DNA of 64,000 bases from Psammoneis japonica (lineage: Eukaryota), in the NCBI GenBank assembly GCA_008632985.1, contig QPGO01000261.1, positions 1 through 64,000 of the forward strand. The letters run 5' to 3'. A program made the translations under genes and the position numbers. The notes beneath the pieces are model-generated. The model was not told where the DNA came from. It searched no databases and was given only the letters and a program-made list of their open reading frames with translations. Positions 1-64,000 of this stretch are shown in pieces. How positions within the stretch are numbered: the first letter of the stretch is position 1; each line of letters starts with the position of its first letter.

Positions 1-1609
1 TTCTTCATCAGCATCTGCACCGCACTGAAGAACAGCACCCAAGAATTTCCATAGATCCTGCCATGACTTTGGGATTAGCGTACCGACACTTGACAACCTC
101 GCCTCAACATGATCCTGTGTGTGCCTAAATATGGCATTGCTCACATCTTCCCTCGCGCGTGAAATGGCACTTTCACTCGTTACGGATAGTCCCAGGACAT
201 TGGGTAGGATCCGGAGCAGCAGTGGCTTCTTTTTCTTCGAGTCCTCTGGGATGACACGACCGTAACGAGCATCTTCCTCTCGATCAGCGGCGTCATCACG
301 CCATGCTTGAAGCTGACCGCGGACTCTATTCTTGAGCCATTGCACCCTATTCCAGAGGTATTGCTTTCGCTCCCACTTGTCCAACTCGACAGGCACAAGA
401 TCAACCTTGGACAGGACAAGTTGCACCACGGCACCCGGTGCCCTTGCCTGTAGTAGCACAAGAAAGCGATGTACTACTTCTTCATAGAAATCGTCGTGTG
501 CCTTATCCGCAGCCACGACAAGTAAAAATAGCGACGACGCTGTCATGAATGGAGCCTGCCCCACAGCATAGTCTTGCTGACCGCCGCAGTCATAGACCAT
601 TAACGTAATTGGATCATCGCTGTATCCTTCGGGTGCATCTATCCGCACAGGTTCCACATTGAGATAAATGGTCCGTTCCTCCTCAACCTCTGTCCGCGCC
701 GGGAAACGGCCGGCAATGGCATTCCGCAGGCTCGTCTTTCCTGCTTCCCCGTCCCCCACCAGCACCGTCTTGAGCTGTCTGGATGTAATTGCCCCCCCCT
801 TTATCCACGGCTTCAAAGTAACGAGCAATCGCCTCGAGGCCCCGTTTGGCAATCTCGAACGGGGGTTCCAATAGTGGATTTCCGTCCACATCAAAATATT
901 CGCACGTTCCCTCAAGTTTGACAAAGGAGCGTGGAAGTCTTGCAATGCCGTTGTAGCTCAGGCTCAGCCATCGGAGGTTCGACGCCAATGTTTTATTCGT
1001 TTCCAGCGCTTTTCCAATGGCCGCGGCACCCTCGTCTCCAATGGAATTGCCCCAGAGATTAAGCACCGTCAATGTTTTATTCTTTTCCAATGCTTTTCCA
1101 ATGGCCGCGGCACCCTCGTCTCCAATGGAATTGTCATTGAGAAAAAGCTCTGCCAATGTTGTATTCATTTCTAGCACTTTTCCAATGGCCGCGGCACCCT
1201 CGTCTCCAATGGAATTGAAGCCGAGAAAAAGCTCCGTCAATGTTTTATTCGTTTCTAGCGCTTTTCCAATGGCCGCGGCACCACCATCTCCAATGGAATT
1301 GGCCCAGAGAACAAGCACCGTCAATGTTTTATTCTTTTCTAGTGCTTTCCCAATGGCTGCGGCACCCTCGTATCCAATGGAATTGCCACCAAGTATAAGC
1401 TGCTTCAATGTTTTATTCGTCTCTAGCGCTTTTCCAATGGCCGCAGCACCCTCGTCTCCAATGGAATTACCGTCAAGATCAAGCACTGTCAATGTTGGAT
1501 CATTCTCTTGGAAGCGACGAATGCGCTCTTGCTGAAATTCTGGCAAAGCGACGAACCAATCCGCTGACATGTCAATGCTGCTGCTGGAACTTGACGAAGA
1601 CTGTTCCAT
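1..1609 (-). CDS. LRR-ROC-COR(-TIR) ROCO-family receptor-like protein, copy 1 (runs off the window start; one homopolymer frameshift)
   Basis: ATG at 1609. Six 28-aa RI-like LRRs (LxxLxLxxNSIGDEGAAAIGKALExNxT), then ROC GTPase motifs in the shifted frame (VLVGDGEAGKT, YDCGGQ). A C8 run at ~792-799 (C7 in copy 2) shifts the frame; otherwise collinear with copy 2. Confidence 0.9.
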
Positions 1610-2202
1610 GATTTTGAAAACGAGACTTGTTTCCAAGCACTCCTGCAGCGCCAGTATCTTTTTCGTTTCACTCGAATATTTTGCGCAAGGATGAGTCGTC
1701 CGTCACATTCGTTGGCTGCGTTGCCTCTCTGCGATGAAACTGCTCGAATGGAATGGAGCAAATGTGTTGGTGTATCTGACGAGAAGGGGACAGTATAGTA
1801 TCAAGGATGGGAATGTTATATTGTAAATGGATAATGGCTCTTGCACAAGGGTAATGGCGATGCGGTCATGCCACACAAGATCCAAAGATGCCAAATGCCG
1901 GAGGAGAAAACGGAAGAAGAACATAAATCCTCATCATTCTCGTGCGTCAGTGGCGTTTTGCGAACGGATTGATTCTGATTCCTTTTTACAGTTAACTTAG
2001 TACAAGAGACTACGTTGAAAACTGAAGAAAAAGGAATCTTGGGCGAGTGTATCTTTTGATAGATCGTCACCCAATCAAAAAAGAACACCGCCGCACTCGT
2101 CCATTCATCACAGCCATCCCCATGCATCAAAGGAAACCCAGTTGCATCACTGCTGTTGCTCTGCTCTAGCACACATCACACACTCGAAAACAAACAAACA
2201 AA

Positions 2203-3228
2203 ATGGGAAAAAAGACAGCTGATGCGAGTCTCAAGGGCAAAAAGCCCATTCATCGAGGCACTTCAAAGACTGCCATTACGTCCAATCCGGGTCGGATCGG
2301 GAACAAGCTGAAACGTTCGGAAATGTACGGAAAGTATCTCATGGAAAAGAAGCGTCAAAAGAACATGGCTCGTCGTCAACGCGCCAAGGAAGCCGAGGCA
2401 CTCGGAGAAGAAGCTCCCGAAAAACCCACGCCGCGAACTCTCGAAAACACGCGCGAGTTGGAACCGACGCTGGTAAAACCAAACGATGAAGAAGTTGCCG
2501 CCGACCAAGCCGACGATGAGTTTGCACCGTACTTTAACGATCAAGTACGGCCCAAAATCCTCATCACCACACGACCACGTCCGTCGAAACAACTCTTTTA
2601 TTTTATTGCCGATTTGCAACGATTCGTTCCGCAAATGCATTTTTATCCTCGTAAATCTTTTACGGTCAAGGAAATTTGTGGCTTTGCTGCCAATCGCGGC
2701 TTTACCCATTTGATTGTGTTGAGTGAAAAGTCCAAGGTATGCAACGGCATGACCATATCCCATTTGCGGGTGCATGACGGACACGTGACGGCCGGTCCCA
2801 CGGCCTTTTTCAAGGTGAGCAATGTCATTACGTCGACGGACGTTCCCAATCACGGCTCCGCGACAAGTCACATTCCCGAATTGGTCTTGAATGGATTTGG
2901 AACACGACTTGGACATCGTGTTGGACGCTTTTTGGGAAGTTTGTTTCCGCACAATGCTCAGTTTCAGGGACGGCAGGTGGCGACCTTTCATAATCAGCGG
3001 GACTTTATCTTTGTGAGACATCATCGATATGTCTTTGAGCCGTCCAAGAATATCAATGAAGAAACAAAGCAACCCAAGACCAAGGCGCGATTGCAAGAAT
3101 TGGGACCTCGATTTACTCTCAAGCTCCGGTGGATTCAGGAGGGTACCTTTGATACCATGTTTGGTGAATATGAATGGATTCACAAGCGCAAAGAGATGGA
3201 CACGACGCGGAGAAAGTTTCACTTGTAA
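2203..3228 (+). CDS. RPF1: Brix-domain ribosome production factor 1 (intact)
   Basis: 341-aa ORF with [56 protein letters not shown] and a C-terminal RRKFHL, typical of Rpf1. Confidence 0.93.
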   Translation: MGKKTADASLKGKKPIHRGTSKTAITSNPGRIGNKLKRSEMYGKYLMEKKRQKNMARRQRAKEAEALGEEAPEKPTPRTLENTRELEPTLVKPNDEEVAADQADDEFAPYFNDQVRPKILITTRPRPSKQLFYFIADLQRFVPQMHFYPRKSFTVKEICGFAANRGFTHLIVLSEKSKVCNGMTISHLRVHDGHVTAGPTAFFKVSNVITSTDVPNHGSATSHIPELVLNGFGTRLGHRVGRFLGSLFPHNAQFQGRQVATFHNQRDFIFVRHHRYVFEPSKNINEETKQPKTKARLQELGPRFTLKLRWIQEGTFDTMFGEYEWIHKRKEMDTTRRKFHL

Positions 3229-4861
3229 GATCCCACTAGTAGTGACGGTAGCACAGCTGATGGTTGTCAGTGATCTTTTGTTTGTTAGTTGGTTTTTTCT
3301 TGATGTGCTGCTGCAGTAAAGGATACAGACACGGATTGGATATGACCCAGTTGGACAGCTGTCGCATCTTCGACATGCCGCCGCCGTCTTGCACTGTTTC
3401 GTTGACAAGTCGCACCCGACACTGTCTTCTGCCTCGCCTCGAGTCAAGGCCAGTGGGTCTTGTTTTCACAAAATAAAATGCTGCATACGCGGCCCACCAA
3501 TGTGATCTCGCATCATGGTTGTTCCATCGCTCCCATCGAGGAATTCGACTTGTGCTCTCCAACCTTGCGGTCTGTGGTCACATGTGCACAGTCCGAGAGC
3601 ACCTGCACTTGACTTGATGGTGATGGAGGAGATGCGCCATTGATTGTCTCACAGTCATGTCATGGCATGATTCAAAGACAGCTGCAGAGTTGCAAATGCT
3701 CCAGAGCCAGACATGATGGGTTGTCGGGAGCACTGACAACATGCACAGCAGGCAAAAAATGAGCATTGGCAGCAATTGTCAAGAACACACAACAGATGTG
3801 TGGCACTCCAATCCAAAAGATCTTGTTGCCTGGATGGGCGCCATGTAAAAAGTGCAGAGGCAGGAGAAGAAGGGTGCATCATTTTGCTCTTGCACTGAAA
3901 AACAGACCAGCAAGAGCAAGCCTTCTTTCCATTTTGCCGTCTCCTTTTTTCCAAGCTGACTCTGCAGCCAAGCAACAAGTGGGAGCAGGTGCCAAGGTTG
4001 TGGGGTTCGTGGGTGCTGGGTTCTTGCAGCTCATCATGGTGTGGTGCCGGCAGCAGTGCAAATCAGGTGGCATTCTTGTCAACACAAAGGATGCAGAGAT
4101 GGCCATTGGCTCCAGCTCTAGAAGGCGTGCAAGAGGAGCTGCAAGGGGGCTGGCATGGAGTGCCAGCTCTGAGAGACTTGCAATGAAGCTGCAGTTTCTG
4201 GGGGTGAACACACAAGCTGGCCAGTTTGTGGGCTGTGTGTCTGATGTGGAAAATGTGGCACAGGCCAAAACCAAACAGCTGTGCATTCCCAGGCCATTCA
4301 TGAGCAAAAAGGTTCAGCACCCTCTGGTCTGCTGGTCAGGCATGAGACATGCTGGTCTGTGTGGAGCTCCAAGTTGCTCAGACCCAGGGGCAAGTGAGCC
4401 AGGTGGTGAAGCCACACTCCGCGGGGCTCAGCACTCTGGCATGCATGCATGTGAGCTGCGCCCCATGGGAGTGCAAGGGCTGGCCAAGGGCCAAATTCAT
4501 CAACCCACTTTTTGCCTGAACAAGGACAAAAAACTGAGGTGCCCCCTGTTTTCTGATGCTGCACATTGTCAAACAGGCTGAAATTTTCTTCCCAAAACAG
4601 CTTGGCCTGGAATCAGCATTGAGTCTACTGAGGAAGTTTATGACACATGTCCCTTGACGATTTGAGTGCCACTCAAAAAACTATTTAAGTGTTCATACTC
4701 TAGAAGCCTATAAAAGTCAATCCGTCTAAGTATTTTTATTAAAATACTATATACACTAAAATATACATAAATTATATTCAAAATCCGATTGTCGTTTTGT
4801 GCGTCACCTGGGACTGGAACACGTCACACCACAGAGCAAGCTTCATGCAAACATCATGTCA

Positions 4862-5683
4862 GAGCATCTTCGCCAGTGAGTCGTAAACATAAACATAAAC
4901 ATAGGAACATAACCTAAAAGGACAAGCGAACAGACTGCCCCGTATAAGTTTACGATTCTGCACGCGACCATCATTTTCAGTCGATCACAATCGTATTCAC
5001 ATTCGGCCGATGGTTGGGCAGACGTTGAGGTAACAACCAACTTCATACACGTATATCAATAACTAACTGATGGTAGGACGGACTTGTTGAATTTTACATG
5101 ACGCCATGGCGGCTTTGAACGCAATATACGACACAAATCACCGTCTATTCAAAGATATGTCGACGTCTATCAATAGAGAATAATTCATATTATATGTCTA
5201 TGTGTTACTATGTTGTGAAAGTCATTCTACATCGCGAAAACAAGCGAAATGTTATCACACGATGTATGCCTTATTCTCTTCTGACCCCATAAACCCCCCA
5301 TATGTCGGTTCTCCTCCCATATCTCGATGCGGCCGTATGTAAGTTCATAAGATACGACAAGGTCTTAATTGTTGGGCCTCTGTAAGGTCCTCTCATCAAG
5401 AAAGCGTCGATTGTCGTTTCGTCATGGTGACACGCACTTTCTACAGGATTTCTACACCCTTTTTGTACCAGAAATTTACGATTTTCGTTTACGATTTTGG
5501 AGGTGGATCGTATCCAAGGCCTGATTTGCGATTCACTTTCATGAATCGTAAATTCGAAAAGGGTTATTAGCGCAAAAAATATGTTTACGATCCACCGAAA
5601 ATGATGATTTTTTGTGAATCTCATTCGTATCGGAAGACGTACGGACATAGGTTTATGTTTACGACTCACTGGCGAAGATGCTC
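4862..5683. mobile_element. Non-autonomous PIF/Harbinger-like MITE (822 bp)
   Basis: Perfect 33-bp TIRs (GAGCATCTTCGCCAGTGAGTCGTAAACATAAAC at 4862-4894; reverse complement at 5651-5683) and a 3-bp TSD TCA (4859-4861, 5684-5686). No coding capacity seen. Confidence 0.8.
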
Positions 5684-8600
5684 TCAGCACACAAACGTTT
5701 TTCTTTCTGCAAACACCTGGGAGGAGAAGTCATTGGTCAACAACAAATCACTGATGTGAAGCTCAAAACACTGCACAACACTTGTCATGATGTGGGCACA
5801 ACAGCCCAAAACCCAAAAAACCAAGAGTGGGTGAGGGCTGTTGTTGTCTGCTGTTGGTCAGATCTCATCACTCCCTTCTTGATTTAAAAGCCCTCTGCAC
5901 AAAGAAAACATGGCCAGCTCATTGCAACCTGGTCATGTTGCAATGATGAGCACTGGCAATGGTGCAGATTTGTTGGAGGCCATTGCTGCAGCCAGCTGCT
6001 GGGGACCTGCCTGCCACTCTGACTGCAGGGAAGAGAGAACTCACCACCAGCCAGCAGCAGATGCTTTGCACAGAGACATGCCATTGTGGTGCACACACAT
6101 GCACAATGCATCTAAAATCACCTTTGCCAGCCTCCAGTCAGAAACTTCACATGTGATCCATTCTCAATTTGCCTCAGCAACATGCCCATGCACAGCCACA
6201 GAGCTGATTTGGTTCTGCTGCAAGCTCTTTGATGAAAACACAATCACACAAGTTGTCATCACTCTGCAGTGGCAAGAGGCAACATGAGAGTGCAAAAAAG
6301 TTGAACACAAGTCAATCTTGTGCATTTGACAAACACATCAGTCAGCTGTGCTTTCCCCCTGGGTGTGGAAAAAGTGCAAGCGTTCTTCACGCACAGCCCA
6401 GCAGAGAGTGGGCTGTCATTTCTTGTGTCTCAAATGTTGACCTGTGCTGTTGCATTTTCTAATGGCAAAGCCAAACATCCAGTCAAAAGACCACTGCTGC
6501 TGGCATTTTCCATGGCATTGTCACTTTTTCTGTCTTTCAAGCTGTGTCAATCCCGAGCCAGTCTGTTTGTCAATGACGACACCATTTCTTTGCTCTTGCG
6601 TGAGGTTTGAGACCTCACAGATTCATGGGAAGTGTGCACATGGGTGCTGGCTGGCTCTGTGGTTTGAGAAAAAGGTTTGGCAGCAGCAGCTTGGAAGTGA
6701 GGGGTTGGTCATTGAGCTTGCAAGCAAATTCCTCTTCAATCCGATCGTCCAAAATGTCGCTCTCTGCTGGCTTTGATTCTGAAGTGGGCAATTTGGAAAT
6801 GTGCACATGATGTCGCCACATGTCCCAGGCTGTGTTCCACAGTTGTTGCATCAGCCCGGATGGCCATCTCAGCCCTGCATTGAGTCGACTCAAATGTTGG
6901 CAGTGGGCTTCTTGTGTGTCTGTCCATCCAACCAAGAAGAAGCCCCTGACCAGCACGTTGCTCCCCACAATGTCAATGCTCTTAACTGCGGATTGTCAGT
7001 GGCAGGGCAAACAGTTTCCCGCTGTTGCCATTGTGACAGACAGCGAAGCAGCTCCTTTTGTGGGTCTGGTTGTGTGTGCTGCTCCTTCAACCACTTGTCA
7101 AGATCATCTGCCTTCTTGTCCCACAATGATCTTGCTGCCATCGCCAGAAATCGCAACACATGGTCAATGCCCTTTTCAGCCTCCCCACACCTGGGGCGTG
7201 CCGGCGTGTTCAAAATCTTCCACCTCTCTGGGTTCTTGCCAGTTGCCACAAAGCCTGTTGACCATTTCAGTTGCCGCAATTTCTGAAAGGCAGGTGTTCT
7301 CTGCATCGCTTTGCCCAAGGCTTCCCAGTTGATCTCCGCCGCAGTGGGTTCCAAGCAAAGCTTCTCAGACCAGTGCTGCTTCACCTGTGGTCCACAGATG
7401 TGATCAGTCAACCTGTTTTTATCTCAGCAACTCATCACCTCGCCATGAAGCTTGACATGCCATCTGTTTTGGTCCGGCATCTCACAACATTGCATTTCCA
7501 TTGCCTGTGGGTCCTCCCAGTGTGCTTTGGCCAGCAAGTCCATCATTTCCACATTCAGCTGTTCCATGGGTGCAAGTTGCTGCAGCAGAATCTTGTCATC
7601 TTTGTGTGCCTCTGTTTCTTCTGGAATTGCAAGGATGGGGAGTTCACAAAGCATCCTTCGAACAGGTTGGATCAAATCACAGTTCCACTGTTTCGGGTCA
7701 TTGTGCTCATTGTAAAAACAAGTGAGAAGTGCTGTGTCGCAGTCACATCCCATGATGATTCAACCATTCCTCATGCCGTGATCTTTGCACAGATCAACAA
7801 GGTGCTGCAGCAGTCCATGGATTCCCCCCAGCTCCCCGCGGCAAGCAGTGTGATCCTCCTTTCTCCCTGGAGTTTGATTCACTCCTCGACATCTGTGAGT
7901 GTGTCCGAAGGCTGGGAGCAAGATCACAGCTGCTGCAGCCAGGGGGCTCTTTGAACGATCCATCCACTGCACATGCTGCTGTCCTGTCAATGATGCCTTG
8001 GAGTGATGGTGCTGTTGGAGGCTCCCACTCACACGGACCACAGCACCACTTAAATTCTTCTTCTGGACTGGGTTCCTGAATTTGTTCCGAGGTGCCTGTG
8101 TGCCTGTGTGAGCAACACGGCTCATGTTTCTGATCGTCTGAGTTGGGTGAGAGCATGGTGTGGGGTCTCAACACCGTCACTTGTGCAGCGACAATGTCGT
8201 TTCCTCCTTCTCCTGGATTGAGGAAGCACAGAAAACACCTGATGCCTTCTGTCCTCCTTGCGGCAATGAACTCTGTCCTCATTCCCGGAGTGCCGCCACT
8301 GTCGGGAGCTGGTGTCAGTCGTCCATCATCCGAGACTGCGTTGCAGGTGCAGGTCGTGATTCCTGCCTGGCAGCAGCAGGCATTCTGTCAGCGCTTCCTG
8401 CCAAAGTCTCCAACACAGTGCTGATGGAAACCCCGCTTTTGGCCAGTCACAGCTGCTTTCACATGTCTTCGAGCCTTTGCAGCAGTCCTGGAAAGTGCAT
8501 TTTCCGTCTCCTGATGCCACATCCAAGACCCACAGTGCCTTGATCCACATTCTGCATGGGTCGATTTTCCTCAGGCACCCACCTTTGCACCCATGTGCTG

Positions 8601-8703
8601 CGATCCTTTCCATGAGAAATGAGTCATCTTCCCGTTGGAGAGGAGTGGGCATCTCCGGTGACACAAGTTCAATGTTGCATTCCCAACAAAATGCCCAAAG
8701 TGA

Positions 8704-9160
8704 CCCATGTAGAAATGGGGAATGAGTGCTCAAACCGCAGAGACAGAGATTTTCTGTGTGTGCAAAAATTGTGAGATTGTTTCAGTTAGAGTGCAAACAC
8801 GTGATGGTGTCTTTTTCCAAGAAACAAGAATTCTTGTTGCACAACAAGTCATTGGAAAGACTCAAGCACAAGTCTTTTGCAACACTTTGTTGACACTCAT
8901 GCGGAGCCAATTCGCGGGCTCATGCTTGGTGCTGTGTGCCGGTGCATCCTGCGCAGACCCTTCATGCAAGGTGAGTCACGTGCGCGATGGCCAGTCGCGC
9001 CGGTCTCAGTTGCATGGGTCGCTCCTGTGGCCTGTCGCAGGTCTCGCACCAGGAGTCGTGTTTTCTGCAACATGCTTCTGCAGGATCAGCATCGCTGCGG
9101 ACAGCCCACAGACACAGGAAAGTGGCATCATCGGCGGCCACGGCAGGGATGCCCACTGCA
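8704..9160. mobile_element. 457-bp insertion within retrotransposon A, family unknown
   Basis: Flanked by the direct repeat AAAGTGA (8697-8703, 9161-9167). Removing it restores the in-frame peptide LVTNTWVRSL-WAFCWECNIEL. Confidence 0.75.
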
Positions 9161-9294
9161 AAAGTGATCTGACCCATGTGTTGGTGACCAGCAGTGCCAG
9201 TTTCTTGCAGCCCATCTGACAGATTGTGCCACATGCCCCAAGCTCTAGCTGCATGTTCTCCCGCACTGCTGCCAGTTCTTTCCCTGTCACAAAA

Positions 9295-12115
9295 AAAACC
9301 AAACTCTAATTTTCAAGTGCCACCACACCTTTGCCCAGCAACACCGGCGCCGGCTAACCCACACTTCCAGCACACCCTAAAAGGATGCGGCAGAAATTGT
9401 GTGCAATTGGCCTGACCCGGCGCCCCCAGTGGGGGGCGCCCGACGGAAGCAGCTGCGAATGGTGCAAGTGCCACGTTTGGCCAGGCGTTTGGCTTCTTTC
9501 AAGCTGTCTTGGAGGCTTGGTCGCACCATTGAAATCCAATTTTGAATCCTCGTCGTCGAAAATGTACGGTGTTCCTCGACCGAGTCAAGCAGTGCGCCTC
9601 TGTCTTTCGCCAAATGCTCCTGACGTTTGTTGCAAATCGCAGTCAATTCGGCCTCCACCCTTCGCCGCTGGGAAGACTTACGAGATTCCACGTCGTGCCC
9701 GTGGACAAGCTTGTCATGTTCCTCCCACAGTTCCCACCAACTTCTCCATGTGCATGATCCGACCTGGACGGTCCAATCCGGTGGCTGCTTGTTCTCTTCT
9801 TGACATTGCCTCAAGATGCCTGAATCACAAAGGTGGCCGGATTGCAGCAGGTTCCACATGAGCGAACATCGACCGTCAAAGATCTGTCTCCAGCCAATGT
9901 CAGTCTGGGCTTTCCACAACTCTTTGAGTCTGCAATCCACTTCCGCAAGACAAGTGATTTCCTCGTTAAACCAAGCCTGCAACACATCCAGAAGAAAGTC
10001 ACGCAGGACAGGCATGGTGTCCACCTTATCACAATGGCGGCGCAATCCTTGTAAAAACTTCCTCCTCCACTGCTCGTTGTTGGGGCATCGTAGAATGTGA
10101 TCCCTGTCTTCCATTGGATGATCACACGCAATGCACTGGTGGGGACGCACCGGGTTGTGTCTGTGGACGATTTTATTCATGGGTGGCAAATCGTGAACCA
10201 ATTTGACCGTGTTCACGTGCTGCTTTGAATGGCGTTTCACTGGGATTGCGTGTGCATTCCAGTCAACTTGCTCGATCACCGTGTTGGTCCATTGGTTACG
10301 TTCGACGATGTGCTCTAGCAGTGGGGGAGCTGTGGCAGCGCATCTGATTTGTTTCTTGTAATTGGAAGTCACCGCACCGCCCTCTGTCTCGAAATAAGAA
10401 TGGCAATGAGGAAGATGCTTGACCTGATCGGTGTCGCACAGGCAGTGGCCTTGATGTGATCCTGCTTGTCTGTCCGCCCGGATGTTGACTCTTGCATTTG
10501 AGGGCAAGGCATGAACTGGAGTGTGCCTGTCTTGATGTCCTTTCACCCAAGAAACTGTAGGAAGAGTCATGTCCGTCGACTCCGAGAGCAGCTTCAACGT
10601 TCGCTGGGTGTAAAGAATTTCGTTCAAGACATCCCAGTCTGAGGACATGGCATTGGCGCCGTGATGCCGAATGTGAAAATCATGCATGGTGTGTGCTACG
10701 TCTCCTGGGTCGATCACAGGTGGAGCAGATGTCAACCGAGATAGGCATTCGACCAAAGCTTTATTGTCACAGTGAATCACCGCGTCCAGTGGAGCAGAAA
10801 TCCGACAACATTCACACAATCGGTAAATGAACCGAGCGATTGAAAGAACACCGTAGGCTTCCGCGCGATACGAGGAAGGTTTCTTCCCGAACACAGGGCC
10901 AGCACAATCGACCAGTGGAGTGCCGTTCAAGGTAATCGTCCAGCCGAACGTGGCTCCCTCACGTACAGAGCCGTCACTGCCTGCAGTAAGAGTTGACGAA
11001 AGAAAGTGTTGAACCAATGCTTGAGAGGACACATGTAGTTCCAAAGCATCAAACAATGTAGACTCCCAAAGTTCCAATCGTTGCAGGCTCTCGAGAAAGG
11101 AGTCTGGTGCATCCGGAATTGATGGAGGTGTGAGTGATGTACGCGGAATTTCAAATCGCCATCGTCCGTCCTCGAGTGTAGAAACCTCTGCTGGACAAGA
11201 CTCTTCGGAGGGGGTTGGAACGGTCTCGATCTCGACAATTGAATCAGTTGTAGTTCCGTTCGCCTGGAAAATGTCACAACCTTCCAATGAACGAACGTAC
11301 AAGTGCTCTTCAGACGGGGAACAGCAAGCGGTAGATTGCATCCTCATTTTTGACGGAGGAAACAACCAATCGCCGAGAGGTTCCTTCAGTTGAAGTGATT
11401 TCGGACGACACAAACTTGCACAGAATTTCCCCCACGCTGTCCAAGCTCGCTTGCACGGTTTGCATTGTTCGACGTTGTCAAGGGTGCTTGTGCCACTGCG
11501 CAGAGAGGGTTCCCCTTTCACTTTTGAACCGTCAATTGTAACACCATCTGAAAGAGTGACATCCGAAACAGATGAGACCCGAAGGAACAATCGGCAACAA
11601 TTAATCCACCGAATCTCTCGTGCAGAGAAGGTCTTGGATCTCAAAACGACATCCATCAGATGCTGGTCGTCATCTCGTTGTAGCGGAAGCACTCCATCAT
11701 GAGTTGGGAACACTCGGCCGTTGATCCGTTGCAGAAATGCTCGGACCGACGCGAACCATCGCGATTCCATGTGTGGTGACTCTGTCTCCACGTCCCACAA
11801 AAAAAACTGTCGCCTGTCCCCAAGTTTAACTGAATCCATGCGACGGCAATGTGAAGTAACTTGCATGGTTGATCTTCCCCAAGTTGAAGATGGGCAACTC
11901 CTCTTGAGTGCTTCAGCAGTTGCAGCAACTGGGCGACTCCTTGTTCTGTGTCGAGCGATCGAAACCCTCCTCCTCCTAAAGCCTGGGGACCGTAAAGGAC
12001 AAGACGTTTCGTGTTTCTGTTGTAGCCGCATTTCACAAAAATCGTTCGCACAGCCTTCTGTTGTGCCTGTTGCAATTCTTTCGGGAGAAAATTAGAGTTA
12101 GCCAGAACACATGTC
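9295..12115 (-). mobile_element. 5'-truncated non-LTR retrotransposon B (post-RT region, RNase H, zinc knuckle) nested in element A
   Basis: CGYNRN..LYGP..GGGGF..TEQG; RNase H motifs AGSDGSV, SSYRAEAYG, HCDNKAL, WVKGHQD; CIACDHPMEDRDHILRC; stop at 9377. Less mutated than A. Confidence 0.85.
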
Positions 12116-13415
12116 ATCGATGAGAGGTGACAGGCATGGCAAGCAAGCAAGCTGCCAATGGGCATTCGATGCTTCTCATCACGCCTCCCGTCAAGGACAA
12201 CCATGCCTCCATTTCCATTCAATTGTCCGCATCTTGCTCCATCAGCCCACTTCTCCACCTTCATGTTCAGTGCTTCAACTTGATGTTCCATTGATCCATC
12301 CAGCACTGCCCATGCTCCTGAGGTTTCTTCTGCGTCCCATGCCTCCAGCCATTGGATGGTCACCCGGTTTCCTTTGTGGTCCAAGATTGAGATGTCTCCC
12401 AGGGCTTCCACAATCGTTTGATGATGCCATTGGTCATCACACCATTTGAAGGTTGCCAGGGACCAGCGACTCTTGCTTGGCACCAAGGCACCTCTTGCAG
12501 CCCAAATCTCCTTCCCAGTGACAGTCCACCATGTGTTGCGTGCCTTCTGCAACCATCTCGTGTGTTGATTCCAAGTCCACTGATGTGTGGGGCAGGTCGG
12601 TGTCATCAACAAAGGCACAGCAGACACAATGAAATGTGTTCTGTGTGATTGGTGTTTTCGCCTGTGTCCCAAAACCTTCTTCTTTCAGCGTGTTTGTCAC
12701 AGGGATGCTTGCCAACAGCCAAATCCCGGGTGCAGCTCCGTGTCCCTGGAACATCCCTTGCAATGGGATTTCTGGCACTCTGCAGGGCTCGTCCGAGACT
12801 CCGTGTGCTGTTCGTGCACAGTGCTCAATCTGGCTGAGAGTTGCCACTGTCATGAAAAGTTTGTCGTCCTCCTCATCTGCACACATCCTTCTCATGCACA
12901 GGCATGCAATTGAGTGTAAGATCCTGTCGCAACATGATTTCGCGTCCGCACTGGTGACAGCTCCTGGTCAGTGGACTTGTCCAAACACATCACCCGCAAG
13001 AACTTTGTTGAATGCACAGATGATTGCCCTTTGTCTCTTCCTGCTGCTGTGTGCTTCTCCCATGGCATTTGTCTGTGCACGTCCGCCTGTTGTGCAATGG
13101 CCCACCTGCAGCATTTGTTCATTTTGTTGCACCGGGCATTGAAGAGTGCAATGACATGCAGTTTCTTGACATGACTGGACTCCTGTTTCTTTGGAGTCTT
13201 TACATCCACTGCCTTTGTCCAGCATTTGGGTGCATGGCCATGCTTTCCTGGGATTGCGGACACGCAAGCATCAAATTCAGCTGCTGCAGGATGTTGGCAA
13301 CTGGCTTTGCAATCCAAAAAGGCTGGTCCAAAGGGGCCACTCGATGTGTGTGCCTTCATTTTTTCCCATCCGTTGACATGTTCTTCAGCAGTGCATTTCA
13401 CATTGAGCTTTGGCA

Positions 13416-13594
13416 GGGGGGGGGGGGGGGGGGNNNNNNNNNNNNNNNNNNNNNNNNNNNNNNNNNNNNNNNNNNNNNNNNNNNNNNNNNNNNNNNNNNN
13501 NNNNNNNNNNNNNNNNNNNNNNNNNNNNNNNNNNNNNNNNNNNNNNNNNNNNNNNNNNNNNNNNNNNNNNNNNNNNNNNNNNNNNNNNNNNNNN
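13416..13594. other. Poly-G run and assembly gap
   Basis: G18 at 13416-13433 followed by an N run at 13434-13594. Confidence 0.98.
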
Positions 13595-16500
13595 GGTCGC
13601 CGTTTTCTCAATGGCACCATCTTAAAGAGCCACAACAATCAACAGTGTGTCGTGTGTCGTCAACTCACACACGGTGGTGTTGACACATGAGAGTGCAACG
13701 GGCTCATTGTTGGCTCATGCGGTCAAAAAGTGATGGGCAAACAAATTTGACATTTCAGCTGTTTTTGCTGCAATCAATCAATGTCAAAGCACAGCAAGGC
13801 ATGTGCATGTGAAATGAATTGTGTGCTGTCGACACATGTCAGTGTCATGGCGAGATCATGGCTGTTGATGGAGACATTGCGTTTGCGGTTGCCATTGTCG
13901 TCGCGTTTCGACAAGTCGTGAAAAATTTTGAAACATCAAACATTCGTGCATGTGGGCATGTTTTTGCTCATGTGTTCTGCATGTTGAAGATTGCTGCATT
14001 CGCGGAGTCGTCACATTTTTCATGCGTGACAAGAACATCGCATGTCTTGATGGGAGAGCAAGCAGACCGAGTGTTGAGAGCACACTGTTCCTGGATGACC
14101 TGTCCTGCCATGCACCGGTCTGCACGCCATTGTCATTCTCGCATGTGTGCCCTCCTTTTCTTTGAATCTAGCCCAGATCCATCTTCCTGGTCCAGTTGGG
14201 TCACTTCCTTTTGAGACGAGGTCGTGGCTGAGTGTGCGCTGGACCAGTTGTCCCACCCCTCTGCATTGTCTTTTTCCTGATGTGGAGTGATGCGCGGTGT
14301 TGGTGGCGACCAAGGTGTGGGATCGACGAAGTGTGCACCAGCAATCATTCCATTGTTGATTTTTTGGGATCCGCTCAAAGTTCAAGTTTGCCTCAATGAT
14401 TCCCATGGAGTCCACCTTGCACTTTGTTGTCCATTGTTCAACTTCGTTGTGCTTGTCATGCTTTGTTTTTTCCACTGGGAGGCCTCCAATGTTGTGGAAA
14501 GCCAAACGGCAGGCACTCTGGATTTTGATGTCAATGGAATCTCCCCACCATTCATCTGAATGCTGGCTGTTGTTTTCCAAATTTACATCCTCCTCAGGTG
14601 GTCGCCGGCCATTCCGCTGAGGATGATGTGGTCAAGGGATCTCCTCCAGTGCCCTCGGCCATGGCACTGGTGTTGTCATCCACCATTGACTCTCCTTCTG
14701 GTGTCTTTGGTGTGGCCAGATTATCTGCATCCTCTTCCATCCCTGGGCAAGCTTGCAGCTTGGCAAGTTCCACTTCAACCCTTTCCCCAGCTTGGCGTGG
14801 GTGGAGGGTGTGGTGGCCAGGGAAGCTCCGTCATGATGCGTTTCTGACTGATTGGCTTCTGCTGCATCCATTCCCTGAAAGTCCACTGACTTCTCCTCTG
14901 TTTTGGAGCATGTCATGTCGCCATCCTTGTTGCGGGCCATTTCAACTGAGCTGACGTCATCCGTGTTTTCCAGACATGCTGCCACTTGCTCCATTGCAGT
15001 CTTCACCTGTTTGACATTTCCCTTCTTCGGTTTTTTGTTTTGTTTGGATGATTCCCGCTTTTGGTGCTCCTGCTGCTCAGTGCTGATGTTGGACTGCCAG
15101 CTGTCTTTGATGCTCCACAGATCATCTTCAACAATCTCTGGGAGTTTCTCGTTGTCTTTGGAAGTTGTTGTGCCTGCATCTGGATCGTAGACTGCATCTT
15201 TGTAGATGGCAACACCAGCTGCTTTGAACCATGATGCCGCTTTTGGTCCAAGAAAGTGCAGCACCTCTGGAGCAAGGTCATTGATGGTCTGCATTGCTTC
15301 AACATGCACTTTCCTTGGAAAGGTTGTTGCGTGTTTGTTCGGCCGATTCCATTTGCAGCCCACGTGATGAAAGAGAGGGATCATCTTGTGTTTGTCAGAG
15401 GCAGGGTTGGCAACTCTTTTCCTCATTAGATGGCATTGGAGGTTGATTGGTTTCCCTTTTGGGTCCTTGATGGTGCTGTCAAGATCTTTGAACAGAGCAC
15501 AATCCACCGCAATGATTGCCTGCTCTGTGAAGCAGTGCTGGCATTGAGCAAGTTCTGTGACATTCTTCTTTGCATTGTCTGGGGCGCAGTGGAGTGCTTG
15601 GGAGGAGAAGTGTGGAACGAAGCACAGCATTGAGCCCAACATCTTCTTCCTTGCTCCTGCCCTCCAGATCCTCTCAGCTTGGATTCTTGCTTTGCATGCT
15701 TGACGGATCTCTGCATCAATGTGCAATGCCATGGGGTTCTTTTTTGGGTCGCCTCGATCAAATTTTGGACGTTTGCCGTCTGCCCCACATGTGATTCTCC
15801 ACTGCAGTCCCAGGTCTTGTGAATTCTGGATGCCCAGGCAGCACCTGACATTGTTGTGGAGAGTGACCTCTGTTGCAGTTTTGCTGCTGCAACAGAGCCA
15901 TCCTGTGCACTCAGCATGCATTGCTTGACAAGGAACAGGGTTCTGAGCAACAGAAAACTTTCCACATTCGATGTCCTCCATTGTTCTGTGCAGTTTTGAT
16001 CTGAACTCAGCCAGGCAAAATTTCGGTTCACCTTCAACTGCAAAGCAAATCAAGCAGCACATCACATGTTCTTGATTTCACTCATGGGTTGCAACGTCCC
16101 ACCTCCAAGAAGGAACTGAAGAGCTCCCTTTCTTGTGCCTTTCCTTCTGGAATGTCTTCTAGAGAGGTCCAATCACCGCAGGTCTCGCAAAGATCTGGGT
16201 CCCATGGACCAATGTGTGCATTGTCTCCTAAAACATTTTGAATGATTTCAAGAGCCTGTTCCAGCATTTTTGCTGTTTCCTTGAAGGGCTTGTCTGTCGA
16301 AGGGGCAGCCAACCACGCGTTGCATCTGATGTTCCAACAAGTTGCAGACGACTCTTCTTCTTCATCATCATCTTCTTCAGACTCTTCCATCGCTGATGCA
16401 TCTTGACAGTTGGTGCTCCTCAGATTTTCTGTTGGACCATCTTGTCCTTCTTCCATGCTGGTGTCTTCTTGTGGACCATCTGTTTCCGTTTCTTCCTCCT

Positions 16501-17059
16501 CATTTTCCTGAGTTTTTTCCTGACCCGATTCTTCTTGATCAGTTTGTTCCGGCGTGAAAGAAACATCCTGGACCATCAAATGCGTTGTCGCAGGTGTTCT
16601 CTTCTTCTTCGTTGTCTTCGCCATCTTCTGTCATGTGATCCTGACTGGTGATCTGTAAGTCTTTATCGTGCTTGTTCTTGCTTCGCGTACATTGACCATG
16701 AACCGGGGGCGTGACTATGAATGCTGTCTGGTCTCGTTTTCCTTGGTACGTGAATTTTGTGTAGAATCAGTACCAGAGTTACTGCCTCTATGTTGAAATG
16801 AGAAACGTTGAAGATTCTTTCGCTCAAAAGCTAGCTCTCTAGAGAGAGAGCGAGAGGACCATGTGTCGATCGGTCGATCGATTACTTTAGCGTTGCTACG
16901 CATCCGCACTGCAGCGCCGGCGTAACAGGTTAGCCACACAATGTGAACTCTACGAAAGCTTTCCAAGCTCGAGTCAATACCTGAATCTCTTTCACCCCGG
17001 GTTCTCTTCGACGTACTGTACTGCATTAGCTTGTCAGTACAGTGAATCCTAATCTGATC

Positions 17060-17340
17060 GGTCTGGCCACAGTATCTCCACCAAATAATATGCCGGTCCT
17101 CCGTCCGAGACTTCCACCAATTGATCTCCTTTACAGCTGTGGTGCGAATTTATTTTATTGACTTTCAGCATTATTATCCAAAGATGTGGCAGCACAGCAA
17201 ATTTCCTGTCACCGACGCATCATAAAGGTAATAAGACCCATAACACCGTAATCACACTCTCGAAAACAAGAGGACAGCAAAGCCAAGGCATTCGAAGAGC
17301 TATGTGTAACTTTCATTTTCACTAGCTCTGCGGTGCTATC
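17060..17340 (-). pseudogene. Degenerate second TIR half-domain downstream of ROCO copy 2
   Basis: Minus strand reads SSNALALLSSCFRECDYGVMGLITFMMRR*, resembling CTHAVIILSPNFRESRYCVMELNTFMMRR of the upstream TIR; out of frame with it. Confidence 0.65.
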
Positions 17341-17347
17341 CTTATCA

Positions 17348-20300
17348 CTAGAAGCGACTAGACCCAGTATTTTGATCATGAGCATATTCTACCAAACTTT
17401 CGGGAATGGGAGGAGTAGTTTCGTCTAGACGATGCTCCTCAACGTATCGCACCAGCTCATCTTCCAATGATAATTCATCCCATTCTGGCTTGTCGCGATC
17501 ACATTTGAGACGTTCAATGAGGTCTGGCCACAATCTTCCGACTAGATACCTTGCGGGATCATCTATCCGAGCCGGAAAGTAGATGATTCTCTTTAGAGCT
17601 GGAGCAAACCTGTCGACTTCGTCGAGCTTCCAAAGATACGGGAATACCTTCAAGTTTTTCTGCTCCCGTCGCATCATGAAAGTGTTGAGCTCCATGACAC
17701 AGTAGCGACTCTCTCGAAAGTTGGGTGACAATATAATCACGGCATGGGTACACGTGTGCGCAGCTTCGAGTAGAGAACGCATCTGGTCTTCCCCAGTTTT
17801 CAAGCTTCCATCATCGATGAAGGTCTTGACGCCCAATCTTTTGGTGAGAAACCAACGCGTAGGACGAGCAATAGTCTCTTTGGTATCACCTCTATGCGAC
17901 AGAAACACATACGGATCACCACCAAGGTTGACCTGCCAAACACTGCTAGGATCCAGAACACCTTCCATTGACAACTCTCCCACATCTGTCTCGATACCAT
18001 CCAACCGTGCTTGCGTGTACAAGCTGGAAACGTTTCGTCCGTCAACTACAATCTGCGAGTGGGTGCCGTGGTGGCCGATTTCTTGAGCTTGAGAAAAGTG
18101 AGCAAGACGAGCCATCATTTGATTCAGCAGCGCCTTGTGCCTCGATGCCTTTCCGATCTTGTTGTAGCTGGCTTCTCCGTTCGTACAAACCACCGGAAAA
18201 TTAACATTTCTTCTGCGCTTGCGACAAAAATGCGAACTCATTCTCCTCTCTGGATTTGTCACTTTCGACCACCCAAATAACTGGGAATCTTGTCCTCTGC
18301 CAGCACTAACGCAGCAATGACATGCTAGCACCTCGTCATACTGCAAACCTGCGAAGTGATCCGTCACTTCGTCACGAACAAAGCTAACGGCACCGTTCAA
18401 CAGGCCCCAAGTTTCGTCCCTAAGCACGTCGTCCTTCGGACAGCGTACAGAAAACGACAAGTACGGCTCGCGGCCGACTATCTCCACAAGCTCGGACCGG
18501 ATCCATCGATCCTTCTCGTCAACCACAATCGCGCCATTCAGATATGTGCATACACAATTCCCATATGCATGGGTTGCAGCAGCAAAGTGTGCAGTAAGAC
18601 TCGAAGGGCAGCCCCTGTACATTATCAAGCGCAAATCTCGCTGCTCTTGTCCGGCTGGTACTTGCTCCGGCCACATATCCTCCCAATCTGACGGTATTTC
18701 TTTCTTTAAACGGAAGAGAACCACGGGAATAACATCAGCTGTGACTCGGGAACTGGTGTTCGTAGAAGAGTTCGGATGAGGTGACGAAGCAAATATGACG
18801 TCCGATTCAAGAAGCATCTGCAGAATCATTTGGTAGTCTTCTCGATCAATATTGAACTCACGCCACAAAAAGGGAAGAATCAGTGCGTCCAGCTCTCCGT
18901 TATATGTCAAATCTTTCAGCCCCTCCATTAAATCTTGTCGTAGTCCAATTCTTTTACTCTCGCAATTCTCGACGAAACTCTCAACTTCCTCGCCAAACTC
19001 CGATGAGTCTATTTTTTCGAGTGTCAAAGTATGGTCTATGAGAGGTGTGATCAAGTCGGTTACAAAAGACGGTTGCAAATACGCCAGCCCAGCATCAACA
19101 AAAATACTGCCCCGGGCTTCAAGAAGTCCTAGTGCATCGTCAAACGTAGTGTTGTCAGCCAGGGGGGCGTGCAAGAAGCGGAATTGATCCCACAATGAAT
19201 TGAGCCTTTCAACTGAACAGTATGGTCCTTTGGCTGGTATCTCAATCTCGCCGTCTGTAGTCGTCTTCATGTTCCCAATCTCGCCCAACGGGATAGCATC
19301 ATCGGAACTTGCTGCAGAGAAAAGCTCTTCTTCATCGGCATCTGCACCGCACTGAAGAACAGCGCCAAAGAATTTCCACAGCTCCTGCCATGACTTTGGG
19401 ATTAGCGTACCGACACTTGATAACCTCGGCTCCGCATGATCCTGCGTATGCCTAAAGATGGTATTGCTCACCTCTTCCCTAGCGCATGCAATGGCACTTT
19501 CACTCGTTACGGATACTTCCAGGACATTGGTTAGGACCCGGAGCAGTGGCGGCTTCTTTCTTTCCGTCGATTCCTCAGGTATGACACGATCATGAAGAGC
19601 AACTTCCTCTCTTTCTCTATTCGCGGCGGCATCACGCCATTTTTGAAGCTGCCCTTGGACTTTATTCTGGAGCCATTGCACTCTTTTCTCGAGCCATTGC
19701 TTTCGTTCAACCTCGTCCAACTCGTCCGGCACAATATCAACCTTAGATAGGACAAGTTGCACCACGGCACCCGGTGCCCTTGCCTGTAAAAGCACAAGAA
19801 AGCGATGCACTACTTCTTCATAGAAATCGTCGTGTGCTTTGTCCGCCGCCACGACAAGTAAAAAGAGTGACAACGCTGTCATGAATGGTGCCTGCCCCAC
19901 AGCATAGTCTTGCTGACCGCCGCAGTCATAGACCATTAGCGTAATTGGATCATCGCTGTATTCATCGGGTGCGTCTATCTGCACAGGTTCCACATCAAGA
20001 TAGATGGTCCGTTCCTCCTCACCCTCTGTGCGCGCCGGGAAACGACCGGCAATGGCATTGCGCAGGCTCGTCTTTCCTGCTTCCCCGTCCCCCACGAGCA
20101 CCGCCTTGAGCTGTCTGGATGTGGTTGCCCCCCCTTTATCCACGGCATCAAAGTAACGAGCAATCGCCTCGAGGCCCTGTTCCGCAATCTCGGACGGGGG
20201 TTCCAACAGTGGATCTCCAACCACATAAAACTCGCAGTTTCCCTCAAGCTTGACAAAGGAGCGTGGAAGTCTTGAAATTAGATTGAAACTCAGATCAAGC

Positions 20301-21106
20301 TTCCGGAGATTCGACGCCAATGTCTGGTTCGTCTCCAGTGCTTTGCCAATGGCCGCGGCAACCCCGTCTCCAATGGGATTGGCGAAGAGAGAAAGCTCCG
20401 TCAATGTTTTATTTCTTTCTAACGCTTTTCCAATGGCCGCGGCACCCTTGCGCTCAATGGAATTGCCGTCGAGAAAAAGCCCCGTCAATGTTTTGTTCGT
20501 TTCTAGCGCTTTTAAAATAGCTACGGCACCCTCGTCTCGAATGGCATTGTTTGTAAGATGAAGCACCGTCAATGTTATATTCATTTCTAGCGCTTTTCCA
20601 ACAGCCGCAGCACCCTCATGTCCGATGGAATTGGCACCAAGATAAAGCACCGTCAATGTTGTGTTCGTTTCCAGTGCTTTTCCAATGGCCACGGCACCTT
20701 TGGCTCCAATGGAATTTTCGCCGAGATGAAGCCACGTCAATGTCGTGTTCCTTTTCAGCGCTTTTCCAATGGCCGCGGCACCCTCGACTCCAATGGAATT
20801 GTTGGAGAGATAAAGCACCGTCAACGTTGAATTCGTTTCTAGCGCTTTTCCAATGGCCGAAGCACCCTCGTCTCCAATGTAATTGTATCCAAGATTAAGC
20901 TCTGTCAATGCAGTGTTCATTTCTAGTGTTTTTCCAATGGCCACGGCATTCTCATCTCCAATGTAATTCGTGTAGAAACTAAGCTCCGTCACTGTTGGAT
21001 CATTCTCTAGGAAGAGACGAATGCGCTCTTGAGCATGTGGCGACAAATGAATGAACCAATCCGCTGACATGTCAATGCTGCTGGAACTTGACGAAGACTG
21101 TTGCAT
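17348..21106 (-). CDS. LRR-ROC-COR-TIR ROCO-family receptor-like protein, copy 2 (intact, ~1252 aa)
   Basis: Eight 28-aa LRRs; ROC (LVGDGEAGKTS, RTIYLDV, YDCGGQQDY, LSKVD); COR region with a CxxC; C-terminal TIR (YVFLSHRG, TFIDD, AVIILSPNFRESRYCVMEL, with the Glu expected at the TIR catalytic position). Confidence 0.93.
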   Translation of the reverse strand: MQQSSSSSSSIDMSADWFIHLSPHAQERIRLFLENDPTVTELSFYTNYIGDENAVAIGKTLEMNTALTELNLGYNYIGDEGASAIGKALETNSTLTVLYLSNNSIGVEGAAAIGKALKRNTTLTWLHLGENSIGAKGAVAIGKALETNTTLTVLYLGANSIGHEGAAAVGKALEMNITLTVLHLTNNAIRDEGAVAILKALETNKTLTGLFLDGNSIERKGAAAIGKALERNKTLTELSLFANPIGDGVAAAIGKALETNQTLASNLRKLDLSFNLISRLPRSFVKLEGNCEFYVVGDPLLEPPSEIAEQGLEAIARYFDAVDKGGATTSRQLKAVLVGDGEAGKTSLRNAIAGRFPARTEGEEERTIYLDVEPVQIDAPDEYSDDPITLMVYDCGGQQDYAVGQAPFMTALSLFLLVVAADKAHDDFYEEVVHRFLVLLQARAPGAVVQLVLSKVDIVPDELDEVERKQWLEKRVQWLQNKVQGQLQKWRDAAANREREEVALHDRVIPEESTERKKPPLLRVLTNVLEVSVTSESAIACAREEVSNTIFRHTQDHAEPRLSSVGTLIPKSWQELWKFFGAVLQCGADADEEELFSAASSDDAIPLGEIGNMKTTTDGEIEIPAKGPYCSVERLNSLWDQFRFLHAPLADNTTFDDALGLLEARGSIFVDAGLAYLQPSFVTDLITPLIDHTLTLEKIDSSEFGEEVESFVENCESKRIGLRQDLMEGLKDLTYNGELDALILPFLWREFNIDREDYQMILQMLLESDVIFASSPHPNSSTNTSSRVTADVIPVVLFRLKKEIPSDWEDMWPEQVPAGQEQRDLRLIMYRGCPSSLTAHFAAATHAYGNCVCTYLNGAIVVDEKDRWIRSELVEIVGREPYLSFSVRCPKDDVLRDETWGLLNGAVSFVRDEVTDHFAGLQYDEVLACHCCVSAGRGQDSQLFGWSKVTNPERRMSSHFCRKRRRNVNFPVVCTNGEASYNKIGKASRHKALLNQMMARLAHFSQAQEIGHHGTHSQIVVDGRNVSSLYTQARLDGIETDVGELSMEGVLDPSSVWQVNLGGDPYVFLSHRGDTKETIARPTRWFLTKRLGVKTFIDDGSLKTGEDQMRSLLEAAHTCTHAVIILSPNFRESRYCVMELNTFMMRREQKNLKVFPYLWKLDEVDRFAPALKRIIYFPARIDDPARYLVGRLWPDLIERLKCDRDKPEWDELSLEDELVRYVEEHRLDETTPPIPESLVEYAHDQNTGSSRF

Positions 21107-21743
21107 CTTTTTGAAGACGAGACTTGTTTCCAAGCAATCCAACAATCCCAGGCAAGCAGCGCCAGTATCTTTTTCGTCTCACTCGATTTTGTGCAAGGAT
21201 GAGGAGTCCGTCACATTTGCTGGCTGCGTTGCCTCTCTGCGATGAAACCACTCGAATGGAGCAAATGTGTTGGTGTATCTGACGAGAAGAGACATTATCA
21301 AGGATGGGAATACTGTGTTGTATGAGGGATCATGGATAATGGCTCTTGCAATGGTGTCATGATAATGGCGAACGATGATTCTCCGTAGACGAGATGCCAA
21401 ATAATGCCGGAGGAGAGAACGGAAGAAGAATCATCATCGTCGTGCGTCAGTGGCGATTTGAGCACGGATTGCTTCTAATTCCTTTCTTTCAAGTAAAATT
21501 AGTACCACATTGTACGTAAAAAGGAATGAAAAGAAGGAATCTTGGGCGAGTGTATCTTTTGATCGTCATCACCCAATCAGCAAATTAATGTCACCGCCGC
21601 ACTCACTCGTCCATTCGTCCATTCATCCCGCCTCCATCCTCCATCACCCACCACGGCCACGTCGTTGTTGAAAAGGCCATTGTGGTTGCATGACTGTTGC
21701 TCTGTTCCAGCCAACATCACACACACACAAAACAACAAACAAA

Positions 21744-22774
21744 ATGGGAAAAAAGACCTTGGGTGCGAGTCTCAAGGGCAAAAAGCCCACCCATCGAGGC
21801 ACTTCAAAGACTGCCATCACGTCCAATCCGGGTCGGATCGGGGACAAACTGAAACGTTCGGAAATGTGCGGAAAGTGTCTCATGGAAAAGAAGCATCAAA
21901 AGAACATGGCTCATCGTCAACGTGCCAAGGAAGCCGAGGCACTCGGAGAAGAAGCTCCAGAAAAGCCCGCGCCGCAAACTCTGGAAAGCACGCGTGAGTT
22001 GGAGCCAACGTTGGCAAAACCAAACGATGAAGAAGTTGCCACCGACCAAGCTGAAGGTGAGTTTGCACCGCACTTTAACGATCAAGTGCAGCCCAAAATT
22101 CTCATCACCACATGACCACGTCCGTCGAAGCAGCTCTTTTGTTTTGTTGCAGACTTGCAAAGATTCTTTCGGCAGGCGCGCTTTTGTCCTCGCAAATTCT
22201 TCACAGTCAAGGAAATTTGTGGCTTTGCTGCCAATCGCGGCTTTTCCCATTTGACTGCATTGAGTGAAAAATCCAAGGCATGCAACGGCATGACCACATT
22301 TCGCGTTTGCGTGTTTGTGAAGGACACAACGTGACGGCCGGCCCCACGGCCTTTTTCAAGGTGAGCAACGTCATTTCGTCGACTGACATTCCCAACCACG
22401 GCTCCGCCACAAGTCACATTCCCGAATTGGTTTTGAGTGGATTTGGAACATGACTTGGACATCGTGTTGGGCATTTTTTGGGAAGTTTGTTTCCGCACAA
22501 TGCTCAGTTTCAGGGACGGCAGGTGGCGACCTTTCACAATCAGCGGGACTTCATCTTTGTGCGGCATCATCGACATGTCTTTGAGCCATCCAAGAATGTC
22601 AGCAAAGAGACAAAGCAACCTAAGACCAAGGCAAGATTGCAAGAACTGGGGCCTTGATTTGCTCTCAAGCTCCGGTGGATTCAGGAGGGTGCTTTTGACG
22701 CCATGTTTGGTGAATGTGAATGGATTCACAAGCGCAAAGAGATGGACATGATGCGCAGAAAGTTTCATTTGCAA
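21744..22774 (+). pseudogene. RPF1: RPF1 pseudogene, hypermutated
   Basis: Collinear with 2203-3228. CGA-to-TGA stops at 22113 and 22451, indels near 22300-22330, stop TAA changed to CAA, and Tyr codons changed to Cys or His. Confidence 0.95.
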
Positions 22775-24065
22775 TGAGATTTTGGCAGCACAGATGATGA
22801 TTGTCAACAATCTGTTGTTTGTAAGTTGTTTTTTTTTGTCCAGTGCTGCAACAAAGGATGCGGACACGGACTGGAAATGACCACCAGTTCGGTCAATGTG
22901 GCGCGCATCTTTGACATGCCGCTGTTTCGTCTTGCACTGTTTCATTGACAACTTGTGTGCGGCACTCTTCTGCCTTCCTCACTCTTGTCCACAAAACAGA
23001 ATGCCAGTGTGGCCCAGCCCACATCAGTGTGGTTTGGGGTCTCAATTCATGGTTGTTCTGTCAATCTGTTCGATGAATTCAACCAGCTGTGCTCTCCAAC
23101 CTTGCGGAATGCTGTCTTGCACACAGCCAGAGAGCACCGGTGCTTGACTTGATGGCAGCAAGATTCAAAAGTGGCTGCAGAGTTGCAAATCAAAATGCTG
23201 CAGAGCAAGACATGATGGATTGTTGGGAGTGCTAAAAACACACAACAGTGGCTTGCCTTTTGTTCGAAATGTCTTTCATTTGAAATGCTCAGCCAATCTC
23301 GCCATTGGTGAGCACTCCAGTTGCAACCTGCCTGCAAACACAAGTGAGAGTGAGCATGGCAAAAACCAGGCACTGGCAACAATCACCAAGAATGAACACA
23401 ACATCAATGTGGCACTCCAAACCAAAAGAGCTTGCTTGGAAGGGCGCCACGCAACAAGCGCAGAGGCAGGAGCAGAAGGGTGCATCATTTTGCTCTTGCA
23501 CTGAAAAACAGAACAGCAAGAGCAAATCTTCTTTCTGTTTGGCCCTTTCCTCTTTTCCAGAATGCTGCTCTCATTGTGGCCAAGCAACAAGTGGAAGCAG
23601 GTGCCAAGGTTGCAGGGTCAGCGGCCTGTTGCAGCTCTTGGCTTGGCACCAGCAGCAGCAGCAGCACAGCAAGCTGCGCCATCAAAACACAAAGGGTGCA
23701 GAGATGATGACCATGGGCTCCAGCTTTGCAAGGCACAAGAGGAGCCACAAAGGTGCTGGTGGCATGGAGCCTGAGCTCTGAGAAACTCACAGAAGCTGCT
23801 GTCATCTCTGGGGGCAAGCACGCAAGTTGGCGCATTTGTGAGCTGTGCATCTGATGTGGTGAAATGCAAACTAACTGCATCTGTGAAGTGGAAGCAAGAG
23901 CTCAGCTCCCTGATGTGGAAAAAGTGTTGTGGTCCAAGGCCAAATGATTGTGCAATTCTGGGCCATTCACAAGCAAAAGGTGCAGAGCACCCCAGTCTGC
24001 TGGTCAGGCGTGTGAAACATGCTGGTCTGGGCAGAGCTCCATGCAGCTGTGAGACCCAGGCCTCA
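22775..24065 (+). repeat. Diverged copy of the sequence downstream of RPF1 copy 1 (~3230-4400)
   Basis: Shared blocks such as GGTGCATCATTTTGCTCTTGCACTGAAAAACAGA at ~3872 and ~23479. Confidence 0.85.
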
Positions 24066-27000
24066 AGCAACTTGAAGCTGGCATCACAGGTGCGCTCCGG
24101 ACAAGCACACAGACCATCACCACGGCAACAACATGGAAAACTTGTCAAAAAACCACCAGAGCTGATGACGACATTGGCGTGGCAGACAAGGCATCTAAAC
24201 ATCAGCCGTTTTTTGGACCATTGCAACAGAAGCTCTGTCAGACCCACATCAGCACACCATTGCAATCATCCATTTGGAGACGCACATTTTGGTGAGAAAT
24301 GTTGAAACATGCCATTGCACTCCTTCATAACACCATGTTGCATGCAGATGATGCACCAACTTGCCATTTGCTGGATTTTTGGCACCCACTGAGTTAAAGT
24401 CTGAGTTTGTAAAAAGGCAAGCAAATTGAAAATCAAAATGGTGTCGTCAGCATGTCCAAGGCTCGCCACTTGTTGTCTCACTCAACTTTCTTGCCAGAGC
24501 AGCCAATTCTCGCTGTCTTTCCCAGCATGAGCACATTGACAAATCCAACATCATCATCACACAGTCAAGCCCATTTGAGTGGTCAATGGCATTGACCAGA
24601 TGAACATTTTTGAAGACTCTGACAAAGCAGCTGCGGTGCACTCAGCCAAGCATTTTTGAGCGGAAGAGAGTCAGGCGGATGGGAGTGAAAATGAAGAATG
24701 AAGTTGGCACATGGTTCAAGAAAAAAGCAGTGATGAAATGTTGACAAAACACTCTGATGCTGCTGTCACTCCACAGAATGATGAACAACAGCAAACAGAG
24801 CTCCTCCCTGGCTTGTGTGCACTCTAGATTGGTTGCAAAGACACAAACATCAAATCTGAAAATGGAAAAGTGTGGCTTGCAAATCAGTGCTCACGGATTG
24901 CTTCACCCATTTGCAGCATGAAACAGGGCAGACATGGTTGTCACGAGGTCAAAGACAAATTGGAAAGCAGAGCATTGCCATGAAATTGGTTTGTGATGAT
25001 GTTGTCATCCAGCCTTGGTGTCAAGAATGGGTCAATGTCAATTTCACCTCATCGCAGTGCAAGTCACGTGCATTGAATCCCATGGGACCCACTTGACTTG
25101 ACATTTTTGGTGGAACTGGCTAGACTTTGACCCCAGCCAGAGCCACAAAACACAGAAGACATGAGCATTGTTAGTCTCCCACCCTTTGGAACATTGTCTT
25201 GCAAGAACAAAACAGGCATGCATTGCTCATGGTGTCAGGCATTTGAAAATGGAGCTGACATTTTGCGGAGCACCTTTGTCACACGTGAAAGTGCAAGGGA
25301 CAATTTTCAGTCATGGCTCTGCAGCCAACGCAACCCTCTGCTTGCGACCCCAAAAGTCATCGGGAGCTTTGCACCAGCACGACATCAGTCAGCTGGAAAT
25401 GCACCTTGGCAAAAAATGGGGGGTTTTGTGATCACATGTGGAAGCATGGCATTGGGGCCCACAGCTGCCAGGCATCTGTTGTGCATTGTGAGTTTGAAGT
25501 TTGTGTTGACAACTTCTGGGCACCCCGTGTCTGCTGCAAGCAGCCAAGGCAAGTGTGACAAGCAGCACAGGAAGCCCCACAGGATTCTCTTTTGGCACAC
25601 CAACTTGCTGGTTCAACGCTCACTCCAAAGAGTTGCCGGCACTGCATTTGGTGCCCAACAATGTCAACACTCTGCTTGCAGTCAATTGATTGCTGCAAAC
25701 CTGCACAACAAGTGGCAGAGGAAGCAGCAGACCCAACAGCTGAGGTGAAAGATGTGGTTGTGGAAGAGACAACAAGAGCCGCTCACAGGCCCTCTGACCC
25801 AAAAAATGAAGCCAATGCCAAGAGCCACTTGCAGCCTGAGAAGAAGTTCCGTCCTTCATCACTGAACAGCAACACTCACAATGCAACATGCAAAGCTGTC
25901 AAAGAGAAGATCATCCATCAGCACATGCAGAATGTTGCAGATGGCATGATCTCAGAGCTGATGTCTGCAAACACTGTCAACCACACTCTTTTAAGTTGGG
26001 CAAAGCATTGAGGCTGTCAAGGAGCAAACTCAAACTGCTGCACTCTGCCTGCCATGCAGATGACACCCAGGTTGATGCGCGAGCACTCAATGATCAAGAA
26101 CACTGCCGCAGCAAACACGCGCCCCCACAGAAGGAAGGAATCTCTGATGTGCACAGTCCACACAAAGTTGTGCAATGAAAAACCTTGACCATGACAAGCA
26201 CTTCAAGTTCAGCACCTTCAGCTCATTTGTCCTGTCTCACATTGATTCAACCCAATGAACACCATGGGCACATGTGCAGGCTTTGAAGCAGAGTTGCAAC
26301 AACGGACATGAAGAAGTGCTCACGGCCACTCCAGAAAACAATGGTGCGTTTGAGTTGTGACACACAGCCAGCCCATTTCTGTGGCTGCTCAACAACACAC
26401 AATGATGCACATGACATCAGAGCTCCTTGTTGTGATGGTTTTTCATTGTTTTCATGGATGATTGAGCAATTGCTCAAACTTGCGCACCACAAGTTTGAGC
26501 AGTCTTCTGAGTTTGAGCAAATGGGCAATGCAAATTTGAGCAATTTCTCAAACTTTTGATGGCAAAAGCAAAGACCAGAACTCTCAATCATGGCCGTCAA
26601 GTCTTGCTTGGTGTGGGCTTCACTGCAACTCAACACACAGTTTGGCGCCAAAGCACAGCTTTCCGCCCCAGCTCCATGCTTCCACGTGCAAAAATTGACC
26701 CCCTGTTTTTAACCAAATGCCCACCTTGATTGACCAACAGCACACAGATGTGAAGTTCATGATGCTTTTGGGGTCCCAGAATGGGGGTGAATGTCAGTTG
26801 CTGGCCAATCACTGAAAATCGTCCCCCCACACTTTCACGTGCAACAAAGGTGCTCCATGAAAAGTCACCTCCATTTTGAAATGCCAGATGCCATGAACAG
26901 TGCATGCCTGTTGCATCCTTGCGCAAGACATTGGGTTAAAGAGTGGCTGTGAGACCAATGATGCTCACATGTTGAGCATTTTGTGGCTCCAGCGGGGGTC

Positions 27001-28400
27001 AAAGTCAAGCCAAAACTTCCAAAAAATTTGAGTTGAGAGTGGGTCCCACAGGATTCAATGCTTGTGACTTGGAGTGTGAGTTGACCCTTTCTCAACACTG
27101 AGACAGACAACAACAACATCACAAACCAATTTCATGGCAACACTCTGCTTTCTAATTTGTCTTTGACCTCATGACAACTGCACTTGACCTCTTGCAAGAA
27201 AGTTGAGTGACGCAACAAGTGACGAGCCTTGGATGCATTGACGACACCATTTTGATTTTCAACTTGCTTGCCTTTTTACAAAGTTGGAGCTCAACTCAGC
27301 AGGTGCTGGAAATCTGGTTGGTGGTGGGTGCATGAAGAATTGTCGTGCAACGTGCCATCACGACAAGCAAAAGGGTCCCACAGGATTCAATGCTCATGAC
27401 TCAGAGTGTGAGTCAACCCTTTCTCAACACCGAGACAGACAACAACATCATCACAAACCAATTTCATGGCAACACTCTGCTTTCCAATTTGTCTTTGACC
27501 TCGTGACAACTGCATTTGACCTCTTTCATGCCACAGACAGGCCAAGCAATCCATGAGCACTCATCTGCAAGCCACACTTTTCCATTTTCAGATTTGACGC
27601 TTGTGTCTTTGCAATCAATCTAGAGCACATGCAAGCCAGGGAGGAGCTCTGTTCACTGTTGTTTGTCATTCCACAGAATGACAGCTTCAGAACATTTTGT
27701 TGACATTGTTTGACTGCTTTTTTCTTGAACCACACACCAACTTCATTCTTCATTTTTGCTCCCATCTGCCCGACTCTCTCCCATTCAAGAACACTTGGCT
27801 GAGTGCATTTCAGCTGCTTTGTCAAAGTCTTGAATGAGATTTGTCTGGTCAACAACATTGCTCAAATGGGCATGATGACGTGACGATGACATGATGACAA
27901 CGTTGGATTTGTTGATGTGCTGATGCAATGAGAGTCGGCTGTGGCGGCAAGAAAGTTGAGTGAGACAACACCAAGTGGTGAGCCTTGGATGCATTGACAA
28001 CACCATTTGATTTTCAATTTACTTGCCTTTTTACAAACTTGGAGTTTAACTCAGCGGGTGCTGGAAATCCGGTTGGTGGTGGGTGCGTGAAGAATTGTCA
28101 TGTGACATGCCGTCACAACAAGCAAAAAGGCATGTTTCAAAAATTCTTGCTAAAATGCTTGTCTCCAACTGGACTTTTACAATGGTGCAACGTGTGGAGT
28201 CTGACAGAGCGACAGTTGCAAATGTCAAAAAATGATGATGGTTTAGACACTTGTTGAAGCAATGCAATTGTCGCCATTGTCGGTGAGAGATTGGATCAAT
28301 TTCCCCACGTTGTCACCACGGCGACAGTCTGCACACTCATCCAGAGCACACCTGCCATGCCAGTTTGGAGTTGCTCAAGGCCTGGGTCTCACAGCAGCTG
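24045..28400. repeat. Large diverged inverted repeat (arms ~24045-25460 and ~26660-28400; internal duplications in the right arm)
   Basis: For example, 24045 CAGCTGTGAGACCCAGGCC matches the reverse complement of ~28378-28400; 24780-24900 matches the reverse complement of 27545-27660; 25080-25460 matches the reverse complement of 26660-27060. Confidence 0.85.
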
Positions 28401-29894
28401 TTGATGCTCAATGATCACAAAGTGGTGCCTCATTTTCAGTGCACTCATTTTTCTCAAATGGGTGTTCAGCACCTCCATTGACACACACACATCAGCAATG
28501 CAGCTGTGACATTGAGTGGCTCAGGGTGGGATCACTGCACAGCAGACAGCTGTGTGGGCTGAAGAGACACTCTGCCTTCCCATCTTGCTCTGTCTGGCAA
28601 GGACTGACTGTGCACCATGGTCCATTTTCTGCAGCCGCACCCTGACATTGACCCGTCCAGGGCAGGTTTTCTCAACTGAGAAATGTGGCTTGCTGCAAAT
28701 GCCTCATTTCAATGTGATGCAACTGCGTTGTTGTGGGCTCTTCCAACAGGACTTCAATCTGGCACAACATGGCGGAGCAGCACAACTTTGCAAACATGCC
28801 AGGCATGTGAGTTGCACAGTGAATTTCTGCACCACATTGGGCAAGCCTTGAAAGGGCCTTTTCTTCAATGCATTTCACAATTGACAAAGCTTCAAAATCT
28901 GTTCATTCATCCAAGAGCAACACCAGAGCAGGAATCCTGCCATTGTCTGAGCTGCAGTCAAGAGCTGGCAAGATGCTGTTTTGAGACCAGCAAAAGCTTG
29001 AGGGGTGTTCACAACATGATGGCATCATCTGGTGCCATGTTGCAGATTGTGCCACAAACACCACTGCTTGTTGAACACATGTCAGCTGTCTTGCAGCACC
29101 ACCATGCAGTCTGACAATTTCTTTCAAAATTTTGTTAAGTGATCGCCGCAAATCAGTGCTCGCAGGTTTTGATCTGAATGAGTGGGTTTTCCTTCTTGAG
29201 CTCAAACTTGACCTGATGCAGGTGTCTCAGCTCTCACCACAAGGTTCATTGGGGCAGATTTGCCACTCAACAAAGCTCCAAGCAGGAGCATCATTTGGGC
29301 TTGAACACAGAGTGAAACACGCAGTGGATGGCAAACTCTTGCTTGGGTGCCGACAAAAAGAGGGTGCAGAAAAGAGTCAGAGGGCACAAGAGAGGGGGGA
29401 CACTTCATCAAGCTTTGCCAAAGCAGGTTGAAACTTGATGTTGTGGGGTGCCATTGCAATGAGTGCATCCGTCATGAGACAGCACAACCAGCCAAGAAAG
29501 AGGAGAAGCACTCTGAGAAATCGACTTGTCATTGTGAGTTGAAGTGACCCTTTCATGAACTTTGCTTGCAGTGCCTCCACATCATCACTTCCTCCTTCCT
29601 TGACTCTTCCAGAACATGTGAATGTTGCTCTCTTGAGAGTTGGTTAGAAGATCAACATCAACAATGACGACATTGCCACGACAGCACACAACAACACAAG
29701 AGAAAACTTTCACATGGCACGAATGCTGACATGCCACAGCTGCTGCTTGCTTCTGTGCAGGGCTTGTGCTGGCTTTCACCTGGACATGTGTTTTGGCATG
29801 CAGATCGATTTCTGGTGCACCTCACACTCTGTTGCGTGTCACTGTTGCATTGCACTGCTCTTCTTGATGCTGTTGTTCGCACACGGCATCCACC

Positions 29895-30150
29895 ATGGCC
29901 AGAGCACACAAGAAGACGGAGCTTGTCCCTGCATCAATGCATCTGACTTGGCTTCAGGACAGCATGCTGGAAGCATTGTGAGTCTTGTCAGGACAGTTGA
30001 ATCCTTTGACGGAAACACGATTCAATTGCGATGCTCCGACGGCGGCACGGCACTTGCCATTCCCGATGCCGCAGCTGACTTTGACATGCCAGCCAGAGCC
30101 AAGGTGGAGTTGATTGGTGCCACTCAAGCCAAGAGTGGACAGCTTTCCAA
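29895..30150 (+). pseudogene. RPA3: RPA3 (RPA14 ssDNA-binding subunit)-like relic
   Basis: DGACPCINA..GQHAGSIVSLVRTVESFDGNTIQLRCSDGG..KVELIG resembles the RPA14 OB fold once Cys/His are reverted (DGAYPRINA, GQYAG). The nearby ATG is out of frame. Confidence 0.6.
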
Positions 30151-31631
30151 GTTTCATTTTTGGCATGCCAGTGGGAATTCAATGTGTTTCTGCATGTGAC
30201 AGTTTCTCACACATGCGCACAAACATCATGAACTCTGCGAGCTCCAACACGAGAATGACACAAAGCACAAAGAGTTTGCAAGAGAGCAAACAGCATTGCC
30301 AACACACTGTGAACGTAAAGCAAAAATGCCAAAACATTGTTGTTGCATGACACACAGATGGTTGGTCTGTCGACAGACAAAACAAATTGCCTTCAAAGCT
30401 GGTCAGAAGCTTCGGTGGACTTTGCAGCTGCTTGCATGCAGTTGGGTCACAACAGAGGCCTGCGTCACCCACTTTGAATCATTCTCAAATGACAACCACA
30501 GCCAACTCCTCCACCAATGTTGCTGACACCTTCTCTGTCAAGTTGCCATTCAACTCAACAAATGCTCTCTGCAGCAGGAGAGCAAATGATGAGACTTCTG
30601 GCTCGTCCACCAAGATGACAACGTTGCTGACTGGACAACTCTCCAGCATTTTTATTTCAGTCACAGATTTGTCGTGTGACTGGTCAACATCCACAACCAC
30701 AAATCTTTTTGGAAGTGTCGCTTGTTTTGCACCCACAAAGCAGAGCCCTCTAAACTGCTGCTGCTGCATGGAGAAAAGGAGACAAAGCAGCCAGCCACAG
30801 TTCCTGGATGAGCAACCTTTTTTCAGAACAAGTCCTCCTTGGGACATCAGGCTAAACTCACTGTCATGCCACCAACCCCAGCTCTGCTGAGTCATCCACA
30901 CCAGTTGTGTTTGCCACAGTGCTACCAAAGCAACTTCCAATGGGGCCAACGTGTCATTTGCAGCTCTTGCATCCACAGAAACACATTCAGGGTGTGGGGC
31001 TGTGACCAGCATAAAATGCAATGTGATGCATGCAATGACATGTAAAAAACATTTTTGTGCTCCACACATGCGGAATGTCTCTTTTAACACATGATGACTG
31101 CATGTGACTCTTTGTGTAGAATTTCTGCCTGCCTGCGTGCTCAGGGAGAAATCACAAATGTTCAACGTAGAGTGTCTTTCTTTCAAGTAAAAAATGTTGT
31201 GGATGCAGATCAAAATTTTCTCTTCTTTCACTCGTGCATGCTGTCACAAAATGACAATCGGTGCTGCATCAATCATCTCTCGTCATGCATCTCCACAACC
31301 ACTGCACACCACACCCAGAGCCGTCCAACCATGTTTTGCAGACGACTTTGCATGACACATTGATGTGGTGCAAAAAGGTGACACAGGTGCATTCCAAGGA
31401 CAAGCTTTTGTGTTTTCTTGCACTGTTTCATTTTCATTGCTGTCTCACAGAACTTGCCATGCTCAATGTGCACGTGAAAAAGTGATGTGGGCTGCTGCTG
31501 CTGTTGTGAATGAAGTGCCACATCATTGATGTGGCAATGCATGGCAAAGCCAGTCACGAGCCACGCCTTCCTCTTTGTCATTCACTCCCCTTTGAAATGA
31601 CAACAAGCCATGCCTTCCCCTTCATCATCAC

Positions 31632-34600
31632 TCATGCCCCTGTGTCACCTGGCGCTGTCTTGCCCGCTGCGAGGTCCCGCTCCCAAGACACCAACTCTTG
31701 TTCCCATTTGCTCATGTGCAAATCCCATTCTTCCTTGGTGATGGTGACTTCGTTTTTCTCCAAGCGCTTCAGGAGCTCCTCTTGGGTCCCACTTGTTGGC
31801 AGTCCTTTGAATCGAAGCACCATTTTCATGATGTCAGTTGGTGGTTTTTTAGATGCCAATCGAACCACATCCCAACATTCCCCAGACTTCTCCTTTCTGG
31901 TCTTCTCTGCATCAACAATCCACATTTTGCGCTTGTTTTTGATTTGTCCTTCAAACCGGGTGATGGCCTCTGCGGTCTTCTTTGCGTCTTGCTCTTGCTG
32001 AAACTTGAGCATGCCCAAATGAGTGGTCACTGAATCAACTCCACACTTTTGTTGTGGAACCCCCATTCCTGGTCCCTTGGCCCAATTGGATGTGTCTTTT
32101 GCACCTCCCCTTGTTGAAAAAAACAAATCTGCAACAGCTTTCTGCACAAAAATGCTCATGGTGCCCTCTTCACACCGAGACACCACCACGTCAATGGGGT
32201 CCACTGTGCCATCAACGTCAGTCTCTGCTCTGTCCACAAAGGTGGCCTCGAGCAATGAATGAGATTTGACAACGACTCTTCTGCATTCTGCTCGTACGTT
32301 GAGTTGCTGCCATTGATTTTGTGTTTCACAATGATTTCCTCGTGTGCACGCCGGGCAAGTTCCTTCAGGGGGTGCTCGATCGCTTTTTCTTGAAACGCAT
32401 GAAAATGAAGAAAATGGCGCATCAAAGAATGAACTTGTGCATGCAAGAGAAGCAACATCAAATGTGAAATGCACCATTGCCACTGCCTTTGCCATGTGGC
32501 TCCGTTCAACTGCAGTCTCTCAAGCTTTTCTTGCTTTGGATTGAAGCAACTTTCTTTTTTCCTCGTCTGAGATGACCGCTTGAGGGCGCTGCACTTTGTG
32601 CTCTTCACTGCAAGCAAAAGCTTCAATGGAAAGACCCTTTGCTCCTTCTCCAGGTGCAAACAGCAGAAATTGGTCTTCTGATTGCTTTGCAGCAGTGGAC
32701 TCCTTGCCATCTTGGGTGCGAAACTTGATGGAATCACACAGCACGACATTGTGGAGGACATTGACAATTGTTGATGCTGCAACCTCTTTCAGATTTGATG
32801 GCAAAGATGGCTTTGTGTCAATGGGCTTGTTGGAGCAAACAAAATGGCGCACTTTCATTGCTGCGACGTGTGCTTCACCAAGCTGCTCCCTGATGCAATC
32901 CTTGAGACTCTCGGGGTTTTCTCTGCACCTGAAGAACTCGCCCGTCTCCTCATCTCTACAATTGACAAGGAGATTCAACAGCGCGTGCGACCGTTCAACA
33001 AAGCCATTGTCCATGCTCAAGGACATTGGCTGGCCGCAGATGAATGCCTCATTGGGTGCGATGGCCTGAATCCAGGACTTTTCTTGGTCGGTGAGTGGCT
33101 CCCGGTCAACGTGAACACGGGGGCACCAAGTGCACGGCTTGTCCTTGTGTGGGCCACCAAACTTCTCTTGTGCTGCCCTCTGCTTTTGGACATGGAATCG
33201 TCCCAAGGCAAGTGTGCACTCCCAGCCTTTGCAATGAGGGTTGAGAGGGTGCAACCCGGCAAACTCCATGCCTGACATGGCCTTGTTCTTGCCAGTGGGA
33301 CCATCCATGCTGACCCTTTCCTTGTCAAAGAACTTTGTCAGGCCTGACCAAAGCACTTGATTTAACTCAAGCTGTCCACTTGACTTTGCCACAACATCCA
33401 TTCCCAACAAACCACGAATTTCCTTTGCTGCATCAGCACAACAACAGTGGATCAAACAGTTGATGCCTTGGTCATTTGGTTGACCAAAGAAGCTGGCCTA
33501 GGATGGAAGAAAAATTGGGTGCACATCATGCCTTCTAAGAAACCTCATGAATGCCTTGGAAAACCCAGAGCCATGTCCATCAATGACAAGTGTCATTGGC
33601 AGCTTGGACATGTCTCCAGAACCCAGTTGACAGACACTCGGGTCTGCAGTCTCCACCAAGTGCATTGCATGCTCCATCAGAGTTTCTTTTGTCTGAGACC
33701 CGTTGTCAGAAATTGAAATGTGAATTCCCAAGGGGTTGTTTGCAGCTGTGATCTCGCCCTTGTGATTCTTCACAAAATCGAATGTCTCTTCCATGAATCT
33801 TGGTGGAACGGGCTTGCCCTTGACAGTTTCATCATTGATTTGATCAAGTTGCGTGGCTCTTTCCATCTTGTCTTTCGGGACGTCATTCTCTGCTCCATCA
33901 CAAGCCCAAATCACCTGGAAACCACACGGTCCTTTCTGACCATGGAGTGGAAAGTGGTGTGAGCCTGTGACAGTGCAGAACAATGACAACAGAAGGCAGC
34001 ATCAGCAATGACAGCAAAGGTTCGCATCTGACTGTTTGTCAATGCACGCACCATCAGCACAAGAGGTGGCAGTGACAGCACCATGACCTTTGACACTTTT
34101 ATTTCCTTCAGGAGCAGCAGCAACTTGCTGACACTTGTTGTTGCACCAAAACTCTTCAGATGCGAGTGCGTCACACGCATGTCCCAGTGGACAAAAATTG
34201 AGCTCACCCACATTGGCAATGCAGTCGGGCGACACATCTGCGAGCTGTTTCCAAGGCCAAGCTTCTGGATCTTGACAGTGCTGCATGTGGCAGCAGTTGT
34301 CAATTGACAAAAAGAAAGTGTTGCACATGATTCCTTGACATGCATCAAGTTTCTCAGTTCCAAGAGATGAAGACTTGCGCGCCCGGACCTTGTGTCACTC
34401 AAGGTGGTGAACCACCATTCGGCTCAAAACAGGCATGACGTCTTCAACATCAACCCGCAAAGAAATGACACTGTTGACACTTGCTTCCAGGTCTCTCTTG
34501 TCTGTTCCAGCACCTGCCACAGCGAATTCATCCATTGGTGAAAACACAAAGTGCTCTTCGGAAGCTGTGAGACAACCACGCAACTCTCCAGGTCTGCCAC

Positions 34601-35522
34601 CCCATTGCGCAACCATGCCATCAACCATTCTTTGTGCGGTGGGGTCTTCCCAATGTGTGCCTCATTCTTTGAAAGATGCCAGCTCACATTTGTTGCAGCC
34701 CGACTTGACTTTTGTTTGGTGGGTGCGACTGAGATTCATTTGAGAACAAGTGGCTGCAAAACTGTCCTGTCCGCCACGTGAATGATGTTCATCAAACTTG
34801 TCTTGACAAAAAAGAGCTTTGAGTGCATTCCAACAGTTCTGATCACTCAATCTGACGCAATCCCTTTTTGTGGCAGCAGCACTCCAGTCTTCATCGTCAA
34901 CATCCATGCCAGCAATGCTGCTGGCTCCATTGTGAATGACAGTGTGAATGGGTGCTGCTGTGTCCCGAGCACTTTGCATGATTTGAGAGTGCAGATGCAA
35001 AGCAGTGCTGGGAGGAGCAGACAAGGACTGACGGGGTGGTGGGGGTGACGGTGGAACTGGGGAGTTGCTTTGAGATGGCAAAGGGGAGACCCCACTCATG
35101 CTTGAAACTGATCCCAAATCACTGGGTGAGGAACAATGCTGCTGATGCTGCATCGAGCGAAACAACTGCACTTGCTGTGGTGGCGGTGTTGAAAACCTGT
35201 GCTGACTCGACTGTTGATGATGTCCAATTCGAAAAGCTGGGAGAGATCCACTTGGTGAAGAGTGTCACTGCTGCTGCTGCTGCTGCACGGGAGCAAAAGT
35301 GTTTTGTGTCACCCCACTTCTTTGTTGCTGCTGCCACTGCCTGAATCCAGCATTGTTCCCTCCCCATCTAAACGGTGGCGGCTGCTGTGGCCAATTCAAA
35401 GATTGAGGTCGAGGCAAGTCATGAAAAGGCAGCGGCGATGGAATTTGCAAGCAACTGCTGTGAGAATTGCTGTGAGACCCATTGTCGGCACAGAAAGTGT
35501 TGTTTTGATTTGAAAATGCCAT
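31632..35522 (-). mobile_element. Decayed pogo/Tc5-like DDE transposase gene with a downstream SAP-like motif; element ends not found
   Basis: SDNGSQTKETL..LVIDGHGSGF..HPIFLPS at 33989-33498 matches the DDE_1 pattern. MKMVLRFKGLPTSGTQEELLKRLE at ~31830-31760 matches SAP. All pieces are on the same strand. Confidence 0.6.
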
Positions 35523-36019
35523 TCCAACAATGCACCCAGAATGGCAGTCTTGCCTCGAAGCAATCCTCGAAGCTTCATGGCCGTGACCAAAGGGCCATTT
35601 GTGGCTCTGGACTTCTGGTCCTCTTCAGAAAGGAGGTGAGCTGAATCAACGGTCTTGCACCACCGCCTTTTGCTTTGTTCCATGTGGCTCAACAAAAAAG
35701 TTGATGAGTTGATGCCAACACCAGCCATGTCATTGGACAAAACAATGTCAAAATTTGAGAGCAATTTTAAATGGGGGACATCTGCAAAACCATCTGAATG
35801 ACAACACAAGCATCATTTTTTGAGATCAATTTGCGTGGGCAACACATGTGAAATCTGCCATTTGTTTTGGAAAGAGCCGTTGTCATCAAACAAAGGGGTT
35901 CATAAAATTTGATGCAAAATGTCTGACCAGTGTGACAGGCGCGTTTGTGCCAGTCACAGCCTCACAAGTCCTCCTTGGCCTCCAGCTGGCTCCACCGTCA
36001 TGCCACCACATTGAGAACT

Positions 36020-36770
36020 GCTGAGTCTAGACGTCTTCCATGCTGCACTGCCAAGGACACTTCAAATGGGGTCAACACATCATTGCAATTCCAACACCGA
36101 CCATTGTGCATCATGTTGATGGGTCCAACGGCATCTTTTTGTGGTGAAACAAAACCCTGCAACTCAGTCACGACTGGCCATTTTCTTGAACCAATTGTCA
36201 GCGACATTCTAAAACTTCATGGCAAGGGAGACATGATGTGGAAAGGCAGCATCAGAGCACAAACAATGCCGTCACATCATTGCCATCATTGTGAGTGCAG
36301 CATGCACGGGCAGGTCACCACAGAAATTTGAATGAGCGGATGGGCCCAACTGCCATTTGTCCAACGGCATCTTTTTGTGGCAAAACAAAACCCTGCAACT
36401 CGGTCATGACTGGCCATGGCTGAGTCTTCCATGCCACATGCCAACGTCACAATGCTGCTGAGGATGCTTCAAACAGAGTCAATGCATTGCCACAATTCCA
36501 ACACCAACCATTGCACATCATGTGGATGGGTCCAACGGCATCTTTTCATGGTGAAACAAAATCCCTGCAACTCGGTCACGACCGGCCATTTTCTTGAACC
36601 AATTGTCAGCGACATTCCAAAACTTCATGGCAAGGGAGACATGATGTGGAAAGGTGGCATCAGAGTGCAAACAATGCTGTCACATCATTGCCATTGTGAG
36701 TGCGGCATGCACGGGCAGGTTGCCGTGCAAATTTGAATGAGCGGATGGGTCCAACTGCCATTTCAGGCAT
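36020..36770. repeat. Tandem duplication, ~407-bp unit
   Basis: The block AATTCCAACACC..CATTTTCTTGAACCAATTGTCAGCGACATT..GAATGAGCGGATGGG occurs at ~36088 and ~36494; the copies differ largely by TG/CA swaps. Confidence 0.9.
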
Positions 36771-38324
36771 GTTCCCACCCCGACAATTTTGGCCACAAAA
36801 CAAATGCAATTTCGTTCTACACAAAATTCCTGCAGAAACTCTTGCACAAGAAAAATTGCACGTCTGTTTTCCATCCTTCAATTTACAGCCGCAATTGTCA
36901 GCAAATTACGATGACAGGTGTCGGTTGTCGCAAATTCTCTCCTGTGAATGTAATTTTCACGGCAAATTTGGCGTTTTGGGAGCTCGAACGTGCCACATCA
37001 CAAGCTCCCCATTTTTCTTTCTCCACTCCGATTGCACAACAACCATGATGGCTGCTGCTGTAAATGGACCCGTTCATGCACGAATGACCGTCCTGTCCAC
37101 GAAGGTGAGAATGTAGAGACAGGTTGGTGACACTGCGCTTGATGCGATCAAGTTGTCAGAATTGTGATTTTTTGTTGTTGTTGTGGCTTGTGATGACCAT
37201 GTTGACTGACAGCATTTTTGATGTCTTTCTTTCTCTTGCTCAGATTTCGCGTTGGGGGATTCTTCACAAACCATGCGTCTGCAGACTTGAGGCCGAATCT
37301 TCACAGCAATGTGTGATCTGATGTCACGTTGAGGGGGTTCTTTGGTGCATGCTCAAGGTTGTCACTTGATGGACTGTCACGAGTCAAGAACACAAGAATT
37401 TTGGTCACGTTGACGACAACAGCAAGGCTTGTGCTCCGTTGTGACAGAACACAACTGTGAAGAAGGCTGTGTGCACTCATTTCATCAATCTTGTTGCAAG
37501 TTTGGACAATGACGCTGGTGGGGGTCAATGTTTTGCACTGCGTTGTTGGCATTGTGCCTCACAGTGCCTTGCTCCATTGTCTGCAGCCCTTCTGTTGCTC
37601 TTTGAAATGGATTTGGGCCATTGGCAAACCGCAAGAGTTGAGAATGCTGGTGCCTTTTGGCACCTGACATTCTGCGGAAATTTCATTTGACAGTTTTGCG
37701 TGCTGCAGTCTCTCACTGCACGCCAATGTTTTTTTCTGCAACTCTTGCTGTTGACAGAGGATTGAACGTTGGTGTGTTTCTTCTGTCCTTCACTGGTGTT
37801 GTCACCAGTCTTGGGTTGCTGCAGAGCAAAATCGCAAAATGGGCAACGATTGTCCCTGACAATGTCATGGTGACTCTCTAGCTGGCAGCTCTCTAGAGCC
37901 AGCTAGCAGCAGAGAGAAGTGGTGTGAACAGTGCTGCAGCGTGGTGCTGCAGCGTGCAGCGTCCTCGCCGAGCTTGACATGAGATTTTGATCTTTTTTGC
38001 CGATCGAATTTGTTCCCAGCCTGACGCCCGTAAATGTGCAAATTTGGCCAAAACATTTGTTTCATGTCATGCGGCCGAAATTGTCAGGGTGGGAACGTGC
38101 CTCAGTGCAAACGCACGTAGAAACAACTTTGTGCTGGCACACCAAAAATGAACTTGGCAAGCTGTCTGCACATCTGTGAGCAACAAATGAAAATGAGAGA
38201 GGGGGGACGCGAGTGGTGCACACATTTTAGCTCACAACTCACTGCATTCTGCATTTGCCATTTGTTTTTTCGCGCAGCTTTTTTTGTTGCAAGAGACCTT
38301 GGGAGCGAGATGGACTTGGATTCC

Positions 38325-39132
38325 TGCTGCAACACACAGCTGCTGATGAGAGTTGATGCATCACGGCGACGTGTTGCAGCCTTTAAATGTCACAAAGGGC
38401 ATGACAAAAATGACCTTTTGTCTGCATGCATGCTGCATTGTCCCTGCTTGTGCACACGAACCACCTGGTGGCTCGTGTGCATTTTTGGGTGCACGCGAAC
38501 CACCTGGTGGTTCGTGTGCACCCTGCGCAAAATCCTGCGTAGATTTGCACCGAGTTAAATCTGAGTGCCTGCATCTGCAGTGGGATCTGTGTGAAAACGC
38601 ACTCGAAACGTGTCCACCGAGCCGGCAGTCATGTGCCGGCCGTCGTGAAAAGCACCCCATGTCTGAGAAAGAGTTCGTCAGGGCCGGCGAACAGCACCCC
38701 TCTATGATGCGATTGGTGCAAAATCTACGTAAATGCACAGAAACCAGCGTGTGGCTTCTGTGCAAATTAGAGCTTGTGAAAAACAAGCAGGGTCATGAAT
38801 TCACAGCGGAGTGGTTCATCGCAACCATTGGGCAGGAGGCCAGGGGTTCGAAACCCTGAGTGGGAGTTGTCTGCAGCAACGTTGATCACTGTCGAACGCG
38901 CAAAACTCTGTGCAGTTCTGCATGTTCCTTCGTGCGCACCCACACTGTTCCGCCAAAACCGTGCAGTGTCAGCACACGTTGGTAAAGAGCCGTGTGGACG
39001 CGTGACACATGGGGAGGAGTGCAACACACAGCTGCCAACAAGAGTCAATGCATCACGGCGACATGTTGCGGCCTTTAAATGTCACAAAGGGCGTGACAAA
39101 AATGACCTTTTGTCTGCATGCACACTGCACTG
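38325..39132. repeat. ~110-bp direct repeats (38325-38440, 39020-39132) enclosing two palindromes
   Basis: TGCAACACACAGCTGC..CCTTTAAATGTCACAAAGGGC..TGACAAAAATGACCTTTTGTCTGCATGCA occurs twice; palindromes at 38451-38481 and 38487-38523. Confidence 0.85.
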
Positions 39133-39480
39133 CAACATGCCGAGTGTCACGGTCATCTGTGTTCATTCGTGGGTGTCAGCCCGGTGTCAAAAGGATGTCA
39201 ACGATGACACTTTCTAGAAACCTCTTCTCTTTTCTCGACACATCTCGATGCCTCTCGAAAGATTGTTTCTTTGTGTTTCTGCGCAGTTTCTTGGTGTTAA
39301 TTCTGTGAGATTTCGGAGCAGCCGAATCTCTTTCATTTCTTCTCACAACATTGGCAACAGTCAACTTTACAACGCCATTTTACACTGCCACTTGGCACCA
39401 CTTGGCACAGCAAATTTGCTCCCAAATGCTTGTTCATCTCTCTTGAGACATGTCCACCGACCACATTGTCCTGACCAGAC

Positions 39481-42400
39481 ATGTCAGCAGAAAACTGCCC
39501 ATTCAAACTCAAGCGTCCTGATCACTCTGAAGAAGAGCGACGCAAACACCAACTCGTGTCTTTTGAAAGCCCCATTGATCCTGACGATCCAGATGGGCTC
39601 AAAACTACGATCGAGGCACAAAAGCCAGCTTCAACTGAACCGGAAGATGTTCTCACCTTCTGGTCAAACTTCGATGAACTTGTCGACGATCTTGGCACGG
39701 CTGAAGGACAGCCACGTTTCCGACTTGTGACCAGACTTATGACCGGAACACCGAAAGACGACTGGGAAATCGTCACAAACGAACACAAAAACCGCGACCA
39801 AGTTGCATTCGATGCTTGTCGCGAAGAATTTCTACTCCAATGCATGGACAGAGAAATTGCCCTTGACACCAAGGAATGGCTTCAAAATCTCAAGAAGCCC
39901 AGGAATCAAACTGTCAAGTCATTTGTTGATGACATCCGTTGCTTTGACAAGTTGATCGACATCATGCCTGCGCCATCCGAAGACAACACCGAAAGGGTTC
40001 CGTCATTCACGGAAGCGGAATTGTCCGTGATCCTTTGAAAATGTGGACCCAGATCATGGGCCGAAACTCAGACTGAAGCCCGTCTTTGCAATTTAAACTT
40101 AAACGACCAAGCTCAATGCTACGAGAGTCTCCGACGCATGGAACAACGTGGTGACAAAAGGTCTGCCGACAACAACAGACGCAACAACAACCGGAGTCGA
40201 TGCAACAACGGTCGAAATGCGCGTCGTGGCCAGAATGACGACCAAAATCGTGATGCCAGGAATAGAAACCAAAACAATCGTGGACAAACATGTCCGATCC
40301 ATGGCGTTGTACATCCAAACGGTCAAGAGTGCAATGTCATCCGTCGTGAACATGAAAATTACGAGCGGAGCCGCGCAAATCGGAGCGCGCCAAATCAACA
40401 AAACAACTCTCGAAACGAGCCGACACATCACCATCCAACACGGAGTCGCACACGAAACGTTGAAAACAACAATGTGGATTCCAGAGCCAGTCGCTCCGCA
40501 TCAAACGACGCCGACAGCGTCGCGTCAGACGACATCAACGACATTTTTGAAGACGCCACATCTCTCCCAGACGATTCTGCTGAATCCGAGGTAGAAGACA
40601 ACCTTGCCACGGAAGCGCGTGTCCAGATGATTGATGCTCATTCTGGAATGCACAAGTTCCGCGTTGCCTCACTCGATGCCGGCGCAAATCGCAACTTTGT
40701 GAAGCGCTCAGCCCTTCGCGGAATTCCTCACAAAATCCGCAAATGTGACGTTCCCGTTAAAGGCCGTTACAGTGCCGTTAACTTGCGCGAAATTGCGACA
40801 CTGACATTGAAGTTTCCAGACTTCGCATCATCCAAGAAAGTTTCCTTCAATGCTTGTGTGGAAGACAAAGCCACAGGAAAACACGACATTGTCATCGGAA
40901 GAAAAACCGCCACAGAAATGGGACTCGTTTTTGATTTTCGACATCAAACAATCACGTGGGACGATGTTGCCCTGTCCATGTGATCTGAAGGTTCTTTCGA
41001 CCAAGTCGAGGTCAACGCGATTCATCCCGGCGATGCTGAGTTACCCAAGTTCTTCCAGAATGCCATCAACCGTCAGGTTTGGGGTGTGACGAGCAACACG
41101 CATGACAAGCGCAATTGTCGCGATGTGGTTTTACGCTGCAAACACCTTGATGATGATCAGCAGCACCAACTCATTGAGCTTTTTGGACGATGTCCGCAAC
41201 TGTTCGATGGCATGCTTGGAGCTGTGCCTGGAAAACCTGTCCATTTGACCCTGAAACCAGGATCACGCCCATGTTGTGCAAAAGCTCACACCATTCCGCA
41301 GGCGCCACATCCCATGGCTTGCAAAGAAGTGGACGAATTGGAAAAAATCGATGTCATTGCACGCAAGCTCCATTCTCCATGGGGAGCACCCTGTCTTTTC
41401 CGATCAAAGAAAAGCAGTGGCATCCGTTTCTTGTCCGACTTGCGAAAGCTCAACGAATGTCTCAAACGGCATCCATGTCCACCACCTGTCATCAACGACG
41501 TCGCATGGAAAATGAACGGATTTACCTGCGCGACTTGTTTGGACCTGAACTGAGGTTGTTGTCACTTTGTGCTTGACGATGAATCAAAAAAACTCTGTGG
41601 TGTCATCCTGCCGTGGGGCAAGCACTGTTGCAACCGCCTGCCACAAGGAATCAAACCAGCAAGTGACATTTTTCAAGCTTGCATGACAGACATTTTTCAC
41701 GACATGGAAGATGTCATGGTCTACATCAACAATGTCATCCTCTTTGCCAAGAATGACTTCAACCATCACTGCCAACGACTCAAACTCGTCTTGCAGCGGC
41801 TCCTTGCGAACAATCTTCACGCACACGTCGAAGAATCCCATCTTGCCGCCAAGACCATCAACTGCTTGGGCTGTGCCATGACTGCGAAAGGCATTCAGCC
41901 TCAAAAGAAAAAAATCCTGCCTTTGCTTTGCTTCGCTCGCCCTCAGAACCGTCGACAATTGCGCGGTTTCATCGGGTTCGTGAATTGTTGCAAAAAATTG
42001 TGGCACCGACGCAGCCACACTCTCGCGCCCTTAACTGCGCTGTCATTGGACAAAGTCAAATTCAAGTGGACTGACGTCCACACCGAAGCTTTCAATCAGA
42101 TGAAAAAATTGTGGCGCGCGAAATCCTCCTCCGATTCCCCGACTTCTCTCGACCTTTCAAGATCTATCCGGACGCGAGTGATTGTCAACTTGGTGCAGTG
42201 ATTGCTCAAGATTTTGATGATGGCGAATGGCCAATTGCACCCCACAGTCGAAAATCATCTCTGGCACAACGAAGCTGCACAATGATGGAAAAAGAACTGC
42301 TGTTGCTCGTCGAGACGACCGAAAATTTCAAGAGCATCCTTTTTGGCCATCGATGCTGCCTTTTTGCCGATCACAAAAACCTTGCATTTGACAAATTCAA

Positions 42401-43702
42401 GTCAGAGCGCGTCAAACGTTGGCGCTTGCTTCTCAAAGAGTGCGGTTGCTCTTTGAATGCTCGCCAGGCCACAAGAATGTCGTGGCTGATTTTTTGAGTC
42501 GCCACCCTGTCGTCCAAGTCGACCAAAGCGACCACAAGGAAATGACTTCATTGGAAATCGATCCTCAGACATTCCCCATTACTTTCGACATTGTCGCCGA
42601 CCATCAGAAAAAAGATTCTGCTCTCCAGCAGTGGCTCGACAAGTCTGAATCCTGCTCAGCCAAACCACTCAACAGAGAACAGATCATCCTTTGCAAAGAC
42701 AAGATTGTCCTCCCTCCAATGCTTTTTCCTGCAGTTCTGCATTGGCATCATGAAACTCTCTGCCATCCTGGTGCCAATCGCACCTGTCAAACCTTGGCTT
42801 CACATTTTTACATCCGCGACATGCAGACGAAAGTCCGTGCTTTTGTCCACAAATGCCACATGTGTTCCAAATCCAAGCGCACCACAGCAAACTGTGGTGA
42901 ACTGCCTCTTCCAGATGCTGTTTACAAGCCTTGGCAAGCAACTCAAGTCAATCTTTTTGGTCCCTGGACGCATGCTGACAAGAATGGTGCCGATCGCAAA
43001 ATCAGAGCCGTTTCGATTGTTGACATCGCAACCCGTTGGATCAAACTCGTGAACCACAAGTCCAAAACGTCTGAAGACATTTCACTTGTCGTTGATTGCG
43101 AGTGGTTTTGTCACCATCCGCGACCAGAAATTGTTGTTTGTGACAACGGCTCTGAATTCACTTCCGAGCCCACAGATCTCCTCTGCAGTTGTGGTGTTAA
43201 ACTGAAACCCACAACAATCAAGAATCCTCAAGCCAATGCGTTCATTGAACACATTCATCAAGCAACAGCCGATTCTCTCCATGCGATGGATCTCCCTTCT
43301 TGCAATTGTGATGAAGACACAATTCATGGAATTTTGCAATCCGTTGCATGGGCCTTGCGCAGCACCTGCCACACTGCCCTCATGTCATCTCCCGGACAAA
43401 TTGTCTTCGGTCGAGACATGGTCATTTCCGCTGCTTGTCTTGCAAACTGGAAAATGATTGATGCCCGTCACAAGCGCGATGTCCTGCGCAACAATCTCCA
43501 TGAAAACGCAAAACGTCTTGCTTGCGACTGCAACATCGGTGATCAAGTCTTCGTCATGACCAAAGACATCCAACGCAAACTCAACACCAAAGATGGTCCC
43601 TTCCGCATTGCACGTGTCCATGCCAATGGAACCGTTGCCATCCAGTGCTCGCCTCACGTCACCGAACACATCAACATCTGCCGTCTTCACCCTGTCTTCT
43701 AA
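39481..43702 (+). pseudogene. gypsy gag-pol (Gag, protease, RT, RNase H, integrase)
   Basis: Protease LDAGA..HDIVIGR; RT DLRKLN, RLPQG, YINN (from YIDD); RNase H DASD..EKELL..DHKNL; integrase HPG..CHMC, CDNGSEF, ANAFIE. In-frame TGA stops at 40036, 40981 and 41551; frameshifts near 42110 and 42455. Confidence 0.93.
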
Positions 43703-44996
43703 CGCCTCAATTGGGGAAGCGAGCGCCGAGTGTCACGGTCATCTGTGTTCATTCGTGGATGTCAGCCCGGTGTCAAAAGGATGTCAACGATGACACTTTC
43801 TAGAAACCTCTTCTCTTTTCTCAATGCATCTTGATGCCTCTCGAAAGATTGTTTCTTAGCATTGATTCTACAAGATTTCGGAGCAGCCGAATCTCTTTCA
43901 TTTCTTCTCACAACATTGGCAACAGTCAACTTTACAACGCCATTGGTTCCTCCTCTTTTAGGTGGAACTCTCTAGATCGAAGTCTGAAACCGAAAGATTT
44001 TGGATTGCTGCCCTCGCCACTGTCAGAAAATAGAGCCATGACGATTGCCTGCACCAATCATTTTGCTGCATTTTGCGCCGGGCGTTTGAATTAATTGCAA
44101 CACATGACGGTTGTTTCGGTGCACACTTTTGCGCAACCAACGCGACATGACCAATGTGCGTCAGTGTGTGGTGCTGGTTGTTTTGCTTCTGACCGTTCTG
44201 TCTTCTGTGAGGTTTCATGAGGCTGTCTCTGCACATTGATGTTGTCCAGTTGTGCATGTTGATGTTGTCTAAGGCAAGCTGCGTTGGATTAAGTGAGTGT
44301 GGAAATGTACGAAATTTACGCGTTGTTGCAGTTTCTTTGCCAAACAGTCAGCCCTTGTTCATGGCCATGCTCAATCCGCGGCGGCTTAAGTGAAAGTCCA
44401 TGTGCATGCATTTTGCTTGTTGATGCGGTTGTCTTTGCCAAACAGTCATTTGCAACTTGCTCAATTCCATTGTTTCTGGCCATGCTTCTTCTGAAGGGAC
44501 TTTGCTTGCTCCTTCTCCTGCTCTGCCATCTCCTCCTCGGTGAAAAATCTCCCCGACCGCTGTGGAATCACCGCTGCATGTGCTGCCTTTAGCTCCTCCA
44601 TGGTTGAGTCATCCTTGGGCGCGACCGTTGTTTCCACATGATGACTGTCCGCTGTCGTGTTGTCTTGCACAAGTGCAGAAGTGACATCAAAATTTCCCGA
44701 GGTGAGGTCAAACGCCACTCTTGCTTCTTCCAAGGTAATCTCCTCTTCGTCTTCCTTGTTCATCAATGACTGAAGAAGTTCCGCACGTGTCTGCACCTTT
44801 TTCTTGTCCTCACCAGTTTTCTTTGGCTCATCTGCCTTCTTTGTTTGTTGTTGCAAATCCATGTTTTCTCTGTTGCTGCATTTTCTGTGACGGTTGCGTT
44901 CGCGTTTCTTGGTTTGTTGGTTAAAATCCATTCGACGTTGTGTGACGCATGTGCAGATTTCCACGCAATGTGCTGATCTAATTGAAACACATCACT

Positions 44997-47900
44997 TTAC
45001 GAAATTTCCACATTTTTGCGGTTGGGGTCGCCAAACAGTTGCACAGTGGTTGAGCATCCTAATCCAATGTTTGCGCACTGCATCAACATTTCTGCGTGCT
45101 GTTGCTGAGAAAAACATGTGGCGCTTCTCTCCTTCATGAGTCTTGTCAAGGCTTCGCAGCCTTCTGGGACCTTGCATTTTTGCAGGTCCTTGCTTGGTGG
45201 CTTTCGCATGAACAGCCCTTCTCTGGTCTTTGCTCTGGAGAGCACAACATGCACCCAATTCTGAGTGTAGCTCCAAGAGTGTGCAAACAACTGCGGGACT
45301 CCACTCCCTTGCAGTTTGTGCCCTGCAGTGGCATTGTTGATGACAAACGGCAGCTGGGTTGCCTTCAGTTGGAAAGTGTGCCTTTGTTTGTCGCCTTCTT
45401 CTAAAATTAGGCTGGGCTTGGCGATGCAAGCCCTGAAAGCATTTGTTTTTGGCTCAACTAAAAACTTCGCGGGGTCGATGCTTTTGTTGCAGTGTTCCAA
45501 TGCATCGTGGTCTACCTGACTGGCAAGCACAGCAGGAATGCTGATGTTGTTGTCTAAAGTCACCAGTCTTGGTTCCTGTCCTGGTTTGAGAACGACCTCG
45601 TCAACAGTGGCTTGCGTTCCATTTGCTTGACCGTTTGCTGCATTTTCATTGAAAGGTGTCATGACTCTGCATCTTCTGTAAATTCGTAAGACTGGGTCCA
45701 TTCTTCCTGATTGCATGATGACGTCTCCTTCACCACAGTTGTTCCAGAAGCTGTTGCAAACCGGAAATGGTTGGCAGAGTCTCGTGCCATTCTGCACCTG
45801 CAAGTCGTCACTGAAAATCAACATTGAGTCAAGGACGTCTCCATCTCTTCTGTGCAGTGTTTCTGCTCTTTTTTCGAATGGGCCAGTGTTGATTGCATCT
45901 CTGTCCTTGTTTGCGTGCGCAGCATGGCGGAGGTCACTGGACAGATCATCTTCATTCTGAACCACTCGTTCGTTGATGTGCTCTACATCGTCAACTGCAA
46001 TCTCACCAGTGCGGAATCTCTCAAGCAGTTTTCCCCATGATGGATCGTCTTTAAACCTGTGCACACCACGAAGTTCTATGCAGCAGCTGATCCACTCGTG
46101 AAACTCGGGACATGCATCTTTGCACAGTGGTTTCACTCCTTTTCCGACTGGCTCTAGTTGCCTGAGGTCACCTGCAAAAACAATGTTGACACCACCGCGC
46201 GGCTTGCTCAATTCGCTCTTCAATGCTGTTAAATTCTCATGGAGTTTTTCTAGTTCTCTCTTGCTTGCAAAAGAAATCTCGTCTGCCACCAAAAGTCTCG
46301 TGTCTGACCATGCTTCAATTTGCTCTTCGGTTGTTTGCTTTCTTCTCATGAGGCATGCAACTCGGTGGATTGTGTCCCCTTTGAGAACAGTCGCAGCCAC
46401 TCCGGTCAGTGCAGTTGCTCTGATTGTGCTTGTTGTGAACGGCTGCTCAACAAGCGAGCAATGCTCTCTTCCGCATTCCACGACGAGGTCCATTGTGGTT
46501 GATTTGCCACTTCCACCTGCACCATGTAAAAAACACACAAGTTGCAACGTTCCACGTCTTTGCACTTCCACGAGTTTCTTCAATCGGCGAAGGTTTGTTG
46601 CGAATTCGTGTCTGCCATTTCTCCTGTTAAGTCCATTGCGTGACGTCTTGTCTTGAAGAGCGTCTTGGCAGCAAGTGAGCACAAAGGTTCCTGCTAGAAT
46701 TTCAAAGGCACGCTGCTGTTGCCCATCCAGTCTTGCTTTCCTGGCCCAGTCTACGATGCTCACTGCAGATCCGTTTGCTTGACGTACATCGACGTGTTCT
46801 TCCAAACCTGTTGTGTCCTCAAACGACCTTCTTGTTCTTTGCGTTCTAGTCAGTGTCACTCAAACAATGTCATCTCTTGACAGAGGTCTGCTGTGGATGT
46901 GTTGTTGCACTCCTTCATTCTGGTCTTCCTCGTCGGTGTCATCGCCGCCCTCTAGATTCTCAAAAAGTTGTCGTTCATCAACCTGGCTTTCCTCGTTTGG
47001 TGGGTCAGTGTGCATGTCTGCCAAGCATTTGCAACCACCCATGTGTGAACCTTTCTGTCTTGCACGTTTGCTGCTCAAATGCGCAGGAATGACTGCTTGG
47101 TTGCTCAACCCAATGTCATCGTCTTCTGGCTGCTCTGCCATTTCTTCCAAAAGTGCATCCAGCAGTTGACCCTGAATGGCGCCTGAAAGACCTTCTTCCT
47201 CGTCACTTTCGCAACAGTCAAACGCAACGTCAGCAGGTCTAAATTGCTCCGTCTTTCTTTGAAGATCGTCAGATGTGCTTTTGAGACGAAGGCAGTTGGA
47301 CTTGGCATCCTGCAGGTTCTGCAAGAAGTTCAAGTTTTCCTCTGCAATGACACCGGCTGCTGCGGAGAGTTGGAATTCACACAGGCATGCATGGGTCATT
47401 GGTTTGAGTTCCGTCATTGTTCTGCAAGGTGCAAACAAGGCCAATGCCAACTTGCAGCACAATTCTTTGTCCAGTGTTGTTGGTTGCTGCGGATCTGTGA
47501 GGCAACTGCCAAACTTGGCTGCATCAGGAAAATCATGCTGAAGTGCTTTTAACAATCGCGGTTGCTGTCGCTGTCTGACACCTTGAAGAAACTTGTTCTT
47601 CGTTGAATCACAAGACAGGTGCCTGTGTGCTCTGTTGTCGAACATCATCATGCCATGTTCGTTTTTCCTTGTGTTGCGAAGAACTTCGCACTCACTAAAA
47701 AATGCAAACGGACTGAGATTCTCCAGTGCTGTTGGACGACATGGGCAGTGCAAGGCCTGGCATTGGAAGAATGGTGCATCGCCAAAATGGGCTACAGTCG
47801 CAGACACTTCGTCTCTTTCTAGTGTGCTGACAATGTCTTTCAAGGGGCACCATGCGGTCAAATGAGATTCGATGAAACGGCTTCCGTTCCTTGTCATGTA

Positions 47901-50727
47901 AGACGCAAGTGGTGGTCCAATGACGTTCGTCTTGTCATGCGAACAAGCACCCCATGTGAGACGTCTGATTGCTTCCGATGCATCAGATGCATGTTTCCGT
48001 AATTCCGTTGCCATCCTGTTTGCAGTTTGAAGCACTTCGTCGTACGATGCAGTGTCATCTTTCTGGGCATCTTTTAGGATGCACTTGGTCGTGCATTGAG
48101 CAGACGGTCCAGGCATCAACAAAGCAATGTTTGTGTTGCATGTCAGTTTTGATCTGCTTGTTGCAGGGCATGACACGTCTTGAAAAGCATTGTGCTTTCT
48201 CCTCTTCGGAACAACTTCCTTCACGTGCCAATGCGCAAAAGTTCCATCCCAGCTGAACCACTTTATCTGAGTGTCATCTGCATTCCTTGCCAAATCATTT
48301 GGACACAAAGCAGCTGGTTGCCTGTGACGGCAGTCACCCAGTTTGAGCTCCTCTCATTTCCTTTTCCTTGACTGCATGTCCAGCTCCTCGTGTGGGGTTT
48401 TTTCACGCATTTTGTGCAACTCTGCGCATTTGGGAAAACACGACTTGTAATGTGCATGTGATGGTTGTAAGCTGCGTCCGGCACACATGCCTCCATTGTC
48501 CCTTGCGGACCACTTCGCTGGTGTTGCACACACATTGTTTTTAGTTGCTTTGCATGGTTGTCTGGACAGCGAGTCAGGCCAGGTGCACGGTGCCGTGACT
48601 GTAAAAAGCTTTCTACAAACTCGACGTTTGTCCAGTGCTTGGTGCAGTGACGACAACAAGCAAACATTCCGTTCTTCGACTGCTGGCCGTCTTTGTGCCT
48701 CAGGTTTCTTAGCTGTTGGTCGTCCACTGCTTTTGGAGAGGTGCGATGCATTTTTGGCACTGTGCAGTCATGATCGAATGCTTCACGCAACGCGTTAGTG
48801 CTGAAGTCCTCGCTGCAGATTAATTCCATGCTGCAGATCTTCTGAACTGTGTTGGCAAGGCACTCAGCACCTTCGCGTCGGATCTGTCTTGTTGGCGAAT
48901 GCAGTTTCTCTCTTGCATTGTGATCGATGCGAGCCAGATCTGCATGTGTCCGTGCACTGTCAGACGTCCCTGCTCCTCAACTGTGGCTAAAAATGTGGCT
49001 GGCCTGCCAATGCAGAAGTTAAAGTTTTCTCTTGGTTGGTCAGTGCTCAGATCCCAACCCACTGCCTCTTCTGTTGCAATGTCAAACAAGCACTCAAGTG
49101 CAAAGGCTGTTAGACCGGGAAACTTTAGACGCAGTTCATTACGTTGCTTGGCCCTGCTGGCAAGAATTTCGTCTGTCAGTTGTGTCACGTCTTCGTTTGG
49201 GTCCAGGATGACACCCGAGCACAGTTGCACAAGAAACGAATTTGCATCGTCCGGACTGACGGTTAAGAAAATGCCACCCTGACCAAAATGATGCTGACAA
49301 GTTTCGGCGTTTCTCCTCATTTTCTTTGCTGCTTTGTCACTGTGTGGCAGAGACGCAGATGCAATGTCGAGTGCGCGCAAAAAGTGGTGCCCGAGTCCAT
49401 GGTCTCTTCTCTTGCCCAAGTTGCGATCACAAACAGCTCCATCCACATCGTCCGCTGTCAGTTCGTTTGCAAACTGTGCAGCCTGATTCTTGTCCCTGAC
49501 TTTCCACCCTGTGCTCTGCAGCATCCTTTGCTTCATTGTCAAGTTGTGGCATGTTAACACGAAGAGCTGCTCGTGGAAGTGAGGCTGGGAAATCCGTGCC
49601 AAGTGGTCGGCACAGTGTGCAAGGTTGGTGCCATCTGCAAGACTTCCGTCTTTCTTCATTCTCGTCTCATTGATTCCTCCTCTGCCAAAAGGAAACTGCA
49701 GCAGACACGCGTCAATGAAGTTGTTGCCTTTGAAATCACTCGCAGATTCTTCAGACAACTGTGCTTGCACCTCTAAATCAAATCCGTTGGCAGCAGCTTC
49801 GTGTGCAAGATCTTTGAAGCAGTCCAGGTTGCGCTGACCACCGGTCGCAGGAGACATGGTTCCATCAGGAAAGTGAACATGAAATGACTCTGAGGTCTCA
49901 ATGTTCGTGTTTTCTCCTTCTTCTTTGCTGGTGCTGTCGACAAGCACGGGATTCCGCAGATTACGCCCAACTTCGTCTAGATTCATCTGTTGGCACACCC
50001 ACTCTTGGTTGTGGTGCAACAGCCATTCCATCGCCCTTGGCATGCAGTGCGCCCTAATTCTGTTCTTTGAACGCGCAAGTTGTCTTTGCTCCGGAGTCAT
50101 CTTTCCAGTCATCAGTGCAATCACATTCTGATGTAAATTCAGCACGTCGAAGTGCACAACAGTTCTTACGATGCTTTGCATCTTGACTTTGCAGTGTGTC
50201 AGACTTCCCTGAAGCTTCTTCTGTTTGCCGCCAAGGCAACTGAAGCAGCATCCGCATGTTTTCACTGGTGTGAGCATTGCCAATTCTGCTTCGGTTAGAG
50301 ACAACAGTTTGTGCGGCAGGGTGCCGAAACAGCAGTTGTTCGCTGTCGCGTGCATTGGCACAATGGCTCTTCCCAGGCTTCTTCGGCATTCGCTGCAGCA
50401 AGTGAATCCATCGACGCGTTGTCTGTCTTCCTGTGCTGCGTGTTGGGCACGGGGAGAAAGCAGCAGGTCTTTGATCCAATCAGCATCTTCATGCTCTGCA
50501 GTGCAGCAGGACTTGAGACGATCAGATGTGCTGTTCCAGTCTGAAGGGGTGAGTGAGTTTCTTGCTGATTCCAATGTTTCGAGCGGCAAGTGGCAAACTT
50601 CTCTAGGTTTCAGCAGAATGTCACAGACTGAACATGCGTGTGGTCTAAATTCTCCATCTCTGTGTGGACAAAGCATCTCAAACTTTCCATTGATTGCATT
50701 GCAAACACGGGAGTTGGCCTCGTCCAT
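44997..50727 (-). pseudogene. Helitron Rep-helicase (HUH endonuclease plus PIF1 helicase), fragmented
   Basis: CLLQFPFGRGG, IFLTVSPDD, HUH motif VEEQGRLTVHGHMQIW; PIF1 motifs HGAGGSGKS, ALTGVAA, DEISF, GGVNIVFAGDLRQLEPV, HKLQG, VVLSR. In-frame TGA at 46860 and frameshifts at ~48300-48900. Confidence 0.92.
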
Positions 50728-50819
50728 TTTAATTTAAGCTGACACTTTGGCTCAACAAATTTCAAGAAGTCACTCAGCAAAAACAGTTGTTTTTTCAGTG
50801 CGATCACCGTGAAGCTGCG

Positions 50820-51495
50820 ATCGGTGCCATCCAATCACCACAGCGATGTGTGTTTTCTCACCACCTGCAGCACTGCAACTGGTGTCGTCCAGTCACCACA
50901 GTGGTTCTGTCTGGTTGATCAGCGAACCGCGTCGGTGCCATCCGTTCACCACAGCACTGTGTCGTCTTCTCACAACCTGTGCAATCAGGTTGCTGTGAGC
51001 ACTGCGACTGGTGCTGTCCAGTCACTGCAGCCGAGTTGATTGGTTGCTTGACGAACTGTGTCGGTGCTGCCCGATCACCGCAGCGTTGTGTCGTGTTCTC
51101 ACAACCTGTGCGATCAGGTCTCTGTGAGAGCTGCAACTGGTGTCGTCCAGTCACTGCAGCTGAGCTTGTGCGTCATCTCACAGCCTGCGTTGCGAGGTGC
51201 AGCGCTGTGTTGTTTGCTCACAACCTGTGCAATCAGGTCGCTGTGAGAGCTGCGACTGGTGTCGTCCAGTCACCGCAGCCAAGTGAATCAGTTGCTTGAT
51301 GAACTGCGTCGGTGCCATCTGATCACCGCAGCATTGTGTCGTGTTCTCACAACCTGTGCAATCAGGACTCTGTGAGAGCTGCGACTGGTGTCATCCAGTC
51401 ACCGCAGCTGAGCTTGTGCGTCATCTCACAACCTGCATTGCCAGGTCACTGTGAGAACTGAGAACTGCGATCGGTGTGGCCCAATCACCGCAGTT
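50820..51495. repeat. Degenerate tandem repeat (~110-130-bp units, about 5 copies) upstream of Rep
   Basis: Recurring TCGGTGC..TCACC.CAGC, CTCACAACCTGTGC.ATCAGG and CTGC.ACTGGTG..GTCCAGTCAC.GCAG. Confidence 0.85.
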
Positions 51496-52295
51496 GGATG
51501 CTTTTCGTTTCCCTTTGCGCAAAGGTTCTGTCACAAAAAAGTGAGACGAAAGTGTGCCTCTTTCACCTCGACGGAAGAGTGACGTGCGCGTTCCTCCCAT
51601 GTCCTTCTTCGCACCAGACGTGCGACACCCTGCTCAGTTTCGTCGACATTGAACATCCCATGGGATGAGATTTGGATCTTGTTCAAGTTGTTTCGACCAT
51701 CTGCTCTGAACATTCCATGGGGTGAGATTCAGATCTTGTTCAAGTTGTTTCGGCAATCTTGGTGGTGGGCGCAGCTTTACGTGAATTCCGCAGAATCATG
51801 CTTTAACGAGTGGCGGGGCAGTTGAGTTGGTCGTGTGGCAACAACAATGCGATTGACGTCATTCGTGTTTCCAAAGTGCGCGCGAATCCTCCAAATGGGT
51901 GATGGGCCCACCTTAGCTGGCTGCCGGCACAGCAGTGACAGCGATGGCGTCGACCGTTTGGCGACTGGATTTCGTGTGCGATGGCCACGCGGCAGCAACG
52001 GCTGAAATGCACACGAAGCACGGACGGAATTGCACGTGATTTTATGCATTTTCAGCAAACTCAGCGCGACTTTGCGTGCTCCGATCCTTGCATCTGTTTT
52101 GTTCAAATTGAATCCATGCACCACTTGCAAGTGCTGACACCTGGAAGGTCACCTTGTTGCAGTTCGACGTGTTTGGATCTAGTTGCTGACGTTGCCAGTT
52201 CTCCTTGGTGTGATGTGCGCAGCTCCACTGGGTCTTTCTTGGCACTTCTGAACGATCGCACTTTTTGTTCCCACAATTTCTCTCCGACTGATTCG

Positions 52296-53168
52296 ATGGC
52301 ATGCAAAAGAAACACAACGACCTCCCCGGCTGCGAAAGCCAAAGTCGCCGAAACCAAACAGAAGAAGGCAAAGACGAAGTTTTCTGATGCTCTGTTGAAG
52401 AAACTAAGTCCGCCCCGCAAGACCAACGGCTTGACCGACGACGACCTTAAACCGGAAGACTGCCTTGCCAAGCACGGGTTCAAGCTTTCCAAATCTGCCG
52501 GTTCTGATGATGGCAGCCATTCCGACAAGGACGCCCTCCTGCGCTGCGCCACCATCACTGTCGGCCGCAAGAAAGGCGTCGTTTTTCGTCTCCAAGCCAA
52601 GAATCCCATTTTGGCCAATGTTTGGTCAGAGAAGGTTCTGTTTGACAACCTTCGCAGCAGGACTCCGTGGGCGGTTCAAGTCGGATTCCACCCTTGCACT
52701 GGCAGGTGGGTTCACGAAGGCGAGTTGCAGACGAACGCCAAGAACTGCGCCGTGCGTCTCTTCTTCATCTTCCTCGAAGAAGTCCCAACTGATGCTAAAG
52801 TGCAAGGCCTCGGGAAGTGCATTGCGAAGCAGCTCAACGATGACCCTGAGAACAACACCGAGGTCTTCGTTGAAGACGACTTCTTCTGGATGAAGGATGC
52901 TGTTTGGTCCGAAGTGATCGGCAACGAGGCGGCGCTTGCCAAGCTTCAGAAGGAAGGTGGTCAGTTTCACATCGGTTGGTGCGCCCAAAACAAGAACTCA
53001 CTTCACAGTTGCTTCTACGAGGGGTCATTGCCTGTGGAACTCTGTCGTCTCATTGGAGCTCCTGCAGAAGAAGCTGGAGAAGAGGCCGACGATGATGTCG
53101 AGCTCAACTGTGAAGTTGACCTGAACGTCAATGACGACTTGGTGCTTCAGGACAGCGACGAAGACTGA
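52296..53168 (+). CDS. Helitron cargo protein of unknown function (basic N-terminus, acidic tail), hypermutated
   Basis: 290-codon open frame with clear codon bias and protein-like composition, followed by a T-tract. Confidence 0.6.
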   Translation: MACKRNTTTSPAAKAKVAETKQKKAKTKFSDALLKKLSPPRKTNGLTDDDLKPEDCLAKHGFKLSKSAGSDDGSHSDKDALLRCATITVGRKKGVVFRLQAKNPILANVWSEKVLFDNLRSRTPWAVQVGFHPCTGRWVHEGELQTNAKNCAVRLFFIFLEEVPTDAKVQGLGKCIAKQLNDDPENNTEVFVEDDFFWMKDAVWSEVIGNEAALAKLQKEGGQFHIGWCAQNKNSLHSCFYEGSLPVELCRLIGAPAEEAGEEADDDVELNCEVDLNVNDDLVLQDSDED

Positions 53169-53253
53169 GTTTTTTTTTTTTGCCGGTGCAGTGTAAATTT
53201 GTAAATGTTTGGCAAACTAAGTGTCGATTGCAACTCAGCTTTCCTCTGTCTCT

Positions 53254-54240
53254 TCAAGCACGCACCATCTCCGATGACAACTTGTTGTTGCCGCGAAGCA
53301 ATGGCGAATTGAGCAGAGCAACTAGCGTGTGACGTCTGGTGCAGTGACAGCAAAAAAACAGCTCAGTTGAGTTCTTGAGCAAAATTGGCCATTTTGCGAC
53401 GGGTGAACACTTCCGTTCCAAGTGTGTCGGAGTGGGATGTTGCATGTGCTGGCTGGTTGACTGAGAAGTCTCCTCTTTCTTGGTGCACTTGTGGAAGACG
53501 AGATGTTTCACATCTCCGCTGTGCCACAAAAAGTCGCCATCATGGCAATCCGCCGTGAAGGACTCGCACATCCACTCTCCCGCGTACGACGCGAACAGCG
53601 GATCTAGCGCCACCACCACGGTCCCAGCACGACACAACTTTGAAAGCATTGCCTCTGCCTTCTGCTGTGTGTTCTTGTCGTCGACCATGCGGGAGTTGCA
53701 GTTGTTGAAGAACACCTTGAGTCCTTTCTTTTTCCACAAAGGAGCCAGCCTCTTGTCCAAGAATGACTTGTGGATCAACTCCAACCCGCCGTTCGAGCGA
53801 AGGCCAGCACAATGAGCCCAATGCACAGCCTCTTGGTGACGATCGTGGTCGGCCTCGATGCTCACCATGGTGCAACGGTGACGAAGTGACTTGAGCCCGA
53901 TGCTGGGTCCGGCAACTCCCCCGCCCATGTCGACAGATGCATCGCAGGTGTGATTCACGCCAAGAAGGCATTGGTTCAAAAACACTTCGCTGCTCAAAGC
54001 GAAGCCAACTTCGCCACCGTGCGAAGATCCGCTTCCGTCTCCGGAGACATGCCTGCTCTGGAACGCGGAGTCCGGAGCCGTTTGAAGATGAAACTCCCCA
54101 ACACTTCTGCAACGATGGTTCATCGCACCCAACCTTGTGGCAACATCAACCTTGCTTGCAGCGGGTTCGACCAGACGTCGCATTTCCAAACCAAACTGTG
54201 ACGTGCGCAGAATGCGTAAAATTGCCGTCGTGCCCTCCAT
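53254..54240 (-). CDS. DOT1-like class I SAM-dependent methyltransferase (Helitron cargo, hypermutated)
   Basis: Ordered motifs SSHGGEV (YGE-like), DASVDMGGGVA (motif I), SIEADHDRH, LIHKSFL, VFFNNC (NN motif), GTVVVALDPL. Confidence 0.65.
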   Translation of the reverse strand: MEGTTAILRILRTSQFGLEMRRLVEPAASKVDVATRLGAMNHRCRSVGEFHLQTAPDSAFQSRHVSGDGSGSSHGGEVGFALSSEVFLNQCLLGVNHTCDASVDMGGGVAGPSIGLKSLRHRCTMVSIEADHDRHQEAVHWAHCAGLRSNGGLELIHKSFLDKRLAPLWKKKGLKVFFNNCNSRMVDDKNTQQKAEAMLSKLCRAGTVVVALDPLFASYAGEWMCESFTADCHDGDFLWHSGDVKHLVFHKCTKKEETSQSTSQHMQHPTPTHLERKCSPVAKWPILLKNSTELFFCCHCTRRHTLVALLNSPLLRGNNKLSSEMVRA

Positions 54241-54663
54241 GCGCGCAAAATTTTCAAACGCGGCGTGCTGCCTCTACCTGCGCATGGAGCAACGTACAAA
54301 GTCATTTTAAACAGATGTGCAGACGCGTTGAAATGATGAGACGCCTTCAGGCGATAAAATTTGTTTTGAATCTCGGCCTGCTTCTCATCGTCACCGTACT
54401 TGCACATCCATGTAATTCAAACGCACGAGCTGGCACGGCACGTAACGCATTTCTACGCGAGAACTCGTGCTGAGATTGCCGTGGGATGATCCTCCCTCCG
54501 CGGAGACAAAAACAACGCGACAACACTTCCGTCATTGCATTTTGAAACACATTTCAAATTGAGACACACCATGTCACAACTGCCTCGTGCCTCGCTGCGT
54601 CGTCCTGCCAACGACAAGCACTTGTCGTGATCGAGTTACAGCCGGTCTCGACAGTGTGGGGGT

Positions 54664-56004
54664 TTGGGACGTGCAGCTTGCAGCCCGACAACAAGCAAAT
54701 GCTTCTCGCGATTGGGTTTCGACCCCACTCCCCTGGAGTCCGCCGGTCCCTGTCAACAGAGTTTTGCTTTGGGTGCTCTTGAGGCAACGGAAAGCAGACA
54801 CATCTCTCGATTAGGTTTTGACCCCACTCCCCTAGAGTCTGCCGGTCCCTGTCGACAGAGTTCTGCTTTGGGCACTGTTGAGACAACAGTGACAGTGTCA
54901 AGCAGCGGAACATTTGCCGGCAAGTTTGCACACACGTTCTCTGCAAACACCGCATCGTCAATGCGCACCAGGATGTACGAGAACATGTTGAGGGCTCAAC
55001 CGCCACTTCGTAAGGCCCACCGCAGCTGCAGGCGAATCTGCAGCCACGCCAGCAGGAAAACATCCAAGATCACTCGCCTTGCTCCACTCGCACCGTGCGC
55101 CACTAAGAGTCTCTCCACACACTGCGCAGCCAACCGCACTCCAGTTTACAACGGCAACTGCACTCAGCCTGCACCACCTTGTCTTGCTGACATTGACTTT
55201 GCCGAATTGGCTCCTCTGGTCGTCTGTGACCCTGTGCTTGATCTGAAGCCTTTCTTTGGCTTGGACGGTTGCCGCTGCGACAACACCTGCACCCTGCTGC
55301 TGCGTTCTGCTGTGGTGTTCAGCTCCCCCAACCCAGCAGAGCCAGTTGCTCAGCACCAAGCGCTCGAAGCACTAGAATGCTGCACCGCCCAGTCCACCGT
55401 GCGCGGCAAACAATGCGTCACCTTCATGGAGACGGACAGGAGCAAGCATTCCACGATTGGCCTGGCTGCCACGAGAGATGCTCGAATTTCTTGCAAGCAG
55501 CCTGGCATGGCCGACCAACACACTCACCACCTCACCAGACTTCTTTCACGCATGGAGCACCTTGTCAATGAGCGCGTGGACTGTGCCATCCTCAAGGGTG
55601 TCGCTCGTGTCAAAAAGTTTCACAACTGGAAATCCCTGGTGCGGTCAGATGGCATTTTCTCCTCTCTGGCGGCTGGGTGCAATGTCTTCCTCAACGCCCA
55701 TCGGGACCAGGACTTCTTCCTGTCAGCAGTCACCGTGGTGGGAGTCCCTCCATCCGGCAGCCACACCATGAATGACGGGATTGTGGCGCACTTCTGCTTC
55801 CCTGCCGAAGGCATCTCCGTTGCACTCTGGCTTGGTGATGTCATCATTTTTAACCCCACCAAGTGCCACTGCATCTCCAGCAGGACAAACTCAAACGACG
55901 AGTTCTTCTGCATGTCTCTCTGCCTGAAGAGTGCTGCAGTGGGCAAGAACAACAATTCAATCCCCCTTTCTCTAGAGGAAGAGACCATTCTCAGGCGACT
56001 GTGA
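54664..56004 (+). CDS. TET/JBP-like Fe(II) dioxygenase (Helitron cargo, hypermutated; true start uncertain)
   Basis: NVFLNAHRDQDF (HxD), HFCFPAEGISVAL.LGDVIIFNPTKCHCIS (distal His), CMSLCLK (R-x-S-x-Y position). A ~100-bp tandem duplication lies at 54703-54890. Confidence 0.65.
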   Translation: MGRAACSPTTSKCFSRLGFDPTPLESAGPCQQSFALGALEATESRHISRLGFDPTPLESAGPCRQSSALGTVETTVTVSSSGTFAGKFAHTFSANTASSMRTRMYENMLRAQPPLRKAHRSCRRICSHASRKTSKITRLAPLAPCATKSLSTHCAANRTPVYNGNCTQPAPPCLADIDFAELAPLVVCDPVLDLKPFFGLDGCRCDNTCTLLLRSAVVFSSPNPAEPVAQHQALEALECCTAQSTVRGKQCVTFMETDRSKHSTIGLAATRDARISCKQPGMADQHTHHLTRLLSRMEHLVNERVDCAILKGVARVKKFHNWKSLVRSDGIFSSLAAGCNVFLNAHRDQDFFLSAVTVVGVPPSGSHTMNDGIVAHFCFPAEGISVALWLGDVIIFNPTKCHCISSRTNSNDEFFCMSLCLKSAAVGKNNNSIPLSLEEETILRRL

Positions 56005-56226
56005 CAGTGCAAAATAACTTGCTAAATTTGCGTAAATTTGCTGACTTTCTGCACTCAGGCGACTGTGCAGCTACCCACCAATTTGCTAGATTTGCGCAAA
56101 TTTGCCGACTTTCTGTTCTTCCTCGTTCCCATTTTTCGAACCACAACTGGGGCTGCGCCTTTCCAACTGATGCAACAGTTTCGCTGAAAAACACCAACAC
56201 ACTGTGCTGCTAATTTGCAGAGCACA

Positions 56227-57789
56227 CTACACGGCAGAGCTTCTCCCCCCCGACTTGGGGAGTAGACGCGATTTCTTCTTCCGATTCATGGCACCCGACG
56301 TCGCCTTCCTCTTCTTCTTCTTCTTCTCTGATTCATCCAAGTTGCATCTGGAGAGAAATTCCTCCCCGGGCATGATTCGCTTCGTGACTGCCAAGCACCC
56401 ATCGTTGTAGAACTCGCAGTTGTTGTCCATGTGTTGGCTTGCCTTGATCTTCTTCTTGTCCTTGAACAACTTGGTGGCATCGTTCACGCAGTGCATTCCG
56501 AGGTAGAGTGGATGGGAATTCTTGTTCCCTGGACCGCTAAAATCAAGCGGTTTTGGCTCCACTGTGACGTGGCAGCCCTCGCTGTCACGGATGGTGGAGC
56601 AGCACACGCTGTGGTCTTCTCCAAACTTGCTGTCGTGGTCGCACCACGAGCAGCTCCTTGTTGCACCGGGCACCCTGGGGCCCACGTAGATTCCAACCGT
56701 GCTGCCTTTCTGGAACTGGCGCAAAGCAAAAAAACCAATGCCTGCGCCCCTCCGTTGCGACACGCGCAGCTCGCCCACCTCCACCTCCTTGGGGCCTGCA
56801 GAGCGAACGGACTTTTTGAGGCAAAACAACGCAGGTTGAAGTGACACAGCGCCTCATCCAAATGTGCACACTTCTGCACTGTCTCTCTTCATGAGGCAGA
56901 CCAGTGCGAGCAACCACCCCGCTTCGAAAGCCTCGACGGCGGTCTTGAACACTTTGTTGCTCTTCGGCGTCGAGTCTGGGATGCCCCTCTCGCCGACTTC
57001 CATGCGGCACCTCCACACCCACTTGCAGCGTTCGCCGTGAGCATTCGCAACGGCTTTAGGGTCTCTCCTGATGCACCCCAGTTCTCCCAGCGCGGGGAAC
57101 CAGAGGTCGGGATCATTCGGCGCATCCTTCATCAGGCACATGGACTCCTGGAAATTATCGGATTTTTCATGCCGCAACACCCAGCCCCACAAGTCGAGTG
57201 ACGGCTCGTTGGGGTCCGGAAATTGCTTTCCTTCTTCTTCCTCTTCTGCCGTTGCTTTCGCGACCACTTTGGCCGCGGGCTTGGCTGCCTCCTCACTTTT
57301 GCCGCTGCAAAAAGGTGGGACCTCCGGTTTCACAAAGGTGGCCTGATCACCCACCAACTCGATCTTGCAACCGGCCTTGAGGAGCTGCTCGGTGGTGCAA
57401 CCCAGCTGCTGTGCTTCATTCCAACCACAAATTTGAAAGGTTGGCTCCGGCGGCACGGCTTTCTCCCTCTTTTCAGTTTGGGACTGCGCTGGCTTCTCTG
57501 ACATCCTTGCGCATTCGGACTCAATGGACACACCCTCGGCACTTCCCTCGGCGCCAAGTGCAGTCATGGCAGCTGCCGCCATGTCTTCGGTGCCCGTGAG
57601 TTCTGCCATGACTTCCGGAGCTGCCACATCCTCTGCTTTGCCAGACGCAACGATGTTGTCCTCCACCATTCTAGCGCCGTAATGACAGAGCTGCACTGAC
57701 TGCTGTGTGGTGTGCTGCTTTGTTCCAGCCGTTGGCGATCCACATCCTTCTGCGCACACAAACGTGTGACACTTTGCACCAAATTCCAT
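56227..57789 (-). pseudogene. SET-domain lysine methyltransferase-like protein (Helitron cargo) with one in-frame TGA
   Basis: VSQRRGAGIGFFALRQFQKGSTVGIYVG, MHCVND, NNCEF, TKRIMPGEEFLSRCN. ORFs 57789-56854 and 56847-56227 are in the same frame. Confidence 0.8.
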
Positions 57790-58437
57790 GTGCCTGACGC
57801 ATCAGGATGCAGTGCGTCTGCACCTGTCTACATCCGTCTTCACTGCTGCACGCACTGCGGTGCTGCAGCGCACCCTTTCAAACCTTCATTGATGTTCATT
57901 TTTTCCTTCCTTTTCCTTTTCTCTTCTTCTTCCATCTGGCTGGGAGGAACTGCTGGACAGCCGGTGTCATTTTACACTGCTGCTTGGCGCCACTTGGCAC
58001 AACAAAATGATCAGCCTCCAGCGCGAACCTCGTTTTGCCGAGTGTTTCACGTCCCAAGGCTGAGGGCTTGTGGGAGGAGCAGGTTGGGAGTGTGTCATCT
58101 GTCTCGATGCAGCAAGTTAGGCATGCTGGACATTCAGTTGCGCAAGGACAATGACGTTGGGCATGGCCAGATTACAATAAAGTGACAAGGACCAAACTGG
58201 CAGAGAAGTGTGGAATCGTTCTCTTCTTTTTAATTTGTGGCAAATGCAAACAGTCAGTTGTGTTTGCAAGTTCGTCGAAAGGTTCTTCAAAGCAGGACCC
58301 ACAGCATTTTTTCTCATCTTAGCGACTTTCTTAAAGCTCTGGCGTTGCAAGGAGCTCCTCAAAGGCTAATCCTTCATCATGCCTGAACAACAGTACAAAG
58401 TTCTGTTGGCTCGTATACAAGAGCGATTTAGTGTTAA

Positions 58438-58834
58438 GGGTGGTCGGTTGCTACTTTTTTTAGCTCGAATTCGGCCGAATAGCTCGTGTTTTGCATGATT
58501 TTTCCTGAATTTCACCGTGCTTCACCGTGGTGAAAACAACAAGCCATAAGTCTGTGACGGAGGTGGTCCGTCTACCAACTCTCATTTTTTATTTTATGTT
58601 TGTTATGTATCAAAGATTGTATATACATGAAAAGTTGGTAGACGGCAAACTACGTTTTTGAGAAACATCGATGATTGTCATCATCGTCGTGCTTCGATCG
58701 CGGTGCTGATGGTTCTCGTTTTCGTGCGCGATCGGGTGTGACTATGAACAATTCTTGTATTCAAAAATAAAGACTATAAAAAACCTTATTCAAATGCAAC
58801 GGTAATTTTAGGATAAACGCGGGGATGACCCCCC
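58438..58834. mobile_element. Possible non-autonomous Kolobok-like DNA element (397 bp)
   Basis: TTAA at 58434-58437 and 58835-58838; ends GGGTGGTC / GACCCCCC (7/8 inverted match); internal IR CCGTCTACCAACT / AGTTGGTAGACGG. Confidence 0.45.
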
Positions 58835-59239
58835 TTAATCGGACAACTAGAAAAAAGAAAAAAGAGGAGTCGTATTTACGATGTGTGCATATAGAAAAAA
58901 GATACGTCAGATATTGCCTCTACAAGTTGAAAGTAGGAACGTTGAAAGGTGTCAGATGCTTTCATTAGGGCCTTCTCTCTTCACCGTCTAGTGTTGAGTA
59001 AAGCTCAAAACCTAGCTCTAGAGAGGAACAGGTGTCGATTGGTCGATCCATTATTTCAGAGCCACCCTGCAACGGCGTTGTAACAGGCTAGCCACTTCTT
59101 AGCACTGCCTGCTTTCCACCGTTGTGAACTCGAACAAAGCTTTCCACGCTCGAGTCAATACCTGGAATCTCTTGCTTGCCCCGTTCTCTTCGACGTACTG
59201 TACTGCAGTAGTTTGTCGTGCAGTACAGTGCATCCCAAT

Positions 59240-59520
59240 CTGATAGTTCTGGCCACAGTATCTCCACCAAATAATATGACGGGTCGTCTGAGACTTGCAC
59301 CAATTGATCTCCTTTACAGCTCTGGTGCAAATTTATTATCGACTTGTAGTATTTTCCAAAGATATGGCAGAACAGCAAATTTCCTGGCTCCGACGCATCA
59401 TAAAGGTATTAAGCTCCACAACACCGTAATCACACTCTCGCAAACAAGAGGACAGCAAAACCAAAGCATTCGAAGAGCTTTGTGTAACTTTCATTTTCAC
59501 CAGCTCTGGTGCTATCATTA
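59240..59520 (-). pseudogene. Degenerate second TIR half-domain downstream of ROCO copy 3
   Basis: NALVLLSSCLRECDYGVVELNTFMMRR and DDPSYYLVEILWPEL mirror the C-terminal half of the TIR. Confidence 0.7.
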
Positions 59521-59526
59521 TCACTA

Positions 59527-62500
59527 CTAGATGCCGCTAGACCCAATATTTTGAGCATTAGCATATGCTTCCAAACTTTTGGGAATGGGAGGAGTTGTTT
59601 CGTCCACGCGATGCTCCTCAACGTATCGGACCAGCTCATCTTTCAATGACAATTCATCCCATTCTGGCTTGTCTCGATCACACTTGAGACGTTCAATGAG
59701 GTCTGGCCACAATCTTCCGACTAGATACCTTGCTGGATCATCTATCCGAGCCTCGAGGTAGATCATCCTCTTTAGAGATGTAGCAAACTTGTCGTCTTTG
59801 TCCAGCTTCCAAAGATACGGGAAAACCTTCAAGAAACTCCGCTCCCGTCGCATCATGAAGGTATTGAGCTCCATGACACAGTAGCGACTCTCTCGAAAGT
59901 TGGGTGACAGTATAATCACGGCATGGGTACACGTATGCGCAGCTTCGAGTAGAGAACGCATCTGGTCTTCCCCAGTTTTCAAGCTTCCATCATCCATGAA
60001 GGTCTTGACGCCCAATCTTCTGGCGAGAAACCAATGCGTAGGACGTGCAATAGTCTCTTTGGTATCGATACCTCTATGCGACAAAAACACATACGGATCG
60101 CCACCAAGGTTGACCTGCCAAACACTGCTAGGATCCGGAATACCTGCCATGGACAACTCTCCCACATCTGTCTCGATACCATCCAACCGTGCTTGCGTGT
60201 ACAAGCTGGAAACGTTGCGTCCACCGGCTGTAATCTGGGGGGCAACCGTACGAGCTGTGTAGCCCGTTCCGTCGAGAGGAGATTGTAAACTGGAATTAGA
60301 TTCATGTTTGGCTTCGTTCGGCTTGGCATCCTCAGGTATATCTTTTGCCATATAAAGGTGATTGAGGCGTTCCATCATTTTGTCAAGCATCTCATCCTTC
60401 CGAGCTTTCTTGCTCTCGTGGAAAGTTCCATCTCCAGTATGGAACACCCTTCCGACTTGAACAACTTCTTTGCATATATCACACACGAGAGAATCTGTTG
60501 TCCTCTCCTCAGCTACTTCAGACCAGTCGAACTCGTGGCACTCGTCGACGGCTCTCCCGAGCTTAATGCAGCGTGCACAAGCGAGTACACAGTCGAAATC
60601 CAAACCTGGAAAATGATCGTTTCGTTCCGCGATAACAAATTCGACGGCACCTTGTAACAACCTCCACATGTCCCGGTCAACGCGAGCACCACGAGCTGTG
60701 AATACTAACCATGCCTCTCCTTCCATCTCAACAATCTCCGACCGCAAGCGACGGTTGGTGTTCTCGTCGAGGACAATCGCACCATAAAGCCATGCACAGA
60801 TACATTTCCCATGCGCATGAGTCGCGGCGGCAAAATGTGCAGCGAGACTTGGAGGACAGCCTTCCCACATCTTCAGGCGTAGCTCTTGTTGCTGTTCATC
60901 ATCAGATAATATTGGCCACGCCTTTTGCAACTCTTCGGGTTGTACTTCTTTTCGTTGTCGAAAGAGAACCACGGGCTTGAGGCCACCCAAACTCTCATCA
61001 AGCGAAGATCCAAAAATAACGTCCGCATCCAGAAGCATCTGGAGGATCATTGGGAAATCTTGGTAATCATTTACCAGGTCATGCCACAAGAAGGGAAGAA
61101 TCGCGGGGTCTAACTCTCCCTTCTTTGTCAGCTTTTTGAGTCCGTCAATAATTGGATTCCGCAGTCCAGTAGGCCGAGCCACGATGCCTTTTAGAAACAT
61201 TCCGACAGTCCTTTTGAAAGCCTGCGCATTTATTCTTTCGAGCGTTAACGTGTGGTCTATGAGAGGTTTGATCAAGTCGGTTACAAAAGACGGTTGCAAA
61301 TACGCCAGCCCAGCATCAACAAAAATACTGCCACGGGCTTCAAGAAGTCCTAGTGCATCGCCAAACGTTGTGTCGTCAGCCAAGGGGGCGTGCAAGAAGC
61401 GGAATTTATTCCACAATGACTTGAGCCTCGCAACTGAAGAGTAAGGTCCTTTGGCTGATACATCCGCTTCGCCGCCGTCTGTAGTCGTCTTTATGTTCCC
61501 AATCTCGCCCAATGGAATGGCATCATCCGAACTTGCTACAGAGAAAATCGTTTCTTCATTGGCATCTGTGCCGCATTGAAGAACAGCGCCAAAGAATTTC
61601 CACAGCTCTTGCCATGACTTTGGGATTAGCGTACCGACACTTGACAACCTCGGCTCCGCATGATCCTGCGTGTGCCTAAAGATGGTATTGCTCACCTGTG
61701 CCTGCGAGCGTGCAATGGCGCTGCGGCTCGTTACGGATACTTCCAGGACATTGGGTAGGATCCGGAGCAGCGGCGGCTTCTTTCTTTCCGTCGAGTCCTC
61801 TGGAATGACACGATCATAAAGAGCACTTTCCTCTCCATCTCGACTGGCGGCGGCATCACGCCATTTTTGAAGCTGCCCTTGGACTTTTCTGAGCCATGCA
61901 CTCTTTCCTCGAGCCATTGCTTTTGTTCAGCCTCGTCCAACTCGTCCGGCACAAGATCAACCTTGGATAAGACAAGTTGCACCACGGCACCCGGTGCCCT
62001 TGCCTGTAGTAAAACCAGAAAGCGCTGCACTGACTCTTCATAGAAATCGTCGTGTGCCTTGTCCGCCGCCACGACCAGTAAAAAGAGCGACGACGCGTCA
62101 TGAATGGTGCCTGCCCGACAGCATAGTCTTGCTGACCGCCGCAGTCATAGACCATTAACGTAATTGGATCATCGCTGTATCCTTCGGGTGCATCTATCTG
62201 CACAGGTTCCACATTGAGATAGATGGTCCGTTCCTCCTCACCCTCTGTGCGCGCCGGGAAACGGCCCGCAATGGCATTCCGCAGGCTCGTCTTTCCTGCT
62301 TCCCCGTCCCCCACGAGCACCGTCTTGAGCTGTCTGGATGTGGTTGCCTCCCCTTTGTCCACGGCTTCAAAGTAACGAGCAATCGCCCGAGGCCCGTTGG
62401 CAACCTCGGGCGGGGGTTCCAACAGTGGATTACCATCCACATTAAAATATTTGCACGTTCCCTCAAGTTTCACAAAGGAGCGTGGAAGTCTTGTAATGTC

Positions 62501-63063
62501 ATTGTGCTCAATGTCCAGCTTTGGAGATTGACGCCAATGTTGGTTCTTCTAGGCTTTTCCAATGGCCGGCACCCTTGTCTCCAATGGAATTTGTAGAGAT
62601 AAAGCACGTCAATGTTTATTCGTTCTAGAGCTTTTCCAAAAGCCACGGCACCCTCGTCTCCAATGGAATTGCTGTCGAGATTAAGCTCCGTCAATGTTTT
62701 ATTCGTTTCTAGCGCATTGCCAATGGCCGTGGCACCCTTGTCTCCAATGGAAGTCCAGCCGAGATAAAGCCCCTTCAATGTTTTATTCTTTTCCAATGCT
62801 TTTCCAATGGCCGCGGCACCCTCGTCTCCAATGGAATTGCTGTTGAGATAAAGCCTCGTCAATGTTGCATTTGTTTCTAGTGCTTTTCCAATGGCCGTGC
62901 GCCCCTCGTCTCCAATTGAATTCCAGCCGAGACCAAGCTCCGTCAATGTTGGATCATTCTCTTGGAAGCGACGAATTTTCTCTTGCTCATTTTGTGGCAA
63001 AGCGACGACCCAATCCGCTGTCACGTCAATGCTGCTGCTGGAACTTGCCGAAGACTGTTCCAT
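59527..63063 (-). CDS. LRR-ROC-COR-TIR ROCO-family receptor-like protein, copy 3 (several small indels, possibly consensus errors)
   Basis: About five LRRs, ROC (61856-62473) and COR-TIR (59527-61917). Indels cluster at ~62470-62620, ~62095 and ~61890. Confidence 0.88.
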
Positions 63064-63658
63064 GATTTTGAAAACGAGACTTGTTTCCAAGCACTCCTGC
63101 AGCGCCAGTATCTTTTTCGTTTCACTCGAATATTTTGCGCAAGGATGAGTCGTCGTCCGTCACATTCGTTGGCTGCGTTGCCTCTCTGCGATGAAACTGC
63201 TCGAATGGAACGGAGCAAATGTGTTGGTGTATCTGACGAGAAGAGACAGTATAGTATCAAGGATGGGAATGTTATATTGTAAATGGATAATGGCTCTTGC
63301 ACAAGGGTAATGGCGATGCGGTCATGCCACACAAGATCCAAAGATGCCAAATGCCGGAGGAGAAAACGGAAGAAGAACATAAATCCTCATCATTCTCGTG
63401 CGTCAGTGGCGTTTTGCGAACGGATTGATTCTGATTCCTTTTTACAGTTAACTTAGTACAAGAGACTACGTTGAAAACTGAAGAAAAAGGAATCTTGGGC
63501 GAGTGTATCTTTTGATAGATCGTCACCCAATCAAAAAAGAACACCGCCGCACTCGTCCATTCATCACAGCCATCCCCATGCATCAAAGGAAACCCAGTTG
63601 CATCACTGCTGTTGCTCTGCTCTAGCACACATCACACACTCGAAAACAAACAAACAAA

Positions 63659-64000
63659 ATGGGAAAAAAGACAGCTGATGCGAGTCTCAAGGGCAAAAAG
63701 CCCATTCATCGAGGCACTTCAAAGACTGCCATTACGTCCAATCCGGGTCGGATCGGGAACAAGCTGAAACGTTCGGAAATGTACGGAAAGTATCTCATGG
63801 AAAAGAAGCGTCAAAAGAACATGGCTCGTCGCCAACGCGCCAAGGAAGCCGAGGCACTCGGAGAAGAAGCTCCGGAAAAACCCACGCCGCGAACTCTTGA
63901 GAACACGCGAGAGTTGGAACCGACGTTGGTCAAACCACACGATGAAGAAGTTGCTGCCGACCAAGCCGAAAGATGAGTTTGCACCCTACTTTAACGATCA
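63659..64000 (+). CDS. RPF1: RPF1 copy 3 (partial at the window end; 1-bp insertion at ~63970)
   Basis: Near-identical to 2203 onward, with mostly synonymous differences and Tyr codons retained. Confidence 0.9.

Follow-up and report, generated by a model that had tools for sequence, protein, structure and literature searches.

A predicted TET/JBP-fold dioxygenase of the diatom Psammoneis japonica, from a large and probably transposon-borne family that lacks the strand-VIII arginine

The 64,000-nucleotide stretch of Psammoneis japonica DNA analysed here (the window; positions 1 to 64,000 of contig QPGO01000261.1) contains an open reading frame (ORF) whose product is, judged from its structural model, a TET/JBP-fold dioxygenase. 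The reading favoured here, which is probable though well short of certain, is that the protein belongs to a large Fe(II) dioxygenase family left unannotated by Pfam, that the genes of this family travel as cargo of DNA transposons, that the enzymes are likely oxidisers of 5-methylcytosine (5mC), and that the P. japonica copy is impaired. The initial annotation had described a TET/JBP-like enzyme with a Cys at the position of the arginine that binds 2-oxoglutarate (2OG). Its motifs and TGC codons are present, but neither Cys lies at the arginine position.

Residues are numbered by the 367-amino-acid translation of 54901-56001. The frame stays open for 457 codons, from 54631 up to the stop codon at 56002-56004, and its earliest in-frame ATG is at 54961. 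The features of the ORF are the following.

54631-54960, + strand: ATG-less open part in the frame of the dioxygenase ORF, with a 99-nt tandem duplication inside
54961-56004, + strand: predicted TET/JBP-fold dioxygenase ORF, first in-frame ATG to stop, 347 codons and the stop
55699-55713, + strand: HRDQD (H267-R-D269-Q-D271); H267 and D269 are predicted to bind iron; a third near-invariant residue is the Asp D271
55828-55830, + strand: W310 (TGG), where the family has Arg or Lys; a change from CGG to TGG would be a transition at a CpG
55867-55869, + strand: H323, the distal His and predicted iron ligand, in HCISSR
55882-55884, + strand: R328 (AGG), kept; in the alignment the second of the conserved basic residues that follow the distal His
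55903-55905, + strand: F335, structural position of the 2OG-binding Arg (TET2 R1896, NgTET1 R289, CMD1 R410, CcTet R385), from the pairing of K343
55909-55911, + strand: C337 (TGC), first Cys of FFCMSLCLK; position of TET2 S1898, family consensus residue
55921-55923, + strand: C341 (TGC), second Cys; replaces the base-stacking aromatic (TET2 Y1902, NgTET1 F295, CMD1 F416, CcTet F391)
55927-55929, + strand: K343, counterpart of the base-contacting TET2 H1904, NgTET1 H297, CMD1 R418 and CcTet R393

The part upstream of the ATG is probably a 5' leader or promoter. The two units of its 99-nt tandem duplication (54693-54788 and 54792-54887) are 84% alike, and other copies in the contig pile-up vary at 54537-54656. 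MAFFT places a weak motif of the relatives, H-x-[YF]-x...SS..R, just upstream of the ATG at 54961; the BLASTP extension of homology into this region, to the Seminavis protein P0005, is weak and unconvincing. Among the listed sequencing runs that hold the stretch none is on record as RNA, and one DNA run (X1) contains 0.38 of the words sampled from it.

The fold was assigned from an AF2 model (pLDDT 92.8, pTM 0.92). In a Foldseek search CcTet filled the top ten rows, with E values from 2.7e-9 upwards; the listing further contained TET2, CMD1 and NgTET1, mixed with GA3ox2, PHD2 and FTO at E of about 1e-6 to 1e-5. A Foldseek-free search of 48,161 PDB representative chains gave TET2 (17.6), NgTET1 (13.6), CMD1 (13.0) and CcTet (12.5) as ranks 1-4, followed after a gap by ALKBH1 (10.5) at rank 5. 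The TET/JBP-like character proposed initially is thus upheld, and the best matches are not the non-nucleic-acid dioxygenases that would have spoken against it. The model combines a double-stranded beta-helix (DSBH) as its core with the N-terminal elaboration of TET type and is closest to the solved TET enzymes. Its N-terminal 110 residues are matched by TET2 and CMD1 only, and matches of AlkB type begin at about residue 113-125. The HxD...H iron triad, read correctly from the sequence at the outset, is formed by H267, D269 and H323, the last of these on a strand (E323-325) of the model.

The protein is not isolated. Among 1.84 billion representatives, phmmer found 674 relatives at E<=1e-3, counted as representatives at 50% identity, with 387 at E<=1e-10; the best is 43% identical (E 3.2e-64). 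By these sequence matches the family numbers in the hundreds in public metagenomes, and those of its members that have names are diatom proteins. Intact members include the ORFs of loci L001 and L017 and the Seminavis robusta protein CAB9526612.1, and Seminavis and Fragilaria are diatoms with many intact copies. The triad is nearly invariant in 151 aligned sequences (H267 in 151/151, D269 in 148/151, H323 in 151/151). Because of this near-invariance and of the 674 relatives, the HxD...H ORF can be taken as far beyond a chance motif. D271 is conserved in 149/151. The most conserved positions that do not bind metal are the aromatic residue at 341 and the lysine at 343.

Domain databases do not recognise the family. 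The P. japonica protein matches no Pfam family at E<=1, and Tet_JBP (PF12851) is found in 0/50 relatives at E<=0.01. Below threshold, Tet_JBP appears in 14/67 relatives (best E 0.0023), as does Cupin_2 (14/67). The relative P0046 scores 17.2 bits against Tet_JBP, of which it covers profile positions 75-162 of 164, and the cut-off is 34.9; the Pfam gathering threshold is reached neither by the P. japonica protein nor by the tested relatives. Against PDB sequences, phmmer with the ORF gave only a chance match to TCP-1 (E 0.21) and a search with the family profile (alignment A1) gave nothing at E<=10. A word-indexed protein search returned no matches for the single protein and only one already-known relative for the alignment. 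An unannotated phage family, phrog_24024, is matched by 46/67 members (best E 2.6e-6), the P. japonica protein itself being without a match. This suggests phage relatives, as they are known for TET/JBP enzymes among the 5-methylpyrimidine dioxygenases of phages in the portion of that literature consulted.

The position of the 2OG arginine was located with a model truncated at K343 and aligned to the TET-family structures. Among the entries listed, K343 pairs with residue 1904 of TET2 (5/5 entries), 418 of CMD1 (5/5), 297 of NgTET1 (3/3) and 393 of CcTet (3/3). In the parts of the structural papers that describe them, the 2OG arginine, the base-stacking aromatic and the base-contacting residue are R1896/Y1902/H1904 in TET2, R289/F295/H297 in NgTET1, R410/F416/R418 in CMD1 and R385/F391/R393 in CcTet. 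The arginine precedes the base-contacting residue by 8 in all four, and its position here is therefore F335, the first residue of FFCMSLCLK (F335 to K343, 55903-55929). In this register neither Cys stands for the arginine: C337 falls on S1898 of TET2 and, because K343 pairs with H1904, residue 341 falls on Y1902.

In place of the arginine that salt-bridges 2OG where core strand VIII starts, the family has V/I/L/Y/F and similar residues. Arg or Lys occurs at 335 in 0/151 sequences, and none of the 151 has an indel across 335-343. The co-substrate site is unusual, as first suspected, yet by these alignments the loss of the arginine is a family-wide trait and not a lesion of the P. japonica copy. 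The aromatic residue six after the arginine is Cys341 here; in the family it is Tyr in 142 and Phe in 4 sequences, and Cys in 5, the P. japonica copy included. Among the 75 metagenome loci that cover this position, found by a scan with a 12-sequence alignment of the family, Tyr occurs in 74, Phe in 1 and Cys in 0. Eight after the arginine, where the known enzymes have His or Arg, stands Lys343 (Lys in 149/151), basic but neither of the two, and its pairing is direct in the truncated-model alignments.

Two other basic residues are kept instead. Position 310 is R in 122 sequences, K in 15, C in 7, Q in 2, H in 2 and W in 1, the P. japonica copy; in the metagenome it is R or K in 70/76 loci. Position 328 is R or K in 123/151, and 149/151 have a basic residue at 310 or 328, the P. 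japonica copy at 328 only. To judge from strand order only, both would sit at the barrel's closed end, near the distal carboxylate of 2OG. Some other 2OG oxygenases anchor 2OG through a Lys or through a residue from another strand.

For the TGC codon the initial annotation had offered three origins: decay of CGC at a CpG, change from TAC, or ancestry. Two of these hold, each for a different codon. C337 is ancestral because Cys is the family consensus there (103/151, beside S 13, V 13, A 8 and T 5), and a single transition from TAC to TGC fits C341 because Tyr prevails at this position. Decay of CGC fits neither. A change of CpG type does seem to have occurred elsewhere in the ORF, namely at W310, whose codon is TGG where 137/151 sequences have R or K.

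The surroundings of the ORF resemble a decayed mobile element, with the following features.

43941-57975, no strand: stretch apparently present in many copies, with RepHel, two unknown ORFs, the TET-like gene and the SET ORF
44997-50733, - strand: Helitron RepHel remnant (DUF6570, Helitron_like_N, PIF1 helicase), from Pfam and ORFs
51939-53168, + strand: unknown ORF in the repeated stretch
53254-54273, - strand: unknown ORF in the repeated stretch
56230-57801, - strand: SET-domain ORF, convergent neighbour of the dioxygenase, with one in-frame TGA (56854-56856)

The RepHel remnant is interrupted by an in-frame TGA (46860-46862) and contains frameshifts near 48353-48976; at 48446 and at 48920 other copies have one base more. 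It lies 4.2 kb from the dioxygenase ORF, within one and the same pile-up: positions 43900-57927 are covered by 3817 contig pieces that are 90-99% alike, at a summed depth of about 1900-5500 (a depth, not a copy number), and beyond it, at 57938-58461, lie clean contigs with a depth of about 67. The right edge of the repeated stretch, at about 57.93-57.98 kb, is just past the SET ORF; the left edge abuts, and is masked by, an LTR element. One weak joint, 43940 to 57971/57976, looks like an empty site; its shorter side measures only 22 nt, and it abuts the LTR end, which has a similar short motif. No convincing Helitron ends (TC...CTRR on the RepHel strand) were seen by eye near 43.94 and 57.97 kb. 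The near-copies differ by 197 transitions versus 11 transversions, with many CA/TG pairs, and the observed/expected ratio of CpG is 0.62-0.67 in the stretch of about 43.9-57.9 kb (0.62 in the dioxygenase ORF) versus about 1.0 in the neighbouring cellular Roc-TIR genes. The carrier thus appears to be a Helitron-like element of about 14 kb, CpG-decayed and multi-copy.

For the convergent SET ORF, Pfam gives SET at E 0.11 only, the sole (weak) Pfam match among the dioxygenase ORF and its four neighbours; in a cluster atlas, SET sets of 19 and 7 are among the 30 nearest clusters, with a score of 0.95; and a relative of the SET ORF, 35% identical, is convergent to the TET-like gene in locus L055.

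The neighbours of the relatives were surveyed on metagenome contigs in 20 clusters with at least 3 kb of flank. RepHel is found in 4 of them, in at least three arrangements, a Plavaka transposase in 1 (E 6.5e-16) and a large SF2-helicase ORF in 8; 7/20 have none of the three, and cluster L003 has the ordinary cellular neighbours cyclin, ankyrin and RING. The intact RepHel ORFs beside relatives are 1522-2050 aa long. Neither the large SF2-helicase ORF (L060) nor a 1433-aa ORF of L024 has a match among PDB sequences. That the dioxygenase genes travel as cargo of DNA transposons forms part of the favoured reading and is held with the same confidence.

The mechanism that may be proposed on this basis is as follows. 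Family members keep the N-terminal elaboration of TET type; they would bind iron with the conserved triad and present Y341 and K343 on the last core strand, whose counterparts in TET2, NgTET1, CMD1 and CcTet stack on or contact the flipped base. In place of the canonical arginine, almost all members keep Arg or Lys at 310 and/or 328. By analogy with the TET-bearing transposons of fungi, the enzyme would likely oxidise 5mC on the element and so blunt silencing based on methylation. Its carrier here would be the Helitron-like element, which also bears the SET-domain gene and appears dead, with a broken RepHel and an in-frame stop in the SET ORF.

The P. japonica dioxygenase itself is probably weakened or inactive, to judge from its sequence, although its frame is still open, because it lies in a dead element, has lost the base-stacking aromatic (Y341C) and has W instead of a basic residue at 310. 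In CMD1, the mutation F416A causes an 8-fold loss of activity according to the relevant part of the CMD1 report. Against decay, the copy deviates at only 3/28 columns that are at least 80% conserved, ranks 34 of 151, and has an intact frame. On such grounds it might be held that the copy is still functional and domesticated by the host, C341 and W310 being tolerated or even adaptive, for instance through an altered substrate. The 457 open codons, the retention of the iron triad, R168, R328 and K343, and the recurrence of Cys at 341 in 4 other relatives agree with this. However, the gene is flanked by a broken RepHel and a stop-bearing SET ORF in a CpG-depleted, apparently multi-copy stretch, Cys at 341 does not recur in the metagenome loci, the conserved N-terminal motif lies upstream of the ATG, and the closest relative (P0002, 43% identical) itself looks decayed, with HxN instead of HxD and both basic residues gone. 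Domestication is therefore given little chance.

The substrate and co-substrate allow other readings of the family as a whole. It may be independent of 2OG, use ascorbate like CMD1 or some other co-substrate, and write an unusual base, such as an adduct of glyceryl type, in place of classical 5mC oxidation. The complete absence of R/K at 335 speaks for this, as do the CcTet report, in whose available portion the strand-VIII arginine is termed highly conserved across the Tet superfamily and R385A abolishes activity, and the example of CMD1, a TET-fold enzyme with an unused arginine that has switched to vitamin C. This example, which the initial annotation had invoked, holds in that the strand-VIII arginine is unavailable for 2OG, but it is not a clean precedent, since CMD1 keeps the arginine in its sequence; the corresponding section of its report ascribes the exclusion of 2OG to the arginine pointing away and to Trp358. 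Moreover, the R/K at 310 or 328 may simply relocate the 2OG anchor. Independence of 2OG is accordingly judged rather unlikely. It was also suggested at the outset that the enzyme might modify T and thereby bear on T-to-C change at RTA. A thymine hydroxylase of JBP type, with 5hmU (and 5fU) as products, could raise such change; the TET/JBP fold alone does not separate 5mC enzymes from T enzymes, and T-dioxygenases of phages and dinoflagellates exist in the literature consulted in part. Nothing in the analysis points to T, however, and the link to RTA comes down to a single weak count: T>C at 11/177 site-lineages at RTA versus 97/3201 at the remaining T (p 0.027, odds ratio 2.1), from a single test without correction on three paralogous Roc-TIR segments, which are cellular and not part of the element, with a small signal and no link to the dioxygenase gene. 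D271 is similar to the Asp/Asn forming a hydrogen bond with N4 of 5mC in NgTET1, CMD1 and TET2, although the spacing differs by one residue, and the CMD1 paper, in the part dealing with this residue, argues that such an Asp disfavours T. The CpG decay of the carrier element makes 5mC the mark that is available. No catalytic-domain structure of JBP was among the structural matches, and the accessible portion of the phage T-dioxygenase paper gives no residue-level rule for T versus 5mC. A thymine enzyme is consequently improbable. Finally, the protein could act on protein, RNA or a small molecule and have only the DSBH fold in common with TET enzymes. Its identity to the TET structures is only 10-14%, and Pfam is blank for it; but the four TET-family representatives head the structural ranking with a gap behind them, the N-terminal part is matched by TET2 and CMD1 only, the base-stacking aromatic (142/151) and the base-contacting basic residue are conserved, and even the next-best matches (ALKBH1, AlkB, FTO) are nucleic-acid enzymes. 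This last alternative is very improbable indeed, and oxidation of 5mC remains the preferred reading.

A more far-reaching idea, put forward tentatively and considered unlikely as a whole, is that Helitron-like elements of diatoms carry an epigenetic counter-defence cassette of a TET-fold dioxygenase and a SET methyltransferase. The dioxygenase would have abandoned the 2OG-anchoring arginine for a relocated anchor or a co-substrate other than 2OG, and it could write a DNA base modification that has not yet been looked for in diatoms.

If active, the family would offer diatom transposons a concrete means of removing CpG methylation. TET chemistry that does without the strand-VIII arginine can also be studied in it as a natural experiment, so that the question of the co-substrate becomes directly testable, and the P. 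japonica copy is a marked, probably disabled member whose Y341C and R310W are ready-made mutants for comparison with intact relatives. A literature search on TET-type enzymes in diatoms or stramenopiles found no paper describing a transposon-borne TET-like gene there. One review suggests, in the portion available, that diatom genomes have no 5hmC, perhaps because they lack a TET enzyme, and the same portion cites a thesis reporting TET homologues in Phaeodactylum. What is new is that the transposon-borne TET/JBP arrangement known in fungi now appears to be present in a diatom, with a family that Pfam misses.

The nearest known parallel is that of the fungi, in which Helitron and Plavaka families encode TET/JBP genes of the types PU, AG and PE, CcTet being close to the AG type (Kojima 2025, PMC12730594, in its available text, where the word 'Stramenopile' has 0 occurrences). 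As there, the genes are probably cargo of DNA transposons (RepHel in P. japonica and 4 clusters, Plavaka in 1 cluster), divergence is extreme with only H, D/E and H in common, and escape from silencing by methylation is the proposed role in the text consulted; CcTet is also the top Foldseek match of the model. The diatom system differs in its host, in the SET-domain gene that rides along, in the large SF2-helicase ORF as a third recurrent partner, and in the absence of the arginine that CcTet needs (R385, in the part of its report cited above). With the catalytic domain of human TET2 (PDB 5d9y, 4nm6, 7ne3) the protein shares the HxD...H triad, K343 corresponding to H1904 and Y341 to Y1902. It differs from TET2 in its identity of about 11%, V/I/F for R1896 and Cys for S1898, in its length of about 350 aa and its lack of the long low-complexity insert, in the Asp that follows HxD at +2 and not +3, in being transposon-borne, and in lacking a match to Pfam Tet_JBP. 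Naegleria NgTET1 (PDB 4lt5, 5cg8) has R289, lacks a counterpart of model residues 1-50 and has its recognition Asp at +3. Chlamydomonas CMD1 (PDB 7cy4-7cy8), in which K343 corresponds to R418 and Y341 to F416, resembles the diatom family in that its strand-VIII arginine is unavailable for 2OG; as far as the consulted part of its report goes, it differs in keeping Arg410, pointed away with Trp358 filling the site, and in its cellular gene, which encodes about 500 or more residues.

The gene at 54961-56004 (plus strand) is a dioxygenase of the TET/JBP fold and belongs to a separate family that lacks annotation and is carried by DNA transposons in genomes of the diatom type. It is not assigned to the canonical Tet_JBP family, because the strand-VIII arginine and a Pfam match at threshold were both looked for and neither was found. 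The enzyme most likely acts in the manner of TET on a flipped DNA base, the putative substrate probably being 5mC. The copy in the window is probably impaired.

The plus-strand reading frame runs uninterrupted from 54631 to its stop codon at 56002-56004 (457 codons), and its first in-frame ATG is at 54961. The part upstream, devoid of any ATG, is probably non-coding. Other copies in the contigs of the DNA run differ structurally at 54537-54656, and the extension of homology upstream of the ATG by BLASTP was unconvincing. In a 67-sequence alignment, a weak motif common to the relatives sits directly 5' of the ATG. Residues are numbered on the 367-residue translation of 54901-56001.

Features of the dioxygenase reading frame
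54693-54887, plus strand: 99-nt tandem duplication in the open part of the frame upstream of the ATG
55699-55713, plus strand: HRDQD (H267-R-D269-Q-D271)
55867-55869, plus strand: distal histidine, H323
55903-55929, plus strand: FFCMSLCLK, F335 to K343
55909-55911, plus strand: TGC codon of C337, within FFCMSLCLK
55921-55923, plus strand: TGC codon of C341, within FFCMSLCLK

No Pfam family matched the window protein, and phmmer against PDB sequences returned a chance match only. Against 1.84 billion representatives phmmer found 674 relatives at E<=1e-3; 387 of these remain at E<=1e-10 and 2 at E<=1e-30, with the top one 43% identical (E 3.2e-64). By these matches the reading frame is assigned to a genuine protein family, the named members of which are diatom proteins: Seminavis robusta CAB9526612.1 and two of Fragilaria crotonensis. 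None of 50 relatives matched Tet_JBP in Pfam at E<=0.01. At E<=10, weak Tet_JBP matches occur in 14 of 67 relatives (best E 0.0023), Cupin_2 likewise in 14, and 2OG-FeII_Oxy_6, a Tet-like family, in one (E 0.004). The weak Tet_JBP match of one relative spans profile positions 75-162 of 164 and ends one residue past the conserved tyrosine. In a language-model atlas, 23 of the 30 nearest clusters fall in a set partly carrying Tet_JBP (score 0.96). Two relatives, P0006 and P0216, are publicly labelled as proteins of bacterial MAGs (Comamonadaceae and Nitrosomonadaceae) and are suspected to come from mis-binned contigs; an unannotated phage family, phrog_24024, is matched by 46 of 67 members (best E 2.6e-6). 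These labels and matches reflect either mis-binned contigs or true prokaryotic or phage relatives.

The gene lies in an apparently repeated stretch together with the remnant of a Helitron Rep-helicase protein (RepHel).

Surroundings of the dioxygenase gene
39139-43944: LTR retrotransposon abutting the left side of the repeated stretch; LTRs 39139-39379 and 43725-43944 (87% alike), integrase 42392-43702
44997-50733, minus strand: RepHel with DUF6570, Helitron_like_N and PIF1 helicase domains (Pfam), upstream of the dioxygenase gene
50821-51446: repeats in tandem, about 129 and 248 nt long, immediately past the start of RepHel
51939-53168, plus strand: ORF of 409 codons within the repeated stretch, in the interval from RepHel to the dioxygenase gene
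53254-54273, minus strand: ORF of 339 codons, likewise placed
56230-57801, minus strand: SET-domain ORF with one in-frame TGA (56854-56856), downstream of and convergent to the dioxygenase gene

RepHel is split by an in-frame TGA (46860-46862) and by frameshifts; other copies have an extra base at 48446 and 48920, where the RepHel of the window shifts frame, and lack one base of the SET ORF at 56838. The ORFs of 409 and 339 codons gave no Pfam match and have no relative in the 77 metagenome loci described below. The region 43900-58900 was compared with contigs of the one public DNA run containing the stretch, which may be the source of the window itself. On 43900-57927, 3817 short pieces, 90-99% alike, are stacked to a summed depth of about 1900-5500, a figure not to be taken for the number of copies; over 57938-58461 the contigs are clean, about 67 deep, and show 0-1 differences. 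A single contig bridges 43940 and 57971/57976, but its shorter arm is just 22 nt long. These alignments are interpreted as showing a repeated element some 14 kb long, with its right edge near 57.93-57.98 kb and its left edge abutting the LTR retrotransposon. The pieces differ from each other by 197 transitions, with numerous CA/TG pairs sharing one site, versus 11 transversions; this pattern is taken as the signature of CpG decay among diverged copies. The CpG observed/expected ratio is 0.62 in the dioxygenase ORF and 0.67 in RepHel; the Roc-TIR genes have about 1.0, and the other parts of the window that are rich in repeats have 0.27-0.45.

Over the whole window this ratio is lowest, at 0.27-0.45, in 24-36 kb, 4-8 kb and 12-16 kb, and cellular genes reach about 1.0-1.28, consistent with repeats being targets of CpG methylation and decaying. 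LRR-Roc-TIR genes occur in a segmental triplication (1-3620, 19328-23155 and 61552-64000; 77-93% identical). When its 2260 three-way aligned sites are polarised, T>C affects 11 of 177 site-lineages at RTA and 97 of 3201 at the remaining T positions (odds ratio 2.1, p 0.027, one test without correction); C>T peaks at GCG and TCG. A run of N at about 12.9-13.7 kb, which shows up as X in two translated ORFs (12892-13683), is an assembly gap.

A scan of metagenome contigs yielded 77 loci with relatives, forming 47 clusters at 85% nucleotide identity, 20 of them with flanks of at least 3 kb. Among these 20, a RepHel relative adjoins the dioxygenase gene in 4, with intact ORFs of 1522-2050 aa; a Plavaka transposase adjoins in 1 (L007, E 6.5e-16); and 8 have, convergent to the gene, a large ORF in which DEAD/ResIII and Helicase_C domains are combined.

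Neighbours of the dioxygenase gene at metagenome loci
L013, L016, L017, L020: RepHel upstream, divergent
L001: RepHel upstream, tandem
L006: RepHel downstream, same strand
L030, L031: RepHel downstream, convergent
L034, L038, L046, L050, L051, L058, L060, L065, L068: DEAD/ResIII-Helicase_C ORF, up to 1540 aa, N-terminal half unknown

The DEAD/ResIII-Helicase_C ORF has no match among PDB sequences and may represent another kind of mobile element. Seven of the 20 clusters are without RepHel, Plavaka or the large helicase ORF; one locus among these, L003, has cyclin, ankyrin and RING neighbours. At L055 a SET-like relative, 35% identical to the SET ORF of the window, is likewise convergent to the dioxygenase gene. 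In one cluster (L024, L025, L027, L028 and L029) very long ORFs of about 1300-1433 and 1013 aa flank the gene on the same strand; they have no Pfam match, and the 1433-aa ORF also has no match among PDB sequences.

There is a precedent in fungi, where TET/JBP genes are described as encoded by 11 transposon lineages, Helitron and Plavaka included, and are thought to aid escape from methylation silencing (PMC12730594). For diatoms, a search on TET/JBP found no paper in the main texts of the open literature; among the papers listed for a wider search on JBP, dioxygenases and 5mC, none named both diatoms and JBP, and a combined search with ten-eleven translocation, DNA methylation and transposable elements returned a general review only. 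One review cites a thesis for TET homologues in Phaeodactylum; it also describes the genomes of diatoms as devoid of 5hmC, perhaps because they have no TET enzyme. For stramenopile JBP/2OGFeDO, the open literature yielded papers on Ectocarpus transposons and on Replitrons that name JBP solely in their reference lists.

The AlphaFold2 model of the window protein, built from the 67-sequence alignment, has a mean pLDDT of 92.8 and a pTM of 0.92. Foldseek against the PDB places CcTet first (E 2.7e-9); TET2, CMD1 and NgTET1 appear further down, mixed among GA3ox2, PHD2 and FTO with E values around 1e-6 to 1e-5. A search independent of Foldseek over 48,161 representative chains ranks TET2 (17.6), NgTET1 (13.6), CMD1 (13.0) and CcTet (12.5) first to fourth, followed by ALKBH1 (10.5). 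The N-terminal part of the model is matched by TET2 and CMD1 only; AlkB-type matches start near residue 113-125. Non-nucleic-acid dioxygenases, sought as the outcome that would speak against a TET/JBP-like enzyme, are thus not the best structural matches, and the TET-like reading of the initial annotation stands.

The register of the last core strand was read from a second predicted model ending exactly at K343 (pLDDT 91.7), the last aligned pair being taken. K343 pairs with TET2 1904 (5/5 entries), CMD1 418 (5/5), NgTET1 297 (3/3) and CcTet 393 (3/3). The 2OG-anchoring arginine, the aromatic residue under the flipped base and the base-contacting residue are described as R1896, Y1902 and H1904 in TET2, R289, F295 and H297 in NgTET1, and R385, F391 and R393 in CcTet; R410, F416 and R418 hold these positions in CMD1 (PMC7854593, PMC11040006). 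The spacing is constant: arginine, an aromatic at +6 and histidine or arginine at +8. The AlphaFold2 model has a single continuous strand over 335-341, and none of the 151 sequences (the window protein and its 150 best relatives) has an indel across 335-343. Together these observations make K343 the base-contact position, residue 341 that of the stacking aromatic, 337 the counterpart of TET2 S1898, and 335 the arginine position. K343 also pairs with AlkB 212, ABH3 277 and FTO 324; AlkB R204, ABH3 R269 and FTO R316 likewise lie 8 residues before these.

Conservation in the 151 sequences
H267: H 151; window H
D269: D 148; window D
D271: D 149; window D
position 310: R 122, K 15, remainder mostly C 7, Q 2, H 2, W 1; window W, the sole W
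H323: H 151; window H
position 328: R/K 123; window R
position 335: V 59, I 47, L 11, Y 9, F 8, others, R/K 0; window F
position 337: C 103, S 13, V 13, A 8, T 5; window C
position 341: Y 142, F 4, C 5 (window included); window C
K343: K 149; window K

The HxD motif and the distal histidine are retained, as first noted. The cysteine which had been placed at the 2OG-arginine position is not there: neither C337 nor C341 occupies it, F335 does. The arginine is truly absent, but this is a trait of the whole family rather than of this copy. Of the origins proposed for the TGC codon, the ancestral one suits C337, since cysteine is the usual family residue, and derivation from TAC suits C341, which by sequence comparison represents loss of the stacking tyrosine through one TAC to TGC transition. 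Of the 76 metagenome loci read independently from DNA, 75 cover 341, where 74 have Tyr and 1 has Phe; 310 is R/K in 70 of the 76, and the full H-D-D-R-H-R...Y-K pattern is present in all 8 RepHel-linked loci. The window protein deviates at 3 of the 28 columns conserved to at least 80% (Y183H, one L to I, and Y341C; rank 34 of 151). Y183H (TAT to CAT, 55447-55449) and Y341C (TAC to TGC, 55921-55923) are both T-to-C changes in a G-T-A context, on the plus and minus strand respectively; with two events only, and with two of the three bases of this context already set by any TAY codon, this is an anecdote.

Two basic residues, R/K310 and R/K328, could replace the missing arginine, as suggested by the strand order of the model, which would put both at the closed barrel end where strand VIII begins. 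One or the other is basic in 149 of 151 sequences: both in 111, only 310 in 26, only 328 in 12 (the window included). One of the 2 with neither is P0002, the closest relative of the window protein, which reads HxN. The non-R/K residues at 310 are the expected products of CpG transitions in CGN codons. With W310, the copy in the window would additionally be without one of the two candidate anchors. In CMD1, F416A, the equivalent of the change at 341, is reported to lower activity 8-fold (PMC7854593). In CcTet, Tyr361 is described as also hydrogen-bonding the 2OG carboxylate that the arginine anchors (PMC11040006); it lies 15 residues before the distal histidine, and residue 310 of the window protein lies 13 before.
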